64,000 bases of DNA, taken from contig CAIMCT010000101.1 in the NCBI GenBank assembly GCA_903839535.1, forward strand, positions 69 through 64,068, read 5' to 3'. Numbering within the stretch: the stretch's first letter is position 1; every line of letters starts with the position of its first letter. The notes under the pieces are model-generated. The model did not search any database, had not been told where the DNA came from, and saw only the letters and a program-made list of their open reading frames with translations. Origin of the DNA: an uncultured Desulfobacteraceae bacterium. GTDB taxonomy: Bacteria; Desulfobacterota; Desulfobacteria; Desulfobacterales; Desulfatirhabdiaceae. Both the position numbers and the translations under genes were made by a program. Shown here one piece after another: positions 1-64,000 of this stretch.

Positions 1-17
1 TTATTGGAAATCACATT

Positions 18-62
18 AACGACAACCTAACGACAACCGAAACGACAACCGAAACGACAACC
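18..62. repeat. Short tandem repeat (ACGACAACC x4, 11-12 bp period) at the window edge
   Basis: Read directly: ACGACAACC at 19-27, 30-38, 42-50 and 54-62, immediately 3' of the Fic stop codon (68-70, minus strand). Confidence 0.8.
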
Positions 63-67
63 ACGGG

Positions 68-1099
68 TCATTTTCTGATATAGTGCGCGCCCCGGCCTTT
101 CCCAACGGGGGTAAGTACGTTGATTTCCAAAAGTTTACCGGCTTCCTTGAGCGCTGACTGACGGGAAATGCCGAACATCGCCGCAATGTCTCCAGCGGTG
201 ATTTTTTGACTTTTATTGACAGCTTCCACGATTTTCATCTGTCTTTCCGTCAGCGCCACCTGCCCGAAGTCTTTCATCTTTTGCACATCAAGACTTAATC
301 CGATAATTCTCTGACGCACCTGCTCAATCTGCACCATGACACCACGGGTAAAATATTCCAGCCATTGTGTGATATCCAGCGTATCAGGACTGACCGACTG
401 CAAAGCCCGGTAATATCCAGGTCTGTCGCTGTCGTAATAGTCATCAAGGGCAAAAAATCGCTTGGTATCGAATCCCCTCCTGAAAAGCACCAGGCTTGCA
501 AGGGTTCTTGCTGTTCTGCCGTTGCCGTCAACAAAAGGATGTATCCTGACAAACTCATAATGGCATATCCCCGCTTCAAGCACGGAGTTGCGGTCGGCGG
601 CAGGCGCATTGTGCCAGGCGGCAAACTCTTCCATAAGTTTTGGGATTTCCCGCGGAGAAGGCGGGCGGAAAGAAACCACGCCGGTAAGCCGGTTGCCCAC
701 GACAACCTGGACAGACCGATACACCCCACATTCAGCAGAATTGTCAAGGACATCATGCATCAGCTCCCGGTGAATCATGCAAATAGTTCGTTCGGATATG
801 GAATCGCGCGCCATGCGGGGAATATCCTGGAGTACTTTGAGATAGTTCAGCACCTCGGCCTTGGCCTTTCTTTGAACCATTATGTTTCTGCCGGCGGCAA
901 GCTGGCTAACCTGATCCAGTGTCAACGGGTTGCCCTCGATTGCCGTGGATGCGTGTGCATTGCGAAGCAGCGCTTCCTGCCGGATGGATACTTCCCACTT
1001 GGGAATAAGAGGCGCATTTTCCACAGTAACCACGGATGAAGCAATGGTGGTAAGATTTTTCAGTATTGCTTCGGTTATAGTGAATACAGGCTTGAACAT
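68..1099 (-). CDS. Fic-family protein (class II, auto-inhibited AMPylase type) with HTH-like C-terminal tail
   Basis: ORF 68..1201 trimmed to the ATG at 1097-1099 (MFKPVFTI...). Canonical Fic motif HPFVDGNGRTAR. N-terminal inhibitory-helix motif STAIEG ([S/T]xxxE[G/N]). C-terminal segment ITAGDIAAMFGISRQSALKEAGKL resembles a winged helix. Confidence 0.85.
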   Translation of the reverse strand: MFKPVFTITEAILKNLTTIASSVVTVENAPLIPKWEVSIRQEALLRNAHASTAIEGNPLTLDQVSQLAAGRNIMVQRKAKAEVLNYLKVLQDIPRMARDSISERTICMIHRELMHDVLDNSAECGVYRSVQVVVGNRLTGVVSFRPPSPREIPKLMEEFAAWHNAPAADRNSVLEAGICHYEFVRIHPFVDGNGRTARTLASLVLFRRGFDTKRFFALDDYYDSDRPGYYRALQSVSPDTLDITQWLEYFTRGVMVQIEQVRQRIIGLSLDVQKMKDFGQVALTERQMKIVEAVNKSQKITAGDIAAMFGISRQSALKEAGKLLEINVLTPVGKGRGAHYIRK

Positions 1100-1109
1100 T
1101 ACATAACCT

Positions 1110-1736
1110 CTACAGGGGCAACGATAGTTGGGAATGACTAAGCAATTCGCGCCGCGCCTTGGGCGACAACCCCTCGCCTTTGACGAATGGATTGTCGGCA
1201 ATGGCGGCCCGGAGTGCTTTACGCCAGCCGAGACCTTTTTGCATGGCCTGACCGGTGGTGGCCACCGTCATGGTGTAGAGCCACCATCGCTCTTCGGGAG
1301 CCAGCGACTCCCAGTTGCGCAGGGCATTTGGGATGTCGTCGGGCGAAGCCTCCTCGACGGCCCAGCAAAGAATGCAGAGTTCCTTGCCGAGCGAAGGATG
1401 TACCGGCACCGGCTTTCCGGGATTCTTCTGAAACTTGGCGGCGGGAAGACCGTTAGCGCAAAGACGGCGATTGGCCTCTTCCCAGAACGCCGGTGCGAGT
1501 GCGAGCCAGCGGGTGCGATTGATTATTACACGCAGCGATGGGTCATCGGACGACGGAGTATCCACAGAGCGAACCCCCAGGCTGTCAAGATCATTTCCCC
1601 GATACTCGGTGATCGTGATGATGTCATTGCCCCCGCTGCCCTTGGGAATATCGATAAGAAAGCCGTGGCGGGCTTCCTCCGGCAGAAAGCCAAGACCAAC
1701 GACTTTACGGGTTAAAGATGAAGTGGCGCGACGCAT
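1110..1736 (-). CDS. Hypothetical protein, probable DUF3780-type partner of the upstream ATPase
   Basis: 208-aa ORF starting 3 nt after the ATPase stop and ending 10 nt before the Fic start, so it is operonic. The family call rests on position next to a DUF499-like gene and my memory of that gene pair, not on a motif. Confidence 0.55.
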   Translation of the reverse strand: MRRATSSLTRKVVGLGFLPEEARHGFLIDIPKGSGGNDIITITEYRGNDLDSLGVRSVDTPSSDDPSLRVIINRTRWLALAPAFWEEANRRLCANGLPAAKFQKNPGKPVPVHPSLGKELCILCWAVEEASPDDIPNALRNWESLAPEERWWLYTMTVATTGQAMQKGLGWRKALRAAIADNPFVKGEGLSPKARRELLSHSQLSLPL

Positions 1737-1739
1737 GGC

Positions 1740-4700
1740 TTATTGGGTCACTTTTGCGATGTCGAATGGCTGACTGGTGGCCCTGAGCCAATCAAGAAGC
1801 GCCTGCCCGGTGGGAAACAAAAGGGAGCCAATGGTCATCCGCAAGCTTACGCCGCTGACGATTTCCTGAAGTTTCACCGCTACGGATTTCAGGGCGGCGC
1901 CATCGTAGCCGCCTTCCCGTGCGCCGGAGTATTCAACGTTCTGCCGCCCATCGCTGCTCTCGGCTGTGAGGCTGATGTCATAAACAGCAACACCAGCGGC
2001 ATTTTCCAATCGCTGAATGAAATCCCAGGCGGCCCCGGAGTCATCTAACTTCGTCTGTTGATTCCAACTGGCGGGAATCTCCGGATCCAGTGTGTGCTCT
2101 TCTTGTCCCTTCTGCGGAATCGGGACGCGAACAATCTCGGAATTAAGCCCGTAAGCGGAAGCAACTGCCTTGGCGCATACAACGCGACAATTATCTGAAA
2201 CACGAAATGGCCCGTTGTATGTGGCAAAACCGGAGCTGGCAGGCGAGGAGCCGTCCGTGGTATAGTGAATGGTGATCCCATTGGCCTTTGGCAGTGCGAG
2301 CAACTCTACCTCGTAATGGTCACCCCGGTGGTGCAACTGGTATTTAAGCCTGATCTTCGCAGTCCATTCCTTCACCGCACTGACACGGCCAGGATCGGCA
2401 GGATCGATGGCGAGAAAACTGTATCGCAAGCCGGTAGCTTCAAAGCGGGCCGGTGTAGGCACGGGACTGGAAGCGTTAGTCGGATCGGCATCTCCCGTTT
2501 CATAAACAATGGAAGGTGCATGAAGAGGCTCGACTTTCAGGAAAGTGTGTCCATCACCATCTTCAGATAGTTCGCGGATGGAAACATCGGGAACGGGCGG
2601 AGGAAACGGGCCACGCCGGATGTGATTTCCTTCTTCACGCCAAATTCCGCGTCGCAGGCACTCAACCTTGAGATCATCGAGGGCGGAAATCTTGTGGAGC
2701 GGCCAGTTGGTGTTGACCGCAGCGGCCCGCTTGAAGTCGGACCACAGGACGACTTTGGTCTTCGGCGAACCGAAAAGGCGCGCCTCCGCACGGTTGCGGA
2801 AACTGTCGTCGTCGATTCGGATTGTGAATTTCTGCGCTCCTTCAAGGGTCTTGCGAATGGTTGCTTCGCCACTCTGATTGCCTGCGAAAGCAAGATCGGT
2901 GCCGGTCGCCCGCAAAGCGGAGTTGATGGAAGGATAGACAATCTGGTCGAAAGCTTCCTTCAGCACCGAGGTGAATTGCAGGCCCACTCGGTCGTGCAGA
3001 GCGTCGAGCGCGCGCCATTGGGGATCATCGGACGGCGTATCCTCCGCCTTTAATTCTTCTTCGATGCTTTGCAGGGCGCAAGTCTGTCTGGCCGAATCAA
3101 GTACTTTCTGAAAGGTATCCCGCGAGCCAGTGAGGAAGAGGCTGCGGTTCTTGTATTGCTGCTGGCTCCACCACGCCTGCCAGTCAGCGGAAATTGGCAA
3201 CTGATTTGCTTGTCCTCCCGGTCGAACGATCACCAGCGTGGTCTTTTCCTGCTCGACATGAACTTCATCAGGCGGAGGCAGGACTTTTACAACCTGGTAG
3301 CAATCTCGAAGCGACGCGGAAAAATATTCTTCAAGATGCTCCCGGAGCATGCGATCCACTGTTTCTGTGTGAAGCGCCAGAGCAGTTGAACGCAGCTTTG
3401 CAGCGATATTTTGCTGGTTTTTGAAAAAAAGGCGTCCATCAGCAGAATTGTGGAGATACCAGGCTCGGGTCGCCAGTTTGTCTATGACGTTGGCCTTGAA
3501 AGTGGAGAGATCGCGGCCGGGGCGTTGGAGGCAATCAACAAGTTGATATTCCCGAAGTCCGTGAATGGCGCCGGGTGTCGTTGAAAGCGAGGCGACAAGG
3601 ATTAGTCTTGCGGCATCTGAGGCATCAGAGTTTCCGTTGGCTATGTCAATTTGCTCAACCTCCGCATCGCCGCCGTGGGCAATATCGTGGGCGATAGCTT
3701 CACTGAGCGACGGATTGATTGTGCGGACCTCGGAAGCGATTTCATCCAGATTCAGATCAATATCGTAAGGGTGAATCAAGTCGATATCCGCCGCTTTCTC
3801 CGACTTCCAAAGGCTGGATACCACCATTTGCATGAGACGGATGACGCCACGGGTTTGCTGGAATCCTTCGTTTTCCTTGAACTTGCCCACAAGTTCCCTA
3901 AGGTCCGGATGGAACGGATAGGCATCAATGACGCGGGTATAAAGCGCTTCCGGCAGGGTGGTGGTCAGGTTCATCCTGTTTGCCTCACGAAGCGCATCGC
4001 GGTAAGCCGCAGCCACTTTTATGATCTCCACATCTGGCGCGACATGCTCGAAAAGGCGCTTGCGCAGTATGTGGTAAAGCTCATCACCGTTCGGATTGAC
4101 CGGAGTGATCGGGACAGCGATTCGCCTGGATTCCGACGTGATTCCTTGTATCGCCCGGTTGAATGCAGCTTCAAGGTTGGCTTGGCCGATGCTGAAATTC
4201 GTTCCTGCCAGATCGGACAGAACAAGGCACACCTTGTCCATCTCGGCAACCGCAATAAAGAGGTTTGCCAGAGCTGTGGTCGTCACGACACCCAGATCGG
4301 CATTCCCAACCGGAACAGCGACAGCGTATTCCAGATAGGTTGGGAGTTCATCGAGGAAAAGAACAAGCGGCTTACCGCCAAGCAACTGCTTCCAGGCTTC
4401 TGGTCCAGGTGCATTGAGGAGCGGTGAAACATAGCGGGCAAATTGCTCCGCTTTACCAAGTTGCTCTGCAATCGATCCCCAGATTCCGCCTGCTGCATCA
4501 GTGTTTCTTCCATTGAAGCCGACAACACGGCAGCGGCCGAGTCTCGGAGTTTGGTCTTTCTCTCCGAGAATTTTTCTTCGCAATTCCGGATCACGCGCCA
4601 ACAATCCCAGCGCAATCATGCTGTGAGTCTTACCACCTCCCATTGCCTGTGAAAGCTGGAAGACCGACGAACCTACACTTGAGCCACACAAATGGCGGAA

Positions 4701-4865
4701 CGCACGATCCATCAACGTGAGCATACCGTTGGTGAAGAAGTTCTCCTCGAAAAACTCAGGACCGTTGACCTGCCCTTTAAGAAAAGTATCAAGGCTTAAA
4801 ACGGTGGCTCTTCTATCAGCAGCAAAAACAGACTGGCGTGGTTTGCAGAGGGAGTGGGTACTCAT
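1740..4865 (-). CDS. Large P-loop ATPase, DUF499-like (defence-island associated)
   Basis: 1041-aa ORF. Walker A GGGKTHS about 75 aa from the N-terminus, preceded by FFEENFFTNGMLTLMDRAF. Size and N-terminal pattern match what I recall of DUF499/COG1483 proteins. Confidence 0.65.
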   Translation of the reverse strand: MSTHSLCKPRQSVFAADRRATVLSLDTFLKGQVNGPEFFEENFFTNGMLTLMDRAFRHLCGSSVGSSVFQLSQAMGGGKTHSMIALGLLARDPELRRKILGEKDQTPRLGRCRVVGFNGRNTDAAGGIWGSIAEQLGKAEQFARYVSPLLNAPGPEAWKQLLGGKPLVLFLDELPTYLEYAVAVPVGNADLGVVTTTALANLFIAVAEMDKVCLVLSDLAGTNFSIGQANLEAAFNRAIQGITSESRRIAVPITPVNPNGDELYHILRKRLFEHVAPDVEIIKVAAAYRDALREANRMNLTTTLPEALYTRVIDAYPFHPDLRELVGKFKENEGFQQTRGVIRLMQMVVSSLWKSEKAADIDLIHPYDIDLNLDEIASEVRTINPSLSEAIAHDIAHGGDAEVEQIDIANGNSDASDAARLILVASLSTTPGAIHGLREYQLVDCLQRPGRDLSTFKANVIDKLATRAWYLHNSADGRLFFKNQQNIAAKLRSTALALHTETVDRMLREHLEEYFSASLRDCYQVVKVLPPPDEVHVEQEKTTLVIVRPGGQANQLPISADWQAWWSQQQYKNRSLFLTGSRDTFQKVLDSARQTCALQSIEEELKAEDTPSDDPQWRALDALHDRVGLQFTSVLKEAFDQIVYPSINSALRATGTDLAFAGNQSGEATIRKTLEGAQKFTIRIDDDSFRNRAEARLFGSPKTKVVLWSDFKRAAAVNTNWPLHKISALDDLKVECLRRGIWREEGNHIRRGPFPPPVPDVSIRELSEDGDGHTFLKVEPLHAPSIVYETGDADPTNASSPVPTPARFEATGLRYSFLAIDPADPGRVSAVKEWTAKIRLKYQLHHRGDHYEVELLALPKANGITIHYTTDGSSPASSGFATYNGPFRVSDNCRVVCAKAVASAYGLNSEIVRVPIPQKGQEEHTLDPEIPASWNQQTKLDDSGAAWDFIQRLENAAGVAVYDISLTAESSDGRQNVEYSGAREGGYDGAALKSVAVKLQEIVSGVSLRMTIGSLLFPTGQALLDWLRATSQPFDIAKVTQ

Positions 4866-4915
4866 GATTGTCTTATCCTATCCTTAGTAAGCTGATTTCC
4901 AATAAAGAATATACG

Positions 4916-5065
4916 GCCTTGATCATCGTTTCGGCCCGTTGGGTTTATTTCGTAGGGGCGAATCTTGTATTCGCCCTTTCGATAGGGCGAATACAAGATT
5001 CGCCCCTACGATTGCCTGATGGCGGCGATATACGGATAAATGTCTGCCGAAACGATGATCAAGGC
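4916..5065. repeat. 150-bp nested palindromic element
   Basis: Outer 20-bp perfect inverted repeat GCCTTGATCATCGTTTCGGC (4916-4935) / GCCGAAACGATGATCAAGGC (5046-5065). Inner 27-bp perfect inverted repeat CGTAGGGGCGAATCTTGTATTCGCCCT (4951-4977) / its reverse complement (4984-5010). Each inner arm is itself a hairpin (GGGCGAAT..ATTCGCCC). Confidence 0.9.
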
Positions 5066-5215
5066 ATAGAAAAAATTTGAATCAAACAATGGGGTATTCT
5101 TTGTTGGTAATCGCCTAAGTGGGCGTACTCTTTCAAGGTTTATCTCTTATGCCAAGAGGCCGATCCTGCCGACCAGAGCTGCTGCAGCCGGCAGGATGCC
5201 GGCTCTACGGTGAAA

Positions 5216-5238
5216 GATTATGCCTGTTCGCAGTGTTA
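5216..5238 (+). repeat. Solo arm of repeat family B (GATTATGCCTGTTCGCAGTGTTA)
   Basis: Matches the right arms at 18408-18428 and 20952-20972. It is preceded by an unrelated 9-bp-stem hairpin, ATCCTGCCG..CGGCAGGAT (5163-5197). Confidence 0.5.
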
Positions 5239-5275
5239 CCTCTGATAAAACCCTTAATTCGGAAACTTAAAAACC

Positions 5276-6124
5276 TTACTGCGTCCCATTACCTGGCACG
5301 GCTTTCATATCCAGATGAAGTGTTGCAATCGCTTCCACGACCGGCACAATCGTCCTGCTGGTTTTGCGAAGATCAATGGTCTTGATGTAGCGGCTGCAAC
5401 GGTCACAGCCATCCACCCGGTATTCAGGTTCTTCATCGCTGAAAAAATAATGCAACTGGCTGCTGTCCGTGTTGTCGCAGAACGGACAATAAATCCGGGG
5501 AGTCAGCCATTCGTGCCAGCAGAAACTGCATAAGTATGAGCGCTCTCCTTCCCCTTTCAACATGGAAAGGCCCGGACTGCTGCCGCAAATCGGGCAATAA
5601 CCGGTTCTCCATGGCTCCTCTGCATTCAGTGAAGCCGAAAGATGCTCTGAACACAACCGCAGGGAAGGCCTAATACTGTTGTAGCCAAAAAGCATGGCCA
5701 TGTCCACGGACACCCCTGATGGGATTTTATCGGAAGTGTCCTTACCCAATGCCAGGTCGAAGATATCCTTAGGGTTCATAGACCCGGACCCAAGGGATTC
5801 GGAAATCAGCCGTGCGGCCTCCTGCAAATCGGCGGATGCTGATGCACCGGCAATTTCAAAGAGTTCTTCCAGAAGATGGGTTGAGGCGGCAATATCAATT
5901 TCAAAATCCGCCGCAGCCACCAGCGGGAATTTCTCCGCGAGTTTCATCGCCAGAATGTCTTCGGGAATATCAATCCGCGTAATATTGGTATGGTTCTTGG
6001 ACTCTTCCTGGGCCAGAAACACGGCTTCGTAGAATTTCAGGATTTCCGTATAGACCGGACGTGCAGTCGTTACTTCCCGGCATGCCTTTCTAATCCGCTC
6101 TTTGGCTGCATCAGCATCGGACAT
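5276..6124 (-). CDS. fdhE: Formate dehydrogenase accessory protein FdhE
   Basis: 282 aa with four CxxC pairs (CPICGS, CSFCWHEW, CPFCDN, CDRCSRY), typical of FdhE, downstream of fdhAB. Confidence 0.85.
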   Translation of the reverse strand: MSDADAAKERIRKACREVTTARPVYTEILKFYEAVFLAQEESKNHTNITRIDIPEDILAMKLAEKFPLVAAADFEIDIAASTHLLEELFEIAGASASADLQEAARLISESLGSGSMNPKDIFDLALGKDTSDKIPSGVSVDMAMLFGYNSIRPSLRLCSEHLSASLNAEEPWRTGYCPICGSSPGLSMLKGEGERSYLCSFCWHEWLTPRIYCPFCDNTDSSQLHYFFSDEEPEYRVDGCDRCSRYIKTIDLRKTSRTIVPVVEAIATLHLDMKAVPGNGTQ

Positions 6125-6172
6125 AATCAGTAATTTCCTTCATATAACCCGCCATAATTCAACAGGTCGTTT

Positions 6173-6252
6173 TTTACCGTGAAAATACTTTTAAACCACG
6201 AAATACACGAAATACACGAAAAAAATGTTCTTTGCGCCTTTGCGTGAGAAAC
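6173..6252 (+). repeat. Repeat family A, copy A1 (TTTACCGTG..TTTAAACCACGAAATACACG..AAAAATGTTCTTTGCGCCTTTGCGTGAGAAAC)
   Basis: Near-identical blocks at 62354-62471, 23392-23465 and, inverted, 13654-13726. Partial copies at 18459-18495 and 56273-56336. Lies 49 nt 5' of the fdhE start. Confidence 0.9.
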
Positions 6253-6314
6253 AATTTTCATTCATGGGGGCGGCATAGATCATGCCGTGAGCGTTTCTAC
6301 CTGACACAACATTA

Positions 6315-6353
6315 ACGGGGTGATTCCAATCGAAAAGATTTGAATCACCCCGT
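6315..6353 (-). terminator. Perfect 12-bp stem hairpin between fdhB and fdhE (possible attenuator or terminator)
   Basis: ACGGGGTGATTC (6315-6326) pairs with GAATCACCCCGT (6342-6353), with a 15-nt loop. No clear U-tract, so the function is uncertain. Confidence 0.35.
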
Positions 6354-6381
6354 CTTATCTCCATCTATGAATTGACAATCG

Positions 6382-7107
6382 CTATGCCTGAAGCACCCGT
6401 GAGGCAATGTCCGTTAGTGGCCTGAACATCTTCTTCAAGGCCAGGTGTCTCGTCAGATTTACTTCCGAAGATGACGCCACGGCATATTTAAAGTACAGCT
6501 TGGGATCATATAAAGTCAGATAAATGACCCGGACATCTTCCGCATCCAGAAGCTTTGCCTCCGGATACTTAGCCTTTACCTCGGCCAGTCGCTTTGCCGC
6601 AAGAACCTTCATCTCTTTTTCATCCCCAAAATTCATGGCGCCGGTCGGACATGTCTGCACGCAGGAGGGAATCAGCCCGTTGTGAACCCGGTCATTACAC
6701 ATATCGCATTTGGCCAGGGTTCCATCTGCGGATTTTCGGGGAATATTGTACGGACAAGACGAGATAATATCATCAGCATTCAGAAACCGGGTTTCTGCTG
6801 TATAAATGACCGCCCCGGTAACATCATCCTTGTACACGGCTCTGGTATCGCCGGCAGTATCCAGACATGGCGGCGAAATACAGTGCCGACACTGTTCCGG
6901 GAAAAACAGCCAATTGAGCTTTTTATTGATGACTTCTTCCCGCATACGGACGACCTTGTAGGTGTCAAAAGACAGATCCGGAGGATTTTCATTCGTCCCC
7001 CGGTTGGTGGTCATTTCCGCAGGAAGGTTATGCCACTGCTTGCAGGCCACCTGACAACCCCGGCAGGCGGTACAACTTGTCGTATCTACAAAAAATACCT
7101 TACTCAT
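6382..7107 (-). CDS. fdhB: Formate dehydrogenase iron-sulfur (beta) subunit
   Basis: Multiple 4Fe-4S cysteine clusters (CTACRGCQVACKQWH, CRHCISPPC, CDMCNDR, CVQTCPTGA). ATG at 7105-7107 is preceded by GGAGGTGG; the track's longer start at 7116 is GTG. Confidence 0.85.
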   Translation of the reverse strand: MSKVFFVDTTSCTACRGCQVACKQWHNLPAEMTTNRGTNENPPDLSFDTYKVVRMREEVINKKLNWLFFPEQCRHCISPPCLDTAGDTRAVYKDDVTGAVIYTAETRFLNADDIISSCPYNIPRKSADGTLAKCDMCNDRVHNGLIPSCVQTCPTGAMNFGDEKEMKVLAAKRLAEVKAKYPEAKLLDAEDVRVIYLTLYDPKLYFKYAVASSSEVNLTRHLALKKMFRPLTDIASRVLQA

Positions 7108-7122
7108 GGGCTCCACCTCCGG

Positions 7123-10100
7123 TTATAGTTTGGTTACATTGACCATAAAAGCTTTGGTTTCCGGAATTCGGGTATTGGGATCACCCGCGGATGGGGTAAG
7201 CAAATTTGCGCTTTCCTCCTTGCCGCTGGCCGGCCATCGCCACCCATAATTATACGGCATCCCCACCTGATGAACAACGGTTCCGGCAATCTTCATCGGC
7301 TTGAACCGCTTGGTTACAACCGCCGTACATTCCAGTGATCCGCGCGCCGAAGACACCTTGACCCGCTCGCCATTCTTGATGCCTTTAAGGGCGCCAAGCT
7401 CCTCGCTCATTTCCACAAACATCTGAGGCGCAAGTTCCATGAGCCAGGGCTGGGGACGGGTAAGAAGGCCGGTCTGCCAGTGTTCGGATACCCGGTAGGT
7501 CGTTCCCACATAAGGGAATCTGGGATCGCAGGTTGCGAAGGTATCGGCGCTGGTGCCGTAAACCGCTGCCGTGGGGCTGGTAAACTGGGAACTCATGAAG
7601 TTCTTTTCCACCGGGCATTCCATTGGCTCGTAATGTTCCGGAAAGGGTCCGTCAAGCAATCCAGGTCCAAAAATCTGACCGAAACCATGAACGGTCATGA
7701 TAAACGGATGCTTGGCTTTGGGATCAGGCTGACCATCGGCGCCGATCAGCGGCGGCGCAGGTCCGTCAGGAACATCTCCAATCCATTTACCGTCCTTCCA
7801 TTGGATGACCCAGCGTTTTTCGTCATAAGGCTGCCCTTTGGGATCAACCGAAGCCCGGTTGTAAATGATTCTGCGATTCACTGGCCATGCCCAGGCAAAC
7901 TCCGGATACAGGCCAATTTTGTTTGGCGCATCCTCCTGCTTTTTGCGGGCCGCCATGTTTCCTTTGTCCGTATAGCTGCCGGAGTAAATCCAGTTGCCGC
8001 AAGATGTGGACCCATCGTTTTGAAGAAATGCAAAACTGGGCACCTGAGATCCCATTTTGAATTCCTGGTCGCCGACTTTGACATCCTTGACAAAAAAACC
8101 GTTGATCTGTTTGGCCACCTTATGGGGATCAAATTTGTGGTCCGTCATGTAGTCCCACTTCAGATTCAGAATCGGATCCGGGAATACGCCGCTTTCCTTG
8201 TAAAGTTCTTTCAGCTTCAAACCGAGTTCCATGATGATGTCGCCATCCGGCAGACTGTTACCAAGAGGCTTGGGGCCTGCGTACCGCCACTGCATCCAGC
8301 GCCCGCTGTTGGAAATGCTGCCTTCCTTTTCAACCGAGACACAGGCGGGAAGCATGAAGACTTCCGTGGCCACATTCTCTGGAATCATCTCGGGGCCATG
8401 CCAGAAAGAACCGGTTTCATTGTCAAAGAGATTGACGTTTACCATCCATTCGAGATTGGCCAGAGCTTTGCGTACTTTTCCTGCATTGGAGCCGCTGCAA
8501 GCCGGATTCATACCCCAGGCAAAGAAACCTTTGATACTGCCTTTGAACATCTCATCAAAGATATCCAGCCAGGAATAAGGCTTGCCTTCATCCAGTTTGG
8601 GCATCCAGGGATATCCGAATTCGTTTTCAGCAGAAGCCTTGTCTCCGAAAAAAGATTTCAGAAGGCTGACGATATATTTGGGTTCGTTCTGCCACCAGTT
8701 CAGGCTGAGCGGATCCTTGCTCTGGGCTCTGCGCTTTAGCAGATCATCCAGTTTTGCCATTTTCCCACTCGGAGCGGGAATATAGCCGGGCCAGATATTA
8801 AACAGCAGAGCCTGGTCCGTTGATCCCTGCACATTGGATTCCCCCCTTAACGCATTTACGCCGCCGCCGGCAATGCCCATGTTCCCCAGAAGGAGCTGAA
8901 TAATGGACATGGTCCGAATATTCTGAACGCCCACTGTATGCTGTGTCCAGCCCATGGCATACATGATCGTACCAGCCTTGTTATTGGCACCGGTGGCTGC
9001 GTAGGTTTTATAAACTTCCAGCAGATCCGCTTCCGTGGTACCGGTAATTTTGGAAACCAGCTTGAGGTCATAGCGGTCATAATGTTTTTTCAAAAGATTG
9101 ATGACGCACTGACTGTCCTTCAGGGTCAAATCCCTTAAGAGTGCACCTTTTTCATCCAGTTGAAATGTCCAGGTCACCCTGTCATATTTCTTGATTTTGG
9201 AGTCCCAGCCGGAAAACAGACCGTCGTTGAATGAAAAATCCTTGTTTACCAGAAAAGCGGCATTAGTGTAATTCAGAACATATTCTTCGCCAATCAGCTT
9301 GTTATCCAGAATGTATTTGATCATCCCGCCCAGAAAAGCAATATCGGTTCCGGAGCGAAGCGGCGCATAGATATCCGCTTTTGAGGATGTTCTGGTGAAC
9401 CGGGGGTCAACGTTGATGACCTTGGCACCGTTTCTCTGGGCCTCAGTCACCCATTTGAAGGATATGGGATGGTTTTCAGCAGCATTGCTTCCCATAATCA
9501 GGATGCAGTCGCTATTTTTAAGGTCGATCCAGTGGTTAGTCATTGCACCGCGTCCGAACGACTCTGCCAGAGCCGCAACAGTTGCGCTATGTCAGATTCG
9601 GGCCTGATGCTCGATATAGACCAGCCCTAGGGAACGCAGCATGGCTTGATAAATCCAGCATTCTTCATTGTCCATGGCGGCGCTTCCGACAGAGGCTATG
9701 GCCGTTGTACGGTTGACGGTCTGCCCTGAGGCGTTGGCCTCTGTAAACGAGGCATCCCGCGTGGCTTTGACACGTCTTGCGATGCGGTCAATGGCCCATT
9801 CCCAGGTAACTTCCTGCCATTTTGTCGCATAAGGCGCACGATACATGGGGTTAAGAAGCCGGTTTTCGTTTTCAACCAACCCGGCCAGCGCAGCTCCTTT
9901 GGAACATAATGCTCCCCGGTTTATGACATGGTCCGGATCACCTTCGATGTTGATGACCCGTCCGTCCCCTTTTTTACTGGTATGTACAATGGCCCCGCAG
10001 CCCACCGCGCAGTAACAACATATCGTGGTGGTTTCTTTGGCATACTTGGTCTTCAACATCTGAGCATGGACTCTGACCGGTGATAGATCAAAACCATGAC

Positions 10101-10170
10101 CACCACTGACTGCAAGACCTGCAGCCGTAGCGCCGGTAATTTTAATAAAATCCCTTCGCGTTACATCCAT
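7123..10170 (-). CDS. fdhA: Periplasmic formate dehydrogenase catalytic (alpha) subunit, selenocysteine-containing, Tat-exported
   Basis: Track ORFs 9592..10170 and 7123..9543 are in the same frame, separated only by TGA at 9592-9594. The junction reads EHQARI-U-HSATVAALAESFGRGAMTNHW, the conserved Sec site of Mo/W formate dehydrogenases. Twin-arginine signal MDVTRRDFIK. N-terminal CCYCAVGC Fe-S motif. Confidence 0.9.
9561..9594 (-). other. UGA selenocysteine codon plus candidate SECIS stem-loop
   Basis: UGA at 9592-9594 (minus strand). 3' of it, ACUGUUGC / GCAGAGU can pair (7 bp, one bulged G) around a GGCUCUG loop. Folded by eye only. Confidence 0.6.
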
Positions 10171-10244
10171 AGAAATTTCACTCCTTTCTGGGCGTTTCGG
10201 TTACGGTAACTTACCATGAAAAATTTCCAGACTTCATCATCCAC

Positions 10245-10712
10245 TTACAATTCATCTTCGATATCAGCAGCATCTTCATCGGCAATCTTGATGGTGGAAT
10301 CAATCTTGATTTCATCGGAATCATCGCTGTCCCCATCGAAGTCTTCTTCGAGCAGATCATCGATAATTTCAGCTTCTGCCTCAATACCCATGAATACCTC
10401 AGTCAGTATCTCCTTGGATGACACTGCTGGCTCATCAATGGAAATATCCATGGGCTCGGATTTATTGGCTGTATAAAAATCAATCACCATATCGGCAATC
10501 TTTTCGGCATGCCCCCTGGGGGGGTACATGTTTTTGGTTCTGAGAACTGCGATGACCTTTTCTCTATCCGTGGCAACGGCATTGGAAATCACTGCATCAT
10601 CATAGTTTTCCTCGCATAGCAGCGTGAAGATATCCTTGTCCAGTTCACCTTTTTCTTGAATAATCAACCGGCTATTATCATGATTTTTTAGAATAGTGTA
10701 TTGCTGTTTCAT
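10245..10712 (-). CDS. Hypothetical protein with strongly acidic C-terminal tail
   Basis: ORF trimmed to MKQQYTILK at 10712. The last ~60 aa are dominated by D/E (EIIDDLLEEDFDGDSDDSDEIKID...ADEDAADIEDEL). Sits immediately upstream of fdhA. Confidence 0.6.
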   Translation of the reverse strand: MKQQYTILKNHDNSRLIIQEKGELDKDIFTLLCEENYDDAVISNAVATDREKVIAVLRTKNMYPPRGHAEKIADMVIDFYTANKSEPMDISIDEPAVSSKEILTEVFMGIEAEAEIIDDLLEEDFDGDSDDSDEIKIDSTIKIADEDAADIEDEL

Positions 10713-10911
10713 TCCCACCCATCTCCCCTGACACGGCATACCCGTGCTGTCATAACTTCAAAAAAGAAAAATACAAATGTTCGCACCATATACCTTTTGC
10801 TTATTATATTCAAGGCCAAACTCCGTCACAGACCTGGCAGGAAAAGAAGCAAAAAGAGGGAGCAGAGGGAACCTATTGATTTCAGAACAAATTCGTAGTG
10901 AATTAATTTGG

Positions 10912-10940
10912 TTGACATTAATCATGAACATGGCATAATA
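10912..10940 (+). promoter_or_regulatory. Sigma-70-like promoter candidate for the ComEA-like gene
   Basis: TTGACA at 10912-10917, a 16-17 nt spacer, then CATAAT/ATAATA at 10934-10940. Confidence 0.45.
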
Positions 10941-11033
10941 CAGAATGAATGTTTTTAAATTATCCGATGTTGTATGAATGGGTGCCATGCCGGCAACGCA
11001 ATGTTGGAAACACCAAAAACAAGGGGTGGAACC

Positions 11034-11531
11034 ATGAAAAGAATGCACATAAGTTTAACAATGGTGGTACTGGTGGCTGTTGGGTTCATGATGGTGGCGG
11101 TGGCAGGAGCTCAGGACAAGGGGATGAAGAAAACCAAAATTAACACCGCTGTCGTAAACCTGAACACCGCGACAGCGGAGGAGTTAGAACAGGTAAAGGG
11201 AGTTGGCCCCAAACTGGCTGAAAAAATTATAGAATACCGAAAGACCAATGGTCCTTTTAAACGAGCGGCAGACATCGTAAACGTTCAGGGTATCGGCACT
11301 AAATTTTGGGAAGCCAACAAAGATCGCTTCGTCATCGAAACTGCACCTGCACTCGCACCCGCATCTGCGCCAGCACTCGCACCCGCATCTGCGCCAGCAC
11401 TCGCACCCGCATCTGCGCCAGCACTCGCACCCGCATCTGCGCCAGCACTCGCACCCGCATCTGCGCCAGCACCTGCACCCGCATCTGCGCCAGCACCTGC
11501 ACCCGCACCCGCCACAAGCAAAACACCATAG
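11034..11531 (+). CDS. Secreted ComEA-like helix-hairpin-helix DNA-binding protein with Ala/Pro repeat tail
   Basis: Signal peptide MKRMHISLTMVVLVAVGFMMVAVAGA. HhH region NLNTATAEELEQVKGVGPKLAEKIIEYRKTNGPFKRAADIVNVQGIG, typical of ComEA. C-terminal (APALAPAS)n. Confidence 0.8.
   Translation: MKRMHISLTMVVLVAVGFMMVAVAGAQDKGMKKTKINTAVVNLNTATAEELEQVKGVGPKLAEKIIEYRKTNGPFKRAADIVNVQGIGTKFWEANKDRFVIETAPALAPASAPALAPASAPALAPASAPALAPASAPALAPASAPAPAPASAPAPAPAPATSKTP
11343..11510 (+). repeat. 24-bp in-frame tandem repeat (about 6-7 units) encoding APALAPAS
   Basis: GCACCCGCATCTGCGCCAGCACTC is reiterated almost perfectly inside the ComEA-like CDS. Confidence 0.9.
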
Positions 11532-11637
11532 CCCATTGCGGAACAATTTCATCGCACGAATGGAAGGCCCTGTGCCTGTCATTGGTGGCCCACATTCAGA
11601 GAGTATTCTTTAAATGGCCATCCTCATGGCTTTTCCG

Positions 11638-11669
11638 CTGGTTTCCAATCTGGCTGTTTTGGAAACCAG
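11638..11669 (+). terminator. Perfect 11-bp stem hairpin downstream of the ComEA-like gene
   Basis: CTGGTTTCCAA (11638-11648) pairs with TTGGAAACCAG (11659-11669). No U-tract, and it lies about 107 nt after the stop. Confidence 0.3.
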
Positions 11670-12131
11670 CGAGATTCCAACGTATGATTAGGATCGCAAT
11701 GCTTTCCCTTTTTCGATTCCCCGCTGTTGCATTCCCTGCCAGAGCATTCACCTGCAGCGGGAAATCTGAAAAGGTGGTGCTGTTACAGGCCAGTGCGCTT
11801 CCGGCTACCATTTATAGCTGCGTTTCGCTGAAAAATATCATAAGCTGTAAAACTTCGCATAAATTCCACTGCCTTTTTTATTGATACGACTGTTGCAGTT
11901 GTTCGGCAAATTCATGCTTGACAGATGGTTCTGTTTTGAATCATATATGAAAAAGAAAAAACAGGCCTATGGTTATGCATTTGGAGCATATGTGGAATCA
12001 AAATTATTATTCCATTTATCGTGTAAAAATGGCGCAAACCACACGCTAACCAACTTGTTTTATGCAAACTTTTTTCATGAGACAGCAATGCCTGCACATA
12101 ACAATATCACAATTCATTATGGAGAAATCGA

Positions 12132-12683
12132 ATGGTTAAAAAGCATTATTGCATGTTTTGCCTTTGTTATCTGATGATCGTTGCCGCTGCAGGCTGCGAT
12201 TCCACAAAAAATATTGACGCAAATTACTTGCAACTAAGCATTGCAGCTAGTCAAACATCTGTGTTTACCGGCGAGTACAGTTTGATTACCGCCACCCTGA
12301 TTGACACGAAAACAACTGGAACCTCAACCACAACAGGAACTACTGTAACTTCAGGAACTGGATCTAACCCTGTTTCCGGTTATCCAGTTATTTTTGAAAT
12401 CTCACGAAATATCTCTGGAAGCACGCTTACGATTATAGACAGCATAACGGATGTTTCTGGAACAGCAACTGCCATATATAAATCCGGTTCTACTGCTGGC
12501 ATGGATATCGTCCGGGTCAGTATTGAAAGTGGCGAATCCGCATCAACAACAATTTTTGTGAATCAGTCCCCAAACCCAACGCCGACCCCAACCCCGAAAC
12601 CAACACCAACACCAACACCAACGCCAACGCCAACACCAACGCCAACACCAACACCGAAACCAACGCCAACCCCGACACCTTAA
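12132..12683 (+). CDS. Lipoprotein with bacterial Ig-like (Big_1-type) domain and Pro/Thr repeat tail
   Basis: Lipobox VAAAGC. GGAGAAA RBS at 12121. Central ITATLIDTK...GYPVIFEIS...TDVSGTATAIYKSGSTAGMDIVRVS resembles invasin/intimin Ig-like repeats. C-terminal (PTPTPK)n. Confidence 0.7.
   Translation: MVKKHYCMFCLCYLMIVAAAGCDSTKNIDANYLQLSIAASQTSVFTGEYSLITATLIDTKTTGTSTTTGTTVTSGTGSNPVSGYPVIFEISRNISGSTLTIIDSITDVSGTATAIYKSGSTAGMDIVRVSIESGESASTTIFVNQSPNPTPTPTPKPTPTPTPTPTPTPTPTPTPKPTPTPTP
12569..12680 (+). repeat. Low-complexity CCAAC(A/G) repeat encoding PTPTPK tail
   Basis: Read directly inside the lipoprotein CDS. Confidence 0.85.
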
Positions 12684-12825
12684 TGACTGCTGAGGAAATA
12701 GAACTAAAGCTCTTCAATGCGATACTTTACTCGTTAGACGGATTTCGTTGTATCCAGTTAGAAACAACCATAAAGCCAAACCCAATTCATTATTCAGCCG
12801 TTTTTTATTACAGGTGCATATCATC

Positions 12826-13011
12826 ATGAGTTCTATGGATGAACATATTTTGAAAACAACAAAGGAAATTGTTGTCAAATTTATTGAGACCGGACGGATT
12901 TCTCCCAGCGGGTTTTCCGAATCTTTTAAGTCCATTTATCATACCGTTGACGAAACCGTAAAAGAGTCAAAGGACAAAACCCGAAAAGAAGAACTCCAAC
13001 ATGACGACTGA
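12826..13011 (+). CDS. Small hypothetical protein (61 aa)
   Basis: ORF 12748..13011 trimmed to MSSMDEHILK. Overlaps the next ORF by 11 nt (ATGACGACTGA). The segment LKTTKEIVVKFIETGRISPSGFSESFKSIYHTV loosely recalls the N-terminal domain of MucR/Ros regulators (weak, by eye). Confidence 0.45.
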   Translation: MSSMDEHILKTTKEIVVKFIETGRISPSGFSESFKSIYHTVDETVKESKDKTRKEELQHDD

Positions 13012-13336
13012 CGCTCCCGAAAACATCTCTGACACCCCTACAGACCTCGACTGGGAAAACCGAAGGCTTTGCAGTGACGACAGTTGTATCGGCGTTATTG
13101 GCGCTGATGGCGGATGCATGGTTTGCGGGCTGCCGGATACAAAAGCCCATGTGGGTTCAGACCGATCCAGCAGCATGAGTGGTGTTCATGAAGAAATTCA
13201 GCATCCCTCTGCAGAAGATCAAGTTCTTGAACCCCAGGACTCAGAGTGGGAAGATCGAAAACTCTGCCTTGATGAAAGCTGCGTCGGTGCCATTGGCTCG
13301 GATGGCCGGTGTAATGTCTGCGGCCTGGCAGGATAG
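13001..13336 (+). CDS. Duplicated zinc-ribbon protein (2 x W-E-x-R-x-L-C-x4-C-x9-C-x2-C-G)
   Basis: Internal repeat DLDWENRRLCSDDSCIGVIGADGGCMVCG / DSEWEDRKLCLDESCVGAIGSDGRCNVCG. Translationally coupled to the preceding small ORF. Confidence 0.6.
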   Translation: MTTDAPENISDTPTDLDWENRRLCSDDSCIGVIGADGGCMVCGLPDTKAHVGSDRSSSMSGVHEEIQHPSAEDQVLEPQDSEWEDRKLCLDESCVGAIGSDGRCNVCGLAG

Positions 13337-13352
13337 ATGTATCGGATTTTCA

Positions 13353-13577
13353 CTACTGGTTTCCATAGCCGTTTTGATCTCCGCAATCCGGACACTGCCA
13401 GGTAATACCATTACAGGACATTCCCCAGAAGTTTTTCTCCATGCAGTTCTGGCAGATGGAGAATCCGCACCGACATCTCCAGCAGAACGGCGGATGCTTG
13501 CCGCAGCAGGAGCAGGGACTTTCTTTTGCTATACGGCGCTTTTCTTTGTATGGGGATAGAATGGACTTTTCTTTCAT
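13353..13577 (-). CDS. Cysteine-rich mini-protein (74 aa, 13 Cys)
   Basis: CSCCGKHPPFCWRCRCGFSICQNCMEKNFWGMSCNGITWQCPDCG. Convergent with the zinc-ribbon gene. Preferred over the overlapping plus-strand ORF 13179..13559. Confidence 0.5.
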   Translation of the reverse strand: MKEKSILSPYKEKRRIAKESPCSCCGKHPPFCWRCRCGFSICQNCMEKNFWGMSCNGITWQCPDCGDQNGYGNQ

Positions 13578-13653
13578 ATCATCTGATAGCTTCGTTTGAT
13601 CGTTGTTACATGAAAAGTGTATTGCAATGGTGCTTTCAAAGGTTCAAAAGCGC

Positions 13654-13726
13654 GAAGAACATTTTTTCGTGTCTTTCGTGTGTTTCGTGGTTTAATAGTA
13701 GGGGCGACCGGCCGGTCGCCCCAACT
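13654..13726 (-). repeat. Repeat family A, copy A2 (inverted), carrying the GC palindrome GGGGCGACCGGCCGGTCGCCCC
   Basis: The reverse complement matches A1/A3. The 22-bp perfect palindrome lies at 13701-13722. The element ends 27 nt 5' of the HD-gene start. Confidence 0.85.
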
Positions 13727-13752
13727 CCGCGATAAATTAATATAGGAGTACG

Positions 13753-14334
13753 ATGATGTCAACCCATACCGAACCGGGTATTTCGCGTGAAGATGCTTTT
13801 CTGCTGCTGACAACGCACCTGAAAAATGAAAAACTGGTATTCCACTGCATGGCTGCTGAAGCCATCATGCGTGAGCTGGCTCCAAGATTTGACGAAAACC
13901 CGGAAATGTGGGCCATAGCAGGGCTGCTTCATGATATTGATTATGAAATCACTGATGGTGATCCTTCACGGCACGGCCGGGAAGGCGCAGAACTTCTTCT
14001 GAATCATGGCATATCTCCGGCCATTGCCGATGCCATTCAAAAACACAATGCCGAAGGACTTGGCCTTGAACGCACCACTGTTTTCGACCATGCGCTGGCT
14101 TGCGCTGAAACCATTACCGGCATGATTGCGGCGACAGCAATGGTGTATCCGGACAAAAAAATCGCCAGCGTCAAGCCGCAGTCGGTTACCAAGCGCATGA
14201 AAACCCCGCATTTCGCCCGGTCTGTCAGTCGCGATATCATCATGGAATGCGAAACCATTGGGATTCCTCTTTCGGACTTTGTAGTCATAAGCCTGAAGGC
14301 CATGTCTGGCATCGCGGAAAGCATCGGACTATAA
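13753..14334 (+). CDS. HD-domain metal-dependent phosphohydrolase
   Basis: AGGAG RBS at 13744. HD signature GLLHDIDYE plus downstream His/Asp residues. Confidence 0.8.
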   Translation: MMSTHTEPGISREDAFLLLTTHLKNEKLVFHCMAAEAIMRELAPRFDENPEMWAIAGLLHDIDYEITDGDPSRHGREGAELLLNHGISPAIADAIQKHNAEGLGLERTTVFDHALACAETITGMIAATAMVYPDKKIASVKPQSVTKRMKTPHFARSVSRDIIMECETIGIPLSDFVVISLKAMSGIAESIGL

Positions 14335-14408
14335 CGATTATTAAGATGCATCAGCTCACCCTGGCATCATTTTTGCAGCCATCAGACTTCCATGATTGGA
14401 AACCTTCC

Positions 14409-17084
14409 ATGCCAGCCAAACCCGTATTATACCTGATTGATGCCACTGCCACCATTCACCGGGCCTATCACGCCATTCGGGGGCTATCCACTTCATCGGG
14501 ACTTCCCACAAACGCTGTATTCGGGTTCACCCGAATGCTGATCAAACTCCTTCATGACTGGTCCCCTGAATACATTGCCCTGTGTTTTGACAGCAAGGAA
14601 AAAACTTTCAGGCATGAAATGTACCCGGACTACAAGGCCACTCGCCCACCCATGCCGGAAGACATGCGGCTTCAGCTTCCCTACATTCGGGAAGTGTCTG
14701 AAGGATTCCGGCTTCCAGTCATCGAACTGCCGGGCTTTGAGGCCGATGATCTGATCGGAACCCTGGCTGCCCAGGCGGAAAAGGCCGGTTTTTCGGTGGT
14801 CATGGTCACGGGTGATAAGGATTTTGTTCAGCTTGTGACAGATACCGTTTCGATATGGGATCCCATGAAGGATAAGGTCACGAACCTTGAAGAAGTCCGC
14901 AAGACTTATGCATTGGAACCCGGACAGATCATTGACGTGATGGGGCTTTCGGGAGATACCAGCGACAATGTTCCCGGAGTACCGGGAATCGGCCCCAAAA
15001 CCGCGCTGTCCCTGATTAAAACTTTTGGAAGTATGGCCCAGGTCTATGAGAGAATTGATGAGGTTGCTTCAAAATCTGTTCGTCAGAAGCTGTTCGCCCA
15101 TAAGGAGCAGGCATTTCTCAGCCGGTCCCTGGTAACCATTCAAACTGATGTCCCCCTGTCAGTTCGCCTGGAAGATTTCAAGGCAAACACCCCGGATAAA
15201 GCAGTACTGGCTAAGCTTTTCAAGACTCTGGAATTCCGGCAACTGCAGCAGGAGTACCCGGTTCCTGCAGACTTAACCCGGAAACACTACGCTGCTGTGA
15301 TGTCCATTGAAGAGCTGAATCAACTGGTTTCAAACCTGTCCGGCGCGCAAATTCTTTCCCTGGATACCGAAACTACATCCACAGACCCCATGAAGGCCAA
15401 ACTTGTTGGTCTGTCTTTTTCCGTAAAAGCCGACCACGCATTTTATGTTCCGGTTGGCCATGATTACCCGGAAGCGCCGGCTCAACTGAATATTGATATA
15501 GTTCTGAACGCCATCAAGCCCATACTGGAAAATCCCGCAATTCCCAAACTCGGTCAGAATATCAAATATGACACCATTGTGCTGGCCCGCTACGGCATTT
15601 ACCTGCAAGGGGTTGTTTTTGACGATATGGTGGCCTCTTATCTCATCAACCCATCGCTTAGGGCCCACAGCCTGGATCAGATTGCCCTGGATCACCTCAA
15701 CCATAAAACCATAACCTTTCAGGAAGTCACCGGCAAAGGCGCTCATGCCGGATTTCAGACGGTTCCCATTGAATCTGCGATACAATATGCTTGTGAGGAT
15801 GCTGACATTGCTCTGATGGCAAGAGATGTTCTGCTCCCCAAACTGGAATCCCTAGGTCTGACTAATCTGCTTGAAAGCGTGGAAATCCCCCTGATCGGGG
15901 TGCTGATGCGAATGGAGATGCGCGGGGTCTGTGTTGACTGCGACCGGCTGAGGCTTATGTCCAAATCCTTTGAGGGCCAGCTCTCGGACATCGAAACCCG
16001 GATTTACGCGGCTGCCGGAGAAACCTTCAATATCCAGTCCCATCAGCAGCTTGGACATATCCTGTTTGAAAAACTCAAACTTGATACCAAAAAAAAGACG
16101 AAGAAGAAAACAGGCTATTCAACGGATGTGGATGTATTGAAACAACTTGCTTTCCACCATGAGCTGCCGGATCTCGTTTTGAGGCATCGAACCCTTTCCA
16201 AACTGAAATCCACCTATACAGACGCGCTTCTGGAGATGGTTCACCCGGATACTGGCAGGATTCACACCTCTTACAACCAGACAGTCACCGCCACAGGCAG
16301 GCTTAGCAGCTCGGACCCAAATCTTCAGAACATCCCCATTCGCACCGAAGAAGGCCGGCAGATCCGTAGCGCTTTTATCCCGCAGGAGGGCTGGGTTATG
16401 ATAGCCGCTGATTATTCCCAGATCGAACTCCGGATTCTGGCGCACTATTCAGAAGATTCACTGCTGATTGATGCGTTTATAAAAGATGAAGATATTCATT
16501 CCAGAACCGCCTCAGAGGTCTTCGGTGGACTTCCAGGCATGATGACTCCAGAGCTTCGGCGGCAAGCCAAGATCATCAATTTCGGTATCCTCTACGGCAT
16601 GGGGGCGTTTAGCCTGTCCAAGGAGCTGGGAATCAGCCAGAAAATGGCCAAAGCCTATATTGATCAGTATTTCAAGAGGTATCAGGGCGTTCGGGACTAT
16701 AGCGAGCAAACCATTGCACTGGCCAGGCAAACGCAGAAAACCAGCACGATTCTGGGCAGAATTCGTCTGCTTCCGGACATCAATAGTCAAAACGCCAATG
16801 TCCGGGGTTTTGCAGAAAGGATTGCTGTCAACACCCCGATTCAGGGGACTGCTGCTGATCTGATCAAACTGGCCATGATTCAGATGGATGCCGATTTTTC
16901 CGAAAAAGGCTTCCAGGCCGCCATGCTGATGACGGTTCACGACGAGCTGGTGTTTGAAGTCCCGGAACATGAGATGGAAACAGTTACAACCCGGATCCGG
17001 GACATCATGGAAGGCGTGTGGCCACTGAAAGTACCGCTAAAGGTCAATATCGCCTCTGGAAAGAACTGGGCTGAAGCCCATTAA
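14409..17084 (+). CDS. polA: DNA polymerase I
   Basis: 5'-nuclease N-terminus (PVLYLIDATATIHRAYHA), 3'-5' exonuclease (LSLDTETTS) and polymerase motifs (DYSQIELRILAH, VHDELVFE). Start could also be the ATG at 14346. Confidence 0.95.
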   Translation: MPAKPVLYLIDATATIHRAYHAIRGLSTSSGLPTNAVFGFTRMLIKLLHDWSPEYIALCFDSKEKTFRHEMYPDYKATRPPMPEDMRLQLPYIREVSEGFRLPVIELPGFEADDLIGTLAAQAEKAGFSVVMVTGDKDFVQLVTDTVSIWDPMKDKVTNLEEVRKTYALEPGQIIDVMGLSGDTSDNVPGVPGIGPKTALSLIKTFGSMAQVYERIDEVASKSVRQKLFAHKEQAFLSRSLVTIQTDVPLSVRLEDFKANTPDKAVLAKLFKTLEFRQLQQEYPVPADLTRKHYAAVMSIEELNQLVSNLSGAQILSLDTETTSTDPMKAKLVGLSFSVKADHAFYVPVGHDYPEAPAQLNIDIVLNAIKPILENPAIPKLGQNIKYDTIVLARYGIYLQGVVFDDMVASYLINPSLRAHSLDQIALDHLNHKTITFQEVTGKGAHAGFQTVPIESAIQYACEDADIALMARDVLLPKLESLGLTNLLESVEIPLIGVLMRMEMRGVCVDCDRLRLMSKSFEGQLSDIETRIYAAAGETFNIQSHQQLGHILFEKLKLDTKKKTKKKTGYSTDVDVLKQLAFHHELPDLVLRHRTLSKLKSTYTDALLEMVHPDTGRIHTSYNQTVTATGRLSSSDPNLQNIPIRTEEGRQIRSAFIPQEGWVMIAADYSQIELRILAHYSEDSLLIDAFIKDEDIHSRTASEVFGGLPGMMTPELRRQAKIINFGILYGMGAFSLSKELGISQKMAKAYIDQYFKRYQGVRDYSEQTIALARQTQKTSTILGRIRLLPDINSQNANVRGFAERIAVNTPIQGTAADLIKLAMIQMDADFSEKGFQAAMLMTVHDELVFEVPEHEMETVTTRIRDIMEGVWPLKVPLKVNIASGKNWAEAH

Positions 17085-17103
17085 ATGCTCATAACTCTAC
17101 TTT

Positions 17104-18210
17104 TCATAAAGTAATCAGCGTATAATCCCTTGAACCCAGCCCAATCTTTTCTGCATATTCAAGCTGATAAGGCCAGTCAACTTCCGGATATACACCCCGG
17201 AATTTGTCTTCGCCTGCACCGGTATTTCGGGTTAGACACGACCCAGGGACGGCGGTCTCCTGGTTGACCAGATCAGCAGATGCCTGATCAATAGCAATTG
17301 GGTCTGTGGATGCAGTAAAACCGATATCTCTGACGATGGGCGCATCACTATAGGGATAGCAATCACAGGCAGGGGAAACATTGGTGATAAAATTGACAAA
17401 CAACGTTTTTCCCGTTTTACCTTTCAAAACCCCCATCGTGTATTCCACCATCTTTTCCATAAAAACCGGAACAGCCTGATTCCACTGGATCTGGATTGCC
17501 TCCTGTGCGCAGATCAGAATACATTCGCCGCAACCAATACATTTCTGGGTATCCATGATCGCCTTTTCCTCCACCACGGACAGCGCTTTCTGAGAGCAGT
17601 GGGCAACACAGTCTCCGCACCCGATACATTTTTTTTGCTTGATGGCCGGCGACAGATTGGAATGCTGGGCCAGTTTGCCTTTTCGGGAGGCGCATCCCAT
17701 GCCCAGATTTTTAATGGTTCCGCCAAAACCAGACAGCTCATGACCTTTAAAATGCGCCATTGAAATAATGGCATCCGCCTGTGCAATTTCAGCCCCGACA
17801 TAAACGTGCTGAAAATTTTTCTGAGCAATATCAACTTTAACTTCGCTTTTTCCCCGGAGTCCATCCGCAATTATGATGGGAGCATCCACAGATGCGTAGG
17901 AAAAACCATTTTGAAGGGCAGTCAACAGATGGGACGGTGCATCGCTCCTGCTTCCGGCATACAGGGTATTAGCATCAGTCAGAAAGGGAATTGCGCCTTC
18001 CGCCTTGATCAATTGAACTATTTTCCGAACAAAAACCGACCGAATGAATGCAGTGTTGCCGACTTCTCCGAAATGCAGCTTCACCGCAACCATATCCCTG
18101 GGTTTTACAGCAGCGGCAAGTCCCGCAGTTTGAACCAGCCGCCCGACCTTGTTTACCAGGTTTTCCTTGTGAGTGGACCGAAGGTCTGCAAAATAGACAG
18201 TGCTTTTCAT
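17104..18210 (-). CDS. DUF362-domain protein with two 4Fe-4S ferredoxin motifs
   Basis: N-terminal VYFADLRS...FIRSVFVRKIV pattern of DUF362. CIGCGDCVAHC and CIGCGECILIC clusters. AGGAGG RBS. Confidence 0.8.
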   Translation of the reverse strand: MKSTVYFADLRSTHKENLVNKVGRLVQTAGLAAAVKPRDMVAVKLHFGEVGNTAFIRSVFVRKIVQLIKAEGAIPFLTDANTLYAGSRSDAPSHLLTALQNGFSYASVDAPIIIADGLRGKSEVKVDIAQKNFQHVYVGAEIAQADAIISMAHFKGHELSGFGGTIKNLGMGCASRKGKLAQHSNLSPAIKQKKCIGCGDCVAHCSQKALSVVEEKAIMDTQKCIGCGECILICAQEAIQIQWNQAVPVFMEKMVEYTMGVLKGKTGKTLFVNFITNVSPACDCYPYSDAPIVRDIGFTASTDPIAIDQASADLVNQETAVPGSCLTRNTGAGEDKFRGVYPEVDWPYQLEYAEKIGLGSRDYTLITL

Positions 18211-18322
18211 AATTCCTCCTGTAGTGGTAGATTACATATAACAAAAATCGGGAAGTAGCCATTTTAAAAAGAAGAAAAATCCCTTTTTTAAAACGGCTAC
18301 TGTATATCCGATTTAAGCAGGT

Positions 18323-18428
18323 TATACTGCCAACTGTCACAATCTGCACTTTTGGACCCCCACCCCAACCCTCCCCCGCTGGGAGAGGGAGCATAAGGAA
18401 AGTGCAGATTATGCCCGTTTGCAGTATA
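18323..18428 (-). mobile_element. Repeat family B, copy B1 (MITE-like, inverted arms around a CCCTC..GCTGGGAGAGGG core)
   Basis: Arms TATACTGCCAACTGTCACAATCTGCAC / GTGCAGATTATGCCCGTTTGCAGTATA. The core is the reverse complement of the B2 core. Confidence 0.75.
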
Positions 18429-18458
18429 CTTCCATATACTGGATATAAAATACCCATT

Positions 18459-18495
18459 TTCAATTCACCGCAAAGACGCAAAGTATGCAAAGAAG
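18459..18495 (-). repeat. Repeat family A, partial copy A5 (CTTTGCGTCTTTGCGGTGAATTGAA module, inverted)
   Basis: The reverse complement matches 56297-56320 and the 3' module of A1/A4. Confidence 0.6.
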
Positions 18496-18590
18496 ATCAT
18501 AATTTCATTGAATATTTTCTCTATAATTGCGCCACTACAGAGCATTCAGCGTATTAACGAATAATTGCATTACAAAATAATGAATGCTTG

Positions 18591-18605
18591 TGGCACAACA
18601 ATTGC
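18591..18605 (+). promoter_or_regulatory. Sigma-54 (-24/-12) promoter
   Basis: TGGCAC-AACAA-TTGC matches the TGGCAC-N5-TTGC consensus exactly, about 150 nt upstream of the LTxxQ chaperone gene. Confidence 0.7.
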
Positions 18606-18757
18606 TTTATACCGGGCAGAGTCGTTATGCTGTGAATGGTCATAACTTGCGATTTCGTTATGCACCCTACCCCAGTGGGGGTGAGGGTGAATCGCTTGAT
18701 GGTCTGTGACCTTTTTAGTTTGTGACCTTTTATTTACCAAAAACAAGGGAGGTTGTC

Positions 18758-19204
18758 ATGAAAAAACATTTATTTTCCAGAATGATTGTGGTAGTGGCTG
18801 TGATAGTGCTGATAGGCTCTGGAGTGAATGCCTTTGCTGGAATGGGCAAAAGTGCCGGAAATCCTGGAATGTGTGCCGCCAACGCCAACTTGACCGATGA
18901 CCAGATTAAAAAAATGGAATCGGAGCGAACTGCTTTCCTGCTGGCCACAAAGGATATCCGCCAGCAGATTAATGAAAAGCGGCAGACATTGCAAGCAGAA
19001 CTGACCAAACAGACTCCGGATACATCAACTTGCGCAAGCATTCAAAAGGAAGTCTCCGATCTTCAGTCCCAGTTTGATCAGAAACGTCTGACTCATATTC
19101 TTGAAATGAAAAAAATTGACCCAAATTTTACTGAAGGCAGAGGCATGGGGCATGGCATGGGACATGGAATGGGTGGCCCCTCCGGTGGTGGACCGCCCAA
19201 TTAA
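18758..19204 (+). CDS. Periplasmic Spy/CpxP/ZraP-family (LTxxQ) protein with Gly/His/Met tail
   Basis: Signal peptide. LTDDQ motif. Coiled middle region. C-terminal GMGHGMGHGMGG metal-binding-like repeat. GGGAGG RBS. Confidence 0.75.
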   Translation: MKKHLFSRMIVVVAVIVLIGSGVNAFAGMGKSAGNPGMCAANANLTDDQIKKMESERTAFLLATKDIRQQINEKRQTLQAELTKQTPDTSTCASIQKEVSDLQSQFDQKRLTHILEMKKIDPNFTEGRGMGHGMGHGMGGPSGGGPPN

Positions 19205-19224
19205 GGAATTGCGGAACTCAGATG

Positions 19225-19258
19225 ACAGCATTTCCGAATGCTGTTCCTCTCAATTTTT
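19225..19258 (+). terminator. Rho-independent terminator candidate
   Basis: ACAGCATT-TCCG-AATGCTGT stem-loop (19225-19244), followed 9 nt later by TTTTT. Confidence 0.4.
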
Positions 19259-19324
19259 GATGTGGGAGGGACAGCACTGGACATCGCCCCAATATCCGCC
19301 AAATCTGGAGAAAAGAGAATAACA

Positions 19325-20332
19325 ATGATTTTGTCTTTGGCGCAGAAAGCTGGACAGCGGCTGATGGTAGGTTTTGACGGTAAGGCATTTAACGCAGACC
19401 TGAAATTTTTGATCGGAACCCTGAAAGTTGGCGGCATAATTCTTTTTTCAAGAAACCTGGGGACCCCTGATGATATTCGGCGATTGTGCAACGATGTTCA
19501 GGATTACGCCAGAAGTTCGGGCCAGCCGCCGCTCATGATCGCCATTGATCAGGAAGGCGGACAGGTGGCCCGGCTGAAAGCCCCTTTTTTTTCAGAATTC
19601 CCCGGAAATCCGGCCATAAAAACCAGGGATGCTGCCCTCAATTTTGCCCGTGTTACAGCATCGGAACTCCGTTCCATATGCGTCAACATGAATTATGCCC
19701 CAGTGCTGGATGTAACGCGTCCCGATATCCCGGGCATCATGGATGGAAGGTCGTTTGGAAGTGACCCGCATCGCGTGGCGGCAATTGGAGCCGCCGTTAT
19801 TGAAACGCTTGAAGAAAACGGCATTCTGTCTGTGGCCAAACATTTTCCCGGCATCGGACGAACCGTTCTGGATTCGCACATAGATATTCCCGTAATCAAG
19901 GAAGGCATGGCGGATCTGGAATCCTGTGATCTCATCCCCTTTAAAGCAGCCATAAAAAGTGGGGTCAGCGGCATAATGCTATCCCACATTCTCTACGAAA
20001 AACTGGACAATATCTGGCCTGCCAGCCTCTCAGTTTTCATCGCAAGAGATCTGCTGCGCTCCCGAATGCGATACACGGGTCTGGTGATGACCGATGATCT
20101 GGATATGGGAGCCATTACCAGGCACTATGCGCTGGATGCCGCCGTAGATCAGGCCCTTTCATCTGAAATCGACCAGATACTGATCTGCCACAAGAGCACA
20201 GCCATCGAATCCGCCTTCGAACAGATTCAGAAACGCATTCGGGATAGTGTATCCCTTGATGCCCTCTGCGATCAATCCATACAACGGATCATGGCTGCAA
20301 AAGACAGGATCAGACCCTACGACGGACTATGA
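19325..20332 (+). CDS. nagZ: Beta-N-acetylhexosaminidase (GH3)
   Basis: GGIILFSRN, IDQEGGQVARL, KHFPGIGR and VMTDDLDMGA motifs. Confidence 0.9.
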   Translation: MILSLAQKAGQRLMVGFDGKAFNADLKFLIGTLKVGGIILFSRNLGTPDDIRRLCNDVQDYARSSGQPPLMIAIDQEGGQVARLKAPFFSEFPGNPAIKTRDAALNFARVTASELRSICVNMNYAPVLDVTRPDIPGIMDGRSFGSDPHRVAAIGAAVIETLEENGILSVAKHFPGIGRTVLDSHIDIPVIKEGMADLESCDLIPFKAAIKSGVSGIMLSHILYEKLDNIWPASLSVFIARDLLRSRMRYTGLVMTDDLDMGAITRHYALDAAVDQALSSEIDQILICHKSTAIESAFEQIQKRIRDSVSLDALCDQSIQRIMAAKDRIRPYDGL

Positions 20333-20344
20333 TGTCAACCGATT

Positions 20345-20392
20345 TGGCTTCTGAACCTTTTTGAGCATTTCATGGAGTTTTTCGGCGTTTAT
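20345..20392 (-). pseudogene. 5' fragment (about 16 codons) of a ferredoxin-thioredoxin reductase gene, start codon lost
   Basis: 20352-20392 aligns with 22826-22858 (TGAACCTTTTTGAGCATTTCAT..AGTTTTTCGG). Reads I-NAEKLHEMLKKVQKP versus MNTEKLYEMLKKVQEP of the intact copy, with ATG changed to ATA. Confidence 0.7.
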
Positions 20393-20646
20393 TCCATTCC
20401 AAGCGCCGCCCTGATTTCTTTTTCCTTAAACCCGACAATTACGGTGTTTCCTATGATAACAGTCGGGAACGAACATTTGGGATTGATTTTTTTGACATCT
20501 TCCAGAATTGCGGCCCTTTCCTCACCCTCAAAGGTGTCCACGTCCACAAAGTCATATTGGATGGTACAGTCTGAAAGCATTTTTTTTGTGGATTTGCAAT
20601 GGCTGCAAGTGCTGAGTGAATAAATCTTTACTGTAGGTACTGACAT
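20389..20646 (-). CDS. Glutaredoxin-like protein (CSHC active site)
   Basis: 85 aa. VKIYSLSTCSHCKSTKKML...FPTVIIGNTVIVGF is a thioredoxin-fold pattern. Confidence 0.85.
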   Translation of the reverse strand: MSVPTVKIYSLSTCSHCKSTKKMLSDCTIQYDFVDVDTFEGEERAAILEDVKKINPKCSFPTVIIGNTVIVGFKEKEIRAALGME

Positions 20647-20867
20647 GGGTTTTTCCTTTCATGAATTCGCCCCCATTAGCCATGAGGGAAATGTGATATT
20701 TAGCCATTTATTTATTATATATTCAGTTACTTATTTGGAGCCGTATCCAAAAAAAATACATGACATTGATTGCCGGATAATAACAGATGTAGTTCACAAG
20801 GCTTCGAAACTCTTTTTGTGTGGGTAACCGCCATTCCATATAGCTTGCCGGAGCTGAATTTTCATAT

Positions 20868-20972
20868 ATACTGCGAACTGGCATAATCTGCGCTTTTCAT
20901 AAACTCCCTCTCCCAGCGGGGGAGGGTTGGGGTGGGGGATCAAAAACGTAAAATTATGCCAGTTCGCAGTGT
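20868..20972 (+). mobile_element. Repeat family B, copy B2 (MITE-like)
   Basis: 18-bp perfect terminal inverted repeat ACTGCGAACTGGCATAAT / ATTATGCCAGTTCGCAGT flanking CTCCCTCTCCCAGCGGGGGAGGGTTGGGGTGGGGG. Confidence 0.85.
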
Positions 20973-21014
20973 AGCGATCGCTCTCATGCCATGGTGCCGG
21001 TCCGAACCATTTAA

Positions 21015-21524
21015 TCACTGCTGGTGATATATTTGTCTTAATGTTTCTTCCAGAACAGAAAGCCGTTGCCTGTCTTTGGGATTACTGGACATCCGTTTCA
21101 GTTCAACCAGCATTTTAAGGTCCAGAACTCGAATGATATGACCTCTGAACGGAATTTCCACCGTATGTTCAAGCAGGTCTTCATAGACTTTTCTCTCTTC
21201 GATAAACGCCAGAACATCAACAGGTCCCAATCTGGTCGTAAAAAGATTATGACCCATCTCCGATAAATCGGTTTCCGTTGGCTCAATAACTTTATCATCT
21301 GGCCGACGGTAAATTGCGCCAATTGATTTGAGAAACCCTGTCAACCGGGTGATGTTATCGGAAGAGCGACTGTGAACGATATCCACATCCATTGTTGTAA
21401 CCGGAGAGCCCTGCACAACCGCAGCCAAACCGCCAACAAGAATGAATTCGACACCTGTCTCCGCCAGTCCCTCAAGTAACGTACTGAGATCTGCACCTGC
21501 TGATTTTTTTATTCCTGAAGGCAC
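21015..21524 (-). CDS. Minimal nucleotidyltransferase-fold protein (toxin-antitoxin-like)
   Basis: GGLAAVVQGSPVTTMDVDIV fits the GGxAxxxxGxxRxTxDxD-type minimal NTase signature. Paired with a small upstream ORF. Confidence 0.6.
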   Translation of the reverse strand: MPSGIKKSAGADLSTLLEGLAETGVEFILVGGLAAVVQGSPVTTMDVDIVHSRSSDNITRLTGFLKSIGAIYRRPDDKVIEPTETDLSEMGHNLFTTRLGPVDVLAFIEERKVYEDLLEHTVEIPFRGHIIRVLDLKMLVELKRMSSNPKDRQRLSVLEETLRQIYHQQ

Positions 21525-21669
21525 TTCTTAGCTCCAGAATTGCGCGCACTGCATTATCGTTGGATCGCAACCGTTCCTCTGGCGACATTTTAAGAAACAT
21601 CGCGACCAATCCCTTGTCAACACCAGATAAGTCTTCGCTCTCTATTTTCTGAGCCATAGTATCCATCAT
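21472..21669 (-). CDS. Small partner protein of the nucleotidyltransferase
   Basis: 65-aa ORF overlapping the NTase start by 53 nt. Central MSPEERLRSNDNAVRAILELR. Exact 3' end and overlap are uncertain. Confidence 0.45.
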   Translation of the reverse strand: MMDTMAQKIESEDLSGVDKGLVAMFLKMSPEERLRSNDNAVRAILELRSAFRNKKISRCRSQYVT

Positions 21670-21740
21670 TACCAGATTCCCTTCGAAAAAAGATGGTATG
21701 CTCTTTTGTCGAAGGGAACCTGCAAAAACCTGTAAAATAA

Positions 21741-22370
21741 TTAAAAACTCACAACTATATCCGTATATGATTTACGCCATTTTGGCGGCTGCAACTCCTT
21801 ATCCTTGCGGAAATATCCGACAGCAAGGAGCAGGGGTATCCAGAAATTGTTCGGAATCTGAAATGCTTTTCTCACCCCTTCCACATCAAACCCATCCATA
21901 GGGTGAGTGTCCAGACCCAGATTTTTGGCCGACAGCATCAGGGACATGGCAAAGAATCCCGTGTTCTTACAGGCAAATGCCTGCTGCCGTTCTTCACTTG
22001 CGCCGTACAGGCTGCCGCATGCTCCGAGGAACCATTCCCGCTGCTCGACAGTCATGGCGCCAGTCCTAACCATTTCCTGAAAATTCCGTTCAACAACCGA
22101 ATGGCCTTCCTTCCACCCACTGCGATCAGCAAGCACAATCAACACAACTGGCGCTTCACTGACCTTGGACTGGTTCCATGCCAGCTTTTCCAAACGGCCT
22201 TTGCTTTCCGGCTCCCTTAACACGATCAGGTTCCAGGGCTGAAGATTAAAACTCGATGGAGTATTTGCTGCGGTTTCAACAAGCTCCCGAAGCAACGCAT
22301 CTGAAACAGGCTGTTCAGGATCAAAAAAATTGACTGCCCGACGCCGGTACATAACATCCTTGAAATCCAT
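21741..22370 (-). CDS. Nitroreductase-family protein
   Basis: RRAVNFFDPEQPVSDALLRELVETAANTPSSFNLQPWNLIVL is a typical N-terminus. GAGGAGG RBS. Confidence 0.85.
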   Translation of the reverse strand: MDFKDVMYRRRAVNFFDPEQPVSDALLRELVETAANTPSSFNLQPWNLIVLREPESKGRLEKLAWNQSKVSEAPVVLIVLADRSGWKEGHSVVERNFQEMVRTGAMTVEQREWFLGACGSLYGASEERQQAFACKNTGFFAMSLMLSAKNLGLDTHPMDGFDVEGVRKAFQIPNNFWIPLLLAVGYFRKDKELQPPKWRKSYTDIVVSF

Positions 22371-22528
22371 AACTGCCTCCTCTGGTTAATGGTTAGCTTT
22401 CCGTAACATGAATATGGAAGCTGCTGCAAGATATACCTTGAACTGCCCCAACTTTCTATCCTGTATTTTCCATTATTCTGTCCGTCCTGGCTCAAAGATA
22501 AGACTGGCAACGTTACCTTTTTTCAATA

Positions 22529-22858
22529 CTAAAACATTTTCTCTACGGGTCTGCGTTCCGGAATATATTCGCGGGAGATTTTGCCCTCATTCCATTCCAT
22601 AGACACATAAAGATTGCAGTAACAGCTCCCATAAGCCGCAACATCTTCGCTGCGGTAAACACAGGGGCAGATGATGTCCCTGTCCTTTTCAATGTTTCCC
22701 GAAGACAGGCGGCAGGGGCAGACCATGTACCCATACCGCTCCTTGTTGGCCAGGAGGGCCTTCATCAGATCCGTCACCCTTTCGTTGTCATCGTTGAAAT
22801 AATAGCCTTTTGGCTCCTGAACCTTTTTGAGCATTTCATAAAGTTTTTCGGTATTCAT
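22529..22858 (-). CDS. Ferredoxin-thioredoxin reductase catalytic subunit-like protein
   Basis: CPCR...CPC...CYC cysteine pattern of the FTR catalytic chain. 109 aa. Confidence 0.8.
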   Translation of the reverse strand: MNTEKLYEMLKKVQEPKGYYFNDDNERVTDLMKALLANKERYGYMVCPCRLSSGNIEKDRDIICPCVYRSEDVAAYGSCYCNLYVSMEWNEGKISREYIPERRPVEKMF

Positions 22859-22944
22859 TCGAGCCCAATCGCCTCCTTGTTTTGGGTGGATTTACAGCAG
22901 TTACAGGTGCTAAGTGAATAAATCTTTACTGGAGGTACTGATAT
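22855..22944 (-). pseudogene. Glutaredoxin remnant (internal deletion, start codon lost)
   Basis: Reads I-SVPPVKIYSLSTCNCCKSTQNKEAIGLE-stop. The N-terminal 20 codons and last ~7 codons parallel the intact glutaredoxin (MSVPTVKIYSLSTCSHCKST...KEIRAALGME). ATA replaces ATG. The stop overlaps the FTR start (ATGA). Confidence 0.65.
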
Positions 22945-22968
22945 GGATTTTCCCCCGTTATCAATATA

Positions 22969-23349
22969 TCATCCGTCTGTATAGGTGATTTTGGGAAGGA
23001 TTTCCTCCTGAAACAGTCGGTCCGATTCCATGGCGATGCGCCGGTGAACATCCCGGAAAATTTCCAGCAGATTTATTGCAAAAGGGGTTAACTGAGAGCC
23101 ACCACCTGATGCGCCGCCGATGTTCCGGGTCAAAAGCAGCCGACCCATCCGGTTTTCCGTAGCAGTTATCCTTCCCCATAAGGCCCGATAACTCATTTTC
23201 AGCTCTTTTGCAGCCGCCTGAATCGAGCCATGTCGCTCAATGGCTTCCAACATTTTAAGACGCCCCAGACCAAAGATCACCTCTCCCGAACCGTCTTCGA
23301 ACCATATTTTCGAGCGGATAAAAAATGGACATTTCTTACTTTGTGTCAT
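22969..23349 (-). CDS. ModE-N-terminal-like (LysR-type wHTH) regulator
   Basis: GLGRLKMLEAIERHGSIQAAAKELKMSYRALWGRI is the ModE/MopB-type HTH. 126 aa with no molybdate-binding domain. Confidence 0.7.
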   Translation of the reverse strand: MTQSKKCPFFIRSKIWFEDGSGEVIFGLGRLKMLEAIERHGSIQAAAKELKMSYRALWGRITATENRMGRLLLTRNIGGASGGGSQLTPFAINLLEIFRDVHRRIAMESDRLFQEEILPKITYTDG

Positions 23350-23391
23350 GACAGCCTGGTAAATTCATTGTTTGAAAGTCGTTGATCTATT

Positions 23392-23465
23392 TTTACCGTG
23401 AGTAAGGGCGACCGGCCGGTCGCATCTACTTTTAAACCACGAAACACACGAAAAAATGTTCTTTG
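23392..23465 (+). repeat. Repeat family A, copy A3, with inserted GC palindrome
   Basis: TTTACCGTGAGTAAGGGCGACCGGCCGGTCGCATCTACTTTTAAACCACGAAACACACGAAAAAATGTTCTTTG, 43 nt 5' of the ModE-like start. Confidence 0.85.
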
Positions 23466-23599
23466 ACCAGGTAAGATTTGTCCGGAAAAGCCTTCATGAC
23501 AATGGTCTTCTTGCATGACTGTCGTGGGCCGGTGATAGCAATAATCGGGAATCCATTGACCAGACGATTGAGGGTATCGTGTACTGTTCGTTCAATCAT
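23462..23599 (-). pseudogene. N-terminal fragment of an AAA-type ATP-binding protein, cut off by repeat A3
   Basis: MIERTVHDTLNRLVNGFPIIAITGPRQSCKKTIVMKAFPDKSYLVK, then the frame runs into the repeat and stops at 23432-23434. The pattern resembles the N-terminus of the widespread GPRQ-x-GKT ATPases, but Walker A is degraded. Confidence 0.45.
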
Positions 23600-23754
23600 G
23601 ACAGGATGTTAAGGCAATTCACATTATTTGTCAATTCTATTTGTAATTTGTACAAAAGCATTGCAATTTGTTCCCAAACTGAAGCTTGGTAACAAGCGAT
23701 CCGTGTATTTTTATCTGCTGAGGCATCTATACACTCTGTCAGATACCCCGCCAA

Positions 23755-23782
23755 GTAAGGGCGACCGGCCGGTCACCCCTAC
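23755..23782. repeat. Solo GC palindrome (GTAAGGGCGACCGGCCGGTCACCCCTAC)
   Basis: Same module as in A2 (13701-13722) and A3 (23404-23424). Confidence 0.8.
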
Positions 23783-23889
23783 AGCCAGACCCGAATGCTG
23801 CGGTCTTTTCGATCTTTCATGCCAAATGATCCGAGCTGTCAGGGAACAGTCTGTCCATTTGACAGTTGACGGAAGACCATTTTCCGGCT

Positions 23890-24780
23890 ATGGAACAGCC
23901 TATGATTCGATATGACAATCAACAATCAGAAGAACTGCCCCCCTTCGTGTCGGTCCACGGCGGCCACAGCGGTGAATATTGCCAGCACGCACGGGATTCC
24001 CTGGATGATATCGTAAAGGCATACCATAACCAGCAATTTGCCTGGGTCGGCATTACCGAACATATCCCGCCGACTTCTGATAGCTTTCTCTATCCGGATG
24101 AACGCTCGGCGGGGCTGACTGCAAGCGCCATGCTGGAGCGATTTGCCCAGTATATGGCGCACTGCCGGAGCTTGCAGGCAGCGTACAGTGGCAAACTGAC
24201 CATTTTTGTAGGCATGGAAACCGAGGCGTATCAGGGCGCTGTTGACTATGCCATTCAGCTTCGGGATCGGTTTCATCCGGATTATATCGTGGGATCGGTA
24301 CATCATGTTGCGGATATTCCCATCGACATGAATCCATCCGAATACGCCAGGGCGATATCAGCATGCGGCGGCATCGTTGATATGTATGCAGCCTATTTCG
24401 ATTTGCAGTATGATATGATTCAGAAGTTAAAGCCTTCTGTGGTGGGGCATTTTGATCTGATCCGGATATTTGATCCGGATTACCCTTCCCGCCTGAAAAC
24501 ACCGGCCGTATGGGAGCGCATCTGTCGCAATCTAAAAGCTGTTGAATCACTTGGGCTGATGCTGGATTTAAATGTCCGTGCACTGCTGAAAGGCGCCAGG
24601 GAGCCATATCTCTGTCATCCCATTCTGGAAAAAGTCCGCGAAATGGCGATTCCCGTCGTTCCAGGGGATGATTCCCATAGCGTTGACACAGTGGGCCGAC
24701 ATGTTGCAGACGGCATCAGATACCTTCAGTCTCTGGGAATTTCCACTGCGTGGACCATACCAGGTATCTACAAATATTAA
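23890..24780 (+). CDS. Histidinol-phosphatase, HisJ/PHP family
   Basis: VSVHGGHSGEYCQHA...GITEHIPP...GSVHH...GHFDL...DSH is the PHP-domain metal-ligand pattern. Start ambiguous (23866, 23890 or 23902). Confidence 0.75.
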   Translation: MEQPMIRYDNQQSEELPPFVSVHGGHSGEYCQHARDSLDDIVKAYHNQQFAWVGITEHIPPTSDSFLYPDERSAGLTASAMLERFAQYMAHCRSLQAAYSGKLTIFVGMETEAYQGAVDYAIQLRDRFHPDYIVGSVHHVADIPIDMNPSEYARAISACGGIVDMYAAYFDLQYDMIQKLKPSVVGHFDLIRIFDPDYPSRLKTPAVWERICRNLKAVESLGLMLDLNVRALLKGAREPYLCHPILEKVREMAIPVVPGDDSHSVDTVGRHVADGIRYLQSLGISTAWTIPGIYKY

Positions 24781-24807
24781 GTTTAACCCTTAACACTGGT
24801 TTTATAC

Positions 24808-26313
24808 ATGAAAAAGTCAGCAATATTAGTATTCGCAGGTTTGATGTTTGTAACTGTTTTAACAGGGTGCAGCAAGACTGAAAACGCAATAACGAGTTTT
24901 GATGATGCTAAAAATGCAAAAATCGGAGTGCTGACCGGTTCAACAGGTGAAGCTATTGCAGCAGCAAAGTTTCCGAATGCCCAGGTCAAAAGCTTCGATG
25001 ATGTCATGGATAGCGTTGCAGCTATGAAATCCGGGCAACTGGATGCAGTCATTGTCGCATTCCCCACCGCAATTCAGATATCAAAGCTGAATCCGGAATT
25101 CTGGTATCTTCCAGAACCCCTTCAAAATGAGGATACCGCCATTGCGCTAAAAAAAGGTAATGATGATCTGCTGGCGACGTTGAACAATATTATTGCCGAA
25201 CTGAAGGCGGATGGCACTCTTGAATCTATGAAGAATCGTTGGTTCAAGGCGGATTTGTCCCCATATAAAGAAATGAACATCACCCTTCCCACAGAAGGCA
25301 AGCTTCTAAAAATAGGAGTGAGCGCCGCACGGGAGCCGTTCAGTTTTGTGGACAAAAACGGCAAAGTGACCGGCCATGACACAGAGCTTGCCAGAATCAT
25401 CAGCGCCAAACTCCAGAGACCTGTCGAATTTTCAGATATGAAATTCATGGCTCTGATACCTGCTCTACAATCAGGCAAGGTGGATATGATCGTCTCCGGA
25501 ATGACAGCAACCGACGAACGCAGAAAATCGGTGGATTTCACGCAACCGTATTTCGCCAATGCTCAGGTTCTGTTTGTCAAAAAAACCAGCGTCGCAAGCA
25601 CCACGTCATTATCCTTTTTTAAAAGCATCGCCAACAGCTTTCACAGCAACATAATCCAGGAAGAACGTTATCTACTCATTTTGGACGGACTCAAAACCAC
25701 AGTTGTCATTTCCGTATTGGCCACCGTTTTTGGCACACTACTGGGTGCGCTTGTCTGCTTTATGAGAATGTCGAAGAAATCAGTGTTGAATTTGCCCGCC
25801 AAAATCTATATCTCCATTTTGCGAGGTACTCCTGTGCTGGTGGTTCTAATGCTGATATTCTATGTCGTATTTGCTTCGGTAAATATCGACCCGGTACCTG
25901 TTGCAATTATTGCCTTCGGTATGAATTTTGCCGCTTATGTATCCGAAATATTCAGAACCGGTATAGAGGGTGTGGACAAAGGTCAAATCGAAGCAGGCAT
26001 CGCCATGGGGTTTAGCGGAGTCAGAACGTTTATCTACATCGTCCTGCCTCAGACTGCGCGGCGGATTCTGCCGGTCTATAAAGGCGAGTTCGTTTCCCTG
26101 GTGAAGATGACATCCATTGTCGGCTACATTGCTGTACAGGATCTGACAAAGGCCAGTGACATCGTACGCAGTCGCACCTTTGATGCATTCTTTCCACTGG
26201 TTATGGTAGCGATTCTATATTTTTTGATATCGTGGTTTCTCATGCAATCACTTGAGTATGTGGAACGGATAACCGACCCTAAATTCAAAAGAAGAAAGAT
26301 GAGTAACGCATGA
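24808..26313 (+). CDS. Amino-acid ABC transporter, lipoprotein substrate-binding domain fused to permease
   Basis: Lipobox LTGC. About 240 aa of SBP_bac_3-like sequence, followed by a polar-amino-acid permease (TM helices, [25 protein letters not shown]). Confidence 0.85.
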
Positions 26314-27398
26314 TAAAGGTAGAGCATCTTTCCAAGAAGTTTGGCGATCTTGTCGTTCTTAGAGATATCACTATTGAAATCAGAAAAGGTGAGGTGATTT
26401 CCATCATCGGCCCTTCCGGTACCGGCAAGAGTACCTTTTTGCGCTGTCTTAACCTGCTTGATCGCCCGAGCAGCGGCTCAATTTATATCGACGGGATTGA
26501 TATTCTGGACCCAAAGGCCGATGTGCCCAAAGTCCGGCAGAAGATGAACATGGTATTTCAATCGTTTAATCTTTTCTCTCATCTTACCTCGCTGGAAAAC
26601 CTGACTATCGGACAGACCAAGCTGCTGGGGATGAGCAAGAAGGATGCGAAACACAAATCCATGGAACTTCTAAAACTGGTAGGGCTTGCAGAGAAAGCCG
26701 ACAGCTTTCCGGATGAGCTTTCCGGAGGGCAAAAACAGCGCGTGGCCATTGCACGTTGCCTGGCGATGGACCCTGAGATCATTCTTTTTGACGAGCCGAC
26801 CTCGGCGCTTGATCCGACCATGGTAAGCGAAGTGCTGTCGGTTATACGCCGCCTTGCCAAAGATGGCATGACCATGGCGATTGTTACCCATGAAATGGAT
26901 TTTGCGCGTGATGTATCAAACCGGGTGTTGTATATGGACGAGGGACTAATCTACGAAGAAGGTACGCCGCAGCAGATATTCGAGAATCCTCAAAAAGAAA
27001 GGACCATGGCTTTTATCAACAGGATACGCAGTCTCAACTATCATATCAGCTCTCCTGATTATGATTTGTATGCTCTGAATGCCGAAATAGAAATTTTTTG
27101 TGAAAAACAAATACTACCAAGGAAAACCAGACACAATGTATTGCTGCTTGTTGAAGAGATGCTCCAGATTTACAATCCATTCCTGCACTCAACAATTCTT
27201 GATATGAAACTTGCGTACTCTGAAAAGAAGGAGAGCCTGGAGCTTGTATTTGAAAACACGGGGGAAGCAATAAACCCGCTTGACAAAAAACGGTTACCCG
27301 ATGAACTGGGGCTGAGAATCATCAATAACTTGGCGGAATCCATTATCTACCAGCGGGAAGACAACAAGAACAGGTTAACGTTGATGATGAGGTTGTGA
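26310..27398 (+). CDS. Amino-acid ABC transporter ATP-binding protein with ~115-aa C-terminal extension
   Basis: Walker [10 protein letters not shown], signature LSGGQKQR, Walker [12 protein letters not shown]. 4-nt overlap with the permease gene. Extra domain from about aa 246 to the end. Confidence 0.9.
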
Positions 27399-27629
27399 CA
27401 GTTTAAAGAATGTTTAAGCCATCAACATAATGACCAAGGAGAACTGTCTGAAATTGAAAAGACATGACTTTCGGGCAAATATAAGGATATGGGAGTACAA
27501 CAATTGTTTTTATTCTCGGATAACGATGTGAAAAACATCGAACAGGGTATTGGACAGGCTCTTGCCATACTTGGCTTTGCTCTGTGTTGATTGATTGATT
27601 CAGTCCGCTACGTTTAAGGAGAACATCAA

Positions 27630-30600
27630 ATGAGAACGCCGAATTGGATGTATTGGGGGGAAGAATATGTAGCATCGACCGCTGAACAGCGCAAGATATT
27701 CAACATAAATGCGGCCACGGCAATTGCCTGTTTCTCAATGGCATTGTATGGGATATTATACATGGTGACTGGCAATCCGGCCCTGATCAAGGGCTCTATT
27801 GGCTATCTGCCGTTTTACGGAATTTTCCCTCTAATCCCCTGGCTGAATCGCAAGGGGAAAATCGCCTTCGCAACCTGGCTTTTCTGCCTTTTGCTACCGG
27901 CAGTCATCTTCTCTGTGATGACTGCCGCCCAGGGCACCTATCTTCATCTCCACTACTACTTTCTCCTCTTTGGTATTATCCCCATCATGTTCTTCCCGTT
28001 TGATAAATGGCGGGCCATCCTGTTTCTTTTCCTGCTGAATACTACCGCTTTCATCTTATCCTCATATGTCGGCATCACTCCCAACCCCAAGGTACTCGAA
28101 CTGGCCCCTTGGGTGGTCACGGCATTCCGCGCAGGTTTTTCATTCACAAGCGTGGCCACGATCCTGTTCATTGTGTGGTTATCAGAATATTACACGGGAA
28201 GTAGTGAAAGTCACAAGGAAGCCATTCTGAGGAAGTATCGCTCGCTGGTCCAGAACATCCCCGAAGTCATCTGGTCTGCCGACGACAAGGGAAATACTAC
28301 CTACATCAGTCCCAATGTCACGGCAATGTACGGTTATACACCAGAAGAGTTATATGCCGAAGGGGAAAAGCTCTATTTCGGGCGTATCCATCCCGATGAC
28401 ATCGACGGAGTAAGCAATGCCTATATGGACTTGCATGGAGTGGGGCAACGGTACAGTGTGGAGTTCCGGATTAGGAAGAAGAATGGAGACTGGATATGGC
28501 TCCATGACAGGGCGGTGGCCACATACAAGGAAAACGGATTGCTGATGGCCGACGGCATCATTTCGGAGATTACCGAGCGCAAACAGACGGAGGAAAAATT
28601 ACGGCTTAGCGAAGAGCGGCACCGGCTGCTGGCGGACAACTCTTCCGACGTCATATGGACGATGGGGCTTGATGGCAGATTTACCTATGTGAGTCCATCA
28701 GTAGAAAAATTGAGAGGCTACACACAGGCTGAAGTCATACAGCAATCAATGGAAGAGGCTTTAACTCCCAGGTCTCTTGCCGTAGCGGCGGAAGGTATAA
28801 AAAATGTAGTTGCTTCAGTACAATCCGGTATGCCGGCAGAAACTTTCCGAGGACATATAGAGCAGCCATGTAAAGACGGTTTAACTATCTGGACTGAGAT
28901 GACAGTATCTGCAATATGCCGTTCTGATGGTTCTTTTGTGGAATTACTTGGCGTGGCCCGCGACATCACAGATCGTTTGCGTTATGAGAAAGAGATTGAA
29001 CAAGCCCGCATCGCTGCCGAGACTGCCAACAAGGCAAAGAGCGAATTTCTGGCCAATATGAGCCATGAGATCAGAACCCCCATGAACGGCATTATCGGTA
29101 TGTCTCAACTTCTGGAATTCACTGAACTGACCGACGAACAGCGGGAATATCTGGATATCATCGTCACTTCTGCAAGGAGCCTGCTTTCCCAGATCAATGA
29201 CATTCTCGATCTTTCCAAAATCGAATCCGGAAAGATCGAGCTGGAATATCTGGATTTCAGTCTTCGAAATTGTATCAGTGACGTCACCAAGATGCAGATA
29301 TCCCTGATTCACAATAAAGGACTCGGTATTCAGACCGATATCCCCGATTCGGTGCCGGACAGATTGAACGGTGATCCGCTTCGTCTGAAACAGATTCTGA
29401 TTAATTTATTGGGAAACGCCGTCAAGTTTACTGAAAAAGGGGGGATTCGTATCACGGTTGCAGTCAGGGAGCATCGGGGTGACAGGGTGCTTCTGAACAT
29501 AGGCGTAATAGATAGCGGTATTGGCATCAGTCCAAAGAATTTGGAGAAGATTTTCGAACCCTTCGTTCAGGCGGATACTTCCACGACCCGTAACTACGGC
29601 GGTACCGGGCTGGGTTTGACGATTTGCACTAGGTTGGCGGAACTGATGGGCGGAAAAATCCGGGCTGAATCCACCAAAGGGGTCGGCACCTCATTTTTTG
29701 TAGAAATTCCCTTTATCGTCCGAAAATCCGATGTGGAGCGACAAACTACCGGAAAAATAGAGAAGATATCATCTCTATCGAACGGCCTGCCGCTGCGGAT
29801 ACTCGTGGTTGACGATCTGAATGTCAACCGGATCATCGCCACACGGATACTTCAAAAATTCGGACATACTGTCATCGATGTGGAAGACGGCCGACAAGCC
29901 GTCCAGAAATGGGAACAGGAAGATTTCGATATTATATTAATGGATATCCAGATGCCGGTCATGAGCGGCATCGAAGCGACAGAAGCCATTCGGGACAAAG
30001 AGAATCAAACCGGTGGGCATGTACCGATTATCGCCTTGACGGCCCGCGCCATGCGGGAAGAACAGGAGGAAATCTGCAGCCGGGGTTTTGACGGTTATTT
30101 GACAAAACCATTCGATATTAACAACCTGTTCAGTGAGATTCAAAGATGTATGTTGGACAGTCGTCACCCAGACGATCTGAAGATAGAACCACTGCCGTCT
30201 CCACAGGTGAGTGAGCTGTTGGAAACTGTCAAAGAGCAGCTATCTGCAATCCTCGGTGAGATTGAATTCCTGTTGGAAACCCACAACATGGCGGTGATCG
30301 ACAAAATCTCCGAACTCGAAAAAGCTGTTCCGTTGACGGTTGCTATCGACTCTTTCAGACAACAAGTCAAACAGTATCATTTCGATCGAGCGCTTGCACT
30401 GCTGCCAGAAATCTATCATGAGTTCGATATTATGCCTTGCAAGGGCTCGTTTATCGGACACGGGCAGAAAATTCTGATCGTCGATGACATCCCTGAAAAT
30501 CTGACCACCTTATACCATGCACTCAGGGATGATTACGACGTTTACGGCGCTACATCCGGTAAAGACGCTATCATGATGGCTCAATCCCGGCGACCCGATC

Positions 30601-30905
30601 TGATTCTGCTCGACATCATGATGCCGGAAATGGATGGATACGAGGTCTGTACCGCACTGCACGGTGATTCCGAGACGCGGGACATTCCGGTCATCTTCAT
30701 CACCGCCCGCATCGAAGCAGAAAGTGAAACACGGGCTTTTTCCTCCGGCGGCGTGGATTTTATCCACAAACCCTTCAATGTTTTGGTGGTTCGGGCCCGT
30801 GTCGCACTTCATCTTGAACTTATGCAACGACGGCATCATCTCGAAGAGCTGGTATTCGACAGAACCCGAGAACTGGCCGAAGCAAGGGATATAGCCGAAT
30901 TCTAA
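27630..30905 (+). CDS. Hybrid sensor histidine kinase (membrane N-terminus, 2 PAS, HisKA-HATPase, 2 receiver domains)
   Basis: AAGGAG RBS. H-box [17 protein letters not shown] boxes LLGNAVKFT and GGTGLGLTI. Receivers [11 protein letters not shown]...[10 protein letters not shown] and [11 protein letters not shown]...[14 protein letters not shown]. Confidence 0.9.
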
Positions 30906-31196
30906 ATTTTCACCGGACTCATTTGCTTCAAGTGTCGCTGCTGAGTGACGTTGAAAAAGGAGGATATCAGCTACAGATTAGGAATGAGTTGGACCAAACA
31001 GGGCTCTGTAGCCCTTGCTTCGGTAGCAGCAATAAAAAGAAACCGAGAGGACAAAATCTGGTTTCAAAAAAGAGAACTCGAATTCAAGCTCGCTGCATAA
31101 TCATTTCTATGGCCTGGATAGATATGCGCGATTCCTAACCGCACAGGTCGAAAATTTTCATTTGACAGCGACACCATAACTTGGCACCATACAGGT

Positions 31197-31451
31197 ATGA
31201 AGCGTAAACACTGCAGAATCCTTGGACTGATCTTTGCGTATCCACTCAGCGCAAAGGTGAAATGGCGCGATATTGAACCGTTGTTCCGCGAGTTGGGTGC
31301 GGAGGTAACGGAAAGGGAAGGATCTCGTGTCGGTGTTCGGCTGTTTGGGGAACGAAAGGTGTTTCACCGTCCCCATCCGTCGCCCGATGCCGACAAAGGA
31401 GCAGTAGCGAGTATTCGCCAATGGTTTGAAAAGAATGGAGTGAAGCCATGA
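31197..31451 (+). CDS. hicA: HicA-family mRNA interferase toxin
   Basis: 84 aa; WRDIEPLFRELGAEVTEREGSRVGVRLFGERKVFHRPHP is a HicA/YcfA-like pattern. 4-nt overlap with hicB. Confidence 0.75.
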   Translation: MKRKHCRILGLIFAYPLSAKVKWRDIEPLFRELGAEVTEREGSRVGVRLFGERKVFHRPHPSPDADKGAVASIRQWFEKNGVKP

Positions 31452-31666
31452 TGAACGTTATGGAGATCAATGGAGTGAAGGCTGTTATCGCCTTCGACCC
31501 CGATATCAATATGTTCAGGGGTGAGTTTGTGGGGCTGAACGGCGGCGCCGATTTTTACTCAACCGATATCGATGGATTGCGCCGCGAAGGGGAAATCTCC
31601 TTGAAGGTCTTTCTTGATATGTGTGGCGATGTTATTCGTCATACCCATGACATCATCACCCATTAG
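31448..31666 (+). CDS. hicB: HicB-family antitoxin, apparently lacking the C-terminal DNA-binding domain
   Basis: INGVKAVIAFDPDINMFRGEFVGLNGGADFYSTDIDGLRREGEISLKVFLDMC is the HicB N-terminal domain. The ORF ends about 12 aa later with no RHH/HTH segment. Confidence 0.65.
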   Translation: MMNVMEINGVKAVIAFDPDINMFRGEFVGLNGGADFYSTDIDGLRREGEISLKVFLDMCGDVIRHTHDIITH

Positions 31667-31754
31667 TTATATCTGCGTTTAGCACTTGGTCACACCATGC
31701 TATCAATCTTTTCCATCTGGGCGATAAGATTAGACTGGCCATGTTAAATTTACC

Positions 31755-31820
31755 GCATAGGTCCACAAGCGTTGGCATTTTATCGTAACCTATTGAATTT
31801 AAGGTTTTTATTTAAAAATC
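31755..31820 (-). mobile_element. Repeat family C, half copy C1 (inverted right half)
   Basis: CGCATAGGTCCACAAGCGTTGGCATTTTATCGTAACCTATTGAATTT matches the reverse complement of 33724-33774 and 40240-40290. Confidence 0.8.
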
Positions 31821-31838
31821 AGAAAAAAGGATAGTGAG

Positions 31839-33488
31839 ATGAAATTGAAAAGATGTTTTTTTGTAATGGCATGTTCTTTTATAATTATGATATCAGGTAC
31901 GGCAATGGCTCAGCCACAACCCCCGGTGTTAAGCGTCAAGCATATTGGTTGGGTGTACCTCTCATGGACCGAAGTCACGGGCGCGACGGGTTATACCCTG
32001 TCTTATGCCCCAATGTCCTATACGGGTTCGGAGTCCATCGTAAGCGTGGATATGGGAACTCAAAAAAGCCTCTCAGGCGAACTACCGGCTGGTGCCGCCT
32101 TCTATGTGGCGGTCCAGTCCCGAGACAACACCGGCATCAGCCAATACTCCAACATTGTATCGGTTGCAGATGATGACACAATTCTTAAACAGATCATCAT
32201 CTTTGGCCGCCACAGCGTACGCTCATCCACAGATGCCCCATCCAGCTTGGCCCAGTTTGCAGTTGACCCTTACCCTGACTTCGTCGGGGTCCCGACGGGC
32301 TACCTGACCCCCCGCGGGCGGCAGGCGGCAGGCCTGCTTGGCTCCTATTTCCATGACTATCTGCTCCATGAAGGGCTTCTTACGGGCGACGCACAAACAG
32401 ATATATCTCTTTCGTATTTCCGCGCCAATTCCATTCAGCGATCCAATATTACCGCTGCCAAATTCGGGACAGGGTTGATCCCGGGTGCAACGATACCGGT
32501 TCACTCCTATAGGATTGCCGATGGCAATACGCCTGCCGAGCCCGACCCTGTTTTCGATCCCATTTTAGCAAACGTGGTAAAAGTTGACCCTGTCCGCGCT
32601 GTGACCGAAGTTCAAGGAATTTTCAATAGTGGATCAGCAATAGCGTCCGCTTACAGCGGCGAGCTTTCCCTAATCCGTAGTGTACTCTATCCGCCAGGAA
32701 CACAGCCAACACCCGATGCCCCCCATGGCTCGACTGATCCAACTTCTCAAACCTCTCACCCGATTACGCTTACTGCCAGTACATCTACGATGTACACAGG
32801 AGGCGTGATCAATTTGGGCGGACTGGGTTTAATATTTTCAGCAGCCGACCCGTTTGTCATGCAATACGCAGATAACTTCCATCCCAATGATGTGGCTTGG
32901 GGCCGACTTTCATTGGATGCTATTTCCCAACAGACCCGGATCACAAGCCTTATTTTCAACATTGAAATGCTTTCGCCCTACCTCAATCAGGCGCAAAGCT
33001 CAAACGCCGCCTCGCACGTACTTCGCACCATGGAGCAAGCTGTAATTGGCGAAAACATTCCCGGAGCATTTGGGAATGCGAGCTCACGGTCGGTCGTAAT
33101 TATCAGTTCTGATGCCTACGTGGCAGGATTGGCAGGACTTCTTAAGCTGCACTGGATACTGCCCGGCTATCAACCGGATTTTTGTGCTCCGGGCGGATCA
33201 CTCATTTTTGAACTGCGACAATCGAAAAGATCGCAAGAGTATCTTGTTCGCGCGTTCTACACCGCACAAACCTTCGACCAACTGCGTAATCTGACACCAC
33301 TGACACTTGAGAATCCACCTGCAGCAATGCAGCTTCTGATTCCGGGCGGCAGTAAATCAGCCACGGATTTAGATGTCAATTTTTTCACCTTTCAAACGAT
33401 TATGAAGAATGCATTGAATCCGGAATATGTACAAAATCCTTCGGTAGAGATTCCACCCGGCGTGTTAACCGGTGTCCCCTTGGAATAA
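31839..33488 (+). CDS. Secreted protein: shared leader module (signal peptide + FN3-like) fused to a histidine acid phosphatase (branch 2) domain
   Basis: Signal MKLKRCFFVMACSFIIMISGTAMA. Module PQPPVLSV...GWVYLSWTEVTGATGYTLSYAP...QYSNIVSV. Then IIIFGRHSVRSS (RHGxRxP-like) and a later SSDAYV region. Confidence 0.75.
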   Translation: MKLKRCFFVMACSFIIMISGTAMAQPQPPVLSVKHIGWVYLSWTEVTGATGYTLSYAPMSYTGSESIVSVDMGTQKSLSGELPAGAAFYVAVQSRDNTGISQYSNIVSVADDDTILKQIIIFGRHSVRSSTDAPSSLAQFAVDPYPDFVGVPTGYLTPRGRQAAGLLGSYFHDYLLHEGLLTGDAQTDISLSYFRANSIQRSNITAAKFGTGLIPGATIPVHSYRIADGNTPAEPDPVFDPILANVVKVDPVRAVTEVQGIFNSGSAIASAYSGELSLIRSVLYPPGTQPTPDAPHGSTDPTSQTSHPITLTASTSTMYTGGVINLGGLGLIFSAADPFVMQYADNFHPNDVAWGRLSLDAISQQTRITSLIFNIEMLSPYLNQAQSSNAASHVLRTMEQAVIGENIPGAFGNASSRSVVIISSDAYVAGLAGLLKLHWILPGYQPDFCAPGGSLIFELRQSKRSQEYLVRAFYTAQTFDQLRNLTPLTLENPPAAMQLLIPGGSKSATDLDVNFFTFQTIMKNALNPEYVQNPSVEIPPGVLTGVPLE

Positions 33489-33625
33489 TCCGGAGTCCGC
33501 TATGAAAACGATGAGCATCATGCTAAGGGAAGCTTTCATGATAGCGCGAGCAAGAATGCTTCAAGCTGTTCAGGGAGTGAAATTATATTCCAGGAGTGCA
33601 TTGCCAGGATGGCAGAAACCGGTAT

Positions 33626-33774
33626 CGCATAGGTCTATAAGTTTTGGCATCTTCAGTTCGGATATATGTCTAACCATTTGAAAAAAGGATATAATTTCAT
33701 TTTTTTGTTTTTTTAAACAAAAGTCTCAAATTCAATAGATTACGATAAAATGCCAACACTTGTGGACCTATGCG
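33626..33774 (+). mobile_element. Repeat family C, full copy C2 (149-bp MITE-like element)
   Basis: Terminal inverted repeats CGCATAGGTCTATAAGTTTTGGCAT / ATGCCAACACTTGTGGACCTATGCG. The interior is about 85 percent identical to C3 by eye. Confidence 0.85.
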
Positions 33775-33818
33775 AAATTTACATACAAGAAAATTACTTT
33801 AAAACGAAGGAGAGCTGC

Positions 33819-35885
33819 ATGAAATTGAAAAGATATTTTTTTATAATGACCTGTGCTTTTATGCTTTTAATATCAGGCACGGCAAATGCTCAGCCTCAAC
33901 CCCCGGTATTAAGCGTCACAAATGGGAGTTGGGTGTACATCTCATGGACCGAGGTTTCGGGCGCAGCGGGTTATATCCTTACATTAGCCCCAATGCCCTA
34001 TACGGGTCCGGCATCGCTCGTTAGCATTGATATGGGAACTCAAAGAAGCTTGTCGGGTGGTGAACTTCCAGCCGGCTCCGCCTTCTATGTGGCGGTTCAG
34101 TCCCTCGATAGTTCAGGAGTAAGCCAATACTCCAATGTCGTATCGGTTATCATGGGATCATACCCGATTGCTGCGGATGTTTTCACGACAGTTCAGAAAA
34201 CGGTTTCACCCGTGGCATTGTCTTTGAACACGCCTCAGATTTCCCCGGCGGATATTTCTCTGTACGATATTTTCGGTTACAGCGCGTGGCAGGAAGGACC
34301 CGGTCTCTCTTTGGTTAAAAGGACGGATATTATGCCAGCCGGCTACTCGGGTGCATCGGTCATAAATGCGAATCGCCTTTTGCGTTTATTTACAATAACA
34401 GACATTCATATCACAGATAAAGAATCTCCGGCTCAGGTGATTTACTACGGTTGGTCCGCACCGCTTGGCACGGACGGCACCCTTTATATTGGCGCTTATT
34501 CTCCGATTATTTCCTATACAACTCATTTCCTCGACGCTGCTATCCAGACGGTCAATGCCCTCCACAATCAGACTCCGTTTGATTTCGGCATCTCTCTTGG
34601 CGATAATTGCAACAACACACAGTATAACGAACTGAGATGGTTTATCGATGTCATGGATGGCAAAGAAATCACCCCCAGTTCAGGGGCTCATCTTGGAGCG
34701 AACACGATTGATTATCAGAAACCCTACAAAGCAGCCGGACTCAACAAATTAATTCCCTGGTATCAGGTTGTTGGCAACCACGATCAGTATCTTACGGGTC
34801 TTTTGCGTGAGAGCGATTACATTAGAAGTCTCCATGTCGGTGATACGATCTTCAACTACAGCCTTGATTTCGCGTCACCAAGTCCTTATAACAAAGGTTA
34901 TTATATGGGCGTGGTCGATGGAACGACACCCGACGGGAATATCAGAGGCGCAGGGCCGGAAGCGTATTTCGCGACACCACCAAAGGTAGTCGCAGATCCA
35001 GACCGCCATTCTCTTAGCACAATAAATGTCGTGGGCAAAAGTATAACGGGCTCCTCGACGTTGAATTGGATGAATGAATTTTTTACTACCACGTCAAGTC
35101 CGGTGGGTCACGGATTCATGCAGACCAACATCGAAAACGACTTTGCCTGCTATACCTTCGATCCAAAAGCTAATATGCCGATCCGGGTCATTGCGCTCGA
35201 TGATACTTGCAAGGCAAATGTCAATGCGGAATTCCCTTATGATGGTATGGGTTGTATCGACCAAGCCCGGTACGAATGGCTTGTAAGAGAGCTTCAGAGA
35301 GGTCAGGACGATGGCATGCTCATGATCATCGCCGCTCATATACCGATCGCACCTCAAACGAGCCTTACGAATCCGACACCCACACCGATGTTCTACGTTC
35401 CCCCCACCACCGACCCCTACGTTCCTCCAGTCCGCGACCCCCATTCCATTAAAACCGATAATGAATTACTTGCCACACTCCACAACTATCCGAACCTCAT
35501 CCTGTGGATCGCAGGGCATCGTCATTTAAACGTCATAACGGCACAACCGTCCCCCGATTCCGCCCATCCCGAATACGGTTTCTGGGAAGTCGAAACCGCA
35601 TCGCTCAGGGACTTTCCCAAGCAGTTTCGCACTTTCGATATCGTCCGTAACAATGACAATACCATTTCAATAATTGCAGTAGATGTTGATCCCGCAGTCA
35701 AGGACGGATCTCTCGCGGAGCGATCGCTTTCGTATGCAATCGGGATTGGCAGGATATCGGTTGGCCTCTCCAGCTTCGAAGACACTACATCCCAGGCCTA
35801 TAATGCGGAGCTTGTCAAACAATTAAGTCCAGCGATGCAAACAAAGATCGCAAATTACGGATCGCCGATGGCGACCACCCAATGA
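33819..35885 (+). CDS. Secreted protein: shared leader module fused to a calcineurin-like metallophosphoesterase
   Basis: AAGGAG RBS and ATG at 33819 (the track start 33750 lies inside element C2). Metallophosphoesterase motifs ITDIH, GDNCNNTQYNE, VVGNHD, AAHIP, GHRH. Confidence 0.8.
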   Translation: MKLKRYFFIMTCAFMLLISGTANAQPQPPVLSVTNGSWVYISWTEVSGAAGYILTLAPMPYTGPASLVSIDMGTQRSLSGGELPAGSAFYVAVQSLDSSGVSQYSNVVSVIMGSYPIAADVFTTVQKTVSPVALSLNTPQISPADISLYDIFGYSAWQEGPGLSLVKRTDIMPAGYSGASVINANRLLRLFTITDIHITDKESPAQVIYYGWSAPLGTDGTLYIGAYSPIISYTTHFLDAAIQTVNALHNQTPFDFGISLGDNCNNTQYNELRWFIDVMDGKEITPSSGAHLGANTIDYQKPYKAAGLNKLIPWYQVVGNHDQYLTGLLRESDYIRSLHVGDTIFNYSLDFASPSPYNKGYYMGVVDGTTPDGNIRGAGPEAYFATPPKVVADPDRHSLSTINVVGKSITGSSTLNWMNEFFTTTSSPVGHGFMQTNIENDFACYTFDPKANMPIRVIALDDTCKANVNAEFPYDGMGCIDQARYEWLVRELQRGQDDGMLMIIAAHIPIAPQTSLTNPTPTPMFYVPPTTDPYVPPVRDPHSIKTDNELLATLHNYPNLILWIAGHRHLNVITAQPSPDSAHPEYGFWEVETASLRDFPKQFRTFDIVRNNDNTISIIAVDVDPAVKDGSLAERSLSYAIGIGRISVGLSSFEDTTSQAYNAELVKQLSPAMQTKIANYGSPMATTQ

Positions 35886-35890
35886 GCAAC

Positions 35891-35962
35891 TATACTGCGA
35901 ACGGACATAATTTACATTTTTGAACCCCGACCCCGCCCCGACCCTCCTCCGCTGGGGGAGGT
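35891..35962 (-). mobile_element. Repeat family B, partial copy B3 (one arm plus core)
   Basis: TATACTGCGAACGGACATAATTTAC...CCCCGACCCCGCCCCGACCCTCCTCCGCTGGGGGAGG. No second arm. Confidence 0.65.
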
Positions 35963-36060
35963 AGTTTATTGAAGTTTTGATGGTGGATGCACAAGAATAA
36001 GCCTAAGAATAGTATCAATTCACCTGCGAATATCTATAACAAAAAACAAAGGAGAACAGT

Positions 36061-38118
36061 ATGAAATTGAAAAAACATTTTATTGTAATGGCCTGTGCTT
36101 TTATGCTTTTGATATCAGCTACAGCTTATGCTCAGCCTCAACCCCCGGTGTTAAGCGTCACGAATGGAAGCTGGGTGTACCTTTCCTGGAACGAAGTCAC
36201 GGGCGCAACGGGTTATACTCTGACTTTTGCACCAATGCCCTATACTGGTCCGGCATCCCTCGTTAGCGTGGATATGGGAACTAAAAGAAGCTTGTCGGGT
36301 GGTGAACTTCCAGCCGGCTCCGCCTTCTATGTGGCGGTTCAATCCCTTGATAGTTCAGGAGTAAGCCAATACTCCAATGTCGTATCGGTTATCATGGGGT
36401 CATACCCGATTGCGGCGGATGTTTTCACGACAGTCCAGAATACGGTTTCCCCAATTGCATTGTCTTTGATCACGACACAGATTTCTCCTGCGGATCTCAC
36501 ACTGTACGATGTCTTCGGTTACAGTGCGTGGCAGGAAGGTCCCAGCCTGTCTGTGATCAAGCGGACCGACATTATGCCAGCCGGCTACTCGGGCGCATCG
36601 GTCACAAATACGGGTCGCCTTTTGAATTTCTTCTCCATGACCGACATCCATATAGCAGATAAAGAATCTCCAGCTCAGGGGAACTACTACGGCTGGTCCG
36701 CTACGTTTGGTTCAGATGCGTCGGGCGGCAACCATTCTTCAGCGTATTCACCGGTAATTTGCTATACGACTCAGGTTCTTGACACCGCCGTCCAGACGGT
36801 CAACGCCATTCACAATCAGAGGCCGTTTGATTTCGGTATTTTTCTTGGCGATGCGGTCAACAACACTCAGTATAACGAACTCAGATGGTATATCAATGTT
36901 CTGGATGGCAAGGAAATCACCCCCAGCTCCGGCAGTCACATCGGATCAGGCAATATCGATTACCAGAAACCCTACAAGGCGGCCGGACTCAACAAATCGA
37001 TCCCGTGGTATCAGGTCGTTGGCAACCACGATCAATTTTATATGGGTACCTTCCTTGTGAACGATTACATCCGGAATCTCTATGTCGGCGATACTATCCA
37101 AAACGCAAGCAGCAATATGAACCTAACCCCAAGCCCCGATAATCACGGTTATTATATGGGCGTGGTTGACGGTTCGACACCCGACGGGATCATCAGAGGT
37201 GTAGGACCGGAAGCGTACTTCACGTCACCCCCGAAGGTGATCGCCGATCCGCTCCGCCATTCGCTTAGCACGACAAATGTCTCGGGCGCCAGTACGTCAG
37301 GCTCCTCGACCTTGAATTGGATGAATGAATTCTTCAATACCACTTCAACTCCGGTGGGCCACGGATTTACACAAACCAATATCGAGAGCGACTTCGCCTG
37401 CTATACCTTCGAGCCGAAGACAAATATGCCGATCCGGGTAATCGTACTTGATGACACATGCAAGGCTAGTGCCAGTGCAAGTCCTCCTTATTATGCAAGG
37501 GGTTGTATCGATCAGATACGTTACGACTGGCTTGTAAGTGAACTTGATAGAGGTCAGGCCGAAGATATGCTCATGATCATCGCAGCGCATATACCGATCG
37601 GAGTGCAAACAAATCTCACAAATCCGGTGATAGAAAATATATTCTACGTACCGCCCACGCCTGATCCCCATTCCATTAAAACTGATAGCCAATTACTCGC
37701 CACGCTCCACAACTATCCGAATCTCATGCTGTGGATTGCAGGACATCGTCACATGAACACCATTACGCCACAACCGTCATCCGATCCAGCCCATCCTGAA
37801 TCCGGCTTCTGGGAGGTCGAAACCGCTTCGCTCAGGGATTTTCCCCAGCAGTTCCGCCGCTTCGATATCGTCCGCAACAGCGACAATACCATTTCAATCG
37901 TTGCAATAGATGTAGATCCAGCAGCCAAGGAAGGGTCGCTTGCAGATATATCTCGTTCGAAAGCAATCGGGATTGCAAGAATATTGGTTGGCCTGTCCAC
38001 CTTCGGCGATACCACGTCTCATGCCTACAATGCGGAGCTTGTAAAACAATTGACCCCTGCGATGCAGGCCAAGATCGCAAACTACGGATCGCCGATGGCG
38101 GGGACCACGGGTGATTAA
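36061..38118 (+). CDS. Secreted protein: shared leader module fused to a metallophosphoesterase (paralogue of 33819..35885)
   Basis: Collinear with the preceding gene over the full length (MTDIH, GDAVNNTQYNE, VVGNHD, AAHIP, GHRH). Confidence 0.8.
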   Translation: MKLKKHFIVMACAFMLLISATAYAQPQPPVLSVTNGSWVYLSWNEVTGATGYTLTFAPMPYTGPASLVSVDMGTKRSLSGGELPAGSAFYVAVQSLDSSGVSQYSNVVSVIMGSYPIAADVFTTVQNTVSPIALSLITTQISPADLTLYDVFGYSAWQEGPSLSVIKRTDIMPAGYSGASVTNTGRLLNFFSMTDIHIADKESPAQGNYYGWSATFGSDASGGNHSSAYSPVICYTTQVLDTAVQTVNAIHNQRPFDFGIFLGDAVNNTQYNELRWYINVLDGKEITPSSGSHIGSGNIDYQKPYKAAGLNKSIPWYQVVGNHDQFYMGTFLVNDYIRNLYVGDTIQNASSNMNLTPSPDNHGYYMGVVDGSTPDGIIRGVGPEAYFTSPPKVIADPLRHSLSTTNVSGASTSGSSTLNWMNEFFNTTSTPVGHGFTQTNIESDFACYTFEPKTNMPIRVIVLDDTCKASASASPPYYARGCIDQIRYDWLVSELDRGQAEDMLMIIAAHIPIGVQTNLTNPVIENIFYVPPTPDPHSIKTDSQLLATLHNYPNLMLWIAGHRHMNTITPQPSSDPAHPESGFWEVETASLRDFPQQFRRFDIVRNSDNTISIVAIDVDPAAKEGSLADISRSKAIGIARILVGLSTFGDTTSHAYNAELVKQLTPAMQAKIANYGSPMAGTTGD

Positions 38119-38129
38119 GATTGAATAAG

Positions 38130-38152
38130 GCTCGTCCTTTCTGAGGACGAGC
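38130..38152 (+). terminator. Stem-loop terminator candidate between paralogues 3 and 4
   Basis: GCTCGTCC-TTTCTGA-GGACGAGC, 12 nt after the stop. Followed by TTGACATAATGAA, a possible promoter for the next gene. Confidence 0.45.
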
Positions 38153-38193
38153 AGTTGACATAATGAACCAACATCAAAACGAAGGAGAACAGT

Positions 38194-40113
38194 ATGAAAT
38201 TTAAAAGGTGCCTTTTTGTAATGGTCTGTGCTTTTATGCTTTTAATATCAGGCACAGCTTATGCTCAGCCTCAACCCCCGGTGTTAAGCGTTACAAAGGG
38301 AAGTTGGTGGGTGTATCTTTCCTGGACAGAAGTTGTAGGAGCAACGGGTTATACCCTGTCTTACGCCCCAATGCCCTATACTGATCCGGCATCCATCGTG
38401 GCCGTGGATATGGGAACTCTAAGAAGCTTGTCTGTGGAACTTCCGGCTGGTGTCGCCTTCTATGCGGCAGTCCAGTTCCGCGATAGTACCGGCTTAAGCC
38501 AATACTCCAACATTGTATCGGTTATCGGAGGCTCATATCCCACCGACATAATTGCGCGCGCCGCTAAATTGCCGGCGAAAGACATGTCGCAGAGTCTGCT
38601 CTACGACAACCTGCTGGAATGGGAAAAAGCAGTGGTGGCCAAGATGGTGCAGGCAGCGGCCTACATGGATGCCGCATATTGGCGGCAAGTAGATCCGGAA
38701 GGTGAAAAGTTGTGGCGCAGCCTTGCTTGGGCAAGTACATCGCTTGAAAAAGCGGTTTACACGATGCTTGATGCCAACTACGGAAGGTGGGACAGGTTTC
38801 TGAATTTTGCATCCTTTGTCGGCGCAATTGAACGTCCTCCCGGAGGGTATGTCTATCCTGCTGATCTTACCAAAAGCGAGTTGGATGCCTACATCGCGGC
38901 CCATCCAATGGAAAAGGATGCTCTGCTAAACCCGTTCACCGTGGTGCGGCGCAGTGGCGAAAAACTGGTGACGATACCGTATCACCAAGAGTACGCAGAG
39001 TTTGTGGACCCCACCGCCTTGCTGCTGTTCGAGGCTGCGGAGCTTTCCCAAAATCCGACCTTGACCAAATACCTGCGTCTGCAAGCCCAGGCGCTGCGCA
39101 GCGACAATTACTACGAAGCCAACATTGCCTGGCTTGATCTGAACTGCAACATAGATGTCAGCATCGGACCGCATGAAATATATGACGACCAGCTTACCGG
39201 GCAGAAAGCGTTTTACAAGACCAATGTGTTGCTTGTGGATCAGTCAGCCGCAGCGCAGCTCGCAAAATACAAGTCAACCGGTCCGGCTCTGCAGGAAAAT
39301 CTGCCGGTTGACCCCAAATACAAACCTGTTTACAAGGCGGACACCATGATGCCGCTGCTCCTGGCGGATGACATACGCCGCTCCGGCCAGGGACGCGCCA
39401 TCATGGAACCGGTAGCCTTCAGTCTGCCCAACGACCCCAAGGTCTGGGCTGCCAAAGGCTCAAAAAAGGTGATGATGGGTAATTATCTGACCACCCGGCG
39501 CACTGTAGTGCTTGAACCCTTGGCGAAGGTCATCCTGGACCAGTCCGTGACCGCCATGATAGATCATGAAGCCTATTTCACCTGGGTGCTGATGCATGAG
39601 GTCTGTCATACCCTTGGGCCCAGAGAAGTCGTGAAAGGCGGTCAAACTGTGACACCAAGAGAGGCGCTGGGAGAATATTACTCTCCCATCGAAGAAGGCA
39701 AAGCCGATATCGGTGGCCTTTACAACATTCCCTATCTTATCAGCCATGGGCTTATCACTGCTCCACTTGAATGGCACTACGCCGGATTCATGGCGGAATC
39801 GCTCCGTTCGATCCGTTTCGGAATGGGTTCTCCTTATGGTGTCATACGTTCCGCCGCCTGGAACATATTTCTGGATAAGGGGGCTCTGGTGTACAACCCC
39901 GTCAGCAACCGCTTTAACATGGATGTACCCAAGATGACCGCTGCGATCCGTGAATTGCTGATCACCCTGATCACTATAGAAGGGGATGGGGACACTACTG
40001 CTGCAGCCAACCTTATCAATACATATTCCAACATTCGGCCCGAACTGAAGAAACTACTTGATGCGGCCGAAAATTCAGTGCCGCTGGAGTTCGTGCCAGT
40101 GTATGCGAAGTAG
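38194..40113 (+). CDS. Secreted protein: shared leader module fused to a DPP III (M49)-like zinc hydrolase domain
   Basis: Same signal peptide and FN3-like module. Then HEVCHTLGP (HExxH) and EEGKADIGG (EExKAD), as in the dipeptidyl-peptidase III / Nudix-associated family. Confidence 0.7.
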   Translation: MKFKRCLFVMVCAFMLLISGTAYAQPQPPVLSVTKGSWWVYLSWTEVVGATGYTLSYAPMPYTDPASIVAVDMGTLRSLSVELPAGVAFYAAVQFRDSTGLSQYSNIVSVIGGSYPTDIIARAAKLPAKDMSQSLLYDNLLEWEKAVVAKMVQAAAYMDAAYWRQVDPEGEKLWRSLAWASTSLEKAVYTMLDANYGRWDRFLNFASFVGAIERPPGGYVYPADLTKSELDAYIAAHPMEKDALLNPFTVVRRSGEKLVTIPYHQEYAEFVDPTALLLFEAAELSQNPTLTKYLRLQAQALRSDNYYEANIAWLDLNCNIDVSIGPHEIYDDQLTGQKAFYKTNVLLVDQSAAAQLAKYKSTGPALQENLPVDPKYKPVYKADTMMPLLLADDIRRSGQGRAIMEPVAFSLPNDPKVWAAKGSKKVMMGNYLTTRRTVVLEPLAKVILDQSVTAMIDHEAYFTWVLMHEVCHTLGPREVVKGGQTVTPREALGEYYSPIEEGKADIGGLYNIPYLISHGLITAPLEWHYAGFMAESLRSIRFGMGSPYGVIRSAAWNIFLDKGALVYNPVSNRFNMDVPKMTAAIRELLITLITIEGDGDTTAAANLINTYSNIRPELKKLLDAAENSVPLEFVPVYAK

Positions 40114-40142
40114 TTTTGATTTACTCGGCGCTTTCATCCTTC

Positions 40143-40290
40143 CGCATAGGTCCACAAGTTTTGGCATCTTCTGTTCGTATATGTCTAACCATTTGAAAAC
40201 AGGAGTTAATTTCAATTTTTCCTGATTATTAAATAAAAGTCTCAAATTCAGTAGGTTACGATAAAATACCAACACTTGTGGACCTATGCG
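40143..40290 (+). mobile_element. Repeat family C, full copy C3 (148-bp MITE-like element)
   Basis: Terminal inverted repeats CGCATAGGTCCACAAGTTTTGGCAT / ATACCAACACTTGTGGACCTATGCG, 30 nt after the stop of paralogue 4. Confidence 0.85.
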
Positions 40291-40292
40291 GG

Positions 40293-40476
40293 TTTGATGT
40301 AGGGCTTTGGCTTTAGGCCCTTTAGACGAGCAATTTCGTATTTCAGCAGTTGGATTTCTTCTGCCTGCTGCAGGTTGACAACTGATATTTGCTCGATAAT
40401 TCCCGACCAATTGCAAAATAACAGGAGTTTTTTCTTCATCAGGAATATTTGGCGTTTGTAAATTAATTAAGCTCAC
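40293..40476 (-). pseudogene. Frameshifted N-terminal remnant of a transposase-like protein
   Basis: MSLINLQTPNIPDEEKTPVILQLVGNYRANIS, then after a +1 shift VVNLQQAEEIQLLKYEIARLKGLKPKPYIKP. This is a leucine-zipper plus KG-x-KPKP pattern that I associate with IS transposase N-termini. It abuts element C3. Confidence 0.35.
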
Positions 40477-40661
40477 GGGCTATTTCACTAACAAACAAAA
40501 TTAATATTGTCCAGATATTTCTCATCTTTTATAAGAACTTTTTGAGATGTTACTAATTTACGTCTAAGAAAATTTGCTTGAATTGAGCATTGGCGGTACT
40601 TTAACTCCTGCAAGTGGTAAAGCCAGGCTATAGGATGAGTTTGTCCAAAGTCCAAATGATG

Positions 40662-42236
40662 TCACTGGTGCAGTATCATAATATCATCCGTGATGGTAAA
40701 GAGCTGTTCCAGACGGGTCAATTGCAGCAGCTTTAGCACTCCGTCCGTGGGTGCGCAGAGGATGCAGCTCTTGCCGTGTGCTATTACGGCCCGCTGAATT
40801 TTGACGAACAGCACCAGTCCGGAGCTATCAACAAAATTGAGTGCATGCAGATCCAGTAAGCAGTTGTGACCCGAAACCGCTACGCAAATTGCAGTTATAT
40901 CGAAGTTTTTGAGGCTAAGAGCGTCCAGCCGTCCCTCTATCGTGACAATGGCGGTACCATCTTTTTTGTATGTAACGGAGGATGGAAGTTCCTTCCCCGC
41001 AATTTTGGCTTGGTGCAAATCCATCGAATTCAGATATTGCTTCGCCAGTTGAAGATCGCGGAAACTATTATCTCCTATAAGATCGTCCAGTCTGCTTAGA
41101 GCAAATGTTCGGCGTATATCGTCATTCATACCGGCCATCAACAGCACTTTATTCAGATTCAATGCAGTGCGCCACATCTCAACAATAAACCCAAGCCCCA
41201 TGGAATCTATAAAAACCACCTGAGTGAAATCAAGGATCAGGGCATGTTCACTCTGCCAGATAGTTTCAATAGTGCTGCTCAGATTTCGCACTCCGAGGGC
41301 ATCAAGCCGCTCCGGAAGCGTCATCGATAATTTATCCACTTCAGAAGAAAGTAGCTGTTCAGGCTTTGTCGGTTCCACCTGCATTTTGGGGGCCCTCCAC
41401 GTTGGCTGATAGCAAGTAATAAGCCTTCGCTGTCGGTGATAATCCATAACTGCCGGCCAGAGTTGCAGACCAAAGGTCATGATTGCTCGCAAATAGCGCC
41501 GCCAAAGCCGTATCGGTTCGACCGCCAGTCGCCAAAGCCACTCCAGTCCGATCCGCTGTATTGCCAGCGGTGCGCGACTGATATCACCGGCAATGAAGGA
41601 AAAGGTTCCACCGATGCCAATGGAAAGCGGAACCTTCAGACGGGTGACGTTTCGTCTGAACCAGAGTTCCTGCTTGGGATTGCCGAAAGCAATTAAAAGG
41701 ATATCCGGTGCTGCGGCATTCACATCCGCCACGATAGCCGCGTCCTCTTCCTCATAAAATTCAAGATGTTCCCCTTCTGTATAGACTATTGGAGACAAAA
41801 CGCCGGCAATCTTCAGGCCTGGGTTGCGCTTCAGCAAGATATTGGCTGCTCGTTCTGCGGAATTGGTCTGCCCACCCAGAAAGTAGAGCGAAAGCCCCTC
41901 TCTCGCCGCCCGTGTTGCCAGAGCAGGAACCATATCGGCCCCTGTTACACGTTCCGGCAGAGGGTTTCGCAGCATCCTGGACAGCCAGACAATTGGCATT
42001 CCATCCGCTGTTACCAGATCAGCACGCCGCAGGATATCCAGCAGCTCGGCATGGCGAATCTCGCTTAATCGTTTGCCCATGGTTTGTACTATGAAATCCA
42101 CATTAACGGTTGCTACCAGCTTCGGTATTCCATCCCGGCGTGACTCCGCCACCAGGTCGACAATTTTATCCATCGCCTGGGATAAAGTCAGGCTATCGAT
42201 CGGCACCCCCAGGATTATGACACTGTCTCTTTGCAT
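40662..42236 (-). CDS. WecB/TagA/CpsF-family glycosyltransferase fused to two C-terminal STAS domains
   Basis: ILGVPID, ADLVTADGMPIVW, FLGGQ, FGNPKQELW and GLEWLWRLAVEPIRLWRRYL are TagA/WecG hallmarks. Then LDFTQVVFIDSMGLGFIVEMWR and LDLHALNFVDSSGLVLFVKIQR, which are STAS cores. Confidence 0.85.
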   Translation of the reverse strand: MQRDSVIILGVPIDSLTLSQAMDKIVDLVAESRRDGIPKLVATVNVDFIVQTMGKRLSEIRHAELLDILRRADLVTADGMPIVWLSRMLRNPLPERVTGADMVPALATRAAREGLSLYFLGGQTNSAERAANILLKRNPGLKIAGVLSPIVYTEGEHLEFYEEEDAAIVADVNAAAPDILLIAFGNPKQELWFRRNVTRLKVPLSIGIGGTFSFIAGDISRAPLAIQRIGLEWLWRLAVEPIRLWRRYLRAIMTFGLQLWPAVMDYHRQRRLITCYQPTWRAPKMQVEPTKPEQLLSSEVDKLSMTLPERLDALGVRNLSSTIETIWQSEHALILDFTQVVFIDSMGLGFIVEMWRTALNLNKVLLMAGMNDDIRRTFALSRLDDLIGDNSFRDLQLAKQYLNSMDLHQAKIAGKELPSSVTYKKDGTAIVTIEGRLDALSLKNFDITAICVAVSGHNCLLDLHALNFVDSSGLVLFVKIQRAVIAHGKSCILCAPTDGVLKLLQLTRLEQLFTITDDIMILHQ

Positions 42237-42284
42237 GTCAGTATGCTCCCTTTCAAAAAAGAATTATCTAAACAATGGATTTAA

Positions 42285-43274
42285 TCAGCTCCGTCGATTC
42301 ATCACCGGTCCTATCAGCGGCGACAGCAAATAACGCACAACTCCAAAAAACTGGGGATAGACAATAAATGAGGCATGCACGGCATAGACCAGAGCTACAC
42401 TGAAACTTGCGCTACAGCGCTTCATGGTGGCAGGAATGCGGGCAAGCGGTTTCAGAATCAATGCGAGCGCCAAGAGCAGAGCGATTGTAAACTGGTTGAG
42501 GATCACGCCAAGCAGGATCAGCAGCAGCGGCAGACAGGCTGTAACACAAATTCTCAGAAGTTCACGCAACCAGAGTTTTTCCGGTGAATGCAGATAGCGC
42601 AAACCCACCTCGGCGTAGGCATGTCCACTGCGGAAGGCGCGTTTCCAGTATTGCATAAATCTCGTCATGTTCAGGTCATGCAGCGTCATGTCGGCTGCAA
42701 TACGCAAGATGATCCACCCCTGCTGACGCAGGCGGCAGCTCAGGTCTGGTTCTTCTCCGGCCACCAGCAGTTCATCAAATCCACCGGATGTGGCCAGCGG
42801 TTCCCGTCTTGCCAGAAAATCCCCCCCGAAATAGCGGCAAGGTCCCTGCTCGTAGAACCACTCCACCGATGCGATTCGGTGATACTGATTCAAATCGGGG
42901 CGACGCTCGCTACGCTTGCCGCAGACCGCCACAATTTTTTTGTCAAAATGGGCAAGAGCAGTTTTCAGCCAGTCGCGGTGTATAAGCGTGTCGGCATCAA
43001 GGAACTGGATGAAGGGCGCTGTCGCCTCAAAAATACCGGCGTTACGCCCTCTGCCGGGGGTCGGCGAAGGGTGGTCGAGTTGTATCACGCGAATACCAGC
43101 ATGATTACCGATTGTAACGCTGCGATCTGTTGAGCCGCCATCGACATAGATGATGTTCAGCAATTCTTGCGGATAATCGGCATCACGAATTGAGGTTATG
43201 CAGTCATACAAGTAGCGCTCGACATTGATACCGATGATAACAACGTCAATGGGTGGTAATGGATCAGGGAACAT
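42285..43274 (-). CDS. Family 2 glycosyltransferase with C-terminal membrane segments
   Basis: IDVVIIGINVERYLYDCITSI...VDGGSTDRS...LDADT. ATG at 43274 is preceded by AGGAAAG. Confidence 0.8.
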   Translation of the reverse strand: MFPDPLPPIDVVIIGINVERYLYDCITSIRDADYPQELLNIIYVDGGSTDRSVTIGNHAGIRVIQLDHPSPTPGRGRNAGIFEATAPFIQFLDADTLIHRDWLKTALAHFDKKIVAVCGKRSERRPDLNQYHRIASVEWFYEQGPCRYFGGDFLARREPLATSGGFDELLVAGEEPDLSCRLRQQGWIILRIAADMTLHDLNMTRFMQYWKRAFRSGHAYAEVGLRYLHSPEKLWLRELLRICVTACLPLLLILLGVILNQFTIALLLALALILKPLARIPATMKRCSASFSVALVYAVHASFIVYPQFFGVVRYLLSPLIGPVMNRRS

Positions 43275-43327
43275 AGCCGCTTTCCTGTGATGTGGCGGTT
43301 TTGTGGGCTGGAGAGCTACCCCCACGT

Positions 43328-44935
43328 TTATTTCGGAAATACCTTGGCCGGAATTCCGACGGCGATATGGTTATCCGGCACGTTGATCATCACCACCGAA
43401 TTAGCTCCGATATCCACATTGTCGCCAATGGTGATATTTCCCAATACCTTGGCGCCGGCTCCGATGTTGACGTTATTACCGATCTGCGGAGCGCATGGCT
43501 CGTCAATTCGTTTAAGTCCGACGGTGACACCGTTTCGGATAATGCAGTTGTCACCAAAGCTGGCGAAACCGCTGACTATGATGTCACCAAAATGGTCGAT
43601 GCGAAAACCCCTGCCCACCGGTGCCTCGCAGGGAAGCTCTATGCCGGTCAGTATCTGAACTATCTTGTAAAAAAACTTGTAGAGCAGGGAAAACGGCTTC
43701 CTGCCCAGCCCGTTATTGATGGTATAGCGCCAGCGGCCAAAACGGTAGATCAGCATTACCCATAACCCCTGCCGCCCCCAGTCGCCGAAATAGGTGCGCA
43801 GATCCCGTTTGATGTTGGTCATCAGGTGCCGGTCTTCATTGATAATCCGGTTTTGTGGGGCCTCGCGGGGCAGCCCTGTGGTTGATGTATCTACCGGTGC
43901 ATCCAGAGGGGAAGCATTTTCCTGCGGTGGTGCAGGCATTCCTTCTCCGGCCAGCTCTTTTCCGTATCCGTCATTTTTTAGTGTCGCCATGATCAGCTCC
44001 ATTGTTAGGGCGGCATCCGCACTCTTGATATGTGCCTGCTCGTCCCTCTTGAACGAATTTTTTAGCCTGATAACACCTTTCCAGAACAGCTCCACCCCTG
44101 CAGCGCGCAGCACAGCACACAGACCGTAATTGGAGCGATAGTAGCGCAATTCGCTCTGTATTCGCAGATATGTCAATTGCCGTCCCGCCTTGGTTACCTT
44201 GCCGGTGGATTCGGAACTCTGTCCCCCCAGGTGGATACATCTGGTATGTGGGTAGAAGACCACAGGCCAGCCGGCCTTTGCAGAAAGGCGACAGAACTCA
44301 ATCTCTTCAAAATAGAGAAAATAGCGTTTTTCGTTCAGAAGGCCGATGGTCTCAATCACCTCGCGCCGCACCAGGAAATATGCCCCCGGCACCCAGCCAA
44401 CCACTTTTTCGGTGGAGTGATCCCACCAACTGTAGTCCGGCCCACCAAGAAGGGGAGAATTGGGGAACTTGTCGGCGATTCCGGAAATGACCAGAAATTT
44501 GGTCCATGGGGATGGGAGCATCCGCGCCGACGGCTGCAGCTTGTCGTCCAGCCCTACCAGCTTGACACCAAGTATGCCCCACGTCGGGTTTTCCTGCATA
44601 GCCTTGATCGTGGTGGACAGGGTGTCCGGGAAAAGATAGGCATCGGAATTGAGTAGCAGCAGAAACCGTCCGCTCGCCGCGCGGATACCTACATTGTTGC
44701 CACCTGCGAACCCCAGGTTTTTTTCAGTCCGGATCAGCTTCACCAGTGACCCATATATCTCTTGTTCGGTCGCCACCATATCTGCTGAATTGTCACTGGA
44801 GGCGTTATCGACGACGATCACCTCCATGTCGAGCTTCGCACCGTACTCCATAACCCGCTTCAAACATTCGCGGGTGATGTCGCGGGTGTTGAAACTGACG
44901 ATAATTACGGAGAGGAGTTTATCAGCCGCTTTCAT
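43328..44935 (-). CDS. Family 2 glycosyltransferase fused to a hexapeptide-repeat (CysE-like) acetyltransferase
   Basis: N-terminus LSVIIVSFNTRDITRECL...VDNASSDNS. C-terminus LWVMLIYRFGRWRY...GIELPCEAPVGRGFRIDHFGDIIVS...IGNNVNIGAGAKVLGNITIGDNVDIGANSVV. Confidence 0.8.
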   Translation of the reverse strand: MKAADKLLSVIIVSFNTRDITRECLKRVMEYGAKLDMEVIVVDNASSDNSADMVATEQEIYGSLVKLIRTEKNLGFAGGNNVGIRAASGRFLLLLNSDAYLFPDTLSTTIKAMQENPTWGILGVKLVGLDDKLQPSARMLPSPWTKFLVISGIADKFPNSPLLGGPDYSWWDHSTEKVVGWVPGAYFLVRREVIETIGLLNEKRYFLYFEEIEFCRLSAKAGWPVVFYPHTRCIHLGGQSSESTGKVTKAGRQLTYLRIQSELRYYRSNYGLCAVLRAAGVELFWKGVIRLKNSFKRDEQAHIKSADAALTMELIMATLKNDGYGKELAGEGMPAPPQENASPLDAPVDTSTTGLPREAPQNRIINEDRHLMTNIKRDLRTYFGDWGRQGLWVMLIYRFGRWRYTINNGLGRKPFSLLYKFFYKIVQILTGIELPCEAPVGRGFRIDHFGDIIVSGFASFGDNCIIRNGVTVGLKRIDEPCAPQIGNNVNIGAGAKVLGNITIGDNVDIGANSVVMINVPDNHIAVGIPAKVFPK

Positions 44936-45849
44936 GGGTAGAGCCCCACTGGCGGCGCTGGTATCCGCTCCAGCCGGTTGCTTATCTTGAGCTTTTCAAA
45001 CTGCCAGGCGTGAAGCGAATCTCTGAAGCCAGGCTCTTCGTAGCGCTGCATCCCTTCCTGCATAGCCTTGAAATAACCGCATATAATGCCAAGGCCGCCA
45101 ATGATAAATGGTTCTTCCGCCATGCGATAGACTCCCATCGGTATAATGTAGAGTGGGTGTGTACCCATGAAATATTGACCCCGACCCCATCTCATACGTC
45201 CGTGCCAAATTCCCAGGTGCGATGAACCCATCAGCCTTTTGTGAATTATGTTCAGCTTTGGGTTACGAATGCTGCGAGTCCGCCATCCCTTTATGCGGGC
45301 TTTATGATAGGCGATGCCATCCCAATGAACCTGACGCACAAAACCGCCAATATCCTCAAAACATTTGCGGCGATAGAAATTGACCATGCCGGCCACCATT
45401 TCATCGCTTGTGCGCTCTTCCACCAGAGCTGATTTCACCTCGATAAAGTGCTTGCCGCTGCCGGAGCCGAGCTGCCTGTCCTTCTCGAAATACTCCACCA
45501 GAGTGGAGAAGTAGTCCGGCCCGATCTCAATGTCACCATCCATTTTGCAGATGTAATCGTACTCTCTGGTTATAATCTGATTATAACCAAAATAATACGC
45601 TTCCACAACCCCAGGCCCCACGGCCCGCACCCCACGATTCCGCCGCTTGACCACACGAATCCAGGGATGTTCCTGCGATGCCCGCTCAGCGATTGCAAAA
45701 GTGTCGTCCTTCGAACCATCATCCACCAGTATCCATTCCACCGGTTTCAGTTTCTGCGCAATGATGGCATCGATGGTTCCTTGAAGATATTTCGCTTCAT
45801 CCCGCACTGGGGCTACGATGACAATGCGACGTTTATCAGTTCCACTCAA
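44932..45849 (-). CDS. Family 2 glycosyltransferase
   Basis: IVIVAPVRDEAKYLQGTIDAIIAQ...LVDDGSKDDT. 4-nt overlap with the downstream gene. Confidence 0.8.
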   Translation of the reverse strand: MSGTDKRRIVIVAPVRDEAKYLQGTIDAIIAQKLKPVEWILVDDGSKDDTFAIAERASQEHPWIRVVKRRNRGVRAVGPGVVEAYYFGYNQIITREYDYICKMDGDIEIGPDYFSTLVEYFEKDRQLGSGSGKHFIEVKSALVEERTSDEMVAGMVNFYRRKCFEDIGGFVRQVHWDGIAYHKARIKGWRTRSIRNPKLNIIHKRLMGSSHLGIWHGRMRWGRGQYFMGTHPLYIIPMGVYRMAEEPFIIGGLGIICGYFKAMQEGMQRYEEPGFRDSLHAWQFEKLKISNRLERIPAPPVGLYP

Positions 45850-45896
45850 ATTATATCCTCCATAAATGATGCTTTTTTATTGTAAAAGGGGGTAAT

Positions 45897-47123
45897 TTAC
45901 CCCATGTTTGTAAATAACTCTGCAAGCCGGTCGATGTTCAGCTTCTGTGAAAACTCACCGTCAGTCATTGTCCGGCCGCCGGATATACAGCGTCGCCGAA
46001 GCTGAGCATCATCCAGCATCCGCTCGATACTTGCAGCAAGAGCAACCACATCGCCCGGTTCTACCAGTAGTCCGGATACACCATCTTGTATCAGCTCATG
46101 AATTGCGGAGATAGTGGTTGAAATGACCGGCACATCCGCCGCCATCGCTTCCATTAATACTACTGGAATGCCGTCCATATCTCCATTTTTATCTTGTTTG
46201 CAGGCCAGAACGAACAAGTCAATCCGGGATAACCACTCCGGCACCTTGTTATTGGCGATCGGACCGTAAAATTTGACCATTCCGCCAAGACCTTCACGCT
46301 CGGAACACGCATGGAGTTCTTCCAGCAATGGGCCGGACCCGGCTATTTCCAGGGTGAATTCCCTTCCCTGACGTGCAAGCATTCCGGCCGCCAGAAGCAG
46401 GGTGTCAAAGCCTTTTTTTTCCACCAGACGACCCAGGGAACCAATTCGTGGAACAGTATAACACTCTCTTTTTTCGCAGTGGAGCCGGCATCCTGCCGGC
46501 TCTACACCACAGCGAATTATACTTATCTTGGCGGAGTTAGCTCCATTATGCTCCAGAAAAAGCTGGTTAAAGTGCGAAATGGTAACAGCGGCCAGCGACC
46601 GTTCGACCTTTTCCCTGAGCAACCAGCCTCGCTCGAAAAGATCGTTGGCGTGCGATGTGAAGCTAAAGCCGATTCCCGCCAACCTGGCTGCATACATTGC
46701 GATATCGGTCGGGACATGAGCAAAATGGGCGTGCAAATGGATGCAGTTATTTTTATTTATTATGCGAGCCAATCGTGCAGCAGCAAGGAAACGATACGAA
46801 AGACCGGCGGTGCTTCGAGTAAATAAGCCAACGCTGGAGATGTCTGCAATCAATAGCCGTAAAGCCGATGCAGTACGGCCAGGATACGAAAAGGCGATTG
46901 TCAAAAGCGCCGCCAGAAATGACGGCATGCCGAGCGCATACAGATGAATGGTCTCCTTTTCCATATCCAATGCTTCCTGTTCAAGGGCGGCAGCAGTTGG
47001 AACCAACACCGATACCGGCAGTATATGAAAGCCGCGTTTTCGCAAAGCCAAAATTTCATGGTAAACAAAAGTGGCGGAAAGAGCAGGAATTTCCGGTGCC
47101 AGATAGACAATAGCTGGCTTCAT
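45897..47123 (-). CDS. Family 4 (GT-B) glycosyltransferase
   Basis: C-terminal EGFDTLL...GDMDGIPVVLMEAMAADVPVISTTISAIHELIQDGVSGLLV is the GT4 E-x7-E region. Confidence 0.8.
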   Translation of the reverse strand: MKPAIVYLAPEIPALSATFVYHEILALRKRGFHILPVSVLVPTAAALEQEALDMEKETIHLYALGMPSFLAALLTIAFSYPGRTASALRLLIADISSVGLFTRSTAGLSYRFLAAARLARIINKNNCIHLHAHFAHVPTDIAMYAARLAGIGFSFTSHANDLFERGWLLREKVERSLAAVTISHFNQLFLEHNGANSAKISIIRCGVEPAGCRLHCEKRECYTVPRIGSLGRLVEKKGFDTLLLAAGMLARQGREFTLEIAGSGPLLEELHACSEREGLGGMVKFYGPIANNKVPEWLSRIDLFVLACKQDKNGDMDGIPVVLMEAMAADVPVISTTISAIHELIQDGVSGLLVEPGDVVALAASIERMLDDAQLRRRCISGGRTMTDGEFSQKLNIDRLAELFTNMG

Positions 47124-48292
47124 GAATCCACCCTTGCTGCATCGGCGATTATTTCCAGATAGCGTGCAACAAAGGCCCCGGAGGAAAAGCAGCGCTCATA
47201 CACGGAGCGTTGGCGGACCTGTAATGCACCCAGTTTCTTGCGATCACTTAATATCGGTGCGATCCTTGTGGCAATCTGCTCCGGTGTTGCATCCTGTGGT
47301 ATTACCGCTTCCGGCATATCAGGGAGAATCTCTTGCAGAGCCTCATATTCAAGCGCCATCACCGGAATATTGCAGGCCATCGCCTCTACCAGCGTCATTC
47401 CGAAACTTTCCTCCAGCGAAGTGTGCAGGTACAGATCAGATTCAGCCATCAGATTGAAGACGGCATCGCGTTCCTGCTCACCAAAGAAGGCGAAAAGGTC
47501 GTCCACATGCAGCTTGGCAGCCAGCTCTTGGACTCGTATCTTTTCCTCTGCCTGCTCGGTGCCAACCAGCAGAAAACGACAGGTGATTCCCATCTCTTTC
47601 AATGCTGCGGCCACCAATGGCAACATTCGCTGATTCTTGCGACGCTCCAGCGTGCCGACATTGATGATTGTTGGAACCAAACCGGAACGCGGCTCTACCG
47701 TCAAGGTGGTTACAGGTCTATATACCCCTGAATAAGCGATTTTGATCCTGTTTTGCGACGCATCGGGCGCAATTGTGAGCAGCAGCTTTTCATTACGGTG
47801 CGAAACCGGCACGAGCATGATCCGGGGATCGTTGAGTACATGTTCCATCCTGCGGCGCAACCACCCGATAGCAGCACCGTGCTTTGGCAAAAGTCCTGTG
47901 TCGGAAAATTCATCCCATGGTTTTGTCCAGAAATGACAAACCAGCAGTATCGGGCAATGTCCGCCAACAGCAGATAGCGCGGCTCCGGCAGTGAGTACGT
48001 CGTGAGCGATCACTGCATCAATATCCCCGGAGTGGGACGCAATGCGTTCACCAAGGTGTTTTACAGTCAAGTGGAGTCTTGTCAGGAAACAGACAGGGGA
48101 CTTTGTGGCTCGCCACATCCGGCGGGCGATTCGAAGCATCAGACTACGGTCAGGCGTGGCGGCATTGTTAGGTGTCACAGTTCGCACTGAGTGTCCGGCG
48201 GCTTCAAGGAGACATTTCAAATCGTGGGCCACGCTGACCACCCCGTTTCTGTCATGTTCCATATCAAGCATTGTCGTCATCAGAATGTTCAT
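47120..48292 (-). CDS. Family 4 (GT-B) glycosyltransferase
   Basis: ESFGMTLVEAMACNIPVMALEYEALQEILPD motif. 4-nt overlaps on both sides. Confidence 0.8.
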   Translation of the reverse strand: MNILMTTMLDMEHDRNGVVSVAHDLKCLLEAAGHSVRTVTPNNAATPDRSLMLRIARRMWRATKSPVCFLTRLHLTVKHLGERIASHSGDIDAVIAHDVLTAGAALSAVGGHCPILLVCHFWTKPWDEFSDTGLLPKHGAAIGWLRRRMEHVLNDPRIMLVPVSHRNEKLLLTIAPDASQNRIKIAYSGVYRPVTTLTVEPRSGLVPTIINVGTLERRKNQRMLPLVAAALKEMGITCRFLLVGTEQAEEKIRVQELAAKLHVDDLFAFFGEQERDAVFNLMAESDLYLHTSLEESFGMTLVEAMACNIPVMALEYEALQEILPDMPEAVIPQDATPEQIATRIAPILSDRKKLGALQVRQRSVYERCFSSGAFVARYLEIIADAARVDS

Positions 48293-49158
48293 GAGTTTGT
48301 ATTTCTCCGGCTGTGGTTATCCGGCCTTACCATCATTGTTTTTTTAGTAAAAGCCCCATCGAACGTAACAGAGACATCATCGTTCAAAAGCACGCCACTG
48401 GCGGTTTTACCTTGACCGTACAGACCCCAATGCGCCTCGCACAAGCTGACACCTTCGGCTCCCCAGCTTTTTTTCGCCTCCGCCACCAGACGTTCATCCT
48501 GAAACAGCATGATTCCGGAGTCATCGACCTTTACCGTAATACTAACCCACTTTTTCATGGGAAATGGAACCGAGGCAAACCGGGTAAAGTCCCCCTTGCC
48601 AAATACCGGTACATGGAACAGCACCAGTCGATCTACGCCATCTTCATGGCCAAGATTGACACCGTACAAGTCTTTCCAGTTCATCATGTTGGAATATGTG
48701 GCAAAACTGATCCAGCCCCGTGTGGCGGAATGCTGCGGTAGATCCGCCCACACGCTGAATGTTGATGAATACGTTCCACGATAGCATTCAGGCAGCATGA
48801 ACACGGGATAAAGTCGATGGCTGTCGCCCGGAGGAGGCGATGCGGAGGTGATTTCTCCCCTCAGAACAAAGCCACGTCCCGATCCGGTCGGGTCTGGCAC
48901 GACGGTGAGTGTGCCGCTGGACGTACCTTCCATGCGCCACCAACTGTACTCTTCCATATTTCCGGTTTCGTGCTTAGCCTGCCAGAACGGGGTGACGGCC
49001 TGAGCGGCAGGGTCGGCAGCGACTGGGATTCTCATATACGGCTCTTCAGCATGCCGGGCGTAAAAATCTTGCAGCATGTCGCCAACGGTATAAACGCCGA
49101 CAGCCATAAGGAGCAGCAATAGAAGAAATTTGAGAATTAATTTAGGGGTTATCTGCAA
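48289..49158 (-). CDS. Membrane-anchored hypothetical protein (possibly concanavalin-like / polysaccharide-lyase-like fold)
   Basis: N-terminal hydrophobic anchor KLILKFLLLLLLMAVGVYTV. The remainder is beta-rich. Start uncertain: TTG at 49158 with an AAGGA RBS, TTG at 49200, or ATG at 49107. The fold suggestion is weak. Confidence 0.5.
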   Translation of the reverse strand: MQITPKLILKFLLLLLLMAVGVYTVGDMLQDFYARHAEEPYMRIPVAADPAAQAVTPFWQAKHETGNMEEYSWWRMEGTSSGTLTVVPDPTGSGRGFVLRGEITSASPPPGDSHRLYPVFMLPECYRGTYSSTFSVWADLPQHSATRGWISFATYSNMMNWKDLYGVNLGHEDGVDRLVLFHVPVFGKGDFTRFASVPFPMKKWVSITVKVDDSGIMLFQDERLVAEAKKSWGAEGVSLCEAHWGLYGQGKTASGVLLNDDVSVTFDGAFTKKTMMVRPDNHSRRNTNS

Positions 49159-49377
49159 GATTATCCTTCGCTGAGTTGCCGATAATACTGATACAATCAA
49201 GATAACCCTCCCTGTCTATTACAGTGCACTTTCGATGTCAATCATTTTGCTCCCTCCACAAAATCATGCTGTATTTTTATTACGCTGAGATCACGTTTCC
49301 AGTCCGACCATCTATCATTCATTGACGAAGGATGCAGTGCAAAGTAGCATGCGGACTTTTTATGAAGTCGTTAAATT

Positions 49378-49421
49378 CTTGACTTCGTCACAAATAAGTG
49401 TACACTTTAAATATACACTTA
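49378..49421 (+). promoter_or_regulatory. Promoter plus palindromic operator of the antitoxin/vapC cassette
   Basis: TTGACT (49378-49383), a 17-nt spacer, then TACACT (49401-49406). Perfect palindrome AAGTGTACACTT (49396-49407) and inverted repeat ATAAGTGTA / TACACTTAT (49394-49402 / 49413-49421). Confidence 0.5.
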
Positions 49422-49441
49422 TGCGGCATGGAGGTTTTAAT

Positions 49442-49690
49442 ATGGAAATCACTGCGAAAGAATTACGTTGCAAGCCTGGGCAAATAATTGAGCAAGCAGC
49501 TCGCGGAACTAAAATCGTGATTACGATTCGTGGGAAAAAGCTAGCCAGAATTATTCCTTACGCAAGCGAAAAAGTAAATAATTCAAATAAGAGAAATGAA
49601 GATGAAATATTTGCTTTATGGCAGGACAGGGAAGACATAGAAATTGTAGATGACTATGTGAGGAATATGAGGAAGAGGAGAGTATTTTGA
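49442..49690 (+). CDS. Phd/YefM-type antitoxin
   Basis: MEITAKELRCKPGQIIEQAARGTKIVITIRGKKLARIIPY is a typical Phd/YefM N-terminus. 4-nt overlap with the PIN gene. Confidence 0.75.
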   Translation: MEITAKELRCKPGQIIEQAARGTKIVITIRGKKLARIIPYASEKVNNSNKRNEDEIFALWQDREDIEIVDDYVRNMRKRRVF

Positions 49691-50073
49691 TCATTGATAC
49701 TGATGTTCTCGTCTGGCATTTGCGCGGGAATGAGACAGCAAGGGACATAATTCACAATAACATTCCTTTTAGCATATCCGTAGTCACCTACATAGAGTTG
49801 ATTCAAGGAATGAAAGATAAGAAGGAGATGAATAGATTCATAAAGCAATTATCAAAATGGGATATTGATATTGTTCAAATAAGCAATGATATATCCACAA
49901 GAGCCATGATATATGTGGAACAATACCATCACAGTAATTCGATGGAATTGGCTGATGCTTTGATTGCTGCCACTTGTACAAATAACTCTGAAGTATTACT
50001 GACAGCAAACTATAAACATTATAAGTTTGTTCCAAATATCCAGATCAAGAGATTTATTCCACAACTCGGATGA
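49687..50073 (+). CDS. vapC: PIN-domain toxin VapC
   Basis: MIIDTDVLVWHLRGN... with downstream acidic residues (ELADALIAAT, LLTANYKHY). Confidence 0.8.
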   Translation: MIIDTDVLVWHLRGNETARDIIHNNIPFSISVVTYIELIQGMKDKKEMNRFIKQLSKWDIDIVQISNDISTRAMIYVEQYHHSNSMELADALIAATCTNNSEVLLTANYKHYKFVPNIQIKRFIPQLG

Positions 50074-50260
50074 CAACCAAAATTGGAACAAGGGATAATT
50101 TCGGAGCATAACCAAAAGAAGACTGATGACTTCGTAAGGCCATTGACCAAACCCTTGAGACATGGGAACTCGGTCAACTCAAACGTCTTCGGTTGGATGT
50201 TACTAAAATTGTCACCGCTTCTTGGGAATTATCGCACGGGTGTAGCCTATCGAATCATGA

Positions 50261-50494
50261 TTATTTGTTGTATTCAAATACAAACTTTATTACAATTTCA
50301 TTGTACATGAATACAAATATTATCCCCCCAAGGGAGACTTCCTGGTAGAGAATCGATATCTTTTTGAAGTTGGAAGTAAAAATAAATCCTTCAGTCAAAT
50401 CGCCAACATTCCGGAAAGCTATGTGCTAAGAGACGGTGAGGAGTATGGCATCAGAAACTGTATCCCGCTTTGGCTGCTGGGGTTTTTGTATTAG
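50261..50494 (+). pseudogene. C-terminal remnant of an ATP-binding (AAA-type) protein
   Basis: GDFLVENRYLFEVGSKNKSFSQIANIPESYVLRDGEEYGIRNCIPLWLLGFLY-stop. The ...FEVG.KNK...IPLWLFGFLY ending is characteristic of a widespread ATPase family. No N-terminal part is present. Confidence 0.5.
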
Positions 50495-50537
50495 GGGGAT
50501 ATCTGCAGTCAAAGCCTTATGGAGAGGGGCAGCCCGT

Positions 50538-53150
50538 ATGAAACTAACTGGAATGATAAATAATTTGATGAACATCTGTTATACATGCATCATCCTTGTT
50601 GTTTTATGCCTCAGCCAGTATTGCCATGCACTGGACAGCATACGCGTCGATGAAAAGAGTTCCCTGTTTTCATCAATTGATAAAACGCTCCCAGTTGTCA
50701 CCTCATCGTATATCGGCTGGTCAAGGAACTGGAAATGGGCCGGCGCACAGGTTCAACCTGTATATCAGAGGGGAGATTTCAGATCCACATTTACAGGACA
50801 AGTTCCCGATCTGGAGCTTGATTTTACCGGAACGCTGAACGTTGGCTCACATCCCAAACAGTTCATCTGGACTTACCGTTGGGACAAACATAAAGATATT
50901 CCCGATGCAACCGGCTTTGGTGTCGAATTCAAGTTTGCGTTAAATTCCCCCGGTTTTTCTTCAGCAGCAACACGTCCTGAATTACTGCCCGGTAATAAAG
51001 GGTGGCGGTGGCGCACGCCAGAGGGGTGTGATATGACAGTACAATTTACCCCGGCTCTCGCCAGCCTGGCATTCGAGAGGCTGCAAGAAAACACCATCCG
51101 GGCTCTGTTCTTTACCGCCATTGAACGGGGGACACAGCAGACAACCATGACCGTTACTGTTGATGATGCGGCGGTTAATCTGTCAGGCCCGGCAAGCCTG
51201 GAATATGACGACATTGACCTTGGCGCGTGGCATTGTGATGTGTTACCGAGCGAAACTTCACCGATGGATATGTCCTTCCTTAACAAGCAGGACAAGCCTG
51301 CCGGAAGTCACGGATTTGTCAAGGCGCAAAACGCGGAACTCATTTTTGCCGATGGTACGCCAACCAGATTTTGGGGTGTCAATTTGCAAGCTTATGCGCT
51401 GTTTGATACGCGCGATGAAAATATCATAAAACATTCACAACGAATTGCACAACTTGGCTTCAATCTGGTAAGAATTCATCATCATGATTCGCAGTGGGTC
51501 AAACCCAATATTTTCAAGAAACCGGAAGATAATACTCAAACACTGTCCACCGATGCGTTAAGAAAACTGGACTTGTGGATAAAGTGTCTGAAAGATCAAG
51601 GCGTGTATGTCTGGCTGGATCTGCATGTCGGCAGGACGTTCACCAAAAATGATGGTATCGACAATTTCGCAGATCTTGCCAAAGGCAAAGAAACCAGTGA
51701 AATAAAGGGTTTCAATTATTACAACTCCAGCATCAAGTCTCAGATGCAGGCGTTCAATGCGGCGTATCTGTCTCATGTCAATGAGTTTACCAACATTGCC
51801 TACAAGGACGACCCGGCGGTTATTGCACTGCTGATTACCAACGAGAACGATTTATCACAGCATTTCGGCAACGCCTTGCTGGGAAACAAAGGGGTTCCGC
51901 TGCACAACAAACTTTTTGTCGCAGATGCGAAACGGTTCGCGGATGCCTATAACCTGGCATACGACAAAATAATGCGGACGTGGGAAATGGGTGAGTCCAA
52001 GATATACCTTAACGATGTCGAACATCGCTACAACCTGAACATGATCGACCAGTTATATAAAATCGGGGTGAAGTCACTGATAGCTACTACCAACAGTTGG
52101 GGAGGAATGGGGCTGTCCGGATTGCCTTCCCTGACAGACGGCGGAATAATTGACGCCCATTCTTATGGCGGAATTGAAGAGTTGACGCGAAATCCGCGCT
52201 TTTATGCTGGCTTTTTAACCTGGATCGGTGCCGCACAAGTTTCAGGAAAACCGCTTTCCGTAACAGAATGGAACATGGAGCCATTTCCGGCAGCGGACCG
52301 CTTTGCATCGCCGCTTTTTACAGCCAGTATTGCAAGCCTGCAAGGCTGGGATTCGCTCATGCTGTACGGATACAGTCAGGCGCCTTTAAACGACAATGTA
52401 GCAGGAAGCAATTACTCGTCATTCAACGATCCGTCGATGATGGGCATGATGCCGGCTGCCGCGCTGCTTTATCGGCAAAATCATGTTGCTCCAGCCAGGA
52501 ACCGCTATGAACTAATGCTGGATCGCAACAATTTTTTCAATATCAGCCATGATCCGAGTACGTCAAAAACCATGCGCACTCTGCTGGAAACCAGTCAATT
52601 CGCCATTCGCATGCCCGATACACCTGAACTGCCATGGTTGAAAAACAGCGTGCAGCCCGACAAGAACGTAACAGTTATAAGTGATATGGGCAAAGATTTT
52701 ATTCCCACGGGACAATCATTTGTAACATCGGATACTGATGAATTACAGCGTGATTGGGAAAAAGGAATTCAGACTGTCAATACCGACAGATCCCAGGTTG
52801 CAGCCGGTAAACTCGGAGGTGAAACAATCAGGTTGGATAACGCCACCTTTACAATCCGGACTAAAATCGCTGTGGTGGCGATCCAGAGCCTGGTTGACAA
52901 GCCAATCAGGACATCAGGCAGTATATTCATTACGCTGATGGCGCGTTCCCAGCCCGACCAAGTCAATAAATCGGTTTTTCTATCCGAGACTGTAACCGGC
53001 ACAGTAACCTTTGCCGCGCCTGAAGGGTTGCAATTGTACCCCGTCACCAAATCGGGCAAACTTGACAAACCGATGGCGGTTACATACGCAACTGGTCGAT
53101 ATACGGTTAATTTTCCACCTGCAGCGGCGCGTTGGTTTATTTTGAAATAG
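50538..53150 (+). CDS. Secreted glycoside hydrolase, clan GH-A TIM-barrel (GH5-like) with N- and C-terminal beta domains
   Basis: Signal/anchor MKLTGMINNLMNICYTCIILVVLCLSQYCHA. FWGVNLQ, FNLVRIHHHD, LLITNENDL (acid/base NE) and SVTEWNMEP (nucleophile E). The track start 50436 overlaps the ATPase remnant. Confidence 0.6.
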   Translation: MKLTGMINNLMNICYTCIILVVLCLSQYCHALDSIRVDEKSSLFSSIDKTLPVVTSSYIGWSRNWKWAGAQVQPVYQRGDFRSTFTGQVPDLELDFTGTLNVGSHPKQFIWTYRWDKHKDIPDATGFGVEFKFALNSPGFSSAATRPELLPGNKGWRWRTPEGCDMTVQFTPALASLAFERLQENTIRALFFTAIERGTQQTTMTVTVDDAAVNLSGPASLEYDDIDLGAWHCDVLPSETSPMDMSFLNKQDKPAGSHGFVKAQNAELIFADGTPTRFWGVNLQAYALFDTRDENIIKHSQRIAQLGFNLVRIHHHDSQWVKPNIFKKPEDNTQTLSTDALRKLDLWIKCLKDQGVYVWLDLHVGRTFTKNDGIDNFADLAKGKETSEIKGFNYYNSSIKSQMQAFNAAYLSHVNEFTNIAYKDDPAVIALLITNENDLSQHFGNALLGNKGVPLHNKLFVADAKRFADAYNLAYDKIMRTWEMGESKIYLNDVEHRYNLNMIDQLYKIGVKSLIATTNSWGGMGLSGLPSLTDGGIIDAHSYGGIEELTRNPRFYAGFLTWIGAAQVSGKPLSVTEWNMEPFPAADRFASPLFTASIASLQGWDSLMLYGYSQAPLNDNVAGSNYSSFNDPSMMGMMPAAALLYRQNHVAPARNRYELMLDRNNFFNISHDPSTSKTMRTLLETSQFAIRMPDTPELPWLKNSVQPDKNVTVISDMGKDFIPTGQSFVTSDTDELQRDWEKGIQTVNTDRSQVAAGKLGGETIRLDNATFTIRTKIAVVAIQSLVDKPIRTSGSIFITLMARSQPDQVNKSVFLSETVTGTVTFAAPEGLQLYPVTKSGKLDKPMAVTYATGRYTVNFPPAAARWFILK

Positions 53151-53260
53151 TTTGTCTTGTAGGTTATCAGTCGTTACTGTAAAATCGTAACAAATTCATA
53201 ATGATTTGTATCAAACCCTGTTGACGTGGCTTGTGCAGGGTGATATTGGACCCAAAAGAA

Positions 53261-54757
53261 ATGGTTAAGAATTTATATAAAATGAATTTTTCTAAAGATA
53301 AAAAATCAGTCATGAGCCTGTTCCGTAAGCAGCGACAGCCAGAGCTGACTATGGCAAAGATTTCCGCCTCCAGCCTTTCTCCCGACCGGGCTGATAGTCC
53401 CTCCGCTCCTGTTACCCTTAAAACGCGTGTACTGCATGCCGGTGTCTGGACCCTGATCGGATACGGTGTGAGCCAGGCGCTCCGGCTGGGCAGCAATCTC
53501 ATCATGACCCGTCTGCTGGTCCCGGAAATGTTCGGAGTCATGGCGATCGCCAATATCATATTATATGGGCTGGCCCTGTTTTCGGATTTCGGACTTGGTC
53601 AGAGTATTATTCAGAGCCGTCGCGGGGAAGAGCCTGTTTTCCTGAATACCGCCTGGGTCGTCCAGATTCTACGGGGCGCAGTTCTCTGTGTTGTGGCAAT
53701 GCTGATTGCGTTGGCGCTTTATTTTGCCGGAATGTTTCATTTGCTACCGGAGGGAAGCGCCTACGCAAATAATATACTGCCTGCCGTAGTTCTTGTACTA
53801 TCATTTTCAGCGCTGATATCGGGATTCGAGTCGAACAAGCTGGCGCTTGCCAGACGCAAACTTGAGCTGGGGCGTGTAACCCAGATAGAATTGGTGAGCC
53901 AGGCTATGGCGCTCTGCTTCATGCTTGGCTGGGCTATGTTGCACAGATCGGTATGGGCATTGGTGGCCGGCGCATTAGTTTCTGTACTGGTACGGGTGAT
54001 CCTCAGCCACACACTGTTAAGCGGCCCGAAAAACAAGATGGCCTGGGATCGTGAATCTTTCCTTGAGATCATCGGTTATGGAAAGTGGGTATTCCTCTCA
54101 TCAATACTCGGATTTCTGCTCGCCAGCGGCGACCGCCTGATGCTGGGAGGATTGGTCGATGCCAAAATACTCGGTCTCTATTCCATAGCATTTCTGATGG
54201 TTTCCTCAATCCAGCAGGTAATGGGGAAATTGATCGACAACATATCTTTTCCGTTATTGAGTGAAGTAATCCGAGACAAACCGGAACAATTGCTCAGTAA
54301 ATATTACAAACTGCGGACACCGATTGATATTGTTTTGCTCCTGCTGACTGGAATCCTGTTCTTTTCAGGGCATGTTGTTATCGACTTGCTCTATGACGGT
54401 CGCTATTCCTCGGCGGGGCCGATGCTGGAGATACTGTCCCTGGCATTGTTCGAGACCCGCTTTGGCGTAACCGGTCAATACTATATGGCCCGCGGAACTC
54501 CGCGACTGCTCATCCCCCTCATCGGATGCAGATTAGTACCCCTGTACATCATGCTACCCATTGTATTCAAATTCTACGGATTCAACGGGGCGTTATGGGT
54601 AATCGCAACCAATTCATTCTTCAGTATCCCTCTTACTTATTACTACAAAAAGATAAACGGCATACTTGACATCAAGCGTGAGCTCATGGTCCTGCCAGCA
54701 CTGCTGGTCGGCGCCATCATTGGCAAAGGGCTGGCGTATTTTATGGATAAATTCTAA
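53261..54757 (+). CDS. Wzx-type polysaccharide flippase (MOP superfamily)
   Basis: About 12 TM helices. GVSQALRLGSNLIMTRLLVPEMFGVMAIAN is a typical N-terminus. Start ambiguous (TTG 53231; ATG 53261, 53282, 53312 or 53351). Confidence 0.8.
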   Translation: MVKNLYKMNFSKDKKSVMSLFRKQRQPELTMAKISASSLSPDRADSPSAPVTLKTRVLHAGVWTLIGYGVSQALRLGSNLIMTRLLVPEMFGVMAIANIILYGLALFSDFGLGQSIIQSRRGEEPVFLNTAWVVQILRGAVLCVVAMLIALALYFAGMFHLLPEGSAYANNILPAVVLVLSFSALISGFESNKLALARRKLELGRVTQIELVSQAMALCFMLGWAMLHRSVWALVAGALVSVLVRVILSHTLLSGPKNKMAWDRESFLEIIGYGKWVFLSSILGFLLASGDRLMLGGLVDAKILGLYSIAFLMVSSIQQVMGKLIDNISFPLLSEVIRDKPEQLLSKYYKLRTPIDIVLLLLTGILFFSGHVVIDLLYDGRYSSAGPMLEILSLALFETRFGVTGQYYMARGTPRLLIPLIGCRLVPLYIMLPIVFKFYGFNGALWVIATNSFFSIPLTYYYKKINGILDIKRELMVLPALLVGAIIGKGLAYFMDKF

Positions 54758-54773
54758 ACCAGGAGAGTCCGAC

Positions 54774-55694
54774 TTGAACGGCACCTTACGACCTGTTGCA
54801 AGTGTGGTAATTCCCGTCTTCAATACCTCAAAGTATCTTGAAAAAGCGGTTGATTCCGTTCTTGGGCAGTCCTTCACCGATTTTGAGTTGCTGCTGCTTG
54901 ATGATGGCAGCACCGATGAATCATCCGCGATTCTTGATCGGTACCAGGCGGCGGATAGTCGCTGCATTGTCCATCACTGGCCGAACAGGGGGATTATTGC
55001 AACGCGGAATGAGGGGAACAGGCTGGCCAGGGCTGACATCATCATCTTGATGGATTCCGATGATATCTGCATGCCGGACCGCTTTGCGAAGCAGATTCGG
55101 TATCTGGATGAAAACACGGACTGTGTTGCTGTTGGCTCCAGGATTCTGTTGATTGATTCGGAAGATATGCCCATCACCGTGATGGGAGATAAATTCAGTC
55201 ATGAGGAAATCGATTCTACAAACATTTCCGGAGTTGATGCCAGTTTTTTTCAGCCGGCGGTTGCGCTCCGTAAATCCGCCGTGGAACAGGTGGGTGGTTA
55301 CCGTGCGGAATATCCCTGCGCCGAGGATTTTGATCTTTTTCTTCGTCTGGCTGAAGTCGGCAGACTGACCAACCTGCCGGATGTGCTGCTGAAATATCGG
55401 CAGCACCTGTCCAGCATAGGGTATAGTCACGGGGACAAACAGGCCAATTCCGCCATGCGTGCGATCAAGGATGCCTGCCTGCGCAGAGGACTTGATTATA
55501 AGGATTTGCAAGCTCCCGGACAGCCGGTAGTAGATCGGCGGAATGCAGCAGATGCCTATATCAAATGGTCATGGTGGGCGTTAAAGGTGGGTTATCTGCC
55601 GACATCCAGAAAATACGCATTAAAGGCGCTTAAAAAGCGGCCTCTGAACAGGGAAACCTGGAGACTTTGCGCCTGCGTACTGCGGGGACATTAA
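54774..55694 (+). CDS. Family 2 glycosyltransferase
   Basis: ASVVIPVFNTSKYLEKAVDSVLGQSFTDFELLLLDDGSTDES...MDSDD. TTG start at 54774, 7 nt after AGGAGAG. The longer track ORF overlaps wzx. Confidence 0.8.
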   Translation: MNGTLRPVASVVIPVFNTSKYLEKAVDSVLGQSFTDFELLLLDDGSTDESSAILDRYQAADSRCIVHHWPNRGIIATRNEGNRLARADIIILMDSDDICMPDRFAKQIRYLDENTDCVAVGSRILLIDSEDMPITVMGDKFSHEEIDSTNISGVDASFFQPAVALRKSAVEQVGGYRAEYPCAEDFDLFLRLAEVGRLTNLPDVLLKYRQHLSSIGYSHGDKQANSAMRAIKDACLRRGLDYKDLQAPGQPVVDRRNAADAYIKWSWWALKVGYLPTSRKYALKALKKRPLNRETWRLCACVLRGH

Positions 55695-56272
55695 CGCTCC
55701 CGGATCACTTTCGCCGGTATGCCGGCGGCGATGCAGTTTGCCGGTACATCCTTTGTCACTATGCTGTTGGCACCTATGATTGCGCCGTCACCAATGGTTA
55801 CCCCCGGAAGAATGCAGGCACCACGCCCCACCCACACATCACTGCCAATGTGAATTGGTTTGGCGTCATGGGGCTGGCTGCACACCAGTTCTCCTCGCGC
55901 AATGCCGTGATTGGCATCCCGAATCGAAACAAATTCCCCCACCATGGTGAAATCACCTATGGCCACCTCCGTGTAGGCGCAGATCGTCGCTCCCCGGTTT
56001 AGTCTCACCTCACGACCTACCCTGATTATACCCCCGTTGTTGGTGGTGAACTCCGTCAGGTCGCCGATACGTGATTTTTCACCGATCTTCACATTCCTGG
56101 TTCCAAGCACCGTTACATCTCCATCAAATTGTACAGTGGGATCAAGACCGTGAATCCGGGCTGCCGCCCGTCCATTGTTCCAGATGCGCCCCCAGTAATA
56201 GCTGAACGGGCTGAGCAGACGGAATGGGAGGGAAACTATCGTGCATGCAATTGATAGGATGAAGTTTTTCAT
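55691..56272 (-). CDS. Hexapeptide-repeat O-acetyltransferase
   Basis: IGSDVWVGRGACILPGVTIGDGAIIGANSIVTKDVPANCIAAGIPAKVI. Confidence 0.85.
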   Translation of the reverse strand: MKNFILSIACTIVSLPFRLLSPFSYYWGRIWNNGRAAARIHGLDPTVQFDGDVTVLGTRNVKIGEKSRIGDLTEFTTNNGGIIRVGREVRLNRGATICAYTEVAIGDFTMVGEFVSIRDANHGIARGELVCSQPHDAKPIHIGSDVWVGRGACILPGVTIGDGAIIGANSIVTKDVPANCIAAGIPAKVIRER

Positions 56273-56336
56273 AACCGTGTCTTCTTTGCGCCCTTTGCGC
56301 CTTTGCTGTGAATTGAAATTGCCGCACTGGGTGCGG
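56273..56336 (+). repeat. Repeat family A, partial copy A6 (CTTTGCGCC repeats plus GCCGCACTGGGTGCGG hairpin)
   Basis: Matches 62421-62471 of A4 and the inverted A5. Directly abuts the acetyltransferase start codon. Confidence 0.7.
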
Positions 56337-56353
56337 ATATCCCGGACTGTTAC

Positions 56354-57403
56354 CTACTTTAGCAGCACATCTTCCAGCATGTCTGCTGAATACTCCCATG
56401 AGAAGGCATCCGCCCGGCGCAGGGCGGCGGCGCTCATGCGGGTCAGTCGTTCCTGATCTTCCAGAATGTGCAATACTCTGTCGGCAATGGTCTGAGGATC
56501 GCCCACATCCACGATGTAACCTTCAACACCATCGGTTATTATGTCCCTGATCCCTTTGTTGTCGGAGGAAACAATCGGACACCCCAACGAGATCGCCTCC
56601 AGGGCAGGCAGGCAGAATCCCTCGGTGCTGGATGCCGTCATCCATACTTTTGTGTTCAGATAGGTGCGGCGAATGTTCTCCTGGGTGGGTGTGCGCTGAA
56701 ACCTGACATCATGAAAGGGGAAATCCGGATACTTGACCAAGTCAGGGTTCTCGGAGCCGAACATGACAATCTTAAGGCCGGGATGCCGCTTCCGCAGGAT
56801 GGTCAGAGCCTCCAGCGCTATATCGGTGCGCTTAAGTGGCACCGTAGAATAAAGCAGTCCGACATCATGGGTCCGGTTTATCCCTTCGCCGCTGAAGCAA
56901 GAAAGAAAAAAATCCCGTCCGTTGGGAATAACCGGGATATCGTTCTCTCCGGAAAGCGCCTCTACCAGCTCCTTTAACCAACTGGAAATCACGATTTTTT
57001 TCAAGGGGAGCCGGAAGGTTGCATCCACATCCTCCCCCTCCCTTGCAAAGACCTTTTCATATCCCTGGATTAGGTAGAACTTGCGTCCGCAGCGTTCCGG
57101 CAGTTCCGCTGCAATCTGGGCGGTTTGGAAAGCAGTGGCGATTATGCAGTCGCTGTGGGGCAGATACTCCTGTGCAATCTTTGGCACTTCAATGAGCTTA
57201 CCGCAAAAGGCATCCAGGTGATCCCTCTCGTTATGGATCATACGCCTGATCTTGCGGCGCAATTGCTCCCTGAAGGCAAGATCGCGTTTGGGGTAAACAA
57301 CGGTTACCCGGTGTCCACGCCTGATCAGGGCGTTTCCGTAGCAGGCGACTACCCGCAAGCCGCCGGCAATTCCCTTAAATGGTACGAGAAAAGTTATATC
57401 CAT
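56354..57403 (-). CDS. Family 4 (GT-B) glycosyltransferase
   Basis: STEGFCLPALEAISLGCPIVSSDNKGIRDIITDGVEGYIV motif. Confidence 0.8.
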   Translation of the reverse strand: MDITFLVPFKGIAGGLRVVACYGNALIRRGHRVTVVYPKRDLAFREQLRRKIRRMIHNERDHLDAFCGKLIEVPKIAQEYLPHSDCIIATAFQTAQIAAELPERCGRKFYLIQGYEKVFAREGEDVDATFRLPLKKIVISSWLKELVEALSGENDIPVIPNGRDFFLSCFSGEGINRTHDVGLLYSTVPLKRTDIALEALTILRKRHPGLKIVMFGSENPDLVKYPDFPFHDVRFQRTPTQENIRRTYLNTKVWMTASSTEGFCLPALEAISLGCPIVSSDNKGIRDIITDGVEGYIVDVGDPQTIADRVLHILEDQERLTRMSAAALRRADAFSWEYSADMLEDVLLK

Positions 57404-58730
57404 AATTGATCTCTCCTAAAATCCTTGGAAATTTGGCCTGTGTAGTTTCCCACGCGCCAGCCTGTATCAGCCCCTCACTGAATCCGAGGATGATGTAAAA
57501 AAACTGCACTGTCTGAGTGCCGGAATATACGGTGGCCTGTGTAAATAGCGCTGTCAGGATGCTGGCGATCATACACCAGGCCAGGCGGATTTCCTTGCTG
57601 GACGGGTCGCCTCGTATAGAAAAAATGATCAGCCTTGCCAGAATCCAGGTTACGCTGACAATATAGGCATACAGTGAGGCCTTGCCCGATGACAGCACGA
57701 TCATCAGGTACTCGTTGTCCACCGAAGCCTGCCCCTTTACCACCGGAACGGTGAAACGTCCCCATCCCAGAAGCGGCTTTTCGGCAATCACTTCCTTGTA
57801 ATTGTCCAGCAGTTCCGTGCGATATGCGGCATTGCGCTGATCCTCGGTGACAGCGTTGGCCCTGTCCACATTGACATAGGAAATCGCTTTAGGGAGGATG
57901 AATATGCTGGCTACGGCCATCAGGCTCAACAGAATCATTGTGGCAAGCCCCTTGTTCTGCGACCAGCCATACCAGATGAGGACCAGGCCAAGGAAAATGC
58001 CGATGATCGGTGCTCGCGATATAGACGATATCCCGCCACCAATGCAGATAAGGGTGATCCAGAACCCATGTTTGCGCTTCTCGAAGTAGTCGTTCTTCCA
58101 GAGCCAGACCGCTAACGGTACAAACATGGTGTAATAATAGCCTGCACAAATCGGATGCCCGAAGGGACCGGAGGCCCGTTTCAGTCCGCCGCGCTTCATG
58201 CCGCCGCCCCACGGAACCGATTTGGGCCAGATCCTGCGGAGAGGCTCGTCGAACACGTTGAACCAGAAGCGGAATTCGATCATCTGGAAGATCGCTACCA
58301 CCGCCCCGGTCAGGATAATGATTCGGAACATCTTTATCCGGCTCTCCGGGTCCATAAACCAGGCGCGGGCCATGATGAACGGAAGCAGGCGGATGGTGAT
58401 ATCGTTGTAGAGAATCTTCTGGGCCTCCTTGTAGGCGCTGTTTTGCCATTGCCCGCTGAACACGATTACAAGATGCACCAGAATCAGAACATCCGCTGGC
58501 AATAAGCGGTACCCATCGGCCTGACGGTTGACGATCCATGAAAAGGCGATAGGAAGCAGCACGGCGCTCCAGAATCCCATTTCGGGAATGCCAGCCACAA
58601 TCTTGGTTTCGTAGTAGATCGGAACAACTGTAAGAACCGGCAGAAAGAAATAGAGGAACAGCTCCTTGGGCTCCTTGTAGAGCAAAAGGCCGATGGTGAC
58701 AAGCATTAGAAGCAGTATGCTCTTATCCAT
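57375..58730 (-). CDS. O-antigen ligase / Wzy-type polymerase family membrane protein
   Basis: About 10-12 TM helices with a large loop. SGPFGHPICAGYY and SRAPIIG segments are typical of the Wzy_C family. Confidence 0.7.
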   Translation of the reverse strand: MDKSILLLMLVTIGLLLYKEPKELFLYFFLPVLTVVPIYYETKIVAGIPEMGFWSAVLLPIAFSWIVNRQADGYRLLPADVLILVHLVIVFSGQWQNSAYKEAQKILYNDITIRLLPFIMARAWFMDPESRIKMFRIIILTGAVVAIFQMIEFRFWFNVFDEPLRRIWPKSVPWGGGMKRGGLKRASGPFGHPICAGYYYTMFVPLAVWLWKNDYFEKRKHGFWITLICIGGGISSISRAPIIGIFLGLVLIWYGWSQNKGLATMILLSLMAVASIFILPKAISYVNVDRANAVTEDQRNAAYRTELLDNYKEVIAEKPLLGWGRFTVPVVKGQASVDNEYLMIVLSSGKASLYAYIVSVTWILARLIIFSIRGDPSSKEIRLAWCMIASILTALFTQATVYSGTQTVQFFYIILGFSEGLIQAGAWETTQAKFPRILGEINYGYNFSRTI

Positions 58731-58736
58731 CCGGTA

Positions 58737-60920
58737 TTATCCTCTCCTGAACAAACGCCGTTTTTTCTCCCGACCCAGGATGTGATAGGCCTGAAGATTT
58801 TTGCGCAGATAGCCGCCCCGAACGAACCCGACCCGATTCAAAACAACGGAGATGACTTTGACACCGCAGTCGTCCAGCATTGACATGGAGCGCATCAGTT
58901 GACCCCAAAGCGAATGCCGCGCAAGCGCAGTCAATATAACCACGTCGGCGATGCCGGCGATCGCCTGGGTATCTGCTGAAAGCAGGATGGGGGGCAGGTC
59001 GATTACGATCATGTCGAATGAGTTTTTCAGCTCTTCAAGAAGTGTTCTCAAATCCTCGCTGGAATGCGCACGTCCCCCGTGCATCTCCGCGGCGCTTGGG
59101 TAGAAGGTGAAGGGGAATTCCTCAACTGCGTCATCGAGAAAACCCTGGGGAATATTGTCGCCTGAGGCGGTTTTCATGATGCTCTTCAGTGGTTCGCGAC
59201 TTCCAGCAGGGTTGCGGGTGTTCAGGTCGATGTACAAACGGCGATTTCTTGGTACGGTACTCATGGCCAGAATATTCATGGCCAACATGGTAACGCCACA
59301 ACCATCCCCCAGTCCGGTGAAGGCGAACACTTTTGAGCCGTGCTCCAGCCGTTCCCGGTCCATCTTGACAACGATCTCGGCCAGTTGCTGAGTCATGAAG
59401 GAGCGTGGATGTCGTCTGTGCAGAGAGTAAAGATCGCCAATCGGGATTTTCTCCTCGTCGGTCCGCAGCACAAAGCCGGTCAGCGGAAACCCGAGAATCT
59501 TTTCCATGTCGATGGGCCGCTTGATGCGACTATCGATCATATCTCGCCCGATGACCACGCCGACACCGGCAAGAAGCGATGCGATAAAGCAGATCGGAAC
59601 CATTTTGCCTCGTGGATCAACGTTGGGATCTTCCGGTTTTTGCGCCCATGTTGTAACCGTGATACGTCCAGGCGAGGCGAACTCCATCTGAATTTGGTCT
59701 GTACGCTCGTTGATCCGGGTAAGACTTTCCATCAGCCGCTGATTTTCCTGGCGTTTGGTCTGAGCGTGCAGCACTGCTGTGTTATATTCCAGTATCTCCT
59801 TCTGTGATCGATCAAGCTCCTTCAGGAGCAGTTTTTCGGCATCCTTCGCAGTTTGGTAATCAACACGGGCGCTTTCGACGGCGAGTTGGTTGTCTTCCAG
59901 CAGTTTGTCCCGCACGACCTTCTCCTGGTGTTTCGTGGTCCATTCCAGTAGTCGCTCCACCTGCCCCTCCATTTCCTGCTGGCGCTGCTTCAGCAGGATG
60001 TGGCGGGGGTTGTCCACTGTTAATCCCACCATAAGATCATTGATTTCCAGAATACGACCATTGATCTGGTTGATAAGGCCGGACACCCCTTGTCCGCCAT
60101 CTATCCGGTCGGCCACCTGCCCGGAGAACGGCATCTTCTTCAGTATGTCCCCCTTGGCATTCAGAGCATTCATGCGGCTCTCGGCAATGATCCGCTCAGC
60201 CACCAGCTTGTTGTATATCTTCTTCAGGTCGGCGAACGACTCGAAATAGATGTAGAGATTTTTCTCTTCGGTGATTGCGGTTCCATATTTACGGGAAATC
60301 TCCTCCAGATTGCGATATCCTTCATCTAACTCTTCTTGTACTTTCTGTCTTTCCCGGGTCAACACGTCCAGTTTGTAACTGTCCTGATTGTGGGTGTTTG
60401 CCTCGATTGAATTGATATACCCATTGATAACGCAGTTGATCATTTCCGCCAGGCCCTCGCTGCGTGTGCCCTCCATGGAAATGGTGATGAGCTGGGTGTC
60501 CCGGATCTGCACTACCTTGATGCGGCCGTTAAGGCGGCTGGCGGCTGATGTCATGGATTCACGGGGAAATACCCATTTGAATCCCTGGGATTCGTAGTTT
60601 TTGATGGCCCATTCCAGAATCGGATAACTGGTGATCACCTTGACCTGGGTTCGCATCCAGTCTTCAAAAGAGTGGATAAAACTGCTGTCCTCCACCCGGT
60701 AGAGTATCTTGGGCATGTACGGATTGATGTAGATCAGTCCTTCAGTCCCGTATCCGGGCTTTTTCTTGAGGATAACGTAGGGAACGGTGAGCACAGTACC
60801 GATCAGCGTGATGGCGATTACGATGTGCAGGTACTCGATAATTGCGCCGATCGGATTGAACGGTTTGCTGAATGTGCGCTTCGGGCGCTGAATCGGCTGG
60901 CTGGTCAATTCATTTACCAA
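58737..60920 (-). CDS. Polysaccharide co-polymerase (Wzz/GumC-type) with degenerate C-terminal P-loop domain
   Basis: N-terminal TM segment, long coiled-coil periplasmic region, second TM segment, then an ATPase-like domain with Walker B-like DMIVIDLPP but GLGDGCGVT in place of a GK[ST] Walker A. Confidence 0.75.
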   Translation of the reverse strand: MVNELTSQPIQRPKRTFSKPFNPIGAIIEYLHIVIAITLIGTVLTVPYVILKKKPGYGTEGLIYINPYMPKILYRVEDSSFIHSFEDWMRTQVKVITSYPILEWAIKNYESQGFKWVFPRESMTSAASRLNGRIKVVQIRDTQLITISMEGTRSEGLAEMINCVINGYINSIEANTHNQDSYKLDVLTRERQKVQEELDEGYRNLEEISRKYGTAITEEKNLYIYFESFADLKKIYNKLVAERIIAESRMNALNAKGDILKKMPFSGQVADRIDGGQGVSGLINQINGRILEINDLMVGLTVDNPRHILLKQRQQEMEGQVERLLEWTTKHQEKVVRDKLLEDNQLAVESARVDYQTAKDAEKLLLKELDRSQKEILEYNTAVLHAQTKRQENQRLMESLTRINERTDQIQMEFASPGRITVTTWAQKPEDPNVDPRGKMVPICFIASLLAGVGVVIGRDMIDSRIKRPIDMEKILGFPLTGFVLRTDEEKIPIGDLYSLHRRHPRSFMTQQLAEIVVKMDRERLEHGSKVFAFTGLGDGCGVTMLAMNILAMSTVPRNRRLYIDLNTRNPAGSREPLKSIMKTASGDNIPQGFLDDAVEEFPFTFYPSAAEMHGGRAHSSEDLRTLLEELKNSFDMIVIDLPPILLSADTQAIAGIADVVILTALARHSLWGQLMRSMSMLDDCGVKVISVVLNRVGFVRGGYLRKNLQAYHILGREKKRRLFRRG

Positions 60921-61935
60921 GAGCGTAACCAGTTATGAAGAGTTGGGTAAAGGGGTTGATCATACGCAGGTAGTAGTTGTAATTGGCGATCCCTTTGCGG
61001 GGGACGAAGATTATGTCATTTTTGGCCAACATGATATTGCCGGAGAAGTCGGCTTTATTAATCATGCTGTCCAGGCTGACTTTGATTGGCTTACCGGCGT
61101 CGGCACCCTTGCTGCGAACCAGCAGAATGCTGTCGGTAGTTGCATTTTCCGTCGGCCCGCCGGCCTTTGCAACTGCATTAAGAAGCGACTTTACGCTGTC
61201 GAGATCGAATGCTCCAGGCTTGCTTACTTCGCCAAGGACATAGACGTTAGCCTCGTCAGGGTCGGGAACATAGATGGTGTCGTTTCCGGCCAGATCCATA
61301 TTGCGACCAGTTGACCCACCTCGCAACATTTCATCCAGCGAGACCCAGAGCATCTGATCTTTCCCCCGGATGATGGCGCAATTGGACGGCGGGCGGGCCT
61401 GCGAACCGCCAGAGAAAACGCCGGCCCTGGACAGAGCCTCCAGAAGGTTCGGACGACTGCGGAATTTGACCGTTCCAGGTATCATTACCTTCCCAAGTAC
61501 ATGCACCTGATTGTTCTCGAACGACTTGATGCGCAGCGTTAATGCTGGCGTATCAAAATAGCGCCGGAGAGATTCCTTGAGGATCGTTTCAACTTCAGTA
61601 CGGGTTTTCCCGATCACTTTTACCTCGCCTGAAGGATAAATCGTCATGGTTCCATCGGGACTTACAGTCTGCTCACATGCAACTTCCGGCGATGTTGGAG
61701 ACAGAACCTCCACCACATCTCCAGGTCCCAGCAGGTATTCACGATTTAACCCGGCCTCAAACGCCTTCAACACCTCCAGCGGAGCAATCATCACCTCCGG
61801 TTGATCAGGTGAAGCCGCTATCCCTTTCACCGGCATGTTGACTGTGGCCGGTAGATTGGCGCATGCAAGCGGCAGCAGGCAGAGAAAAAACGAAAATGCA
61901 ATGCGGATATGCAACGAAGCAGAAATCTTGATCAC
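60910..61935 (-). CDS. Polysaccharide export outer-membrane lipoprotein (Wza/SLBB family)
   Basis: Lipobox LPLAC. YLLGPGDVVEV (Poly_export motif). Two SLBB-like repeats (PGTVKF..., YVLGEVSKPGAF...). Confidence 0.8.
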   Translation of the reverse strand: MIKISASLHIRIAFSFFLCLLPLACANLPATVNMPVKGIAASPDQPEVMIAPLEVLKAFEAGLNREYLLGPGDVVEVLSPTSPEVACEQTVSPDGTMTIYPSGEVKVIGKTRTEVETILKESLRRYFDTPALTLRIKSFENNQVHVLGKVMIPGTVKFRSRPNLLEALSRAGVFSGGSQARPPSNCAIIRGKDQMLWVSLDEMLRGGSTGRNMDLAGNDTIYVPDPDEANVYVLGEVSKPGAFDLDSVKSLLNAVAKAGGPTENATTDSILLVRSKGADAGKPIKVSLDSMINKADFSGNIMLAKNDIIFVPRKGIANYNYYLRMINPFTQLFITGYALGK

Positions 61936-62345
61936 CCATTTCCTTCGTTCAATCTTTTGATCATGGTAAGACGTTTCCAGCCAGGAAAGTTCGCGATGGT
62001 CACTTCATCCATCAATTTTCGAATAATATAGATACCATAGCCCCCTGTGGCGGCAACCTCAAAATCAGGATCCGATATGTCTTCAAGATTCAACTCATCG
62101 CCCTGATCATCCACGGTGATGATAACCATCTGCGTATCCCACGAAAACCCGAGGCCGACTTTTCCGCCGGTCTGACCATGCCGGATAGCATTGGTCAATG
62201 CCTCGCTAACTGCAAGCGATATGTTGTACCCCAATTGCGGTGGCGGTGAATCACCCAGTATCTCACGGATGACATCATCTGTGAATTGGGCGGCAACGCG
62301 CAGGGACTCCAGCTCGGATGACAACTCTATAGTTCTTTCTTTCAT
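61932..62345 (-). CDS. RsbW/SpoIIAB-like anti-sigma-type serine kinase (GHKL ATPase)
   Basis: SLAVSEALTNAIRHG (N-box), ITVDDQGDE and TGGYGIYIIRKLMDEV (G-box). Its stop overlaps the Wza-like start (ATGA). Confidence 0.8.
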   Translation of the reverse strand: MKERTIELSSELESLRVAAQFTDDVIREILGDSPPPQLGYNISLAVSEALTNAIRHGQTGGKVGLGFSWDTQMVIITVDDQGDELNLEDISDPDFEVAATGGYGIYIIRKLMDEVTIANFPGWKRLTMIKRLNEGNG

Positions 62346-62353
62346 GTCTCTAA

Positions 62354-62471
62354 TTTACCGTGAAAATACTTTTAAACCACGAAATACACGCTCTTGTGTC
62401 GGCTGAAATACACGAAAAAATGTTCTTTGCGTCTTTGCGTGAGAAACCCTTATGCCGCACTGGGGTGCGGC
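62354..62471 (+). repeat. Repeat family A, copy A4 (longest, with terminal GCCGCACTGGGGTGCGGC hairpin)
   Basis: TTTACCGTGAAAATACTTTTAAACCACGAAATACACG...AAATACACGAAAAAATGTTCTTTGCGTCTTTGCGTGAGAAACCC. Begins 9 nt 5' of the kinase start codon. Confidence 0.9.
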
Positions 62472-62514
62472 GGTACCGGATATTAGCCATTCATAATTCA
62501 TAATTAATCTGTGC

Positions 62515-62856
62515 TTATTCGTTTGTAATTTCCAACGTGGCGGCGGTCGCAGTTTCATAAATATCAAATAGCCGGTGCAGACGGGTAAGTTCAAAAATTG
62601 TATGTACCTCCGGAATAAGTCCGGCAATGCGGATTTCACCACCCTCCTTCACTACTGTGCGAAGAACGCCAACCAGTGCGCCCATACCAGAGCTGTCGAT
62701 AAAATCTACATGCGCCATATCAAGGACAATCCTCTTTTTTTGTGCATCCAGCAACAGCGAGATGACATTCTTGAAATCGCGGGACCCGAGGGCGTCAAAG
62801 CGGCCATTCATGGAAACAACAGTAAATACTCCGTCCTGATTATGCGTTATAGACAT
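62515..62856 (-). CDS. STAS-domain anti-sigma-factor antagonist (RsbV/SpoIIAA-like)
   Basis: 113 aa. VVSMNGRFDALGSRDF...LDMAHVDFIDSSGMGALVGV, with the conserved phospho-serine DSSG. Confidence 0.85.
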   Translation of the reverse strand: MSITHNQDGVFTVVSMNGRFDALGSRDFKNVISLLLDAQKKRIVLDMAHVDFIDSSGMGALVGVLRTVVKEGGEIRIAGLIPEVHTIFELTRLHRLFDIYETATAATLEITNE

Positions 62857-62868
62857 GTAACCTCCATT

Positions 62869-64000
62869 TTAAAGTGGCCTTCGTTCAATAGCAAGAAGTG
62901 AAATATCATCATCAAAAAAATCGTTTCCACGGTGTTCTGCAATAGCACGCCTGAGACGATTCATAAGCTCATCCAGTGGCAGATTGCGCCCGGAACAAAT
63001 TACTTCCTGAAGCGCGTCGTCACCAAACGCTCTTGTGTTCGCTATTTTATCATTTTTACCGCGGCATTCGGTAATTCCATCGGAATACAGAAAAAGACGA
63101 CCACCAGGTTCAAAACTGAACGACACATCAACAAAAGAGGCGTCAGGAACGAGACCTATAGGAAAACCGCCGCCTTCGATTATCCGAACTGCTCCATCCG
63201 ACGACTGATAGATAGGGGGTGGGTGACCTGCCTGAGTAACAGTAACGCTTCCATTTTGCAGATCAATGGTTCCGTACACCATTGTAAAGTACTGCATATT
63301 CTCTTCGTAGCTCATAAATCGCTTGTTCAGCGCCAGAGCTACATTGGCAGGTGAATGCAAGGAAATCATCGGATTTTTCCTGCGTTCGGAGGAATCGTGT
63401 CGTATCTGCTCCGAAGTCCCATACAATTGCAAGTGGGCATAAGGGGAGAGAACCCTGCTCAATGTCGTGGAAAGCAGTGCAGCCGGTATCCCATGACCAC
63501 TTACGTCTATCAGATAAAAATTCAGGTGATTCGTATCAATCTGGAAGATATTGAAAATGTCGCCGGCAATAAAAGTGGAAGGGGTAAAAAGCCAGTCAAA
63601 ATTGAAGCCAGGCAGGGTAATGCTCTTGTCTGGCAACATGGTTCGTTGAATCTGGGCTGCCGCTTCAAGGTCCATTTTGATGGATCCGTACATTTCATTA
63701 AGTTTCAGATTCTTTTCATCCAGCTCACGGTTGGCCTGAATCAGTTGCCGTTCAAGAGTCACAACCCTCGCAGCAGCATGCAGCCGTACCTTCAGTTCCC
63801 TGAAATCAACTGGTTTGGATATGAAATCATCCGCCCCGGCCTCCATGCCGAGGACAAGGTCTTTCTTGTCACCCTTGGCAGTCAGCAGAATCAGATAGGT
63901 ATAGCCGGAAAACTTGGAGGAACGGACTCTGCGACAAAGTTCCGGTCCATCCATGCCGGGCATCAACCAGTCGGTCAGGACGATCTCGGGTCGTTCTTCC
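62869..64000 (-). CDS. Response-regulator receiver fused to PP2C/SpoIIE phosphatase (5' end outside the window)
   Basis: The reading frame stays open to the window edge (…IVLTDWLMPGMDGPELC…KPVDFRELKVRL is the REC C-terminal half). This is followed by a coiled linker and a SpoIIE-type domain (AGDIFNIF, YLIDVSGHGIPAA, LFLYSDGITE). Confidence 0.85.
   Translation of the reverse strand, partial: EERPEIVLTDWLMPGMDGPELCRRVRSSKFSGYTYLILLTAKGDKKDLVLGMEAGADDFISKPVDFRELKVRLHAAARVVTLERQLIQANRELDEKNLKLNEMYGSIKMDLEAAAQIQRTMLPDKSITLPGFNFDWLFTPSTFIAGDIFNIFQIDTNHLNFYLIDVSGHGIPAALLSTTLSRVLSPYAHLQLYGTSEQIRHDSSERRKNPMISLHSPANVALALNKRFMSYEENMQYFTMVYGTIDLQNGSVTVTQAGHPPPIYQSSDGAVRIIEGGGFPIGLVPDASFVDVSFSFEPGGRLFLYSDGITECRGKNDKIANTRAFGDDALQEVICSGRNLPLDELMNRLRRAIAEHRGNDFFDDDISLLAIERRPL

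Follow-up and report, generated by a model that had tools for sequence, protein, structure and literature searches.

A portable 5' leader cassette with an FN3 domain, probably grafted by recombination onto exported-enzyme genes of an uncultured freshwater Desulfobacterota bacterium

FN3 domains have reportedly been shuffled among bacterial extracellular hydrolases, as Bork & Doolittle in 1992 and Little, Bork & Doolittle in 1994 are said to have described, and in bacteria they are frequently viewed as inert spacers. SLH domains and dockerins are other cases in which one constant non-catalytic module is found on many different secreted enzymes per organism. In the PelI and Pel3 pectate lyases of Dickeya and Pectobacterium, which are secreted by the T2SS, an N-terminal Fn3 precedes the catalytic domain; its C-C' loop, which has 9 residues and contains a short helix (Pel3 loop 3), and its E-F loop serve as type II secretion signals, and the Fn3 of PelI is without effect on catalysis (PMC7949064). 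The erp genes of Borrelia (OspE/F/Elp, 'upstream homology box') sit on prophage plasmids and share a unit made of promoter, lipoprotein leader, and 5-aa sorting signal (PMC10016077). Among the enzymes relevant here, the HEXXH-type bacterial dipeptidyl-peptidases III (DPP III) of ~550 aa, represented by CaDPP III (6EOM) and CoDPP III (5ZUM), form a subgroup with demonstrated peptidase activity and are exported: one carries Cys19 behind a signal peptide, and one was detected in culture supernatant (PMC5805324, PMC9820243).

In a 64-kb stretch of DNA from an uncultured freshwater Desulfobacterota bacterium (the window), a single 5' cassette was common to four tandem + strand genes, g1 to g4, all of which lay where a preliminary description had placed them (Table 1). 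The cassette consisted of ~20 nt with the ribosome-binding site (RBS), a 24-aa Sec-type signal peptide with a predicted cleavage point at A-x-A/QPQPP, and a domain of ~88 aa, so that the leader measured ~110 residues. By DNA alignment and BLAST, the homology began ~20 nt 5' of each ATG (CAAAAC.AAGGAG...) and stopped abruptly at ...GTATCGGTT (..SV), at codon 109 in g1 and codon 110 in g2-g4; six extra codons past SV, I(M/G)GSYP, were common to g2, g3, and g4. Pairwise DNA identity of the leaders was 79-82% (89% for the g2-g3 pair), tblastn E-values inside the window ranged from 2e-51 to 3e-74, and tblastn and BLAST returned no fifth leader copy elsewhere in the 64 kb. Alignment of the 5' regions carried the similarity far beyond the signal peptide into a folded domain, which upheld the earlier view of a discrete unit. 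An AlphaFold model built from a 48-sequence alignment (pLDDT 90.3, pTM 0.80) was a 7-stranded FN3 sandwich, the best 50 Foldseek matches were all FN3 (probability 1.0, TM 0.65-0.79), and the fn3 HMM matched over its full length at a score below threshold. As modelled, the leader domain is a genuine FN3 fold.

Table 1. Features of the four-gene locus, in positions of the window.
Feature	Coordinates	Strand	Remarks
MITE-like element, inverted right-half copy	31753..31831	-	truncated at g1 cassette start; abuts g1 RBS
Shared RBS stretch, g1	31819..31838	+	runs on from truncated MITE
g1, leader + histidine acid phosphatase / 4-phytase-like enzyme	31839..33488	+	549 aa
g1 leader	31839..32165	+	signal peptide codons 1-24 (...TAMA/QPQPP), FN3 to ..NIVSV; junction SV/ADDDTILKQ
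Full MITE-like element	33625..33775	+	29-nt terminal inverted repeats; g1-g2 gap
Shared RBS stretches, g2, g3, g4	33799-33818, 36041-36060, 38174-38193	+	
g2, leader + TIGR03768 metallophosphoesterase	33819..35885	+	688 aa from aligned ATG
g2 leader	33819..34166	+	signal peptide + FN3, SV at 34148, then IMGSYP
Gene-conversion tract in g2	33988..34140	+	g3-like in window (95-98% identity), not in ELA676 ortholog
Terminator-like hairpin after g2	35943..35961	+	consensus match only
g3, leader + TIGR03768 metallophosphoesterase	36061..38118	+	685 aa
g3 leader	36061..36408	+	putative donor of both conversion events
Perfect 9-bp hairpin (GCTCGTCCT/AGGACGAGC)	38130..38152	+	12 nt past g3 stop codon; without T-run
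g4, leader + HEXXH-type DPP III (M49)	38194..40113	+	639 aa
g4 leader	38194..38541	+	junction ..SVIGGSYP/TDIIARAAKL
Full MITE-like element 3' of g4	40142..40291	+	

Behind this constant module of Sec signal and FN3-like unit, three unrelated catalytic folds followed, and profile and structure matches confirmed each of the domain assignments made beforehand. The catalytic part of g1 is an AppA-like histidine acid phosphatase: it carried RHSVRS and an 'SD' variant in place of the HD motif, and it matched His_Phos_2 (39.4 bits) and AppA/Hafnia phytase structures (E 5e-35). The paralogs g2 and g3 (76% aa identity) scored 615 and 622 bits against TIGR03768 (cut-off 387) with every metallophosphoesterase motif there, those of g2 being DIHITD, GD, GNHD, AAHIP, and GHRH. 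The ORF listing ran g2 up to an ATG at 33750 within the MITE-like element; the aligned start with its AAGGAG RBS was at 33819. In g4, the HEVCH and EEGKAD motifs stood at residues 468 and 500, with matches to the DPP III structures of Caldithrix (E 4e-94) and Corallococcus (E 7e-83). Like CaDPP III and CoDPP III, with which its catalytic part aligned end to end, g4 has the HEXXH and EEXKAD motifs; unlike them, g4 and its cluster at >=90% identity carry the FN3 leader and not a short lipoprotein/Sec leader.

The module was found in the clade at 14 genome loci from 11 MAGs and at 20 metagenome loci, joined to metallophosphoesterases, histidine acid phosphatases, and DPP III, and, in a relative (L014/P0053), to an MtrC-like multiheme cytochrome that has ~9 CxxCH motifs and hit an MtrC domain. 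Module-less DPP III homologs at 85% identity had a lipoprotein-type leader (..FLANGC/SDSNGGGSIYSPDII); the FN3 leader of g4 stands where these homologs have the lipoprotein leader and a Gly/Ser tether, and microhomology was seen at the junction. Module-less phosphatases at 82% identity began with a plain Sec signal (..PVLA/QTIKDADDGT). Since close module-less relatives keep other leaders, the cassette has displaced native ones. In a phosphatase tree made by neighbour-joining only, the module-bearing members were monophyletic in 0/300 bootstraps, with module-less members nested among them in 274/300. The cassette appears to have been gained more than once in this family, although the same pattern could arise if members lost the cassette and later regained plain leaders. 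The original home of the cassette is in the TIGR03768 metallophosphoesterase genes of a Desulfobacteraceae/Desulfatirhabdiaceae clade; recombination at domain boundaries carried it from there onto unrelated exported-protein genes, ousting their own leaders. Both leader replacement and the non-monophyly of the phosphatases bore out the earlier proposal that the module had been spread.

That proposal had also included homogenisation by recombination. The g2 orthologs of the window and of the sister MAG ELA676, its closest relative, differed by 2.5% in the enzyme part and by 15% in the leader (p=4e-18). Between g2 and g3 of the window the difference was 4.8% in the leader 3' half and 21.7% downstream; between g2 and g3 of ELA676 it was 2.4% in the leader 5' half. 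These values show two independent g3-to-g2 conversion tracts, one per sister lineage and limited to the leader, which supports the proposal. Short tracts of this kind even out the leaders of paralogs patchily. With a dS of 0.3-0.7 between paralogous leaders, homogenisation happens only occasionally and falls short of strong concerted evolution.

The locus documents domain shuffling clearly and well, and does not represent a new kind of system. As with the shuffled FN3 of bacterial hydrolases, recombination has transferred a module of the same fold and extracellular context from one secreted enzyme to others unrelated to it. Unlike in that case, the FN3 brings the signal peptide and RBS along in a single 5' cassette that takes the place of the native leader, it is joined to phosphatases, a peptidase, and a cytochrome instead of glycoside hydrolases, and the leaders of paralogs are documented to undergo ongoing gene conversion. 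The erp genes of Borrelia likewise have one leader/localisation sequence recombined onto many mature parts that are unrelated to each other, and their paralogs recombine frequently; the unit described here differs in starting at the RBS, in comprising a Sec signal peptide and a folded 88-aa domain, and in being chromosomal.

The genes had been described as bracketed by MITE-like elements. The elements exist, but their layout was different, with a half copy at g1, one element between g1 and g2, and one after g4. In ELA676, g1 was located elsewhere and g4 was deleted, so the four genes are not a conserved functional unit; in another relative, 15 kb separated the histidine acid phosphatase from the metallophosphoesterase. 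The tight four-gene tandem is restricted to the lineage of the window, g1 having arrived via a breakpoint inside a MITE and g4 having been lost from the sister MAG.

Overall, the locus is probably best explained by a portable 5' leader cassette on exported enzymes, grafted by recombination, with the FN3 as their common determinant. After Sec export and cleavage of the signal peptide, the FN3 would remain on the mature enzymes, as one partner-independent determinant of their next fate. The leader may direct secretion or sorting, hold the enzymes at the surface, or act as a passive spacer. The sorting or anchoring tag of the preliminary description is plausible on circumstantial grounds, namely the lipoprotein leader that the cassette replaced, the MtrC-like cytochrome among its partners, and the conserved loops, although a passive spacer would do equally well. 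We tentatively prefer, at somewhat less than even chances, that the FN3 is recognised for crossing of, or display at, the outer membrane. Like PelI/Pel3, these proteins have the order signal peptide, one FN3, short linker, and enzyme; the C-C' loop of the AlphaFold model is likewise 9 residues long with a short helix, and the C-C', E-F, and F-G loops were conserved to the same degree as the strands. This is a likeness of architecture and loops, a sequence relationship not being established, and the loops, with their many Pro and Gly residues, could be conserved for structural reasons. Unlike the Fn3 of PelI/Pel3, which is on one enzyme family, the FN3 here is on four. No T2SS genes were found in the 64-kb window. 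The four enzymes may simply be periplasmic, as AppA of E. coli is.

It is less likely than not that the FN3 has no targeting role and acts as a passive spacer or a folding/solubility domain, the signal peptide being what matters and the cassette having spread because neighbouring exported-protein genes recombine easily. FN3 is a common, promiscuous module of bacterial exoenzymes, its partners here are heterogeneous, catalysis by PelI is unaffected by it, and no dedicated machinery was found near the genes in the window. However, the dN/dS of the FN3 was 0.14-0.27 versus 0.20 for the metallophosphoesterase catalytic part: purifying selection acts on the FN3, and equally so. A spacer role also fits poorly with the apparently repeated gain of the cassette by genes already owning working leaders, and with loops unusually conserved over a subfamily that has unrelated partners. 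This widespread, uncurated subfamily (1650 proteins at E<=1e-3) is strongly biased to the position right behind the signal peptide, where it stood in 77/151 hits, its best-scoring members, with very diverse partners.

That the FN3 leader anchors the enzymes on the cell surface or in an extracellular matrix (LPS, EPS, S-layer) in place of a lipid anchor is unlikely, although the cassette replaced a lipoprotein leader in DPP III and is present on an MtrC-like cytochrome, a family whose members are normally surface lipoproteins. A large Wzx/Wzy exopolysaccharide cluster lies immediately downstream of the genes in the window, but this adjacency was not kept in ELA676; moreover, an ordinary soluble-protein signal peptide was replaced in the phosphatase family, and any ligand binding by the FN3 is hypothetical. 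As with SLH domains and dockerins, a constant non-catalytic module is carried by different secreted enzymes; the fold is another one, the host is diderm, the module is N-terminal and moves with the signal peptide, and any binding partner would be hypothetical.

It is equally improbable that the genes are co-regulated as a Pho-type operon for scavenging under phosphate starvation, with the shared 5' region serving their common regulation. The genes are tandem and co-oriented, and g1 is phytase-like and g2/g3 encode phosphoesterases, so the organophosphate or nucleotide scavenging hinted at in the preliminary description is partly supported, by two enzyme types. But g4 is a member of a peptidase family, and the gene set varies among relatives as described above. 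The common DNA starts ~20 nt 5' of the ATG, and therefore the RBS is common but the promoter is not; pho/pst genes were absent from the 64-kb window, and promoter and terminator scans were uninformative.

A polymorphic-toxin/effector-like array, in which immunity genes accompany toxins that vary at the C-terminus behind an unchanging N-terminal trafficking domain, is very improbable: the likeness (constant N-terminus, swapped C-termini, tandem genes) is superficial, the C-termini are big hydrolases of housekeeping type with close homologs that have ordinary export leaders, and the only immunity-sized ORFs between the genes are MITE-borne. That repeats were collapsed or chimerically joined in what is evidently a MAG-like contig, with a related long-read contig full of frameshifts, has a negligible chance, because leader copies 11-21% different are not expected to collapse and the same gene order in the independent metagenome assemblies ERZ1426597 and ERZ18667937 excludes misassembly, the metallophosphoesterase-DPP III adjacency being repeated in L018, L019, L023, and L024.

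With the FN3 leader as common determinant of export fate, the enzymes would scavenge phosphate, through the phytase-like phosphatase and the phosphoesterases, and peptides, through DPP III, outside the cytoplasm.

Four tandem genes, g1 to g4, were found to begin with a common leader cassette. A mechanical ORF list opened g2 at an upstream ATG (33750) that falls within a repeat element; the start adopted in the feature table, placed after the common AAGGAG, matched the other three starts in the alignment. In the DNA alignment of the four copies, the 5' regions were unrelated further upstream, and likeness set in some 20 nt ahead of the ATG (CAAAAC.AAGGAGA...), ran unbroken to codon 109/110 (...YSN(I/V)VSV), and then ended sharply. 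Six extra codons, I(M/G)GSYP, were common to g2, g3, and g4 beyond ...SV. Since the homology began so close to the ATG, the common DNA includes the RBS and no promoter. Pairwise nucleotide identity of the leaders was 79-82%, with 89% for g2-g3. The tblastn search within the 64-kb window recovered the four copies at E values of 2e-51 to 3e-74 and no fifth one, and the common leader with its abrupt end was as the preliminary description had it. Read from the sequence, leader residues 1-24 are built like a Sec/SPase I signal peptide: a positive n-region, then a hydrophobic h-region some 15 aa long, then small side chains at -3/-1. The predicted signal peptide of g1 is MKLKR / CFFVMACSFIIMISG / TAMA, ahead of Q(PQPP), with equivalents in all four proteins (NA or YA ahead of Q in g2 to g4). 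A Cys at codon 12, in the middle of the h-region (..VMAC.., ..IMTC.., ..VTAC..), was kept in g1 to g4 and in nearly all leader copies of the related loci (L001-L037). Lipoprotein processing at this Cys was rejected: only 11 residues stand ahead of it, the hydrophobic run goes on, and a canonical AxA site lies downstream, so that the residue, too early and too embedded in the hydrophobic region, makes no convincing lipobox. Counts from scans for promoter (14 vs. 13.5) and terminator (11 vs. 9.6) consensus sequences were about equal to those of shuffles and uninformative; therefore no operon is claimed. Rfam gave zero matches in the window. Two hairpins were observed, a perfect 9-bp one without a T-run 12 nt past the g3 stop codon, and a terminator-like one 3' of g2.

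Features of the window
Feature	Position	Strand	Remark
g1	31839-33488	+	549 aa
g2	33819-35885	+	688 aa
g3	36061-38118	+	685 aa
g4	38194-40113	+	639 aa
Half MITE-like copy	31753-31831		right arm, inverted
Full MITE-like copy	33625-33775		between g1 and g2
Full MITE-like copy	40142-40291		after g4
Terminator-like hairpin	35943-35961		
Perfect hairpin	38130-38152		
HicA-family toxin gene and overlapping ORF	31197-31667		84 aa and 72 aa
Fic-domain and DUF499 proteins	68-4865	-	
4Fe-4S subunit gene	6382-7116		
FdhA-like oxidoreductase	7123-10170	-	in-frame TGA at 9592-9594
Wzx/Wzy-type polysaccharide cluster	40662 to ~62 kb		
WecG/TagA-STAS fusion	40662-42236	-	first gene of the cluster

Downstream of the leader, the catalytic parts belong to three unrelated folds, all of them correctly named beforehand. 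The g1 product, a histidine acid phosphatase (HAP), exceeded the PF00328 (branch 2) cut-off of 23.6 bits with a score of 39.4, and matched phytase structures from Hafnia, Yersinia, and E. coli at E values of 5e-35 and weaker. Its score with NCBIfam NF007552 (AppA) was 144.6 bits (E 3e-42), short of the equivalog cut-off of 585, and g1 is accordingly a relative of AppA and no AppA equivalog. The nucleophile motif RHSVRSS keeps the RH..R core of RHGXRXP with G replaced by S and P by S, and RH[SG][IV]R was family-wide in 120 g1 homologs. Residues 424-425 are SD where the HD proton-donor motif is expected (IISSDAYVAG vs. IAGHDANIAN of 4ARO), with the Asp kept and the His replaced; because SD occurred in 42 of the 42 homologs in which the motif was located, it is a trait of the whole subfamily (homologs P0307-P0426). 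Mature g1 has a single Cys and therefore lacks the disulfides of the enterobacterial phytases.

The g2 and g3 products are paralogous calcineurin-like metallophosphoesterases (MPEs), 76% identical to each other, which scored 615 and 622 bits with TIGR03768 (cut-off 387.4) and both contain all the calcineurin-like metal-binding motifs (DIHI(T/A)D, GD, GNHD, AAHIP, and GHRH). No solved structure and no literature was found for the TIGR03768 family. Within the plasmid collection, the only TIGR03768 protein without the module was a 27%-identical Streptomyces homolog, a distant actinobacterial relative with a Tat (twin-arginine) signal. The g4 product has the zinc motifs HEVCH (residue 468) and EEGKAD (residue 500). 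Two dipeptidyl-peptidase III (DPP III) structures, 6EOM from Caldithrix abyssi (E 3.7e-94) and 5ZUM from Corallococcus (E 7e-83), aligned end to end with its residues 133-637, and it matched Pfam M49 (22.7 bits, cut-off 21); by sequence, g4 is assigned to the HEXXH subgroup of M49/DPP III. Dipeptidyl-peptidase activity was measured for both CaDPP III and CoDPP III, both of which are exported: in the former, residues 1-18 are predicted to form a signal peptide, with Cys19 next, and the latter was detected as an extracellular protein in culture supernatant (PMC5805324, PMC9820243).

The ~88 residues of the leader that come after the signal peptide went unreported as FN3 when the full-length proteins were searched with Pfam and NCBIfam. 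The window copies scored 17.4 and 15.4 bits with PF00041, below the gathering threshold of 25, over the full length of the profile (3-86 vs. 4-83/84), and other subfamily members passed PF00041 at 35.7-47.9 bits. AlphaFold with the four window copies alone gave a pLDDT of 38; with 48 subfamily sequences it gave seven strands at a pLDDT of 90.3 and a pTM of 0.80. The top 50 Foldseek matches of this model in the PDB were all FN3 domains (TM 0.65-0.79, probability 1.0). Because the seven-strand model is confident and its PDB matches are all FN3, the module consists of a signal peptide and a true FN3 domain. The FN3 core residues W20 (strand B) and Y29 (strand C) were conserved in 99% and 97% of 137 subfamily segments, and P37, G40, L60, G63, S79, S82, and N83 were each kept in 85-100% of subfamily sequences. 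The C-C', E-F, and F-G loops were conserved like the strands (2.5-2.6 vs. 1.9-3.3 bits), which is unusual for FN3. The subfamily signature reads W..V.GATGY.L.YAP.PY.GP..I.S.DMG...S..L(W/P).GA.FYVAVQ....G.S.YSN, its end also given as LW.GA.FYVAVQAY...G.S.YSNIE.

In an exhaustive HMMER search of 1.84 billion representative proteins with the leader FN3, 1650 proteins passed E<=1e-3, and 478 passed E<=1e-10. Together with the genome and metagenome scans, it overturned the extreme rarity of the leader that a word-indexed protein search, with 4 fragmentary matches, had suggested. Those four (P0001-P0004) are fragments from contig_55632 (ENA ERZ25039503; L001, L002), which carries the same genes with many frameshifts, probably from long-read indel errors. 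The FN3 subfamily is apparently uncurated. Among 151 analysed matches, the domain stood directly after a signal peptide in 77, about half of the best-scoring members, was C-terminal in 34, and was present in at least 3 copies in 28. A single protein had up to 14 copies under a stricter per-domain threshold, and the maximum in the exhaustive search was 37 matched stretches. Partners include LRR, MopE-like, PKD, CAP, PD40 propeller, cyclophilin, metzincin-like, and cytochrome domains.

The leader itself occurred at 14 loci in 11 MAGs when one genome per species was scanned, the MAGs being labelled Desulfobacteraceae, Desulfatirhabdiaceae, or 'Deltaproteobacteria' and coming from lakes, groundwater, and soils. 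A scan of JGI metagenomes added 20 further loci and, as partner domains, only MPE, HAP, and DPP III. The great majority of leader partners were TIGR03768 phosphoesterases, often in tandem pairs, the others being acid phosphatase, DPP III, and one multiheme c-type cytochrome. The latter, from a Desulfatirhabdiaceae locus (L014, 10001-~11880; P0053), is about 510 aa long, has about 9 CxxCH motifs, and matches MtrC/MtrF domain II/IV, which suggests that the FN3 leader is also used by a protein of extracellular electron transfer. Its leader (P0053, P0306) is divergent, at about 60% identity, and the protein has a poly-Asp or poly-Gly tail.

We then compared g4 and g1 with their nearest relatives that do not carry the module. 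Module-bearing DPP III formed one 90%-identity cluster only (19 members). The nearest module-less g4 homologs, 551-554 aa long, are 85% identical in the catalytic part and begin with ...FLANGC followed by SDSNGGGSIYSPDIIVRAAKLPAKDMSQS, a lipoprotein-type leader with a Gly/Ser tether. The neighbourhoods of module-less DPP III genes are unrelated to that of g4. In g4, the signal peptide and FN3 stand in place of this leader, the junction reading ...SVIGGSYP and then TDIIARAAKLPAKDMSQS. At the DNA level the junction falls in a short stretch (GG. TC. TA. CC.; G-S-(x)-Y-P) that resembles IMGSYP, the linker of the MPEs, as well as GGGS[I/T]YPPD, the tether of the lipoproteins, and it is consistent with a crossover at microhomology in which an MPE-type leader was the donor. 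About a dozen HAP clusters had the module. The nearest module-less HAPs (up to 82% identical, 450-480 aa, JGI label 4-phytase/acid phosphatase) have a plain Sec signal, ...PVLA followed by QTIKDADDGTTLKQIIIFGRHS, and the g1 cassette displaced this signal peptide and about 5 mature residues to give ...NIVSV followed by ADDDTILKQIII. A bootstrapped neighbor-joining tree of HAP catalytic domains was built with Kimura distances on 414 ungapped columns. Module-bearing HAPs were monophyletic in 0 of 300 replicates, and four module-less HAPs with ancestral-type leaders were nested among them in 274 of 300, three of these four joining two module-bearing HAPs in 254. It therefore appears that the leader was gained or exchanged more than once within the HAP family. 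The leader with its RBS and signal peptide moves as one unit and displaces other leaders.

The leaders were further compared with those of the closest relative, a sister MAG (ELA676), whose g2-g3 (L003) are 95.4% identical to the window in nucleotides and whose g1 (L013), on a separate contig, is 93.4% identical. The g2 orthologs differed between leader and enzyme part (p = 4e-18), and the g3 orthologs were homogeneous throughout (p = 0.15).

Nucleotide difference between g2 and g3 copies in three segments
Pair	Codons 1-56	Codons 57-112	Enzyme part
Window g2 vs. ELA676 g2	18.5%	11.9%	2.5%
Window g3 vs. ELA676 g3	0.6%	5.4%	4.9%
Window g2 vs. window g3	16.7%	4.8%	21.7%
ELA676 g2 vs. ELA676 g3	2.4%	13.1%	21.7%

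Within each genome, one segment of the g2 leader was far closer to g3 than the enzyme part was (4.8% in the window, p = 5e-9; 2.4% in ELA676, p = 2e-12). In the site-by-site table, g2 had g3 states from about +170 to +320 in the window and from about -10 to +170 in ELA676. These patterns mark two g3-to-g2 conversion tracts that arose independently in the sister lineages, and each is confined to the leader. The parsimony-informative sites of the four window copies were mutually conflicting in the first ~190 nt, a further recombination signature. The dS of the paralogous FN3 parts was 0.3-0.7, vs. 0.79 for the g2-g3 enzyme part, and homogenisation of the leader is occasional and non-pervasive. 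The dN/dS of FN3 was 0.14-0.27, vs. 0.20 for the enzyme, and FN3 is therefore under purifying selection comparable to that on the enzyme. The preliminary description had proposed that recombination spread or homogenised the module, and both were borne out, the former by the replaced leaders of g4 and g1 and the HAP tree, the latter by the two tracts.

That FN3 domains are shuffled among the exoenzymes of bacteria was already recognised in the 1990s, and an N-terminal Fn3 on type II secretion system (T2SS) substrates is already known from the pectate lyases PelI/Pel3. New here are the combined cassette of RBS, signal peptide, and FN3 written over working leaders of the Sec and lipoprotein types, its occurrence in four unrelated families of proteins inside one clade, its repeated acquisition within one family, and conversion tracts caught in sister genomes. 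In the erp/UHB type of Borrelia gene family, recombination joins a shared promoter, leader, and sorting sequence to unrelated mature parts. In g1 to g4 a leader is likewise joined to unrelated mature parts by recombination, and the cassette described here has no shared promoter. A polymorphic toxin system was rejected, as the C-terminal parts are HAP, MPE, and DPP III enzymes that have homologs with ordinary leaders; no immunity-like ORFs lie between g1 and g4.

The four-gene tandem is lineage-specific. In ELA676, g1 sits in an unrelated context, with similarity to the window from 31827 (12 nt before the ATG) to 33527, and g4 is deleted from about 10 nt past the g3 stop to its last 39 codons (L003 12005-12121 vs. 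window 38127-39990); the ELA676 region downstream of the g4 remnant is unrelated to the window. In another relative, the HAP gene lies about 15 kb from the MPE pair. Misassembly was rejected, because the window gene order (hybrid kinase, HicA, short ORF, HAP, MPE, MPE, DPP III, WecG-STAS...) was repeated in independent assemblies. The MITE-like element is about 150 nt long and has 29-nt TIRs (CGCATAGGTCCACAAGTTTTGGCAT...) that are 86-90% complementary (5 TIR matches observed vs. 0 expected). Its half copy is cut exactly at the start of the g1 cassette, at the RBS, which places the breakpoint of the g1 relocation inside a copy of the element. The terminal repeat was absent from 16 related loci (L001-L016), and neither full copy had a clear target-site duplication. 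Other annotations place short reading frames, 59 and 51 aa long, within the element or close by. Directly upstream of the four genes are a HicA-family toxin gene and, in the HicB position, an overlapping ORF that has no Pfam match and looks truncated.

Elsewhere in the window, an FdhA-like molybdopterin oxidoreductase gene has its in-frame TGA in the motif HQARI-U-HSATVAALAESFGRGAMTNHW, which indicates that the enzyme contains selenocysteine; a 4Fe-4S subunit gene adjoins it. A Fic-domain protein adjoins a 1041-aa DUF499 protein with a C-terminal Fn3-associated/CHB_HEX_C domain, and the pair could be a defence or mobile-element module. The polysaccharide cluster contains GT2/GT4s, a flippase, and Wzy-like, Wza-like, and GH5-like genes, and its opening gene encodes an unusual fusion of a WecG/TagA glycosyltransferase with a pair of STAS domains.

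As for function, the FN3 domain would stay on the mature enzymes and would give them a common property independent of the partner. Characterised MtrC relatives are T2SS-dependent surface lipoproteins. In the PelI/Pel3 pectate lyases, key type II secretion signals lie in the N-terminal Fn3, namely in a 9-residue betaC-betaC' loop, which folds as a 3-10 helix and makes contact with both GspC and GspD, and in loop 5 next to it (PMC7949064). The modelled C-C' loop of the leader FN3, which carries the subfamily signature, likewise has 9 residues and a short helix, and the E-F loop is conserved, a likeness of architecture and loop geometry only. Since, in addition, the leader replaced a lipoprotein leader on DPP III and occurs on an MtrC-like cytochrome, we tentatively favour a recognition role, in which the FN3 domain would be recognised for transport across the outer membrane or for display at the surface. 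No T2SS genes are present in the window. A passive spacer or folding role is possible if somewhat doubtful. Anchoring to the surface or matrix, to which the polysaccharide cluster just downstream of g4 might point, is unlikely; the adjacency to that cluster is not conserved. The recognition role has a bolder form, in which the subfamily would be a dedicated, portable N-terminal sorting tag for outer-membrane transport or display, which some common machinery would read via the conserved C-C' and E-F loops, an N-terminal counterpart of the C-terminal tags T9SS CTD and PEP-CTERM. We regard this form as speculative and quite improbable; if true, it would explain why genes with good leaders repeatedly swapped them.

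Together, these results provide an unusually clean natural case of a whole export leader, comprising RBS, signal peptide, and folded domain, as a transferable cassette. Because the leader FN3 falls below the Pfam threshold, most of these proteins are labelled 'hypothetical', and the subfamily of about 1650 members is without a curated model. If FN3 is a secretion or display determinant, it would be a portable tag for Desulfobacterota and would generalise the PelI/Pel3 finding on type II substrate recognition. The idea of phosphate scavenging fits g1 to g3 but not g4, and no pho or pst genes were present in the window. The enzyme set points to the extracellular acquisition of phosphorus, by a phytase-like enzyme and phosphoesterases, and of peptides, by DPP III, in uncultured freshwater and groundwater relatives of sulfate reducers.

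Follow-up and report, generated by a model that had tools for sequence, protein, structure and literature searches.

A GT26-type glycosyltransferase fused to two STAS domains in a Desulfobacteraceae exopolysaccharide locus that encodes partner-switching proteins

How much exopolysaccharide (EPS) and biofilm bacteria produce is usually attributed to transcription or to c-di-GMP. The BgrU/BgrV/BgrW system of S. meliloti reportedly controls the synthesis of mixed-linkage glucan via a diguanylate cyclase route, and, to our knowledge, the target of the V. fischeri STAS protein SypA has been unknown for more than ten years. In its unphosphorylated form, SypA favors the formation of biofilm (PMC8256260).

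The first demonstration that an enzyme of lipid-linked assembly is directly phospho-controlled dates from June 2026 and concerns a single cyanobacterial enzyme (Harada, Matsuoka and Ehira, Mol Microbiol, PMC13555669). This enzyme, All4160 from Anabaena sp. PCC 7120, is a STAS-Bac_transf protein regulated by the phosphatase HenR and the kinase Alr3423; the same paper also treats All2285 and Synechocystis XssP. Phosphorylation of the STAS serine inactivates All4160, and a non-phosphorylatable allele, S74A, bypasses the phosphatase (PMC13555669). According to the authors, the STAS-Bac_transf fusion is essentially restricted to cyanobacteria, and they proposed that this mode of control is lineage-specific (PMC13555669).

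Another described relative of the protein considered here is TagA, whose C-terminal appendage supplies Arg214, Arg221 and Arg224 together with a membrane-binding patch, and for which toggling between dimer and monomer is known (PMC6493773). Here we analyze a TagA-type enzyme that carries STAS domains, encoded in a 64,000-nt stretch of DNA from an uncultured Desulfobacteraceae bacterium (contig CAIMCT010000101.1), below called the window.

Domains and conserved residues of the fusion protein

The fusion ORF starts with ATG, and 9 nt upstream lies a Shine-Dalgarno sequence, GGGAG. A scan for promoters and terminators around the gene yielded counts at chance level and is uninformative. The profile search assigns three Pfam domain families to the product, namely Glyco_tran_WecG (residues 72-248, E 3e-58), STAS_2 (305-384) and STAS (422-518). 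Both STAS models exceed their gathering cutoffs and match the same two stretches each (PF01740, 82 bits; PF13466, 65 bits), and the NCBIfam matches wecG_tagA_cpsF and ant_ant_sig agree with Pfam. The characteristic motifs are found at residues 72 (ADLVTADGMPIVW), 184 (FGNPKQELW) and 230 (GLEWLWRL), and the cores of the STAS repeats at residues 341 (VFIDSMGLG) and 467 (NFVDSSGLV). The domain E-values of this protein and of the products of the neighboring genes are far beyond chance. The AlphaFold2 (AF2) model of the whole protein has pLDDT 85 and pTM 0.80.

By sequence, a complete GT26 (WecB/TagA/CpsF) glycosyltransferase makes up the N-terminal part and includes the putative catalytic Thr and Asp and the appendage arginines of TagA. 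The PF03808 match covers profile positions 1-168 out of 168 (E 3.2e-58), TIGR00696 scores 136 bits against the cutoff of 69, and phmmer aligns the protein with T. italicus TagA (7mpk) at E 2e-40. In the alignment with 7mpk, T43 and D78 correspond to TagA Thr37 and Asp65, and R236, R243 and R246 to Arg214, Arg221 and Arg224. In an alignment of 50 sequences, T43, D78 and R236 never vary and R243 is conserved to at least 90%; T43 and D78 are retained in nearly all of 67 loci. The AF2 model shows the GT-E fold when compared by Foldseek with 7n41, 7mpk, 5wfg and 5wb4 (target TM 0.89-0.92, E about 1e-16), and appendage helices are predicted at residues 232-239 and 241-276. The equivalog cutoffs of NCBIfam are not reached (EpsA 153 against 500 bits, TarA 102 against 350, WecG 85 against 323), and thus the protein should be seen as a member of the superfamily with no assigned donor or acceptor sugar.

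The C-terminal part contains two STAS folds, and in each of them helix alpha2 carries a canonical putative phospho-acceptor Ser at its N-terminus. STAS1 aligns with SpoIIAA 1th8 (fmDSsG) and STAS2 with TM1442 1sbo (ymDSaG, E 6e-9), so that S345 (codon 41202-41204) and S471 (codon 40824-40826, both verified by a codon check) match the phospho-serine of SpoIIAA, Ser58. According to DSSP on the AF2 model, helices 345-360 and 471-485 begin exactly at these serines. The STAS domains of homologues are only about 40-45% identical; nonetheless the DSxG serines are nearly invariant, S345 being kept in 119 of 121 sequences and S471 in all 121. TIGR00377 scores 78.8 bits (cutoff 53.45), and Foldseek places the fused domains with RsbV 6m36, TM1442 1vc1 and SpoIIAA 1th8/1til/1h4y (target TM 0.65-0.84), the best structural match being kinase-bound RsbV. 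The linker between the appendage and STAS1 (residues 277-299) has a pairwise identity of 0.10 and pLDDT below 50 at residues 280-298, and pLDDT below 50 is also seen at residues 410-418 between the repeats. Some members of the family bear the JGI label "WecB/TagA/CpsF family protein/anti-anti-sigma factor". The fused domain is indeed the same, yet functionally it is no anti-anti-sigma factor, since it is joined to an enzyme and the scanned ORFs of the window have no match to the Sigma70 family.

The preliminary description of this DNA had recognized a TagA/WecG-type glycosyltransferase in the N-terminal part, followed by two STAS repeats (about 40665-41340, residues about 300-524) that each keep the phospho-acceptor serine of SpoIIAA/RsbV. 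Our analysis bears this out, including the quoted motifs, the domain boundary and both serines.

Gene context in the window and in relatives

The fusion gene is located in a Wzx/Wzy-type EPS locus (Table 1). The kinase, the free STAS protein and the REC-PP2C phosphatase are encoded at the head of the export operon, together with wza, wzc and wzy. The top PDB match of the kinase is RsbW 6m36_A, and its ATP-binding boxes (N-box, G2 box) are conserved and intact. The free STAS protein is 30-31% identical to each of the fused repeats in the alignment with SpoIIAA/RsbV, which is about the similarity of STAS1 and STAS2 to each other. The N-terminus of the phosphatase is cut by the end of the window; on contigs with the identical kinase the full-length protein has 418 aa. 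Thus, the kinase, the free STAS protein and the REC-PP2C protein that the preliminary description had placed in this locus are all recovered by Pfam, and its view that no sigma factor is involved agrees with the lack of sigma-factor matches among those plausible ORFs of the window (at least 100 aa) that were scanned. About 20 kb separate the kinase and phosphatase genes from the fusion gene, which belongs to another operon; this counts against control of the enzyme by phosphorylation. A hybrid histidine kinase (27630..30905) was considered as the cognate sensor; we do not claim it as such, since it matches the histidine kinase of D. vibrioformis (41%) in the generic kinase core only.

Table 1. 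Features of the fusion gene and of the EPS locus, in window positions
Feature	Position	Strand	Basis
GT26-STAS-STAS fusion protein, whole gene, 524 aa	40662..42236	-	ORF listing, Pfam; stop codon 40662-40664
GT26/GT-E core (1-229) and C-terminal appendage helices (230-276)	41409..42236	-	residues 1-276
Linker between appendage and STAS1, residues 277-299	41340..41408	-	poorly conserved, predicted disordered
STAS repeat 1, residues 300-392	41061..41339	-	STAS_2 at 305-384; 1th8 alignment
Inter-STAS helix (395-413) and short disordered linker, residues 393-420	40977..41060	-	AF2 secondary structure
STAS repeat 2, residues 421-524	40665..40976	-	STAS at 422-518; 1sbo alignment
Glycosyltransferase operon, fusion gene last	42285..49200	-	303-aa unknown, GT4, GT4, GT2, GT2-hexapeptide, GT2 (Pfam)
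Plus-strand EPS genes	50436..55694	+	Pfam
GH5-like protein	50436-53150	+	Pfam
Wzx flippase	53231-54757	+	Pfam
GT2 of the plus-strand EPS group	54666-55694	+	Pfam
Export operon remainder (Wza to acyltransferase)	55691..61935	-	same gene order on independent contigs
Hexapeptide acyltransferase	55691-56272	-	Pfam
GT4 of the export operon	56354-57403	-	Pfam
Wzy	57375-58730	-	Pfam
PCP/Wzc-like	58737-60920	-	Pfam
Wza	60910-61935	-	Pfam
RsbW/SpoIIAB-type serine kinase, 137 aa, candidate STAS kinase	61932..62345	-	HATPase_c_2 E 2.7e-18
Free single-domain STAS protein, 113 aa, FIDSSG	62515..62856	-	STAS E 1.7e-19
REC-SpoIIE (PP2C) phosphatase, first export-operon gene	62869..64000	-	SpoIIE E 1.7e-40, partial Response_reg

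Pfam detects no Bac_transf or WecA priming transferase in the window, and neither does a tblastn search with proteins of relatives as queries (two Bac_transf, one NTP_transferase-Bac_transf); hence the enzyme that forms the acceptor must be encoded elsewhere. The glycosyltransferase operon is syntenic with that of a related locus, L075, where a Wzx-Hpt-Bac_transf segment is inserted before the fusion gene.

The fusion occurs frequently in sequence databases, with at least 120 homologues of full length (41-96% identity, 504-550 aa); all 120 that were listed have the three Pfam domains in the same architecture. Moreover, independent contigs from JGI and ENA encode fusion proteins of equal length that are 96% identical. 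Of 67 genomic loci, 59 encode the STAS-bearing form, including those in complete genomes of cultured Congregibacter, and WecG genes lacking STAS are found in some relatives (L058, L061, L062). The carriers belong to Desulfobacterota, Nitrospira, Gammaproteobacteria and the PVC phyla, among them sulfate reducers, Geobacteraceae and marine Gammaproteobacteria, with Desulfobacter vibrioformis, Desulfoluna spongiiphila, Congregibacter and Pseudomaricurvus as cultured hosts. Among the matches of about 230-260 aa, P0175 and P0206 seem to be genuine stand-alone tandem-STAS proteins from a different subfamily, while at least one, P0124, is a truncated gene call starting inside the glycosyltransferase appendage. 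Both the prevalence of the fusion and the continuity of the ORF, which the preliminary description had named as points to check, are settled by this recurrence: the same full-length architecture on independent contigs and in several phyla means that no frameshift or assembly join is involved.

In relatives, the partner-switching genes are located directly beside the fusion gene, often behind genes for a hybrid histidine kinase and Hpt. The gene order is HK, Hpt, REC-SpoIIE, kinase, STAS, Bac_transf, fusion in D. vibrioformis; REC-SpoIIE, STAS, kinase, ManC, Bac_transf, fusion in the genome encoding P0079; and kinase, STAS, a 4-bp gap, fusion in Phycisphaerales. Bac_transf, fusion and NTP_transferase genes follow one another closely in a conserved order; the fusion gene overlaps the stop codon of the small Bac_transf gene and is translationally coupled to this priming transferase. 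In one locus (L017) a STAS-Bac_transf gene adjoins the WecG-STAS2 gene, and in Chlamydiales a glycosyltransferase with serine-less STAS domains adjoins a REC-PP2C-kinase-STAS polypeptide.

Five gammaproteobacterial loci consist of the fusion gene, REC-SpoIIE (gap 0-50 bp) and HATPase_c_2, with no free STAS gene; in all five STAS2 is DS(T/A)GL and STAS1 decays. The STAS2 DSxG is always kept where there is no free STAS gene, and, in the clade table, STAS2 is the repeat that retains DSxG wherever kinase and PP2C genes adjoin the fusion. The Asp-Ser motif is changed or lost in members from Halieaceae (STAS2 LES(S/T)(A/G)I), Victivallales (MDGAGT) and Chlamydiales (IDNLGI), all of which retain the STAS tandem and all catalytic residues; the function of the tandem is therefore not always dependent on phosphorylation. 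Of 10 loci with the STAS2 DSxG, 8 have a partner-switching gene within 10 kb; where the motif is missing, this is so in 2 out of 32 (Fisher p = 1.5e-5, with no correction for phylogeny). The neighboring kinase and PP2C genes were searched for by single-sequence phmmer and by small home-made HMMs, which detected few neighbors, jackhmmer giving equal counts; the absence of partner genes within 10 kb in Halieaceae is probably real, given models of limited sensitivity. On 3 of 7 sampled contigs of the close clade no partner-switching gene was found within 10 kb, which counts against gating by phosphorylation.

A possible post-translational switch and its alternatives

As the architecture of the protein suggests, an early enzyme of glycan assembly may be switched post-translationally, and the comparative context strengthens this hypothesis. 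We consider it fairly probable, with room for doubt, that the protein is an active GT26 second-sugar transferase whose two C-terminal STAS domains, as receivers of a partner-switching module, gate its activity. The enzyme would add the second sugar to the lipid-diphosphate-linked primer of the Wzx/Wzy-dependent exopolysaccharide, and the STAS domains' phosphorylation state would gate this second step of repeat-unit assembly. A sensor kinase phosphorelay would activate the REC-PP2C phosphatase, which would dephosphorylate the free STAS protein as well as the STAS domains on the enzyme, above all STAS2 at S471; the dephosphorylated free STAS protein would then tie up the kinase, leaving the enzyme unphosphorylated and active. 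When the signal is absent, the kinase would phosphorylate and/or clamp the STAS domains of the enzyme, switching it off. Coupling to catalysis probably proceeds via the TagA-type C-terminal appendage: at the membrane it would have to fold over the active site, and from its end the STAS tandem hangs on a flexible linker of about 20 residues. We infer this coupling step and the polarity of the regulation alike, the only model for the polarity (phosphorylated enzyme being off) being the analogy with All4160.

A broader version of the same idea is put forward tentatively, as possible but doubtful: the glycosyltransferase would be the switched partner of a sigma-less circuit, gating of the first two lipid-linked steps by STAS would be a general means, across phyla, of turning exopolysaccharide synthesis on and off post-translationally, and the repeats would have distinct roles. 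STAS2 would then be the phospho-acceptor, and STAS1 would provide another input, dock the kinase or act as a pseudo-substrate. Gating would apply both to the priming Bac_transf and to the second enzyme, GT26, as may be the case in L017, where both are STAS-tagged.

The free STAS protein of the window could be the only substrate of the kinase. The STAS tandem may be a constitutive, phosphorylation-independent docking or oligomerisation module, like the STAS domains of MlaB or SLC26, with the kinase and the phosphatase acting on the free STAS protein only; it would tether the GT26 enzyme, soluble or peripheral, to some other part of the assembly machinery (e.g. the priming Bac_transf, the NTP_transferase-LbH protein, Wzx or PCP), or set the monomer/dimer state. 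The tight order of Bac_transf, fusion and NTP_transferase genes fits this explanation, as do the dimer/monomer toggle of TagA, an NCBIfam match to MlaB (below the cutoff) and the many members that have lost the Asp-Ser of STAS1 and have an altered or serine-less STAS2, keeping the tandem and the catalytic residues. Still, we find it unlikely, as both DSxG motifs are essentially invariant in the clade of the window although the surrounding STAS sequence is only about 40% identical, the nearest structures are kinase-bound RsbV and SpoIIAA rather than MlaB, and in operons made up of the fusion, REC-PP2C and kinase genes with no other STAS gene the fused STAS domains are the only plausible substrate.

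Quite improbable, in our opinion, is that the enzyme stands in for the sigma factor in genuine partner switching, the RsbW-like kinase being a stoichiometric "anti-glycosyltransferase" factor that inhibits by binding to its STAS domains, not by phosphorylating them, and is competed away by the dephosphorylated free STAS protein. The gammaproteobacterial operons with no free STAS gene would have no switching partner in such a scheme, and the invariance of the serines in the clade of the window argues for their use. On the other hand, the locus does contain the complete PP2C/STAS/kinase trio and no sigma factor, the similarity of the free STAS protein to both repeats (30-31%) means that all three could share one kinase surface, the Chlamydiales glycosyltransferase with its serine-less STAS domains adjoins a REC-PP2C-kinase-STAS polypeptide, and S-to-A variants of STAS proteins bind their kinases tighter (PMC13555669). 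Inhibition by binding overlaps with gating by phosphorylation, and both together could operate. As for the ORF being a frameshift or mis-assembly that joins WecG to a tandem-STAS gene, or a decaying pseudogene, the stand-alone tandem-STAS proteins (about 230-240 aa) in metagenomes and the STAS-less WecG genes of L058, L061 and L062 show that both halves exist separately; however, the tri-domain homologues on independent contigs and in complete genomes, the conserved catalytic and STAS motifs and the confident AF2 model make this hardly conceivable, and we regard an artefact as effectively refuted.

Comparison with known systems

The preliminary description knew of no characterised example. For this exact architecture that statement stands, and our literature search for GT26/WecB/TagA/CpsF-type enzymes with STAS domains returned nothing relevant; for the principle it does not, as All4160/HenR/Alr3423 has been described (PMC13555669). 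Hence, STAS phospho-control of a polysaccharide enzyme is not unprecedented, and what differs here is the enzyme family, the C-terminal tandem and the wide spread. This suggests that the same logic was built independently onto a different enzyme, a GT26 second-step transferase. The family offers a defined, testable non-sigma output for partner-switching systems, a natural variant series for dissecting the STAS repeats (both serines kept, only STAS2, neither) and a possible handle on the switching of TagA-type enzymes through the C-terminal appendage.

As in the case of All4160, STAS is covalently linked to an early polysaccharide-assembly enzyme, and an RsbW-type kinase and a REC-SpoIIE phosphatase are encoded, the latter identical in architecture to HenR. 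In All4160 the kinase and the phosphatase act on the conserved STAS Ser, and the output is enzyme activity, with no sigma factor. All4160 is a Bac_transf phosphoglycosyl transferase (step 1) with a single N-terminal STAS domain, whereas the fusion described here is a putative GT26 enzyme (step 2) with a C-terminal STAS tandem. The All4160 type is cyanobacterial, while the WecG-STAS2 fusion is found in Desulfobacterota, Nitrospira, Gammaproteobacteria and PVC. Moreover, the Anabaena genes are dispersed, while those of the window lie within one EPS locus.

The enzyme half resembles TagA/TarA/WecG (T. italicus TagA, 5WB4/5WFG/7MPK/7N41) in its fold (TM about 0.9) and in the hydrophobic and basic C-terminal appendage. 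It differs in sequence (32-35% identity), in the two STAS domains that extend it by approximately 250 residues beyond the appendage, and in its context, a Gram-negative-type Wzx/Wzy EPS locus rather than wall teichoic acid or ECA synthesis. The switching proteins belong to the same three families as SpoIIAA/SpoIIAB/SpoIIE and RsbV/RsbW/RsbU of B. subtilis, with DSxG at the N-terminus of helix alpha2, but the locus has no sigma output, and two of its three STAS units reside inside an enzyme.

In lacking a dedicated sigma factor, the locus is similar to the EPS partner-switching systems SypA/SypE of V. fischeri (syp locus) and BgrU/BgrV/BgrW of S. meliloti. The STAS proteins of these two systems are free-standing, while the fusion itself names the likely direct target, an early glycosyltransferase. 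If the broader version of the switch is true, the fusion would be a "Rosetta stone", suggesting that orphan free STAS proteins of EPS loci (e.g. Vibrio SypA) act by binding early glycosyltransferases. The family could also help to find out what free STAS regulators like SypA act on.

Architecture and spread of the fusion protein

The fusion gene is preceded by a Shine-Dalgarno sequence (GGGAG, 9 nt 5' of the ATG), and the STAS_2 and STAS models of Pfam each match two stretches of its product (Table). In NCBIfam the protein scores above the cutoff for the wecG_tagA_cpsF and the anti-sigma-factor-antagonist superfamilies, and below it for all the equivalogs compared (EpsA, TarA and WecG). The preliminary description had presented this ORF as a WecB/TagA/CpsF-type glycosyltransferase (GT) followed by two STAS domains; since the ORF call, the domain matches of both databases, including significant STAS matches in the C-terminal part, and all the quoted motifs agree with it, that observation is confirmed as written.

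An assembly or frameshift artefact is excluded by the recurrence of the same architecture. A search of 5.8 billion proteins yielded 1279 matches, and all 120 listed homologues, which are 504-550 aa long, 41-96% identical and span 98-100% of the query, carry PF03808, PF01740 and PF13466; named sources among them include Desulfobacter vibrioformis, Desulfoluna spongiiphila, Desulfococcaceae, Thermodesulfobacteriota MAGs and a Nitrospira MAG. A genome scan with one genome per species gave 67 loci, from lake Desulfobacteraceae MAGs (68-77% identity), Geobacteraceae (about 51%), many Gammaproteobacteria (among them Thiohalomonas, Contendobacter, Pseudomaricurvus alkylphenolicus and Halieaceae, the latter including complete genomes of the cultured Congregibacter variabilis and C. 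brevis), Victivallales/Lentisphaeria, Phycisphaerales and Chlamydiales/Parachlamydiaceae. When the tandem-STAS tail alone was compared with 1.84 billion cluster representatives (1698 matches, top 150 inspected), about 40 of the top 150 were proteins of about 480-620 aa (one of 696 aa) with the tail at residues ~300-510; they stand for separate clusters of the fusion at 50% identity. The fusion is spread over at least five phyla. Some members are already named "WecB/TagA/CpsF family protein/anti-anti-sigma factor" by annotation pipelines, so that the architecture is visible in databases though unstudied. A 98%-identical fragment lies on the MAG "Deltaproteobacteria bacterium ELA676", which probably represents the window's own species.

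The 696-aa metagenomic representative (P0140) has an extra C-terminal NUDIX domain after WecG-STAS-STAS. Four proteins of 233-243 aa with complete-looking N-termini (P0123, P0144, P0175, P0206) are stand-alone tandem-STAS proteins and may correspond to the tail in unfused form; in P0175 and P0206, repeat 1 has D-T and repeat 2 has D-S. P0124, unlike these, comes from a fusion gene whose call is truncated.

Features of the window and of related loci
Feature	Position	Strand	Remarks
Fusion ORF	40662..42236	minus	uninterrupted, 524 aa, ATG start
Glyco_tran_WecG in fusion	residues 72-248		Pfam, E 3e-58, entire profile covered
STAS_2 in fusion	residues 305-384		Pfam, best stretch
STAS in fusion	residues 422-518		Pfam, best stretch
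Protein opening the GT operon	48289..49200	minus	303 aa, no Pfam match
Phd/YefM-like antitoxin and PIN toxin	49322..50073	plus	between divergent halves of EPS locus
Three large genes	33750..40113	plus	convergent to fusion gene; two paralogous ~700-aa proteins with weak Metallophos matches, one 639-aa M49-peptidase-like protein
Hybrid histidine kinase, MASE7-PAS-PAS-HisKA-HATPase-REC-REC	27630..30905	plus	no Hpt domain
ABC ATPase	26310..27398	plus	adjoins hybrid kinase; weak C-terminal HATPase_c_2 match, E 1.5e-4
Formate-dehydrogenase (FDH)-type molybdopterin oxidoreductase alpha subunit	7123..10170	minus	seemingly split into two ORFs
FDH alpha ORF 1	9592..10170	minus	TAT signal and Fe4S4 domain
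FDH alpha ORF 2	7123..9543	minus	
Fer4_11 beta subunit	6382..7116		after FDH alpha
FdhE-like gene	5276..6124		after FDH alpha
Fic/DOC protein	68..1201	minus	
DUF3780 protein	1110..1736	minus	
DUF499 protein	1740..4865	minus	1041 aa
REC-SpoIIE-HATPase_c_2-STAS polypeptide	L030:5663-7753		STAS domains of the WecG protein itself serine-less
REC-SpoIIE-HATPase_c_2-STAS polypeptide	L061:7214-9298		WecG protein without any STAS
STAS-Bac_transf gene, All4160 type	L017:10343-11338	minus	Gammaproteobacteria MAG BB34; Pfam-confirmed

Conserved residues of the two halves

According to phmmer against PDB sequences, residues 6-255 align with TagA of T. italicus (7mpk, E 2e-40), so that T43 corresponds to Thr37, D78 to Asp65 (the proposed catalytic base) and R236/R243/R246 to Arg214/Arg221/Arg224 of the C-terminal appendage. 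T43, D78 and R236 do not vary in the family alignment, and conservation of R243 reaches at least 90%. An AlphaFold2 model based on this alignment is confident (mean pLDDT 85.2, pTM 0.80) and disordered only at residues 280-298 and 410-418, and its N-terminal half superposes on TagA/TarA structures with a target TM of ~0.9 (Foldseek). The GT half is apparently a catalytically competent, active GT26 enzyme. As a soluble dimer TagA is inactive; it is active as a membrane-bound monomer, whose C-terminal appendage folds over the active site and contributes Arg221 (Kattke et al., PMC6493773). In the fusion protein, the STAS tandem is attached to the end of this appendage (helix 241-276) through a flexible linker of about 20 residues.

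Structurally, the STAS domains best match RsbV bound to RsbW, TM1442 and SpoIIAA. By phmmer against the PDB, STAS1 aligns with SpoIIAA (1th8, "fiDSmG" against "fmDSsG") and STAS2 with TM1442 (1sbo, E 6e-9, "fvDSsG" against "ymDSaG"), which places S345 and S471 at the position of SpoIIAA Ser58; as in SpoIIAA, they are the first residues of helices (345-360 and 471-485 in the model). Among the query and the 120 listed homologues, 119 of 121 sequences retain S345 and all 121 retain S471, D344, D470 and G473 being invariant, while pairwise identity is about 40-45% in the STAS domains compared with 69% in the GT core. The SpoIIAA/RsbV-type serine claimed for both repeats is confirmed by sequence. 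The free STAS protein of the window's locus (FIDSSG) is 30-31% identical to each fused repeat, about as similar to them as they are to each other.

Across the family, STAS1 and STAS2 are not conserved alike. DSxG is retained in both repeats of the delta clade. In the gammaproteobacterial clade with the order fusion, PP2C, kinase, STAS2 always has DS(T/A)GL, and STAS1 has decayed to IDSNAL, IDAAAL, LDPYAL or IDFNAL. In Halieaceae the STAS1 motif is gone and STAS2 has LES(S/T)(A/G)I; the serine is missing from members in Victivallales (MDGAGT) and Chlamydiales (IDNLGI). In our reading, S471 of STAS2 is the putative primary phospho-acceptor, STAS1 would serve as a second site or docking element in the window's clade, and the tandem would further have a role independent of phosphorylation, one that persists where the motif is absent.

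Gene context in the window and in other lineages

The fusion gene is the last one of a minus-strand GT operon (303-aa protein, GT4, GT4, GT2, GT2-hexapeptide, GT2, fusion). The plus strand carries the Phd/PIN pair, a GH5-like protein, a Wzx flippase and a GT2, and a second minus-strand operon encodes REC-SpoIIE (PP2C), STAS, HATPase_c_2 kinase, Wza, PCP/Wzc-like, Wzy, GT4 and acetyltransferase. The presence of such a kinase, a free STAS protein and a REC-PP2C phosphatase in the same locus is borne out by Pfam; the best PDB match of the kinase is RsbW, its N-box and G2 box being intact, and on contigs with an identical kinase the phosphatase is a 418-aa REC-SpoIIE protein encoded by the first gene of the export operon. 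Consistent with the suggestion that no sigma factor is involved, none was found among the scanned ORFs of the window.

The GT operon (42285..49200) is syntenic with locus L075:1409-11515, which encodes the homologue P0006 (72% identity). L075 has Wzx-Hpt-Bac_transf immediately upstream of the fusion, and NTP_transferase-like and Metallophos genes after it; the window's GT operon has neither segment, the window as a whole holds no priming transferase (Bac_transf/WecA) according to Pfam and to tblastn with relatives' Bac_transf proteins, and its EPS locus therefore looks rearranged. A 283-aa gene without Pfam matches occupies the place of the 303-aa gene in L075, and a PIN gene also occurs in the related Geobacteraceae-like locus L076. 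As Metallophos genes follow the fusion cassette in the relatives L075, L076 and L077, the large genes convergent to the fusion in the window (33750..40113), two of them with weak Metallophos matches, may be functionally linked with it. The hybrid histidine kinase, which has no Hpt domain, is a possible sensor acting upstream of the REC-PP2C phosphatase.

Elsewhere in the window, the split of the FDH alpha subunit is due to an in-frame TGA at 9592-9594 (EHQARI-TGA-HSATVAALAESFGRG), which we take from its sequence context to be the classic, here putative, FdhA selenocysteine site. The Fic/DOC-DUF3780-DUF499 cluster (68..4865) may be related to defence or mobile elements.

The strongest functional evidence for the fusion comes from comparative context. 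In five gammaproteobacterial loci (L014, L017, L018, L019, L021; gene order verified by Pfam in L019) a REC-SpoIIE gene follows the fusion after 0-50 bp and is followed by a HATPase_c_2 kinase gene. A free STAS gene near the fusion is absent in all five (10 kb on each side covered in L019), the only other STAS match being the STAS-Bac_transf gene of L017; at these loci, only the fused STAS domains are available to the kinase and phosphatase as substrates. A Phycisphaerales locus reads kinase, STAS, a 4-bp gap and fusion, with a REC-PAS-SpoIIE-HATPase_c_2 gene adjoining, and in Chlamydiales/Parachlamydiales MAGs a single polypeptide of ~695 aa, REC-SpoIIE-HATPase_c_2-STAS, is encoded 0.6-2.2 kb from the WecG gene. 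Within the window's own clade, the genes of Desulfobacter vibrioformis run hybrid HK, Hpt, REC-SpoIIE, kinase, STAS, Bac_transf, fusion, NTP_transferase-LbH-Bac_transf, Wzx ... Wza, PCP; the 5.6-Mb genome of P0079 has REC-SpoIIE, STAS, kinase, ManC, Bac_transf, fusion; and the contig of P0013 has HK, Hpt, Bac_transf, fusion. Three other contigs of this clade have no partner-switching gene within 10 kb, and none is detectable within 10 kb of the fusion in Halieaceae, where it adjoins a Wza of ~1000 aa. Counting only loci that extend 5 kb or more to either side, partner-switching genes lie within 10 kb in 8/10 of those with DSxG in STAS2 and in 2/32 of those without the motif (Fisher p = 1.5e-5), a result that is only suggestive, as it is uncorrected for phylogeny and the Halieaceae are essentially one clade. 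In most loci of the window's clade the fusion start codon overlaps a small Bac_transf gene's stop codon or lies right against it, which supports placing the fusion at the step directly after priming.

Proposed mechanism and comparison with known systems

One EPS locus, with no sigma factor among its scanned ORFs, combines an apparently active GT26 enzyme, two SpoIIAA-type STAS domains and the full PP2C-STAS-kinase trio, and operon linkage or direct adjacency of such genes is seen in other lineages. We consider it rather probable that the kinase and phosphatase of the locus act on the fused STAS domains and that these gate the enzyme; the earlier interpretation as partner-switching control of a glycan enzyme is supported at the level reachable by sequence and context. 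A sensor HK would control the REC-PP2C phosphatase through Hpt, and the phosphatase and the RsbW-like kinase would set the phosphorylation state of the free and the enzyme-borne STAS domains, the free STAS protein competing for the kinase. By analogy with All4160, the unphosphorylated enzyme would be active, and the phosphorylated or kinase-bound one inactive; the effect on catalysis would be passed to the adjacent C-terminal appendage, whose docking at both membrane and active site is required. Polarity and this coupling step are the weakest links.

The statement that no characterised example is known stands for the exact architecture, as full-text literature searches gave nothing relevant on STAS combined with WecG, TagA, GT26, WecB or CpsF, and fails for the principle, demonstrated in June 2026 for Anabaena All4160, a STAS-Bac_transf enzyme: the kinase Alr3423 phosphorylates its Ser74, the REC-SpoIIE phosphatase HenR reactivates it, and an S74A allele bypasses henR loss (PMC13555669). 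A 2021 STAS review gives all4160 as its only example of a non-SulP multidomain STAS protein. Given this precedent and the commonness of the fusion, the finding is less new than was thought; the fusion is a worthwhile, testable lead, with several hosts cultured and natural variants separating the roles of the two repeats. Related systems are SypA/SypE of the Vibrio syp locus, where the STAS protein is free-standing, and the Bgr system of S. meliloti. In contrast to All4160, a priming transferase, the fusion enzyme is a GT26 probably acting at step 2, and its STAS module is a tandem at the C-terminus. The All4160 paper describes STAS-Bac_transf proteins as seldom found beyond cyanobacteria and terms the strategy lineage-specific (PMC13555669), whereas the fusion family crosses phyla. 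In L017 the STAS-Bac_transf gene lies 4 kb from the WecG-STAS2 gene, which is accompanied by REC-PP2C and kinase genes, so that the first two lipid-linked steps are both STAS-bearing in one non-cyanobacterial locus.

Follow-up and report, generated by a model that had tools for sequence, protein, structure and literature searches.

Gene Organization of the Locus

What does a partner-switching set control when it is followed by polysaccharide export genes and not by a sigma factor? The question is raised by the window, a stretch of 64,000 nucleotides on contig C101 of a Desulfobacterota MAG, an uncultured lake-water relative of sulfate reducers. An earlier note on this DNA had described a phosphatase, a STAS protein, and a kinase followed by export genes on the minus strand, and Pfam domains bear out this order. 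The features are as follows:

62869–64000, continuing to about 64125, minus strand: REC-SpoIIE (PP2C) response-regulator phosphatase (PF07228, 139.3 bits; PF00072, 56.8 bits)
62515–62856, minus strand: free single-domain STAS protein, 113 aa (PF01740, 70 bits; TIGR00377, 75.2 bits)
62346–62514, no strand: spacer of 169 nt with a dispersed repeat and short tandem motifs (genome-wide blastn)
61932–62345, minus strand: RsbW/SpoIIAB-like serine kinase, 137 aa (PF13581, 66.6 bits)
61932–61935, minus strand: 4-nt overlap, GTGA, in which the TGA stop of the kinase meets the GTG start of Wza, from the sequence
60910–61935, minus strand: Wza-like outer-membrane polysaccharide export lipoprotein, 341 aa (PF02563, SLBB_2)
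58737–60920, minus strand: Wzc/PCP-like co-polymerase, 727 aa (weak, below-cut-off matches to tyrosine-autokinase models)
57375–58730, minus strand: Wzy-type polymerase, 451 aa (PF04932, Wzy_C, 39.5 bits)
56354–57403, minus strand: GT4 glycosyltransferase (PF00534, 86 bits)
55691–56272, minus strand: hexapeptide-repeat acetyltransferase (PF00132, 52.4 bits)
40662–42236, minus strand: WecG/TagA-family glycosyltransferase with two C-terminal STAS domains, hereafter TagA-2xSTAS (PF03808, 196.7 bits; PF01740, two stretches)

All three STAS domains that had been claimed, one free and two on the TagA-like enzyme, were found, each with an Asp-Ser motif.

The Regulatory Trio

The phosphatase gene overruns the window by 125 nt, and its full length of 418 aa was read from the contig. 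The protein has a receiver Asp52 and the motifs DVSGHG at 207, SDGITE at 348, and DDDISL at 405; the PF07228 domain with its metal-binding Asp motifs is that of the SpoIIE/PP2C component of a canonical partner switch. Among solved chains, the nearest is that of the REC-PP2C response regulator 3eq2 (E = 2.3e-36). The free STAS protein carries D54-S55 in the motif FIDSSG, Ser55 being the predicted phosphorylatable residue, and conforms to a single-domain antagonist, with its TIGR00377 score above the cut-off of 53.45 bits; TM1442 and SpoIIAA are its nearest solved chains. In the kinase, all boxes of the GHKL HATPase_c_2 family are intact (N box, E48 and N52; G1, D80; G2, G102 and G104), and these five residues are invariant in an alignment with eight relatives. 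Its nearest solved chains are RsbW (6m36) and SpoIIAB (1th8). Against the equivalog models for RsbW, SpoIIAB, and SpoIIAA, the trio scores far under the cut-offs throughout, for example 43.8 bits against a cut-off of 145 for the kinase and RsbW.

Absence of a Nearby Sigma Factor

Because contig C101 stops 248 nt past the window, the only route to the right was a relative's contig that connects to C443, the probable right neighbor. The earlier note had named a sigma factor to the right of the window as one observation that would speak against its proposal; across this bridge none was found. Indeed, no sigma-70-family gene (Sigma70_r2) is present on C101 or C443, nor is there any upstream of the trio in the fetched stretches of the syntenic relatives G008 and Ja_bin-5855; the contig of a third relative, G014, stops about 2 kb beyond the REC-PP2C gene. 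The absence claimed by the note therefore stands, both here and in the relatives, and the cognate sigma factor of a canonical partner switch is missing from all of these stretches. A search of the whole genome gave about ten STAS and about ten SpoIIE-type PP2C proteins against four sigma-70-family genes, of which the sole group-3 member is FliA/WhiG.

The output could be indirect: the kinase may be an anti-sigma factor for a sigma factor encoded elsewhere, such as this FliA/WhiG, or the STAS protein may act on FlgM or a diguanylate cyclase in the manner of HsbA, and EPS would then be governed through transcription or c-di-GMP. The nearest solved relatives of the kinase are indeed anti-sigma factors, and in G245, a genome from another family of the phylum, a REC-GGDEF gene lies between a STAS-kinase pair and a TagA-2xSTAS gene. 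We nevertheless regard this explanation as improbable, because a sigma-70 gene is located within 10 kb in only 4 of 80 surveyed kinase loci, neither the locus nor the neighboring contig yielded a FlgM-like or GGDEF gene, the match to the RsbW equivalog model is poor, and the kinase clade follows EPS loci over phyla and not flagellar or stress genes (see below). A search for sigma-54 activators among the open reading frames scanned between 40 and 64 kb also gave no match.

Coupling of the Trio to the Export Genes

The overlap of the kinase stop and the Wza start is present at the coordinates given by the note, with the letters GTGA and not the claimed ATGA. ATGA stands at the matching kinase junction in the related genomes G008, G014, G007, and G011. 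Altogether, six loci show a 4-nt overlap of the kinase stop with the start of whichever gene follows. For G011, this following gene encodes phosphomannomutase, within an EPS locus of different composition.

The spacer between the STAS and kinase genes does carry a repeat, as had been claimed, and this repeat is dispersed genome-wide with 102 blastn matches. Its core of 37 nt (62354–62390) has 56 genomic copies at up to 5 mismatches, and contig depth in this bin is 400–900 against about 18–24 nearby. The repeat is missing in G007, G008, G014, and Ja_bin-5855, and a longer form is found in G012; it is a recent insertion between the two genes. On the minus strand, the spacer has no terminator-like site and no Rfam match.

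Contigs of two lake metatranscriptomes span the kinase/Wza and PP2C/STAS junctions, and the TagA-2xSTAS gene is covered by one lake metatranscriptome contig. These contigs are weak evidence for the phospho-switch proposed below; depth is flat at about 9–10 across all genes, and this may reflect DNA carry-over. The repeat between the STAS and kinase genes is crossed by no contig, of RNA or of DNA.

Conservation Across Genomes

The order of the trio followed by Wza, Wzc, and Wzy is kept in five related MAGs. In Ja_bin-5855, a gene for a sugar nucleotidyltransferase, which makes an EPS precursor, is interposed between the REC-PP2C and STAS genes, and hybrid kinases adjoin the trio in this genome as well as in G008 and G014. 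A tree was made of 72 free-standing kinases, 70 from the loci of a genome_contigs survey together with those of the window and G007. The 11 kinases of EPS loci group together in a single clade (UFboot 98, SH-aLRT 86), so that the EPS label requires a single change on the tree, and none of 500 shuffles was as low; the nearest relatives of the window kinase are, every one, in an EPS locus. This clade takes in MAGs of Chlorobiota, Desulfobacterales, and Rhodospirillaceae, i.e., three phyla, in which the order is TagA-Bac_transf / STAS / STAS / kinase / Wza / Wzc. Judged from these gene neighborhoods, the trio is probably linked to polysaccharide synthesis.

Partner-switching modules are numerous in the genome (about ten proteins each of the STAS and PP2C types), and some must therefore fall beside operons of any type. 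That the trio regulates something unrelated and has the export genes as mere neighbors is, for all that, already disfavored and highly improbable, in view of the conserved 4-nt coupling, the EPS precursor gene interleaved with the trio in Ja_bin-5855, and the single clade of EPS-locus kinases over three phyla.

The Polysaccharide Pathway

Of a Wzx/Wzy-dependent pathway, a Wza-type exporter, PCP/Wzc, Wzy, and a Wzx flippase (Polysacc_synt_3, 150.4 bits) are present. Wza matches PF02563 (52.1 bits) and SLBB_2 (70.7 bits), and TIGR03027 with 128.4 bits, which is below the cut-off; it has a signal peptide ending in LPLAC. For the PCP, matches to models of chain-length determinants and tyrosine kinases were all below cut-off. 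Its P-loop reads GLGDGCGVT, in which Val replaces the Walker A Lys, and the same motif is seen in G008 and G007. The protein thus lacks the GK[ST] of an active BY-kinase, and it has no C-terminal Tyr cluster either. A priming phosphoglycosyl transferase of the Bac_transf type is absent from the locus; the four Bac_transf genes of the genome sit on contigs C422, C186, C546, and C506.

TagA-2xSTAS as a Candidate Target

The earlier note had pointed to the STAS domains fused to the TagA-like enzyme as a visible candidate target. Each has a serine in a D-S motif (Ser345 and Ser471), which is kept in five orthologues down to 41% identity. A distance of 20 kb separates the gene from the trio; it is at the far end of the locus, in a separate transcription unit. 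Within the genus, orthologues of the kinase and of TagA-2xSTAS are both present in six of the 16 genomes and both absent from the other ten (6/6 vs. 0/10), and they share a contig wherever contig extent permits; since a genome of the genus has either the entire locus or none of it, this profile does not amount to six independent events. The co-occurrence holds also in G011, in which the remaining locus differs.

Outside the genus, G275, from another family, has a gene for a REC-SpoIIE-kinase fusion followed by BacA and TagA-2xSTAS genes in the same direction, and no free STAS gene was found near the latter in the 20-kb stretch fetched. In G245, the STAS-kinase pair is 6–7 kb from TagA-2xSTAS, and its kinase is closest to the EPS-locus kinases by tree path length, on a long branch. 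Altogether, a kinase is found near TagA-2xSTAS in three separate families, against a rough chance of about 5% per genome that one lies no more than 20 kb from a given gene, which further disfavors a chance neighborhood. The co-occurrence in the genus and the adjacency in G275 and G245 lend the note's choice of target indirect support, and TagA-2xSTAS is the candidate substrate of the kinase and phosphatase.

Alternatively, the wiring may resemble that of SypA, with the free STAS protein as the sole substrate of the kinase and phosphatase and itself the output. Unphosphorylated STAS would then bind and activate part of the EPS machinery, either the Wzc-like protein, which is catalytically dead, or a glycosyltransferase of the priming or an early step, and the STAS domains of TagA would be served by another kinase or used for docking only. 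In Vibrio fischeri, SypA is a downstream component (PMC10120452). In the related Chlorobiota/Desulfobacterales architecture, STAS is encoded by two free genes and fused to no enzyme, so that free STAS proteins must act in trans there. Furthermore, the kinase domain of G275 belongs to a different lineage from the window kinase, and its nearest relative in the genome of the window is a REC-PP2C-kinase on C422, which could therefore be the true partner of TagA-2xSTAS; on C422, genes for this enzyme and a STAS protein are immediately upstream of that for a Bac_transf priming enzyme. Such wiring is unlikely in our estimation, given the identical distribution of the kinase and TagA-2xSTAS in the genus, G011 included, the free-standing STAS-kinase pair of G245, and the phospho-serine motif kept in both fused domains. 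A point against the TagA-fused domains as targets is the STAS tree, which gives no fusion/fission (Rosetta-stone) signal: both fused domains form their own clade, and a clade of fused and free EPS STAS domains is neither supported nor rejected (p-AU 0.087).

Proposed Mechanism

The trio is probably a partner-switching-like phospho-switch that controls the Wzx/Wzy EPS of the locus post-translationally and with no sigma factor. The syp-like logic suggested earlier, a sigma-less partner switch coupled to EPS export, passed every test that was run. In this phospho-switch, the RsbW-like kinase would phosphorylate Ser55 of the free STAS protein and, most likely, also Ser345 and Ser471 of the TagA/WecG-fused STAS domains, and the phosphorylated enzyme would hold off an early lipid-linked sugar-transfer step. 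A histidine kinase would phosphorylate Asp52 of the receiver and activate the REC-PP2C, which would strip the phosphate and turn synthesis on. The free STAS protein may compete as a substrate and so occupy the kinase, as in a true partner switch, or be a second output in trans. We infer the pairing of kinase and phosphatase with their substrates and the role of the free STAS protein; the presumed sign of the effect is borrowed from Anabaena All4160.

A more far-reaching and rather doubtful reading joins these elements: one kinase/phosphatase pair sets three STAS modules, and the switched partner is a glycosyltransferase in place of a sigma factor. Unphosphorylated free STAS would capture the kinase and so free the TagA STAS domains for dephosphorylation and activity, and the serine-phosphate switch would replace the tyrosine-autokinase cycle lost by the Walker-A-dead Wzc. 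The C422 module, REC-PP2C-kinase and STAS before the priming transferase, would gate step 1 and the trio step 2 of one and the same lipid-linked pathway. If this were true, the long-sought targets on which SypA-type STAS proteins generally act, in many phyla, would be early glycosyltransferases.

Comparison with Known Systems

In Pseudomonas aeruginosa, hybrid histidine kinases feed into the HptB-HsbR-HsbA pathway, in which a response-regulator PP2C and a STAS protein have a biofilm-related output; HsbR is a fusion of REC, PP2C, and kinase, and HsbA targets FlgM and HsbD. The response-regulator PP2C, the STAS protein, and the hybrid kinases beside the trio in three relatives resemble this pathway. 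In contrast, FlgM and HsbD have no counterpart in the window locus, and the HsbR-like fusion occurs on C422 and in G275, not in the trio. RsbU/RsbV/RsbW and SpoIIE/SpoIIAA/SpoIIAB of Bacillus subtilis share with the trio the PP2C, STAS, and GHKL kinase families and the phospho-serine motif, and the closest solved structures of the kinase and the STAS protein come from these systems, whereas the trio has no cognate sigma factor and is translationally coupled within polysaccharide genes.

The closest precedent is HenR/Alr3423/All4160 of Anabaena, followed by SypE/SypA of Vibrio, the only one that the earlier note had named. In the syp locus, too, a single-domain STAS protein together with kinase and phosphatase activities is encoded beside Wza- and Wzc-like genes, control is below transcription, and a receiver domain gates the phosphatase, as proposed for the window. 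SypE is one kinase-REC-PP2C protein; its functions are split here, as claimed, over separate kinase and REC-PP2C genes with the STAS gene in between, according to domains and order. The window locus showed no SypF/SypG-type sigma-54 regulators. The likeness is one of architecture, and while the target of SypA is still unknown (PMC10120452), the STAS-fused enzyme is a visible candidate here.

In Anabaena sp. PCC 7120, the REC-SpoIIE protein HenR and the kinase Alr3423 switch the STAS-fused glycosyltransferase All4160 via Ser74 (Harada, Matsuoka and Ehira, Mol Microbiol 2026; PMC13555669), and STAS-fused sugar transferases were called a lineage-specific cyanobacterial strategy (PMC13555669). Both systems have a REC-SpoIIE phosphatase, a separate RsbW-like kinase, and a polysaccharide glycosyltransferase bearing STAS with a conserved candidate phospho-serine; neither involves a sigma factor, the output is enzyme activity (proposed for the window trio), and the cognate histidine kinase is not yet assigned in either. 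All4160 is a priming STAS-Bac_transf enzyme with one N-terminal STAS domain, whereas the window enzyme is a second-step transferase of the WecG/TagA family with two C-terminal ones, in a locus that additionally encodes a free STAS protein. The Anabaena genes are scattered, while the window regulators are clustered and translationally coupled to Wza-Wzc-Wzy; the cyanobacterial module is an experimental precedent, and that of the Desulfobacterota MAG is predicted from its genome.

Enzyme-level EPS switching of this type has been experimentally shown so far only in one cyanobacterium and Vibrio, and direct partner-switch control of a polysaccharide enzyme was first shown in 2026, in that cyanobacterium. 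The window locus would extend this logic to Desulfobacterota and has relatives in Chlorobiota and Alphaproteobacteria; its novelty is another enzyme family and the combination of free and enzyme-fused STAS domains within one gene cluster. This compact five-domain set bears on the output of sigma-less partner switches and on SypA-type targets, and may help to account for genomes that have about ten STAS/PP2C modules yet very few sigma factors.

Genes of the Locus

Contig C101 is 64,316 nt long (the window covers its positions 69–64068) and belongs to a 5.66-Mb MAG of 580 contigs, whose relatives are labelled lake-water Desulfobacteraceae or Desulfobacterales MAGs. The minus-strand order proposed in the earlier note, from a phosphatase through STAS, kinase, Wza, Wzc, Wzy and GT4 genes to an acetyltransferase gene, is borne out by ORFs and Pfam/NCBIfam matches. 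The features are as follows, the first eight assigned on that basis.

62869 to past the window end, minus strand, REC-SpoIIE phosphatase
62515–62856, minus strand, STAS protein
61932–62345, minus strand, RsbW-like HATPase_c_2 kinase
60910–61935, minus strand, Wza-like lipoprotein
58737–60920, minus strand, Wzc/PCP-like protein
57375–58730, minus strand, Wzy
56354–57403, minus strand, GT4
55691–56272, minus strand, hexapeptide acetyltransferase
40662–42236, WecG/TagA enzyme with two C-terminal STAS domains (TagA-2xSTAS)

Wzx, a GH5-like hydrolase and five more glycosyltransferases are also encoded in the locus. The phosphatase (418 aa; its gene extends 125 nt beyond the window) has a canonical receiver with Asp52 and the SpoIIE metal-binding motifs, and the kinase retains the N, G1, and G2 boxes. 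An Asp-Ser phospho-site is kept in all three STAS domains, one free and two TagA-fused, and that of the fused domains also recurs in five orthologues, the most distant of them at 41% identity. In the Wzc-like protein, the Walker A Lys is replaced by Val (GLGDGCGVT, residue 536) and the tyrosine-rich tail is absent; both features are conserved in the related genomes G008 and G007. The protein thus looks like a pseudo-kinase, and control of the Wzc step by tyrosine phosphorylation is probably absent.

The kinase and Wza genes overlap at 61932–61935, as had been claimed, while the letters had been given wrongly: they are GTGA, with GTG as the Wza start, not ATGA. Since ATGA stands at the equivalent junction in four relatives, the point about translational coupling holds. 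The observation is real, one misread codon aside.

Right-Hand End of the Contig and Sigma Factors

C101 runs on for 248 nt after the window and ends in a palindrome. Its end (about 280–316 nt beyond window position 64000) and the start of another contig, C443 (locus L027, 1–30), are mutual reverse complements (GGAGTCGGCATCTTGCCGGCTGC), and this palindrome, which can form a hairpin, is the probable reason that the assembly broke upstream of the REC-PP2C gene. A contig of the 94%-identical relative G012 crosses the C101/C443 junction and matches C443 at 93.6% identity, from which we infer that C443 is the right neighbour. C443 encodes a small ORF, an 853-aa protein of no assigned function, an SNF2 helicase, a deacetylase and a SIR2 protein; no histidine kinase gene, such as the earlier note had proposed to find by extending rightwards, is on this inferred neighbour. 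In G008 and G014, the upstream neighbour is a divergently oriented CHASE-GAF-PAS hybrid histidine kinase gene, and in Ja_bin-5855 a HAMP-PAS hybrid histidine kinase gene lies upstream with a 4-nt overlap with the phosphatase start. The CHASE hybrid kinase of G008 and G014 has no clear orthologue in this genome, which holds many paralogues at about 50% identity.

When the entire genome was searched with the Sigma70_r2 model, four genes matched, none of them on C101 or C443; the sole group-3 sigma among these four sigma-70-family genes is FliA/WhiG. By comparison, STAS proteins and SpoIIE-type PP2C proteins each number about ten in the genome, and RsbW-like domains number at least six. Among kinase loci of reference genomes, a sigma-70 gene lies within 10 kb in just 4 of 80, so kinases of this family normally have no sigma factor beside them, and the lack of one is unremarkable alone.

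Repeat Between the STAS and Kinase Genes

A repeat had been reported to separate the STAS and kinase genes, and a dispersed repeat does fill the spacer at 62346–62514. Its 37-nt core (62354–62390) has 56 genomic copies with up to 5 mismatches, and AATTATG and CGCAAAG units, arranged as short tandem motifs, are mixed in with the repeat. Ten of the 56 core copies are no more than 150 nt from the end of a contig, so the repeat breaks assemblies. The STAS and kinase genes adjoin or overlap in G007, G008, G014, and Ja_bin-5855; among the relatives compared, the insert is carried only by this genome and G012, which indicates a recent insertion. In G012 this site holds a further insert, which is palindromic. 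On the coding strand of the spacer there is no intrinsic-terminator-like site, no Rfam family matched the spacer, and its predicted fold is not stabler than that of shuffled sequence (z 0.32).

Sequence related to the locus is present in two lake metatranscriptomes (runs X11 and X15). The kinase/Wza junction is bridged by contigs covering 61171–62147 and 61638–62269, the phosphatase/STAS junction by contigs covering 62621–63058 and 62585–63032, and a further contig (40656–42140) represents most of the TagA-2xSTAS gene. Read-through across the repeat is not seen, every RNA and DNA contig breaking there. Depth is near uniform, about 9–10, over the regulator, export, and TagA genes (59000–64000 and 40400–43400), and may reflect DNA carry-over rather than expression. 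These contigs, which are without strand information, are compatible with co-transcription but do not prove it.

Conservation and the Kinase Clade

G007, G008, G014, and Ja_bin-5855 all have the genes in the order REC-PP2C, STAS, kinase, Wza, Wzc, Wzy, GT4, and the G012 contig stops inside the Wza gene; protein identities across the syntenic relatives are 63 to 96%. In Ja_bin-5855 (locus L048), an NTP_transferase/hexapeptide (sugar nucleotidyltransferase) gene at 5550–6704 is inserted between the REC-PP2C and STAS genes and overlaps the phosphatase stop by 4 nt. This MAG is labelled Geobacteraceae, and its genes are 72% identical to those of this genus. A different EPS locus is found in G011: the kinase orthologue (79%) is joined by a 4-nt overlap to phosphomannomutase (PMM), not to Wza, in the order kinase, PMM, ManC, acetyltransferase, GH44, Wza, Wzc. 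Also encoded on the G011 contig C21 (loci L025/L042) are a PAS-rich SpoIIE phosphatase of 855 aa and another free STAS protein (65% identical), 5.5 kb from TagA-2xSTAS.

A maximum-likelihood tree was built for 72 free-standing kinases, and all 11 of those from EPS loci fall into one clade (UFboot 98, SH-aLRT 86); the label changes once on the tree, a number as low as which was reached in 0 of 500 shuffles. Because the kinases sampled were the query's best matches, the claim is limited to each near relative of the kinase being in an EPS locus. Inside the clade, two Chlorobiota MAGs, one Desulfobacterales MAG and one Rhodospirillaceae MAG (loci L053, L055, L063 (=L040), and L056) have a second architecture: a TagA-Bac_transf fusion, Bac_transf, STAS, a hexapeptide/Bac_transf-like protein, STAS, kinase, GT2, AcT, Wza, and Wzc. 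In the Chlorobium locus, a histidine kinase and a REC-PAS-SpoIIE phosphatase are encoded upstream. The near-identical architecture in the three groups suggests horizontal transfer of an entire regulated EPS locus. Taken comparatively, the evidence supports the proposal of a putative partner-switching set, lacking a sigma factor, that is coupled to EPS export.

TagA-2xSTAS as a Candidate Target

In the mechanism proposed here, serine phosphorylation of the STAS domains would gate EPS synthesis at the enzyme level. Such gating, with TagA-2xSTAS as the probable substrate, is the reading that we favour by a modest degree. Orthologues of the kinase and of TagA-2xSTAS occur in an identical set of 6 of the 16 genomes of the genus, on one contig wherever contigs are long enough; this co-occurrence counts for fewer than six events, since gain or loss affects the locus as a whole. 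Both genes are retained in G011 despite its rearranged locus.

Beyond the genus, in a 400-genome sample of the phylum, another five genomes have TagA with two STAS domains and two have it with one; in just two of these seven, G275 and G245 of other families, is the contig informative in extent with a kinase close by. In G275, genes for a REC-SpoIIE-HATPase_c_2 protein, BacA (undecaprenyl-diphosphatase), and TagA-2xSTAS are co-directional, with no free STAS gene within the fetched 20-kb stretch, and in G245 a STAS and kinase pair lies 6–7 kb from TagA-2xSTAS. By a rough estimate, six or seven RsbW-like genes spread over 5.7 Mb would put a kinase no farther than 20 kb from a given gene about 5% of the time.

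The chief alternative is a SypA-like model, with the free STAS protein alone as the output. Several results count against a simple story of TagA as the target, the second module on C422 and the absence of Bac_transf from the C101 locus (both below) among them. The kinase domain of G275 falls outside the EPS clade, grouping instead with the fused REC-PP2C-kinase lineage, and its closest relative in this genome is on another contig, C422. The G245 kinase is nearest to the EPS-locus kinases by path length, on a long branch. A descent of the fused STAS domains from free STAS genes of the second architecture (Rosetta-stone) is not seen in the STAS tree, which carries no fusion or fission signal; the fused domains form their own clade, and an AU test on grouping fused and free EPS STAS (p 0.087) speaks neither for nor against such a group.

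A Second Module on C422

C422 (locus L165, 256–7193) encodes an OmpA-like lipoprotein, a REC-SpoIIE-HATPase_c_2 fusion (541 aa), STAS, a Bac_transf priming transferase, a hexapeptide/Bac_transf-like protein, and PAPS synthase (ATP-sulfurylase/APS-kinase). From this gene content, C422 holds a second partner-switching module of the genome, directly upstream of a priming enzyme. This module may control priming in the synthesis of a polysaccharide that is possibly sulfated. No Bac_transf gene lies in the C101 locus itself.

Comparison With Known Systems

Among systems defined by experiment, that of Anabaena comes closest: in it, the REC-SpoIIE protein HenR and the RsbW-like kinase Alr3423 act on Ser74 in the STAS domain of All4160, a Bac_transf glycosyltransferase that is switched off by phosphorylation; according to the authors, STAS-sugar-transferase fusions are rare outside cyanobacteria and represent a “lineage-specific” strategy (PMC13555669). 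The present locus differs from it in phylum, in having an enzyme of the WecG/TagA family instead of Bac_transf, in how many STAS domains the enzyme carries and where, and in its extra free STAS protein and tight clustering with export genes. Next comes the Vibrio syp locus, an EPS locus in which SypE, with its three domains, controls the free STAS protein SypA; the target of SypA has yet to be found (PMC10120452). The trio described here does not have a SypE-type architecture, and a cognate sigma factor, one of the defining features of canonical partner switching, was found neither on C101 nor on C443; the trio is therefore filed as partner-switching-like.
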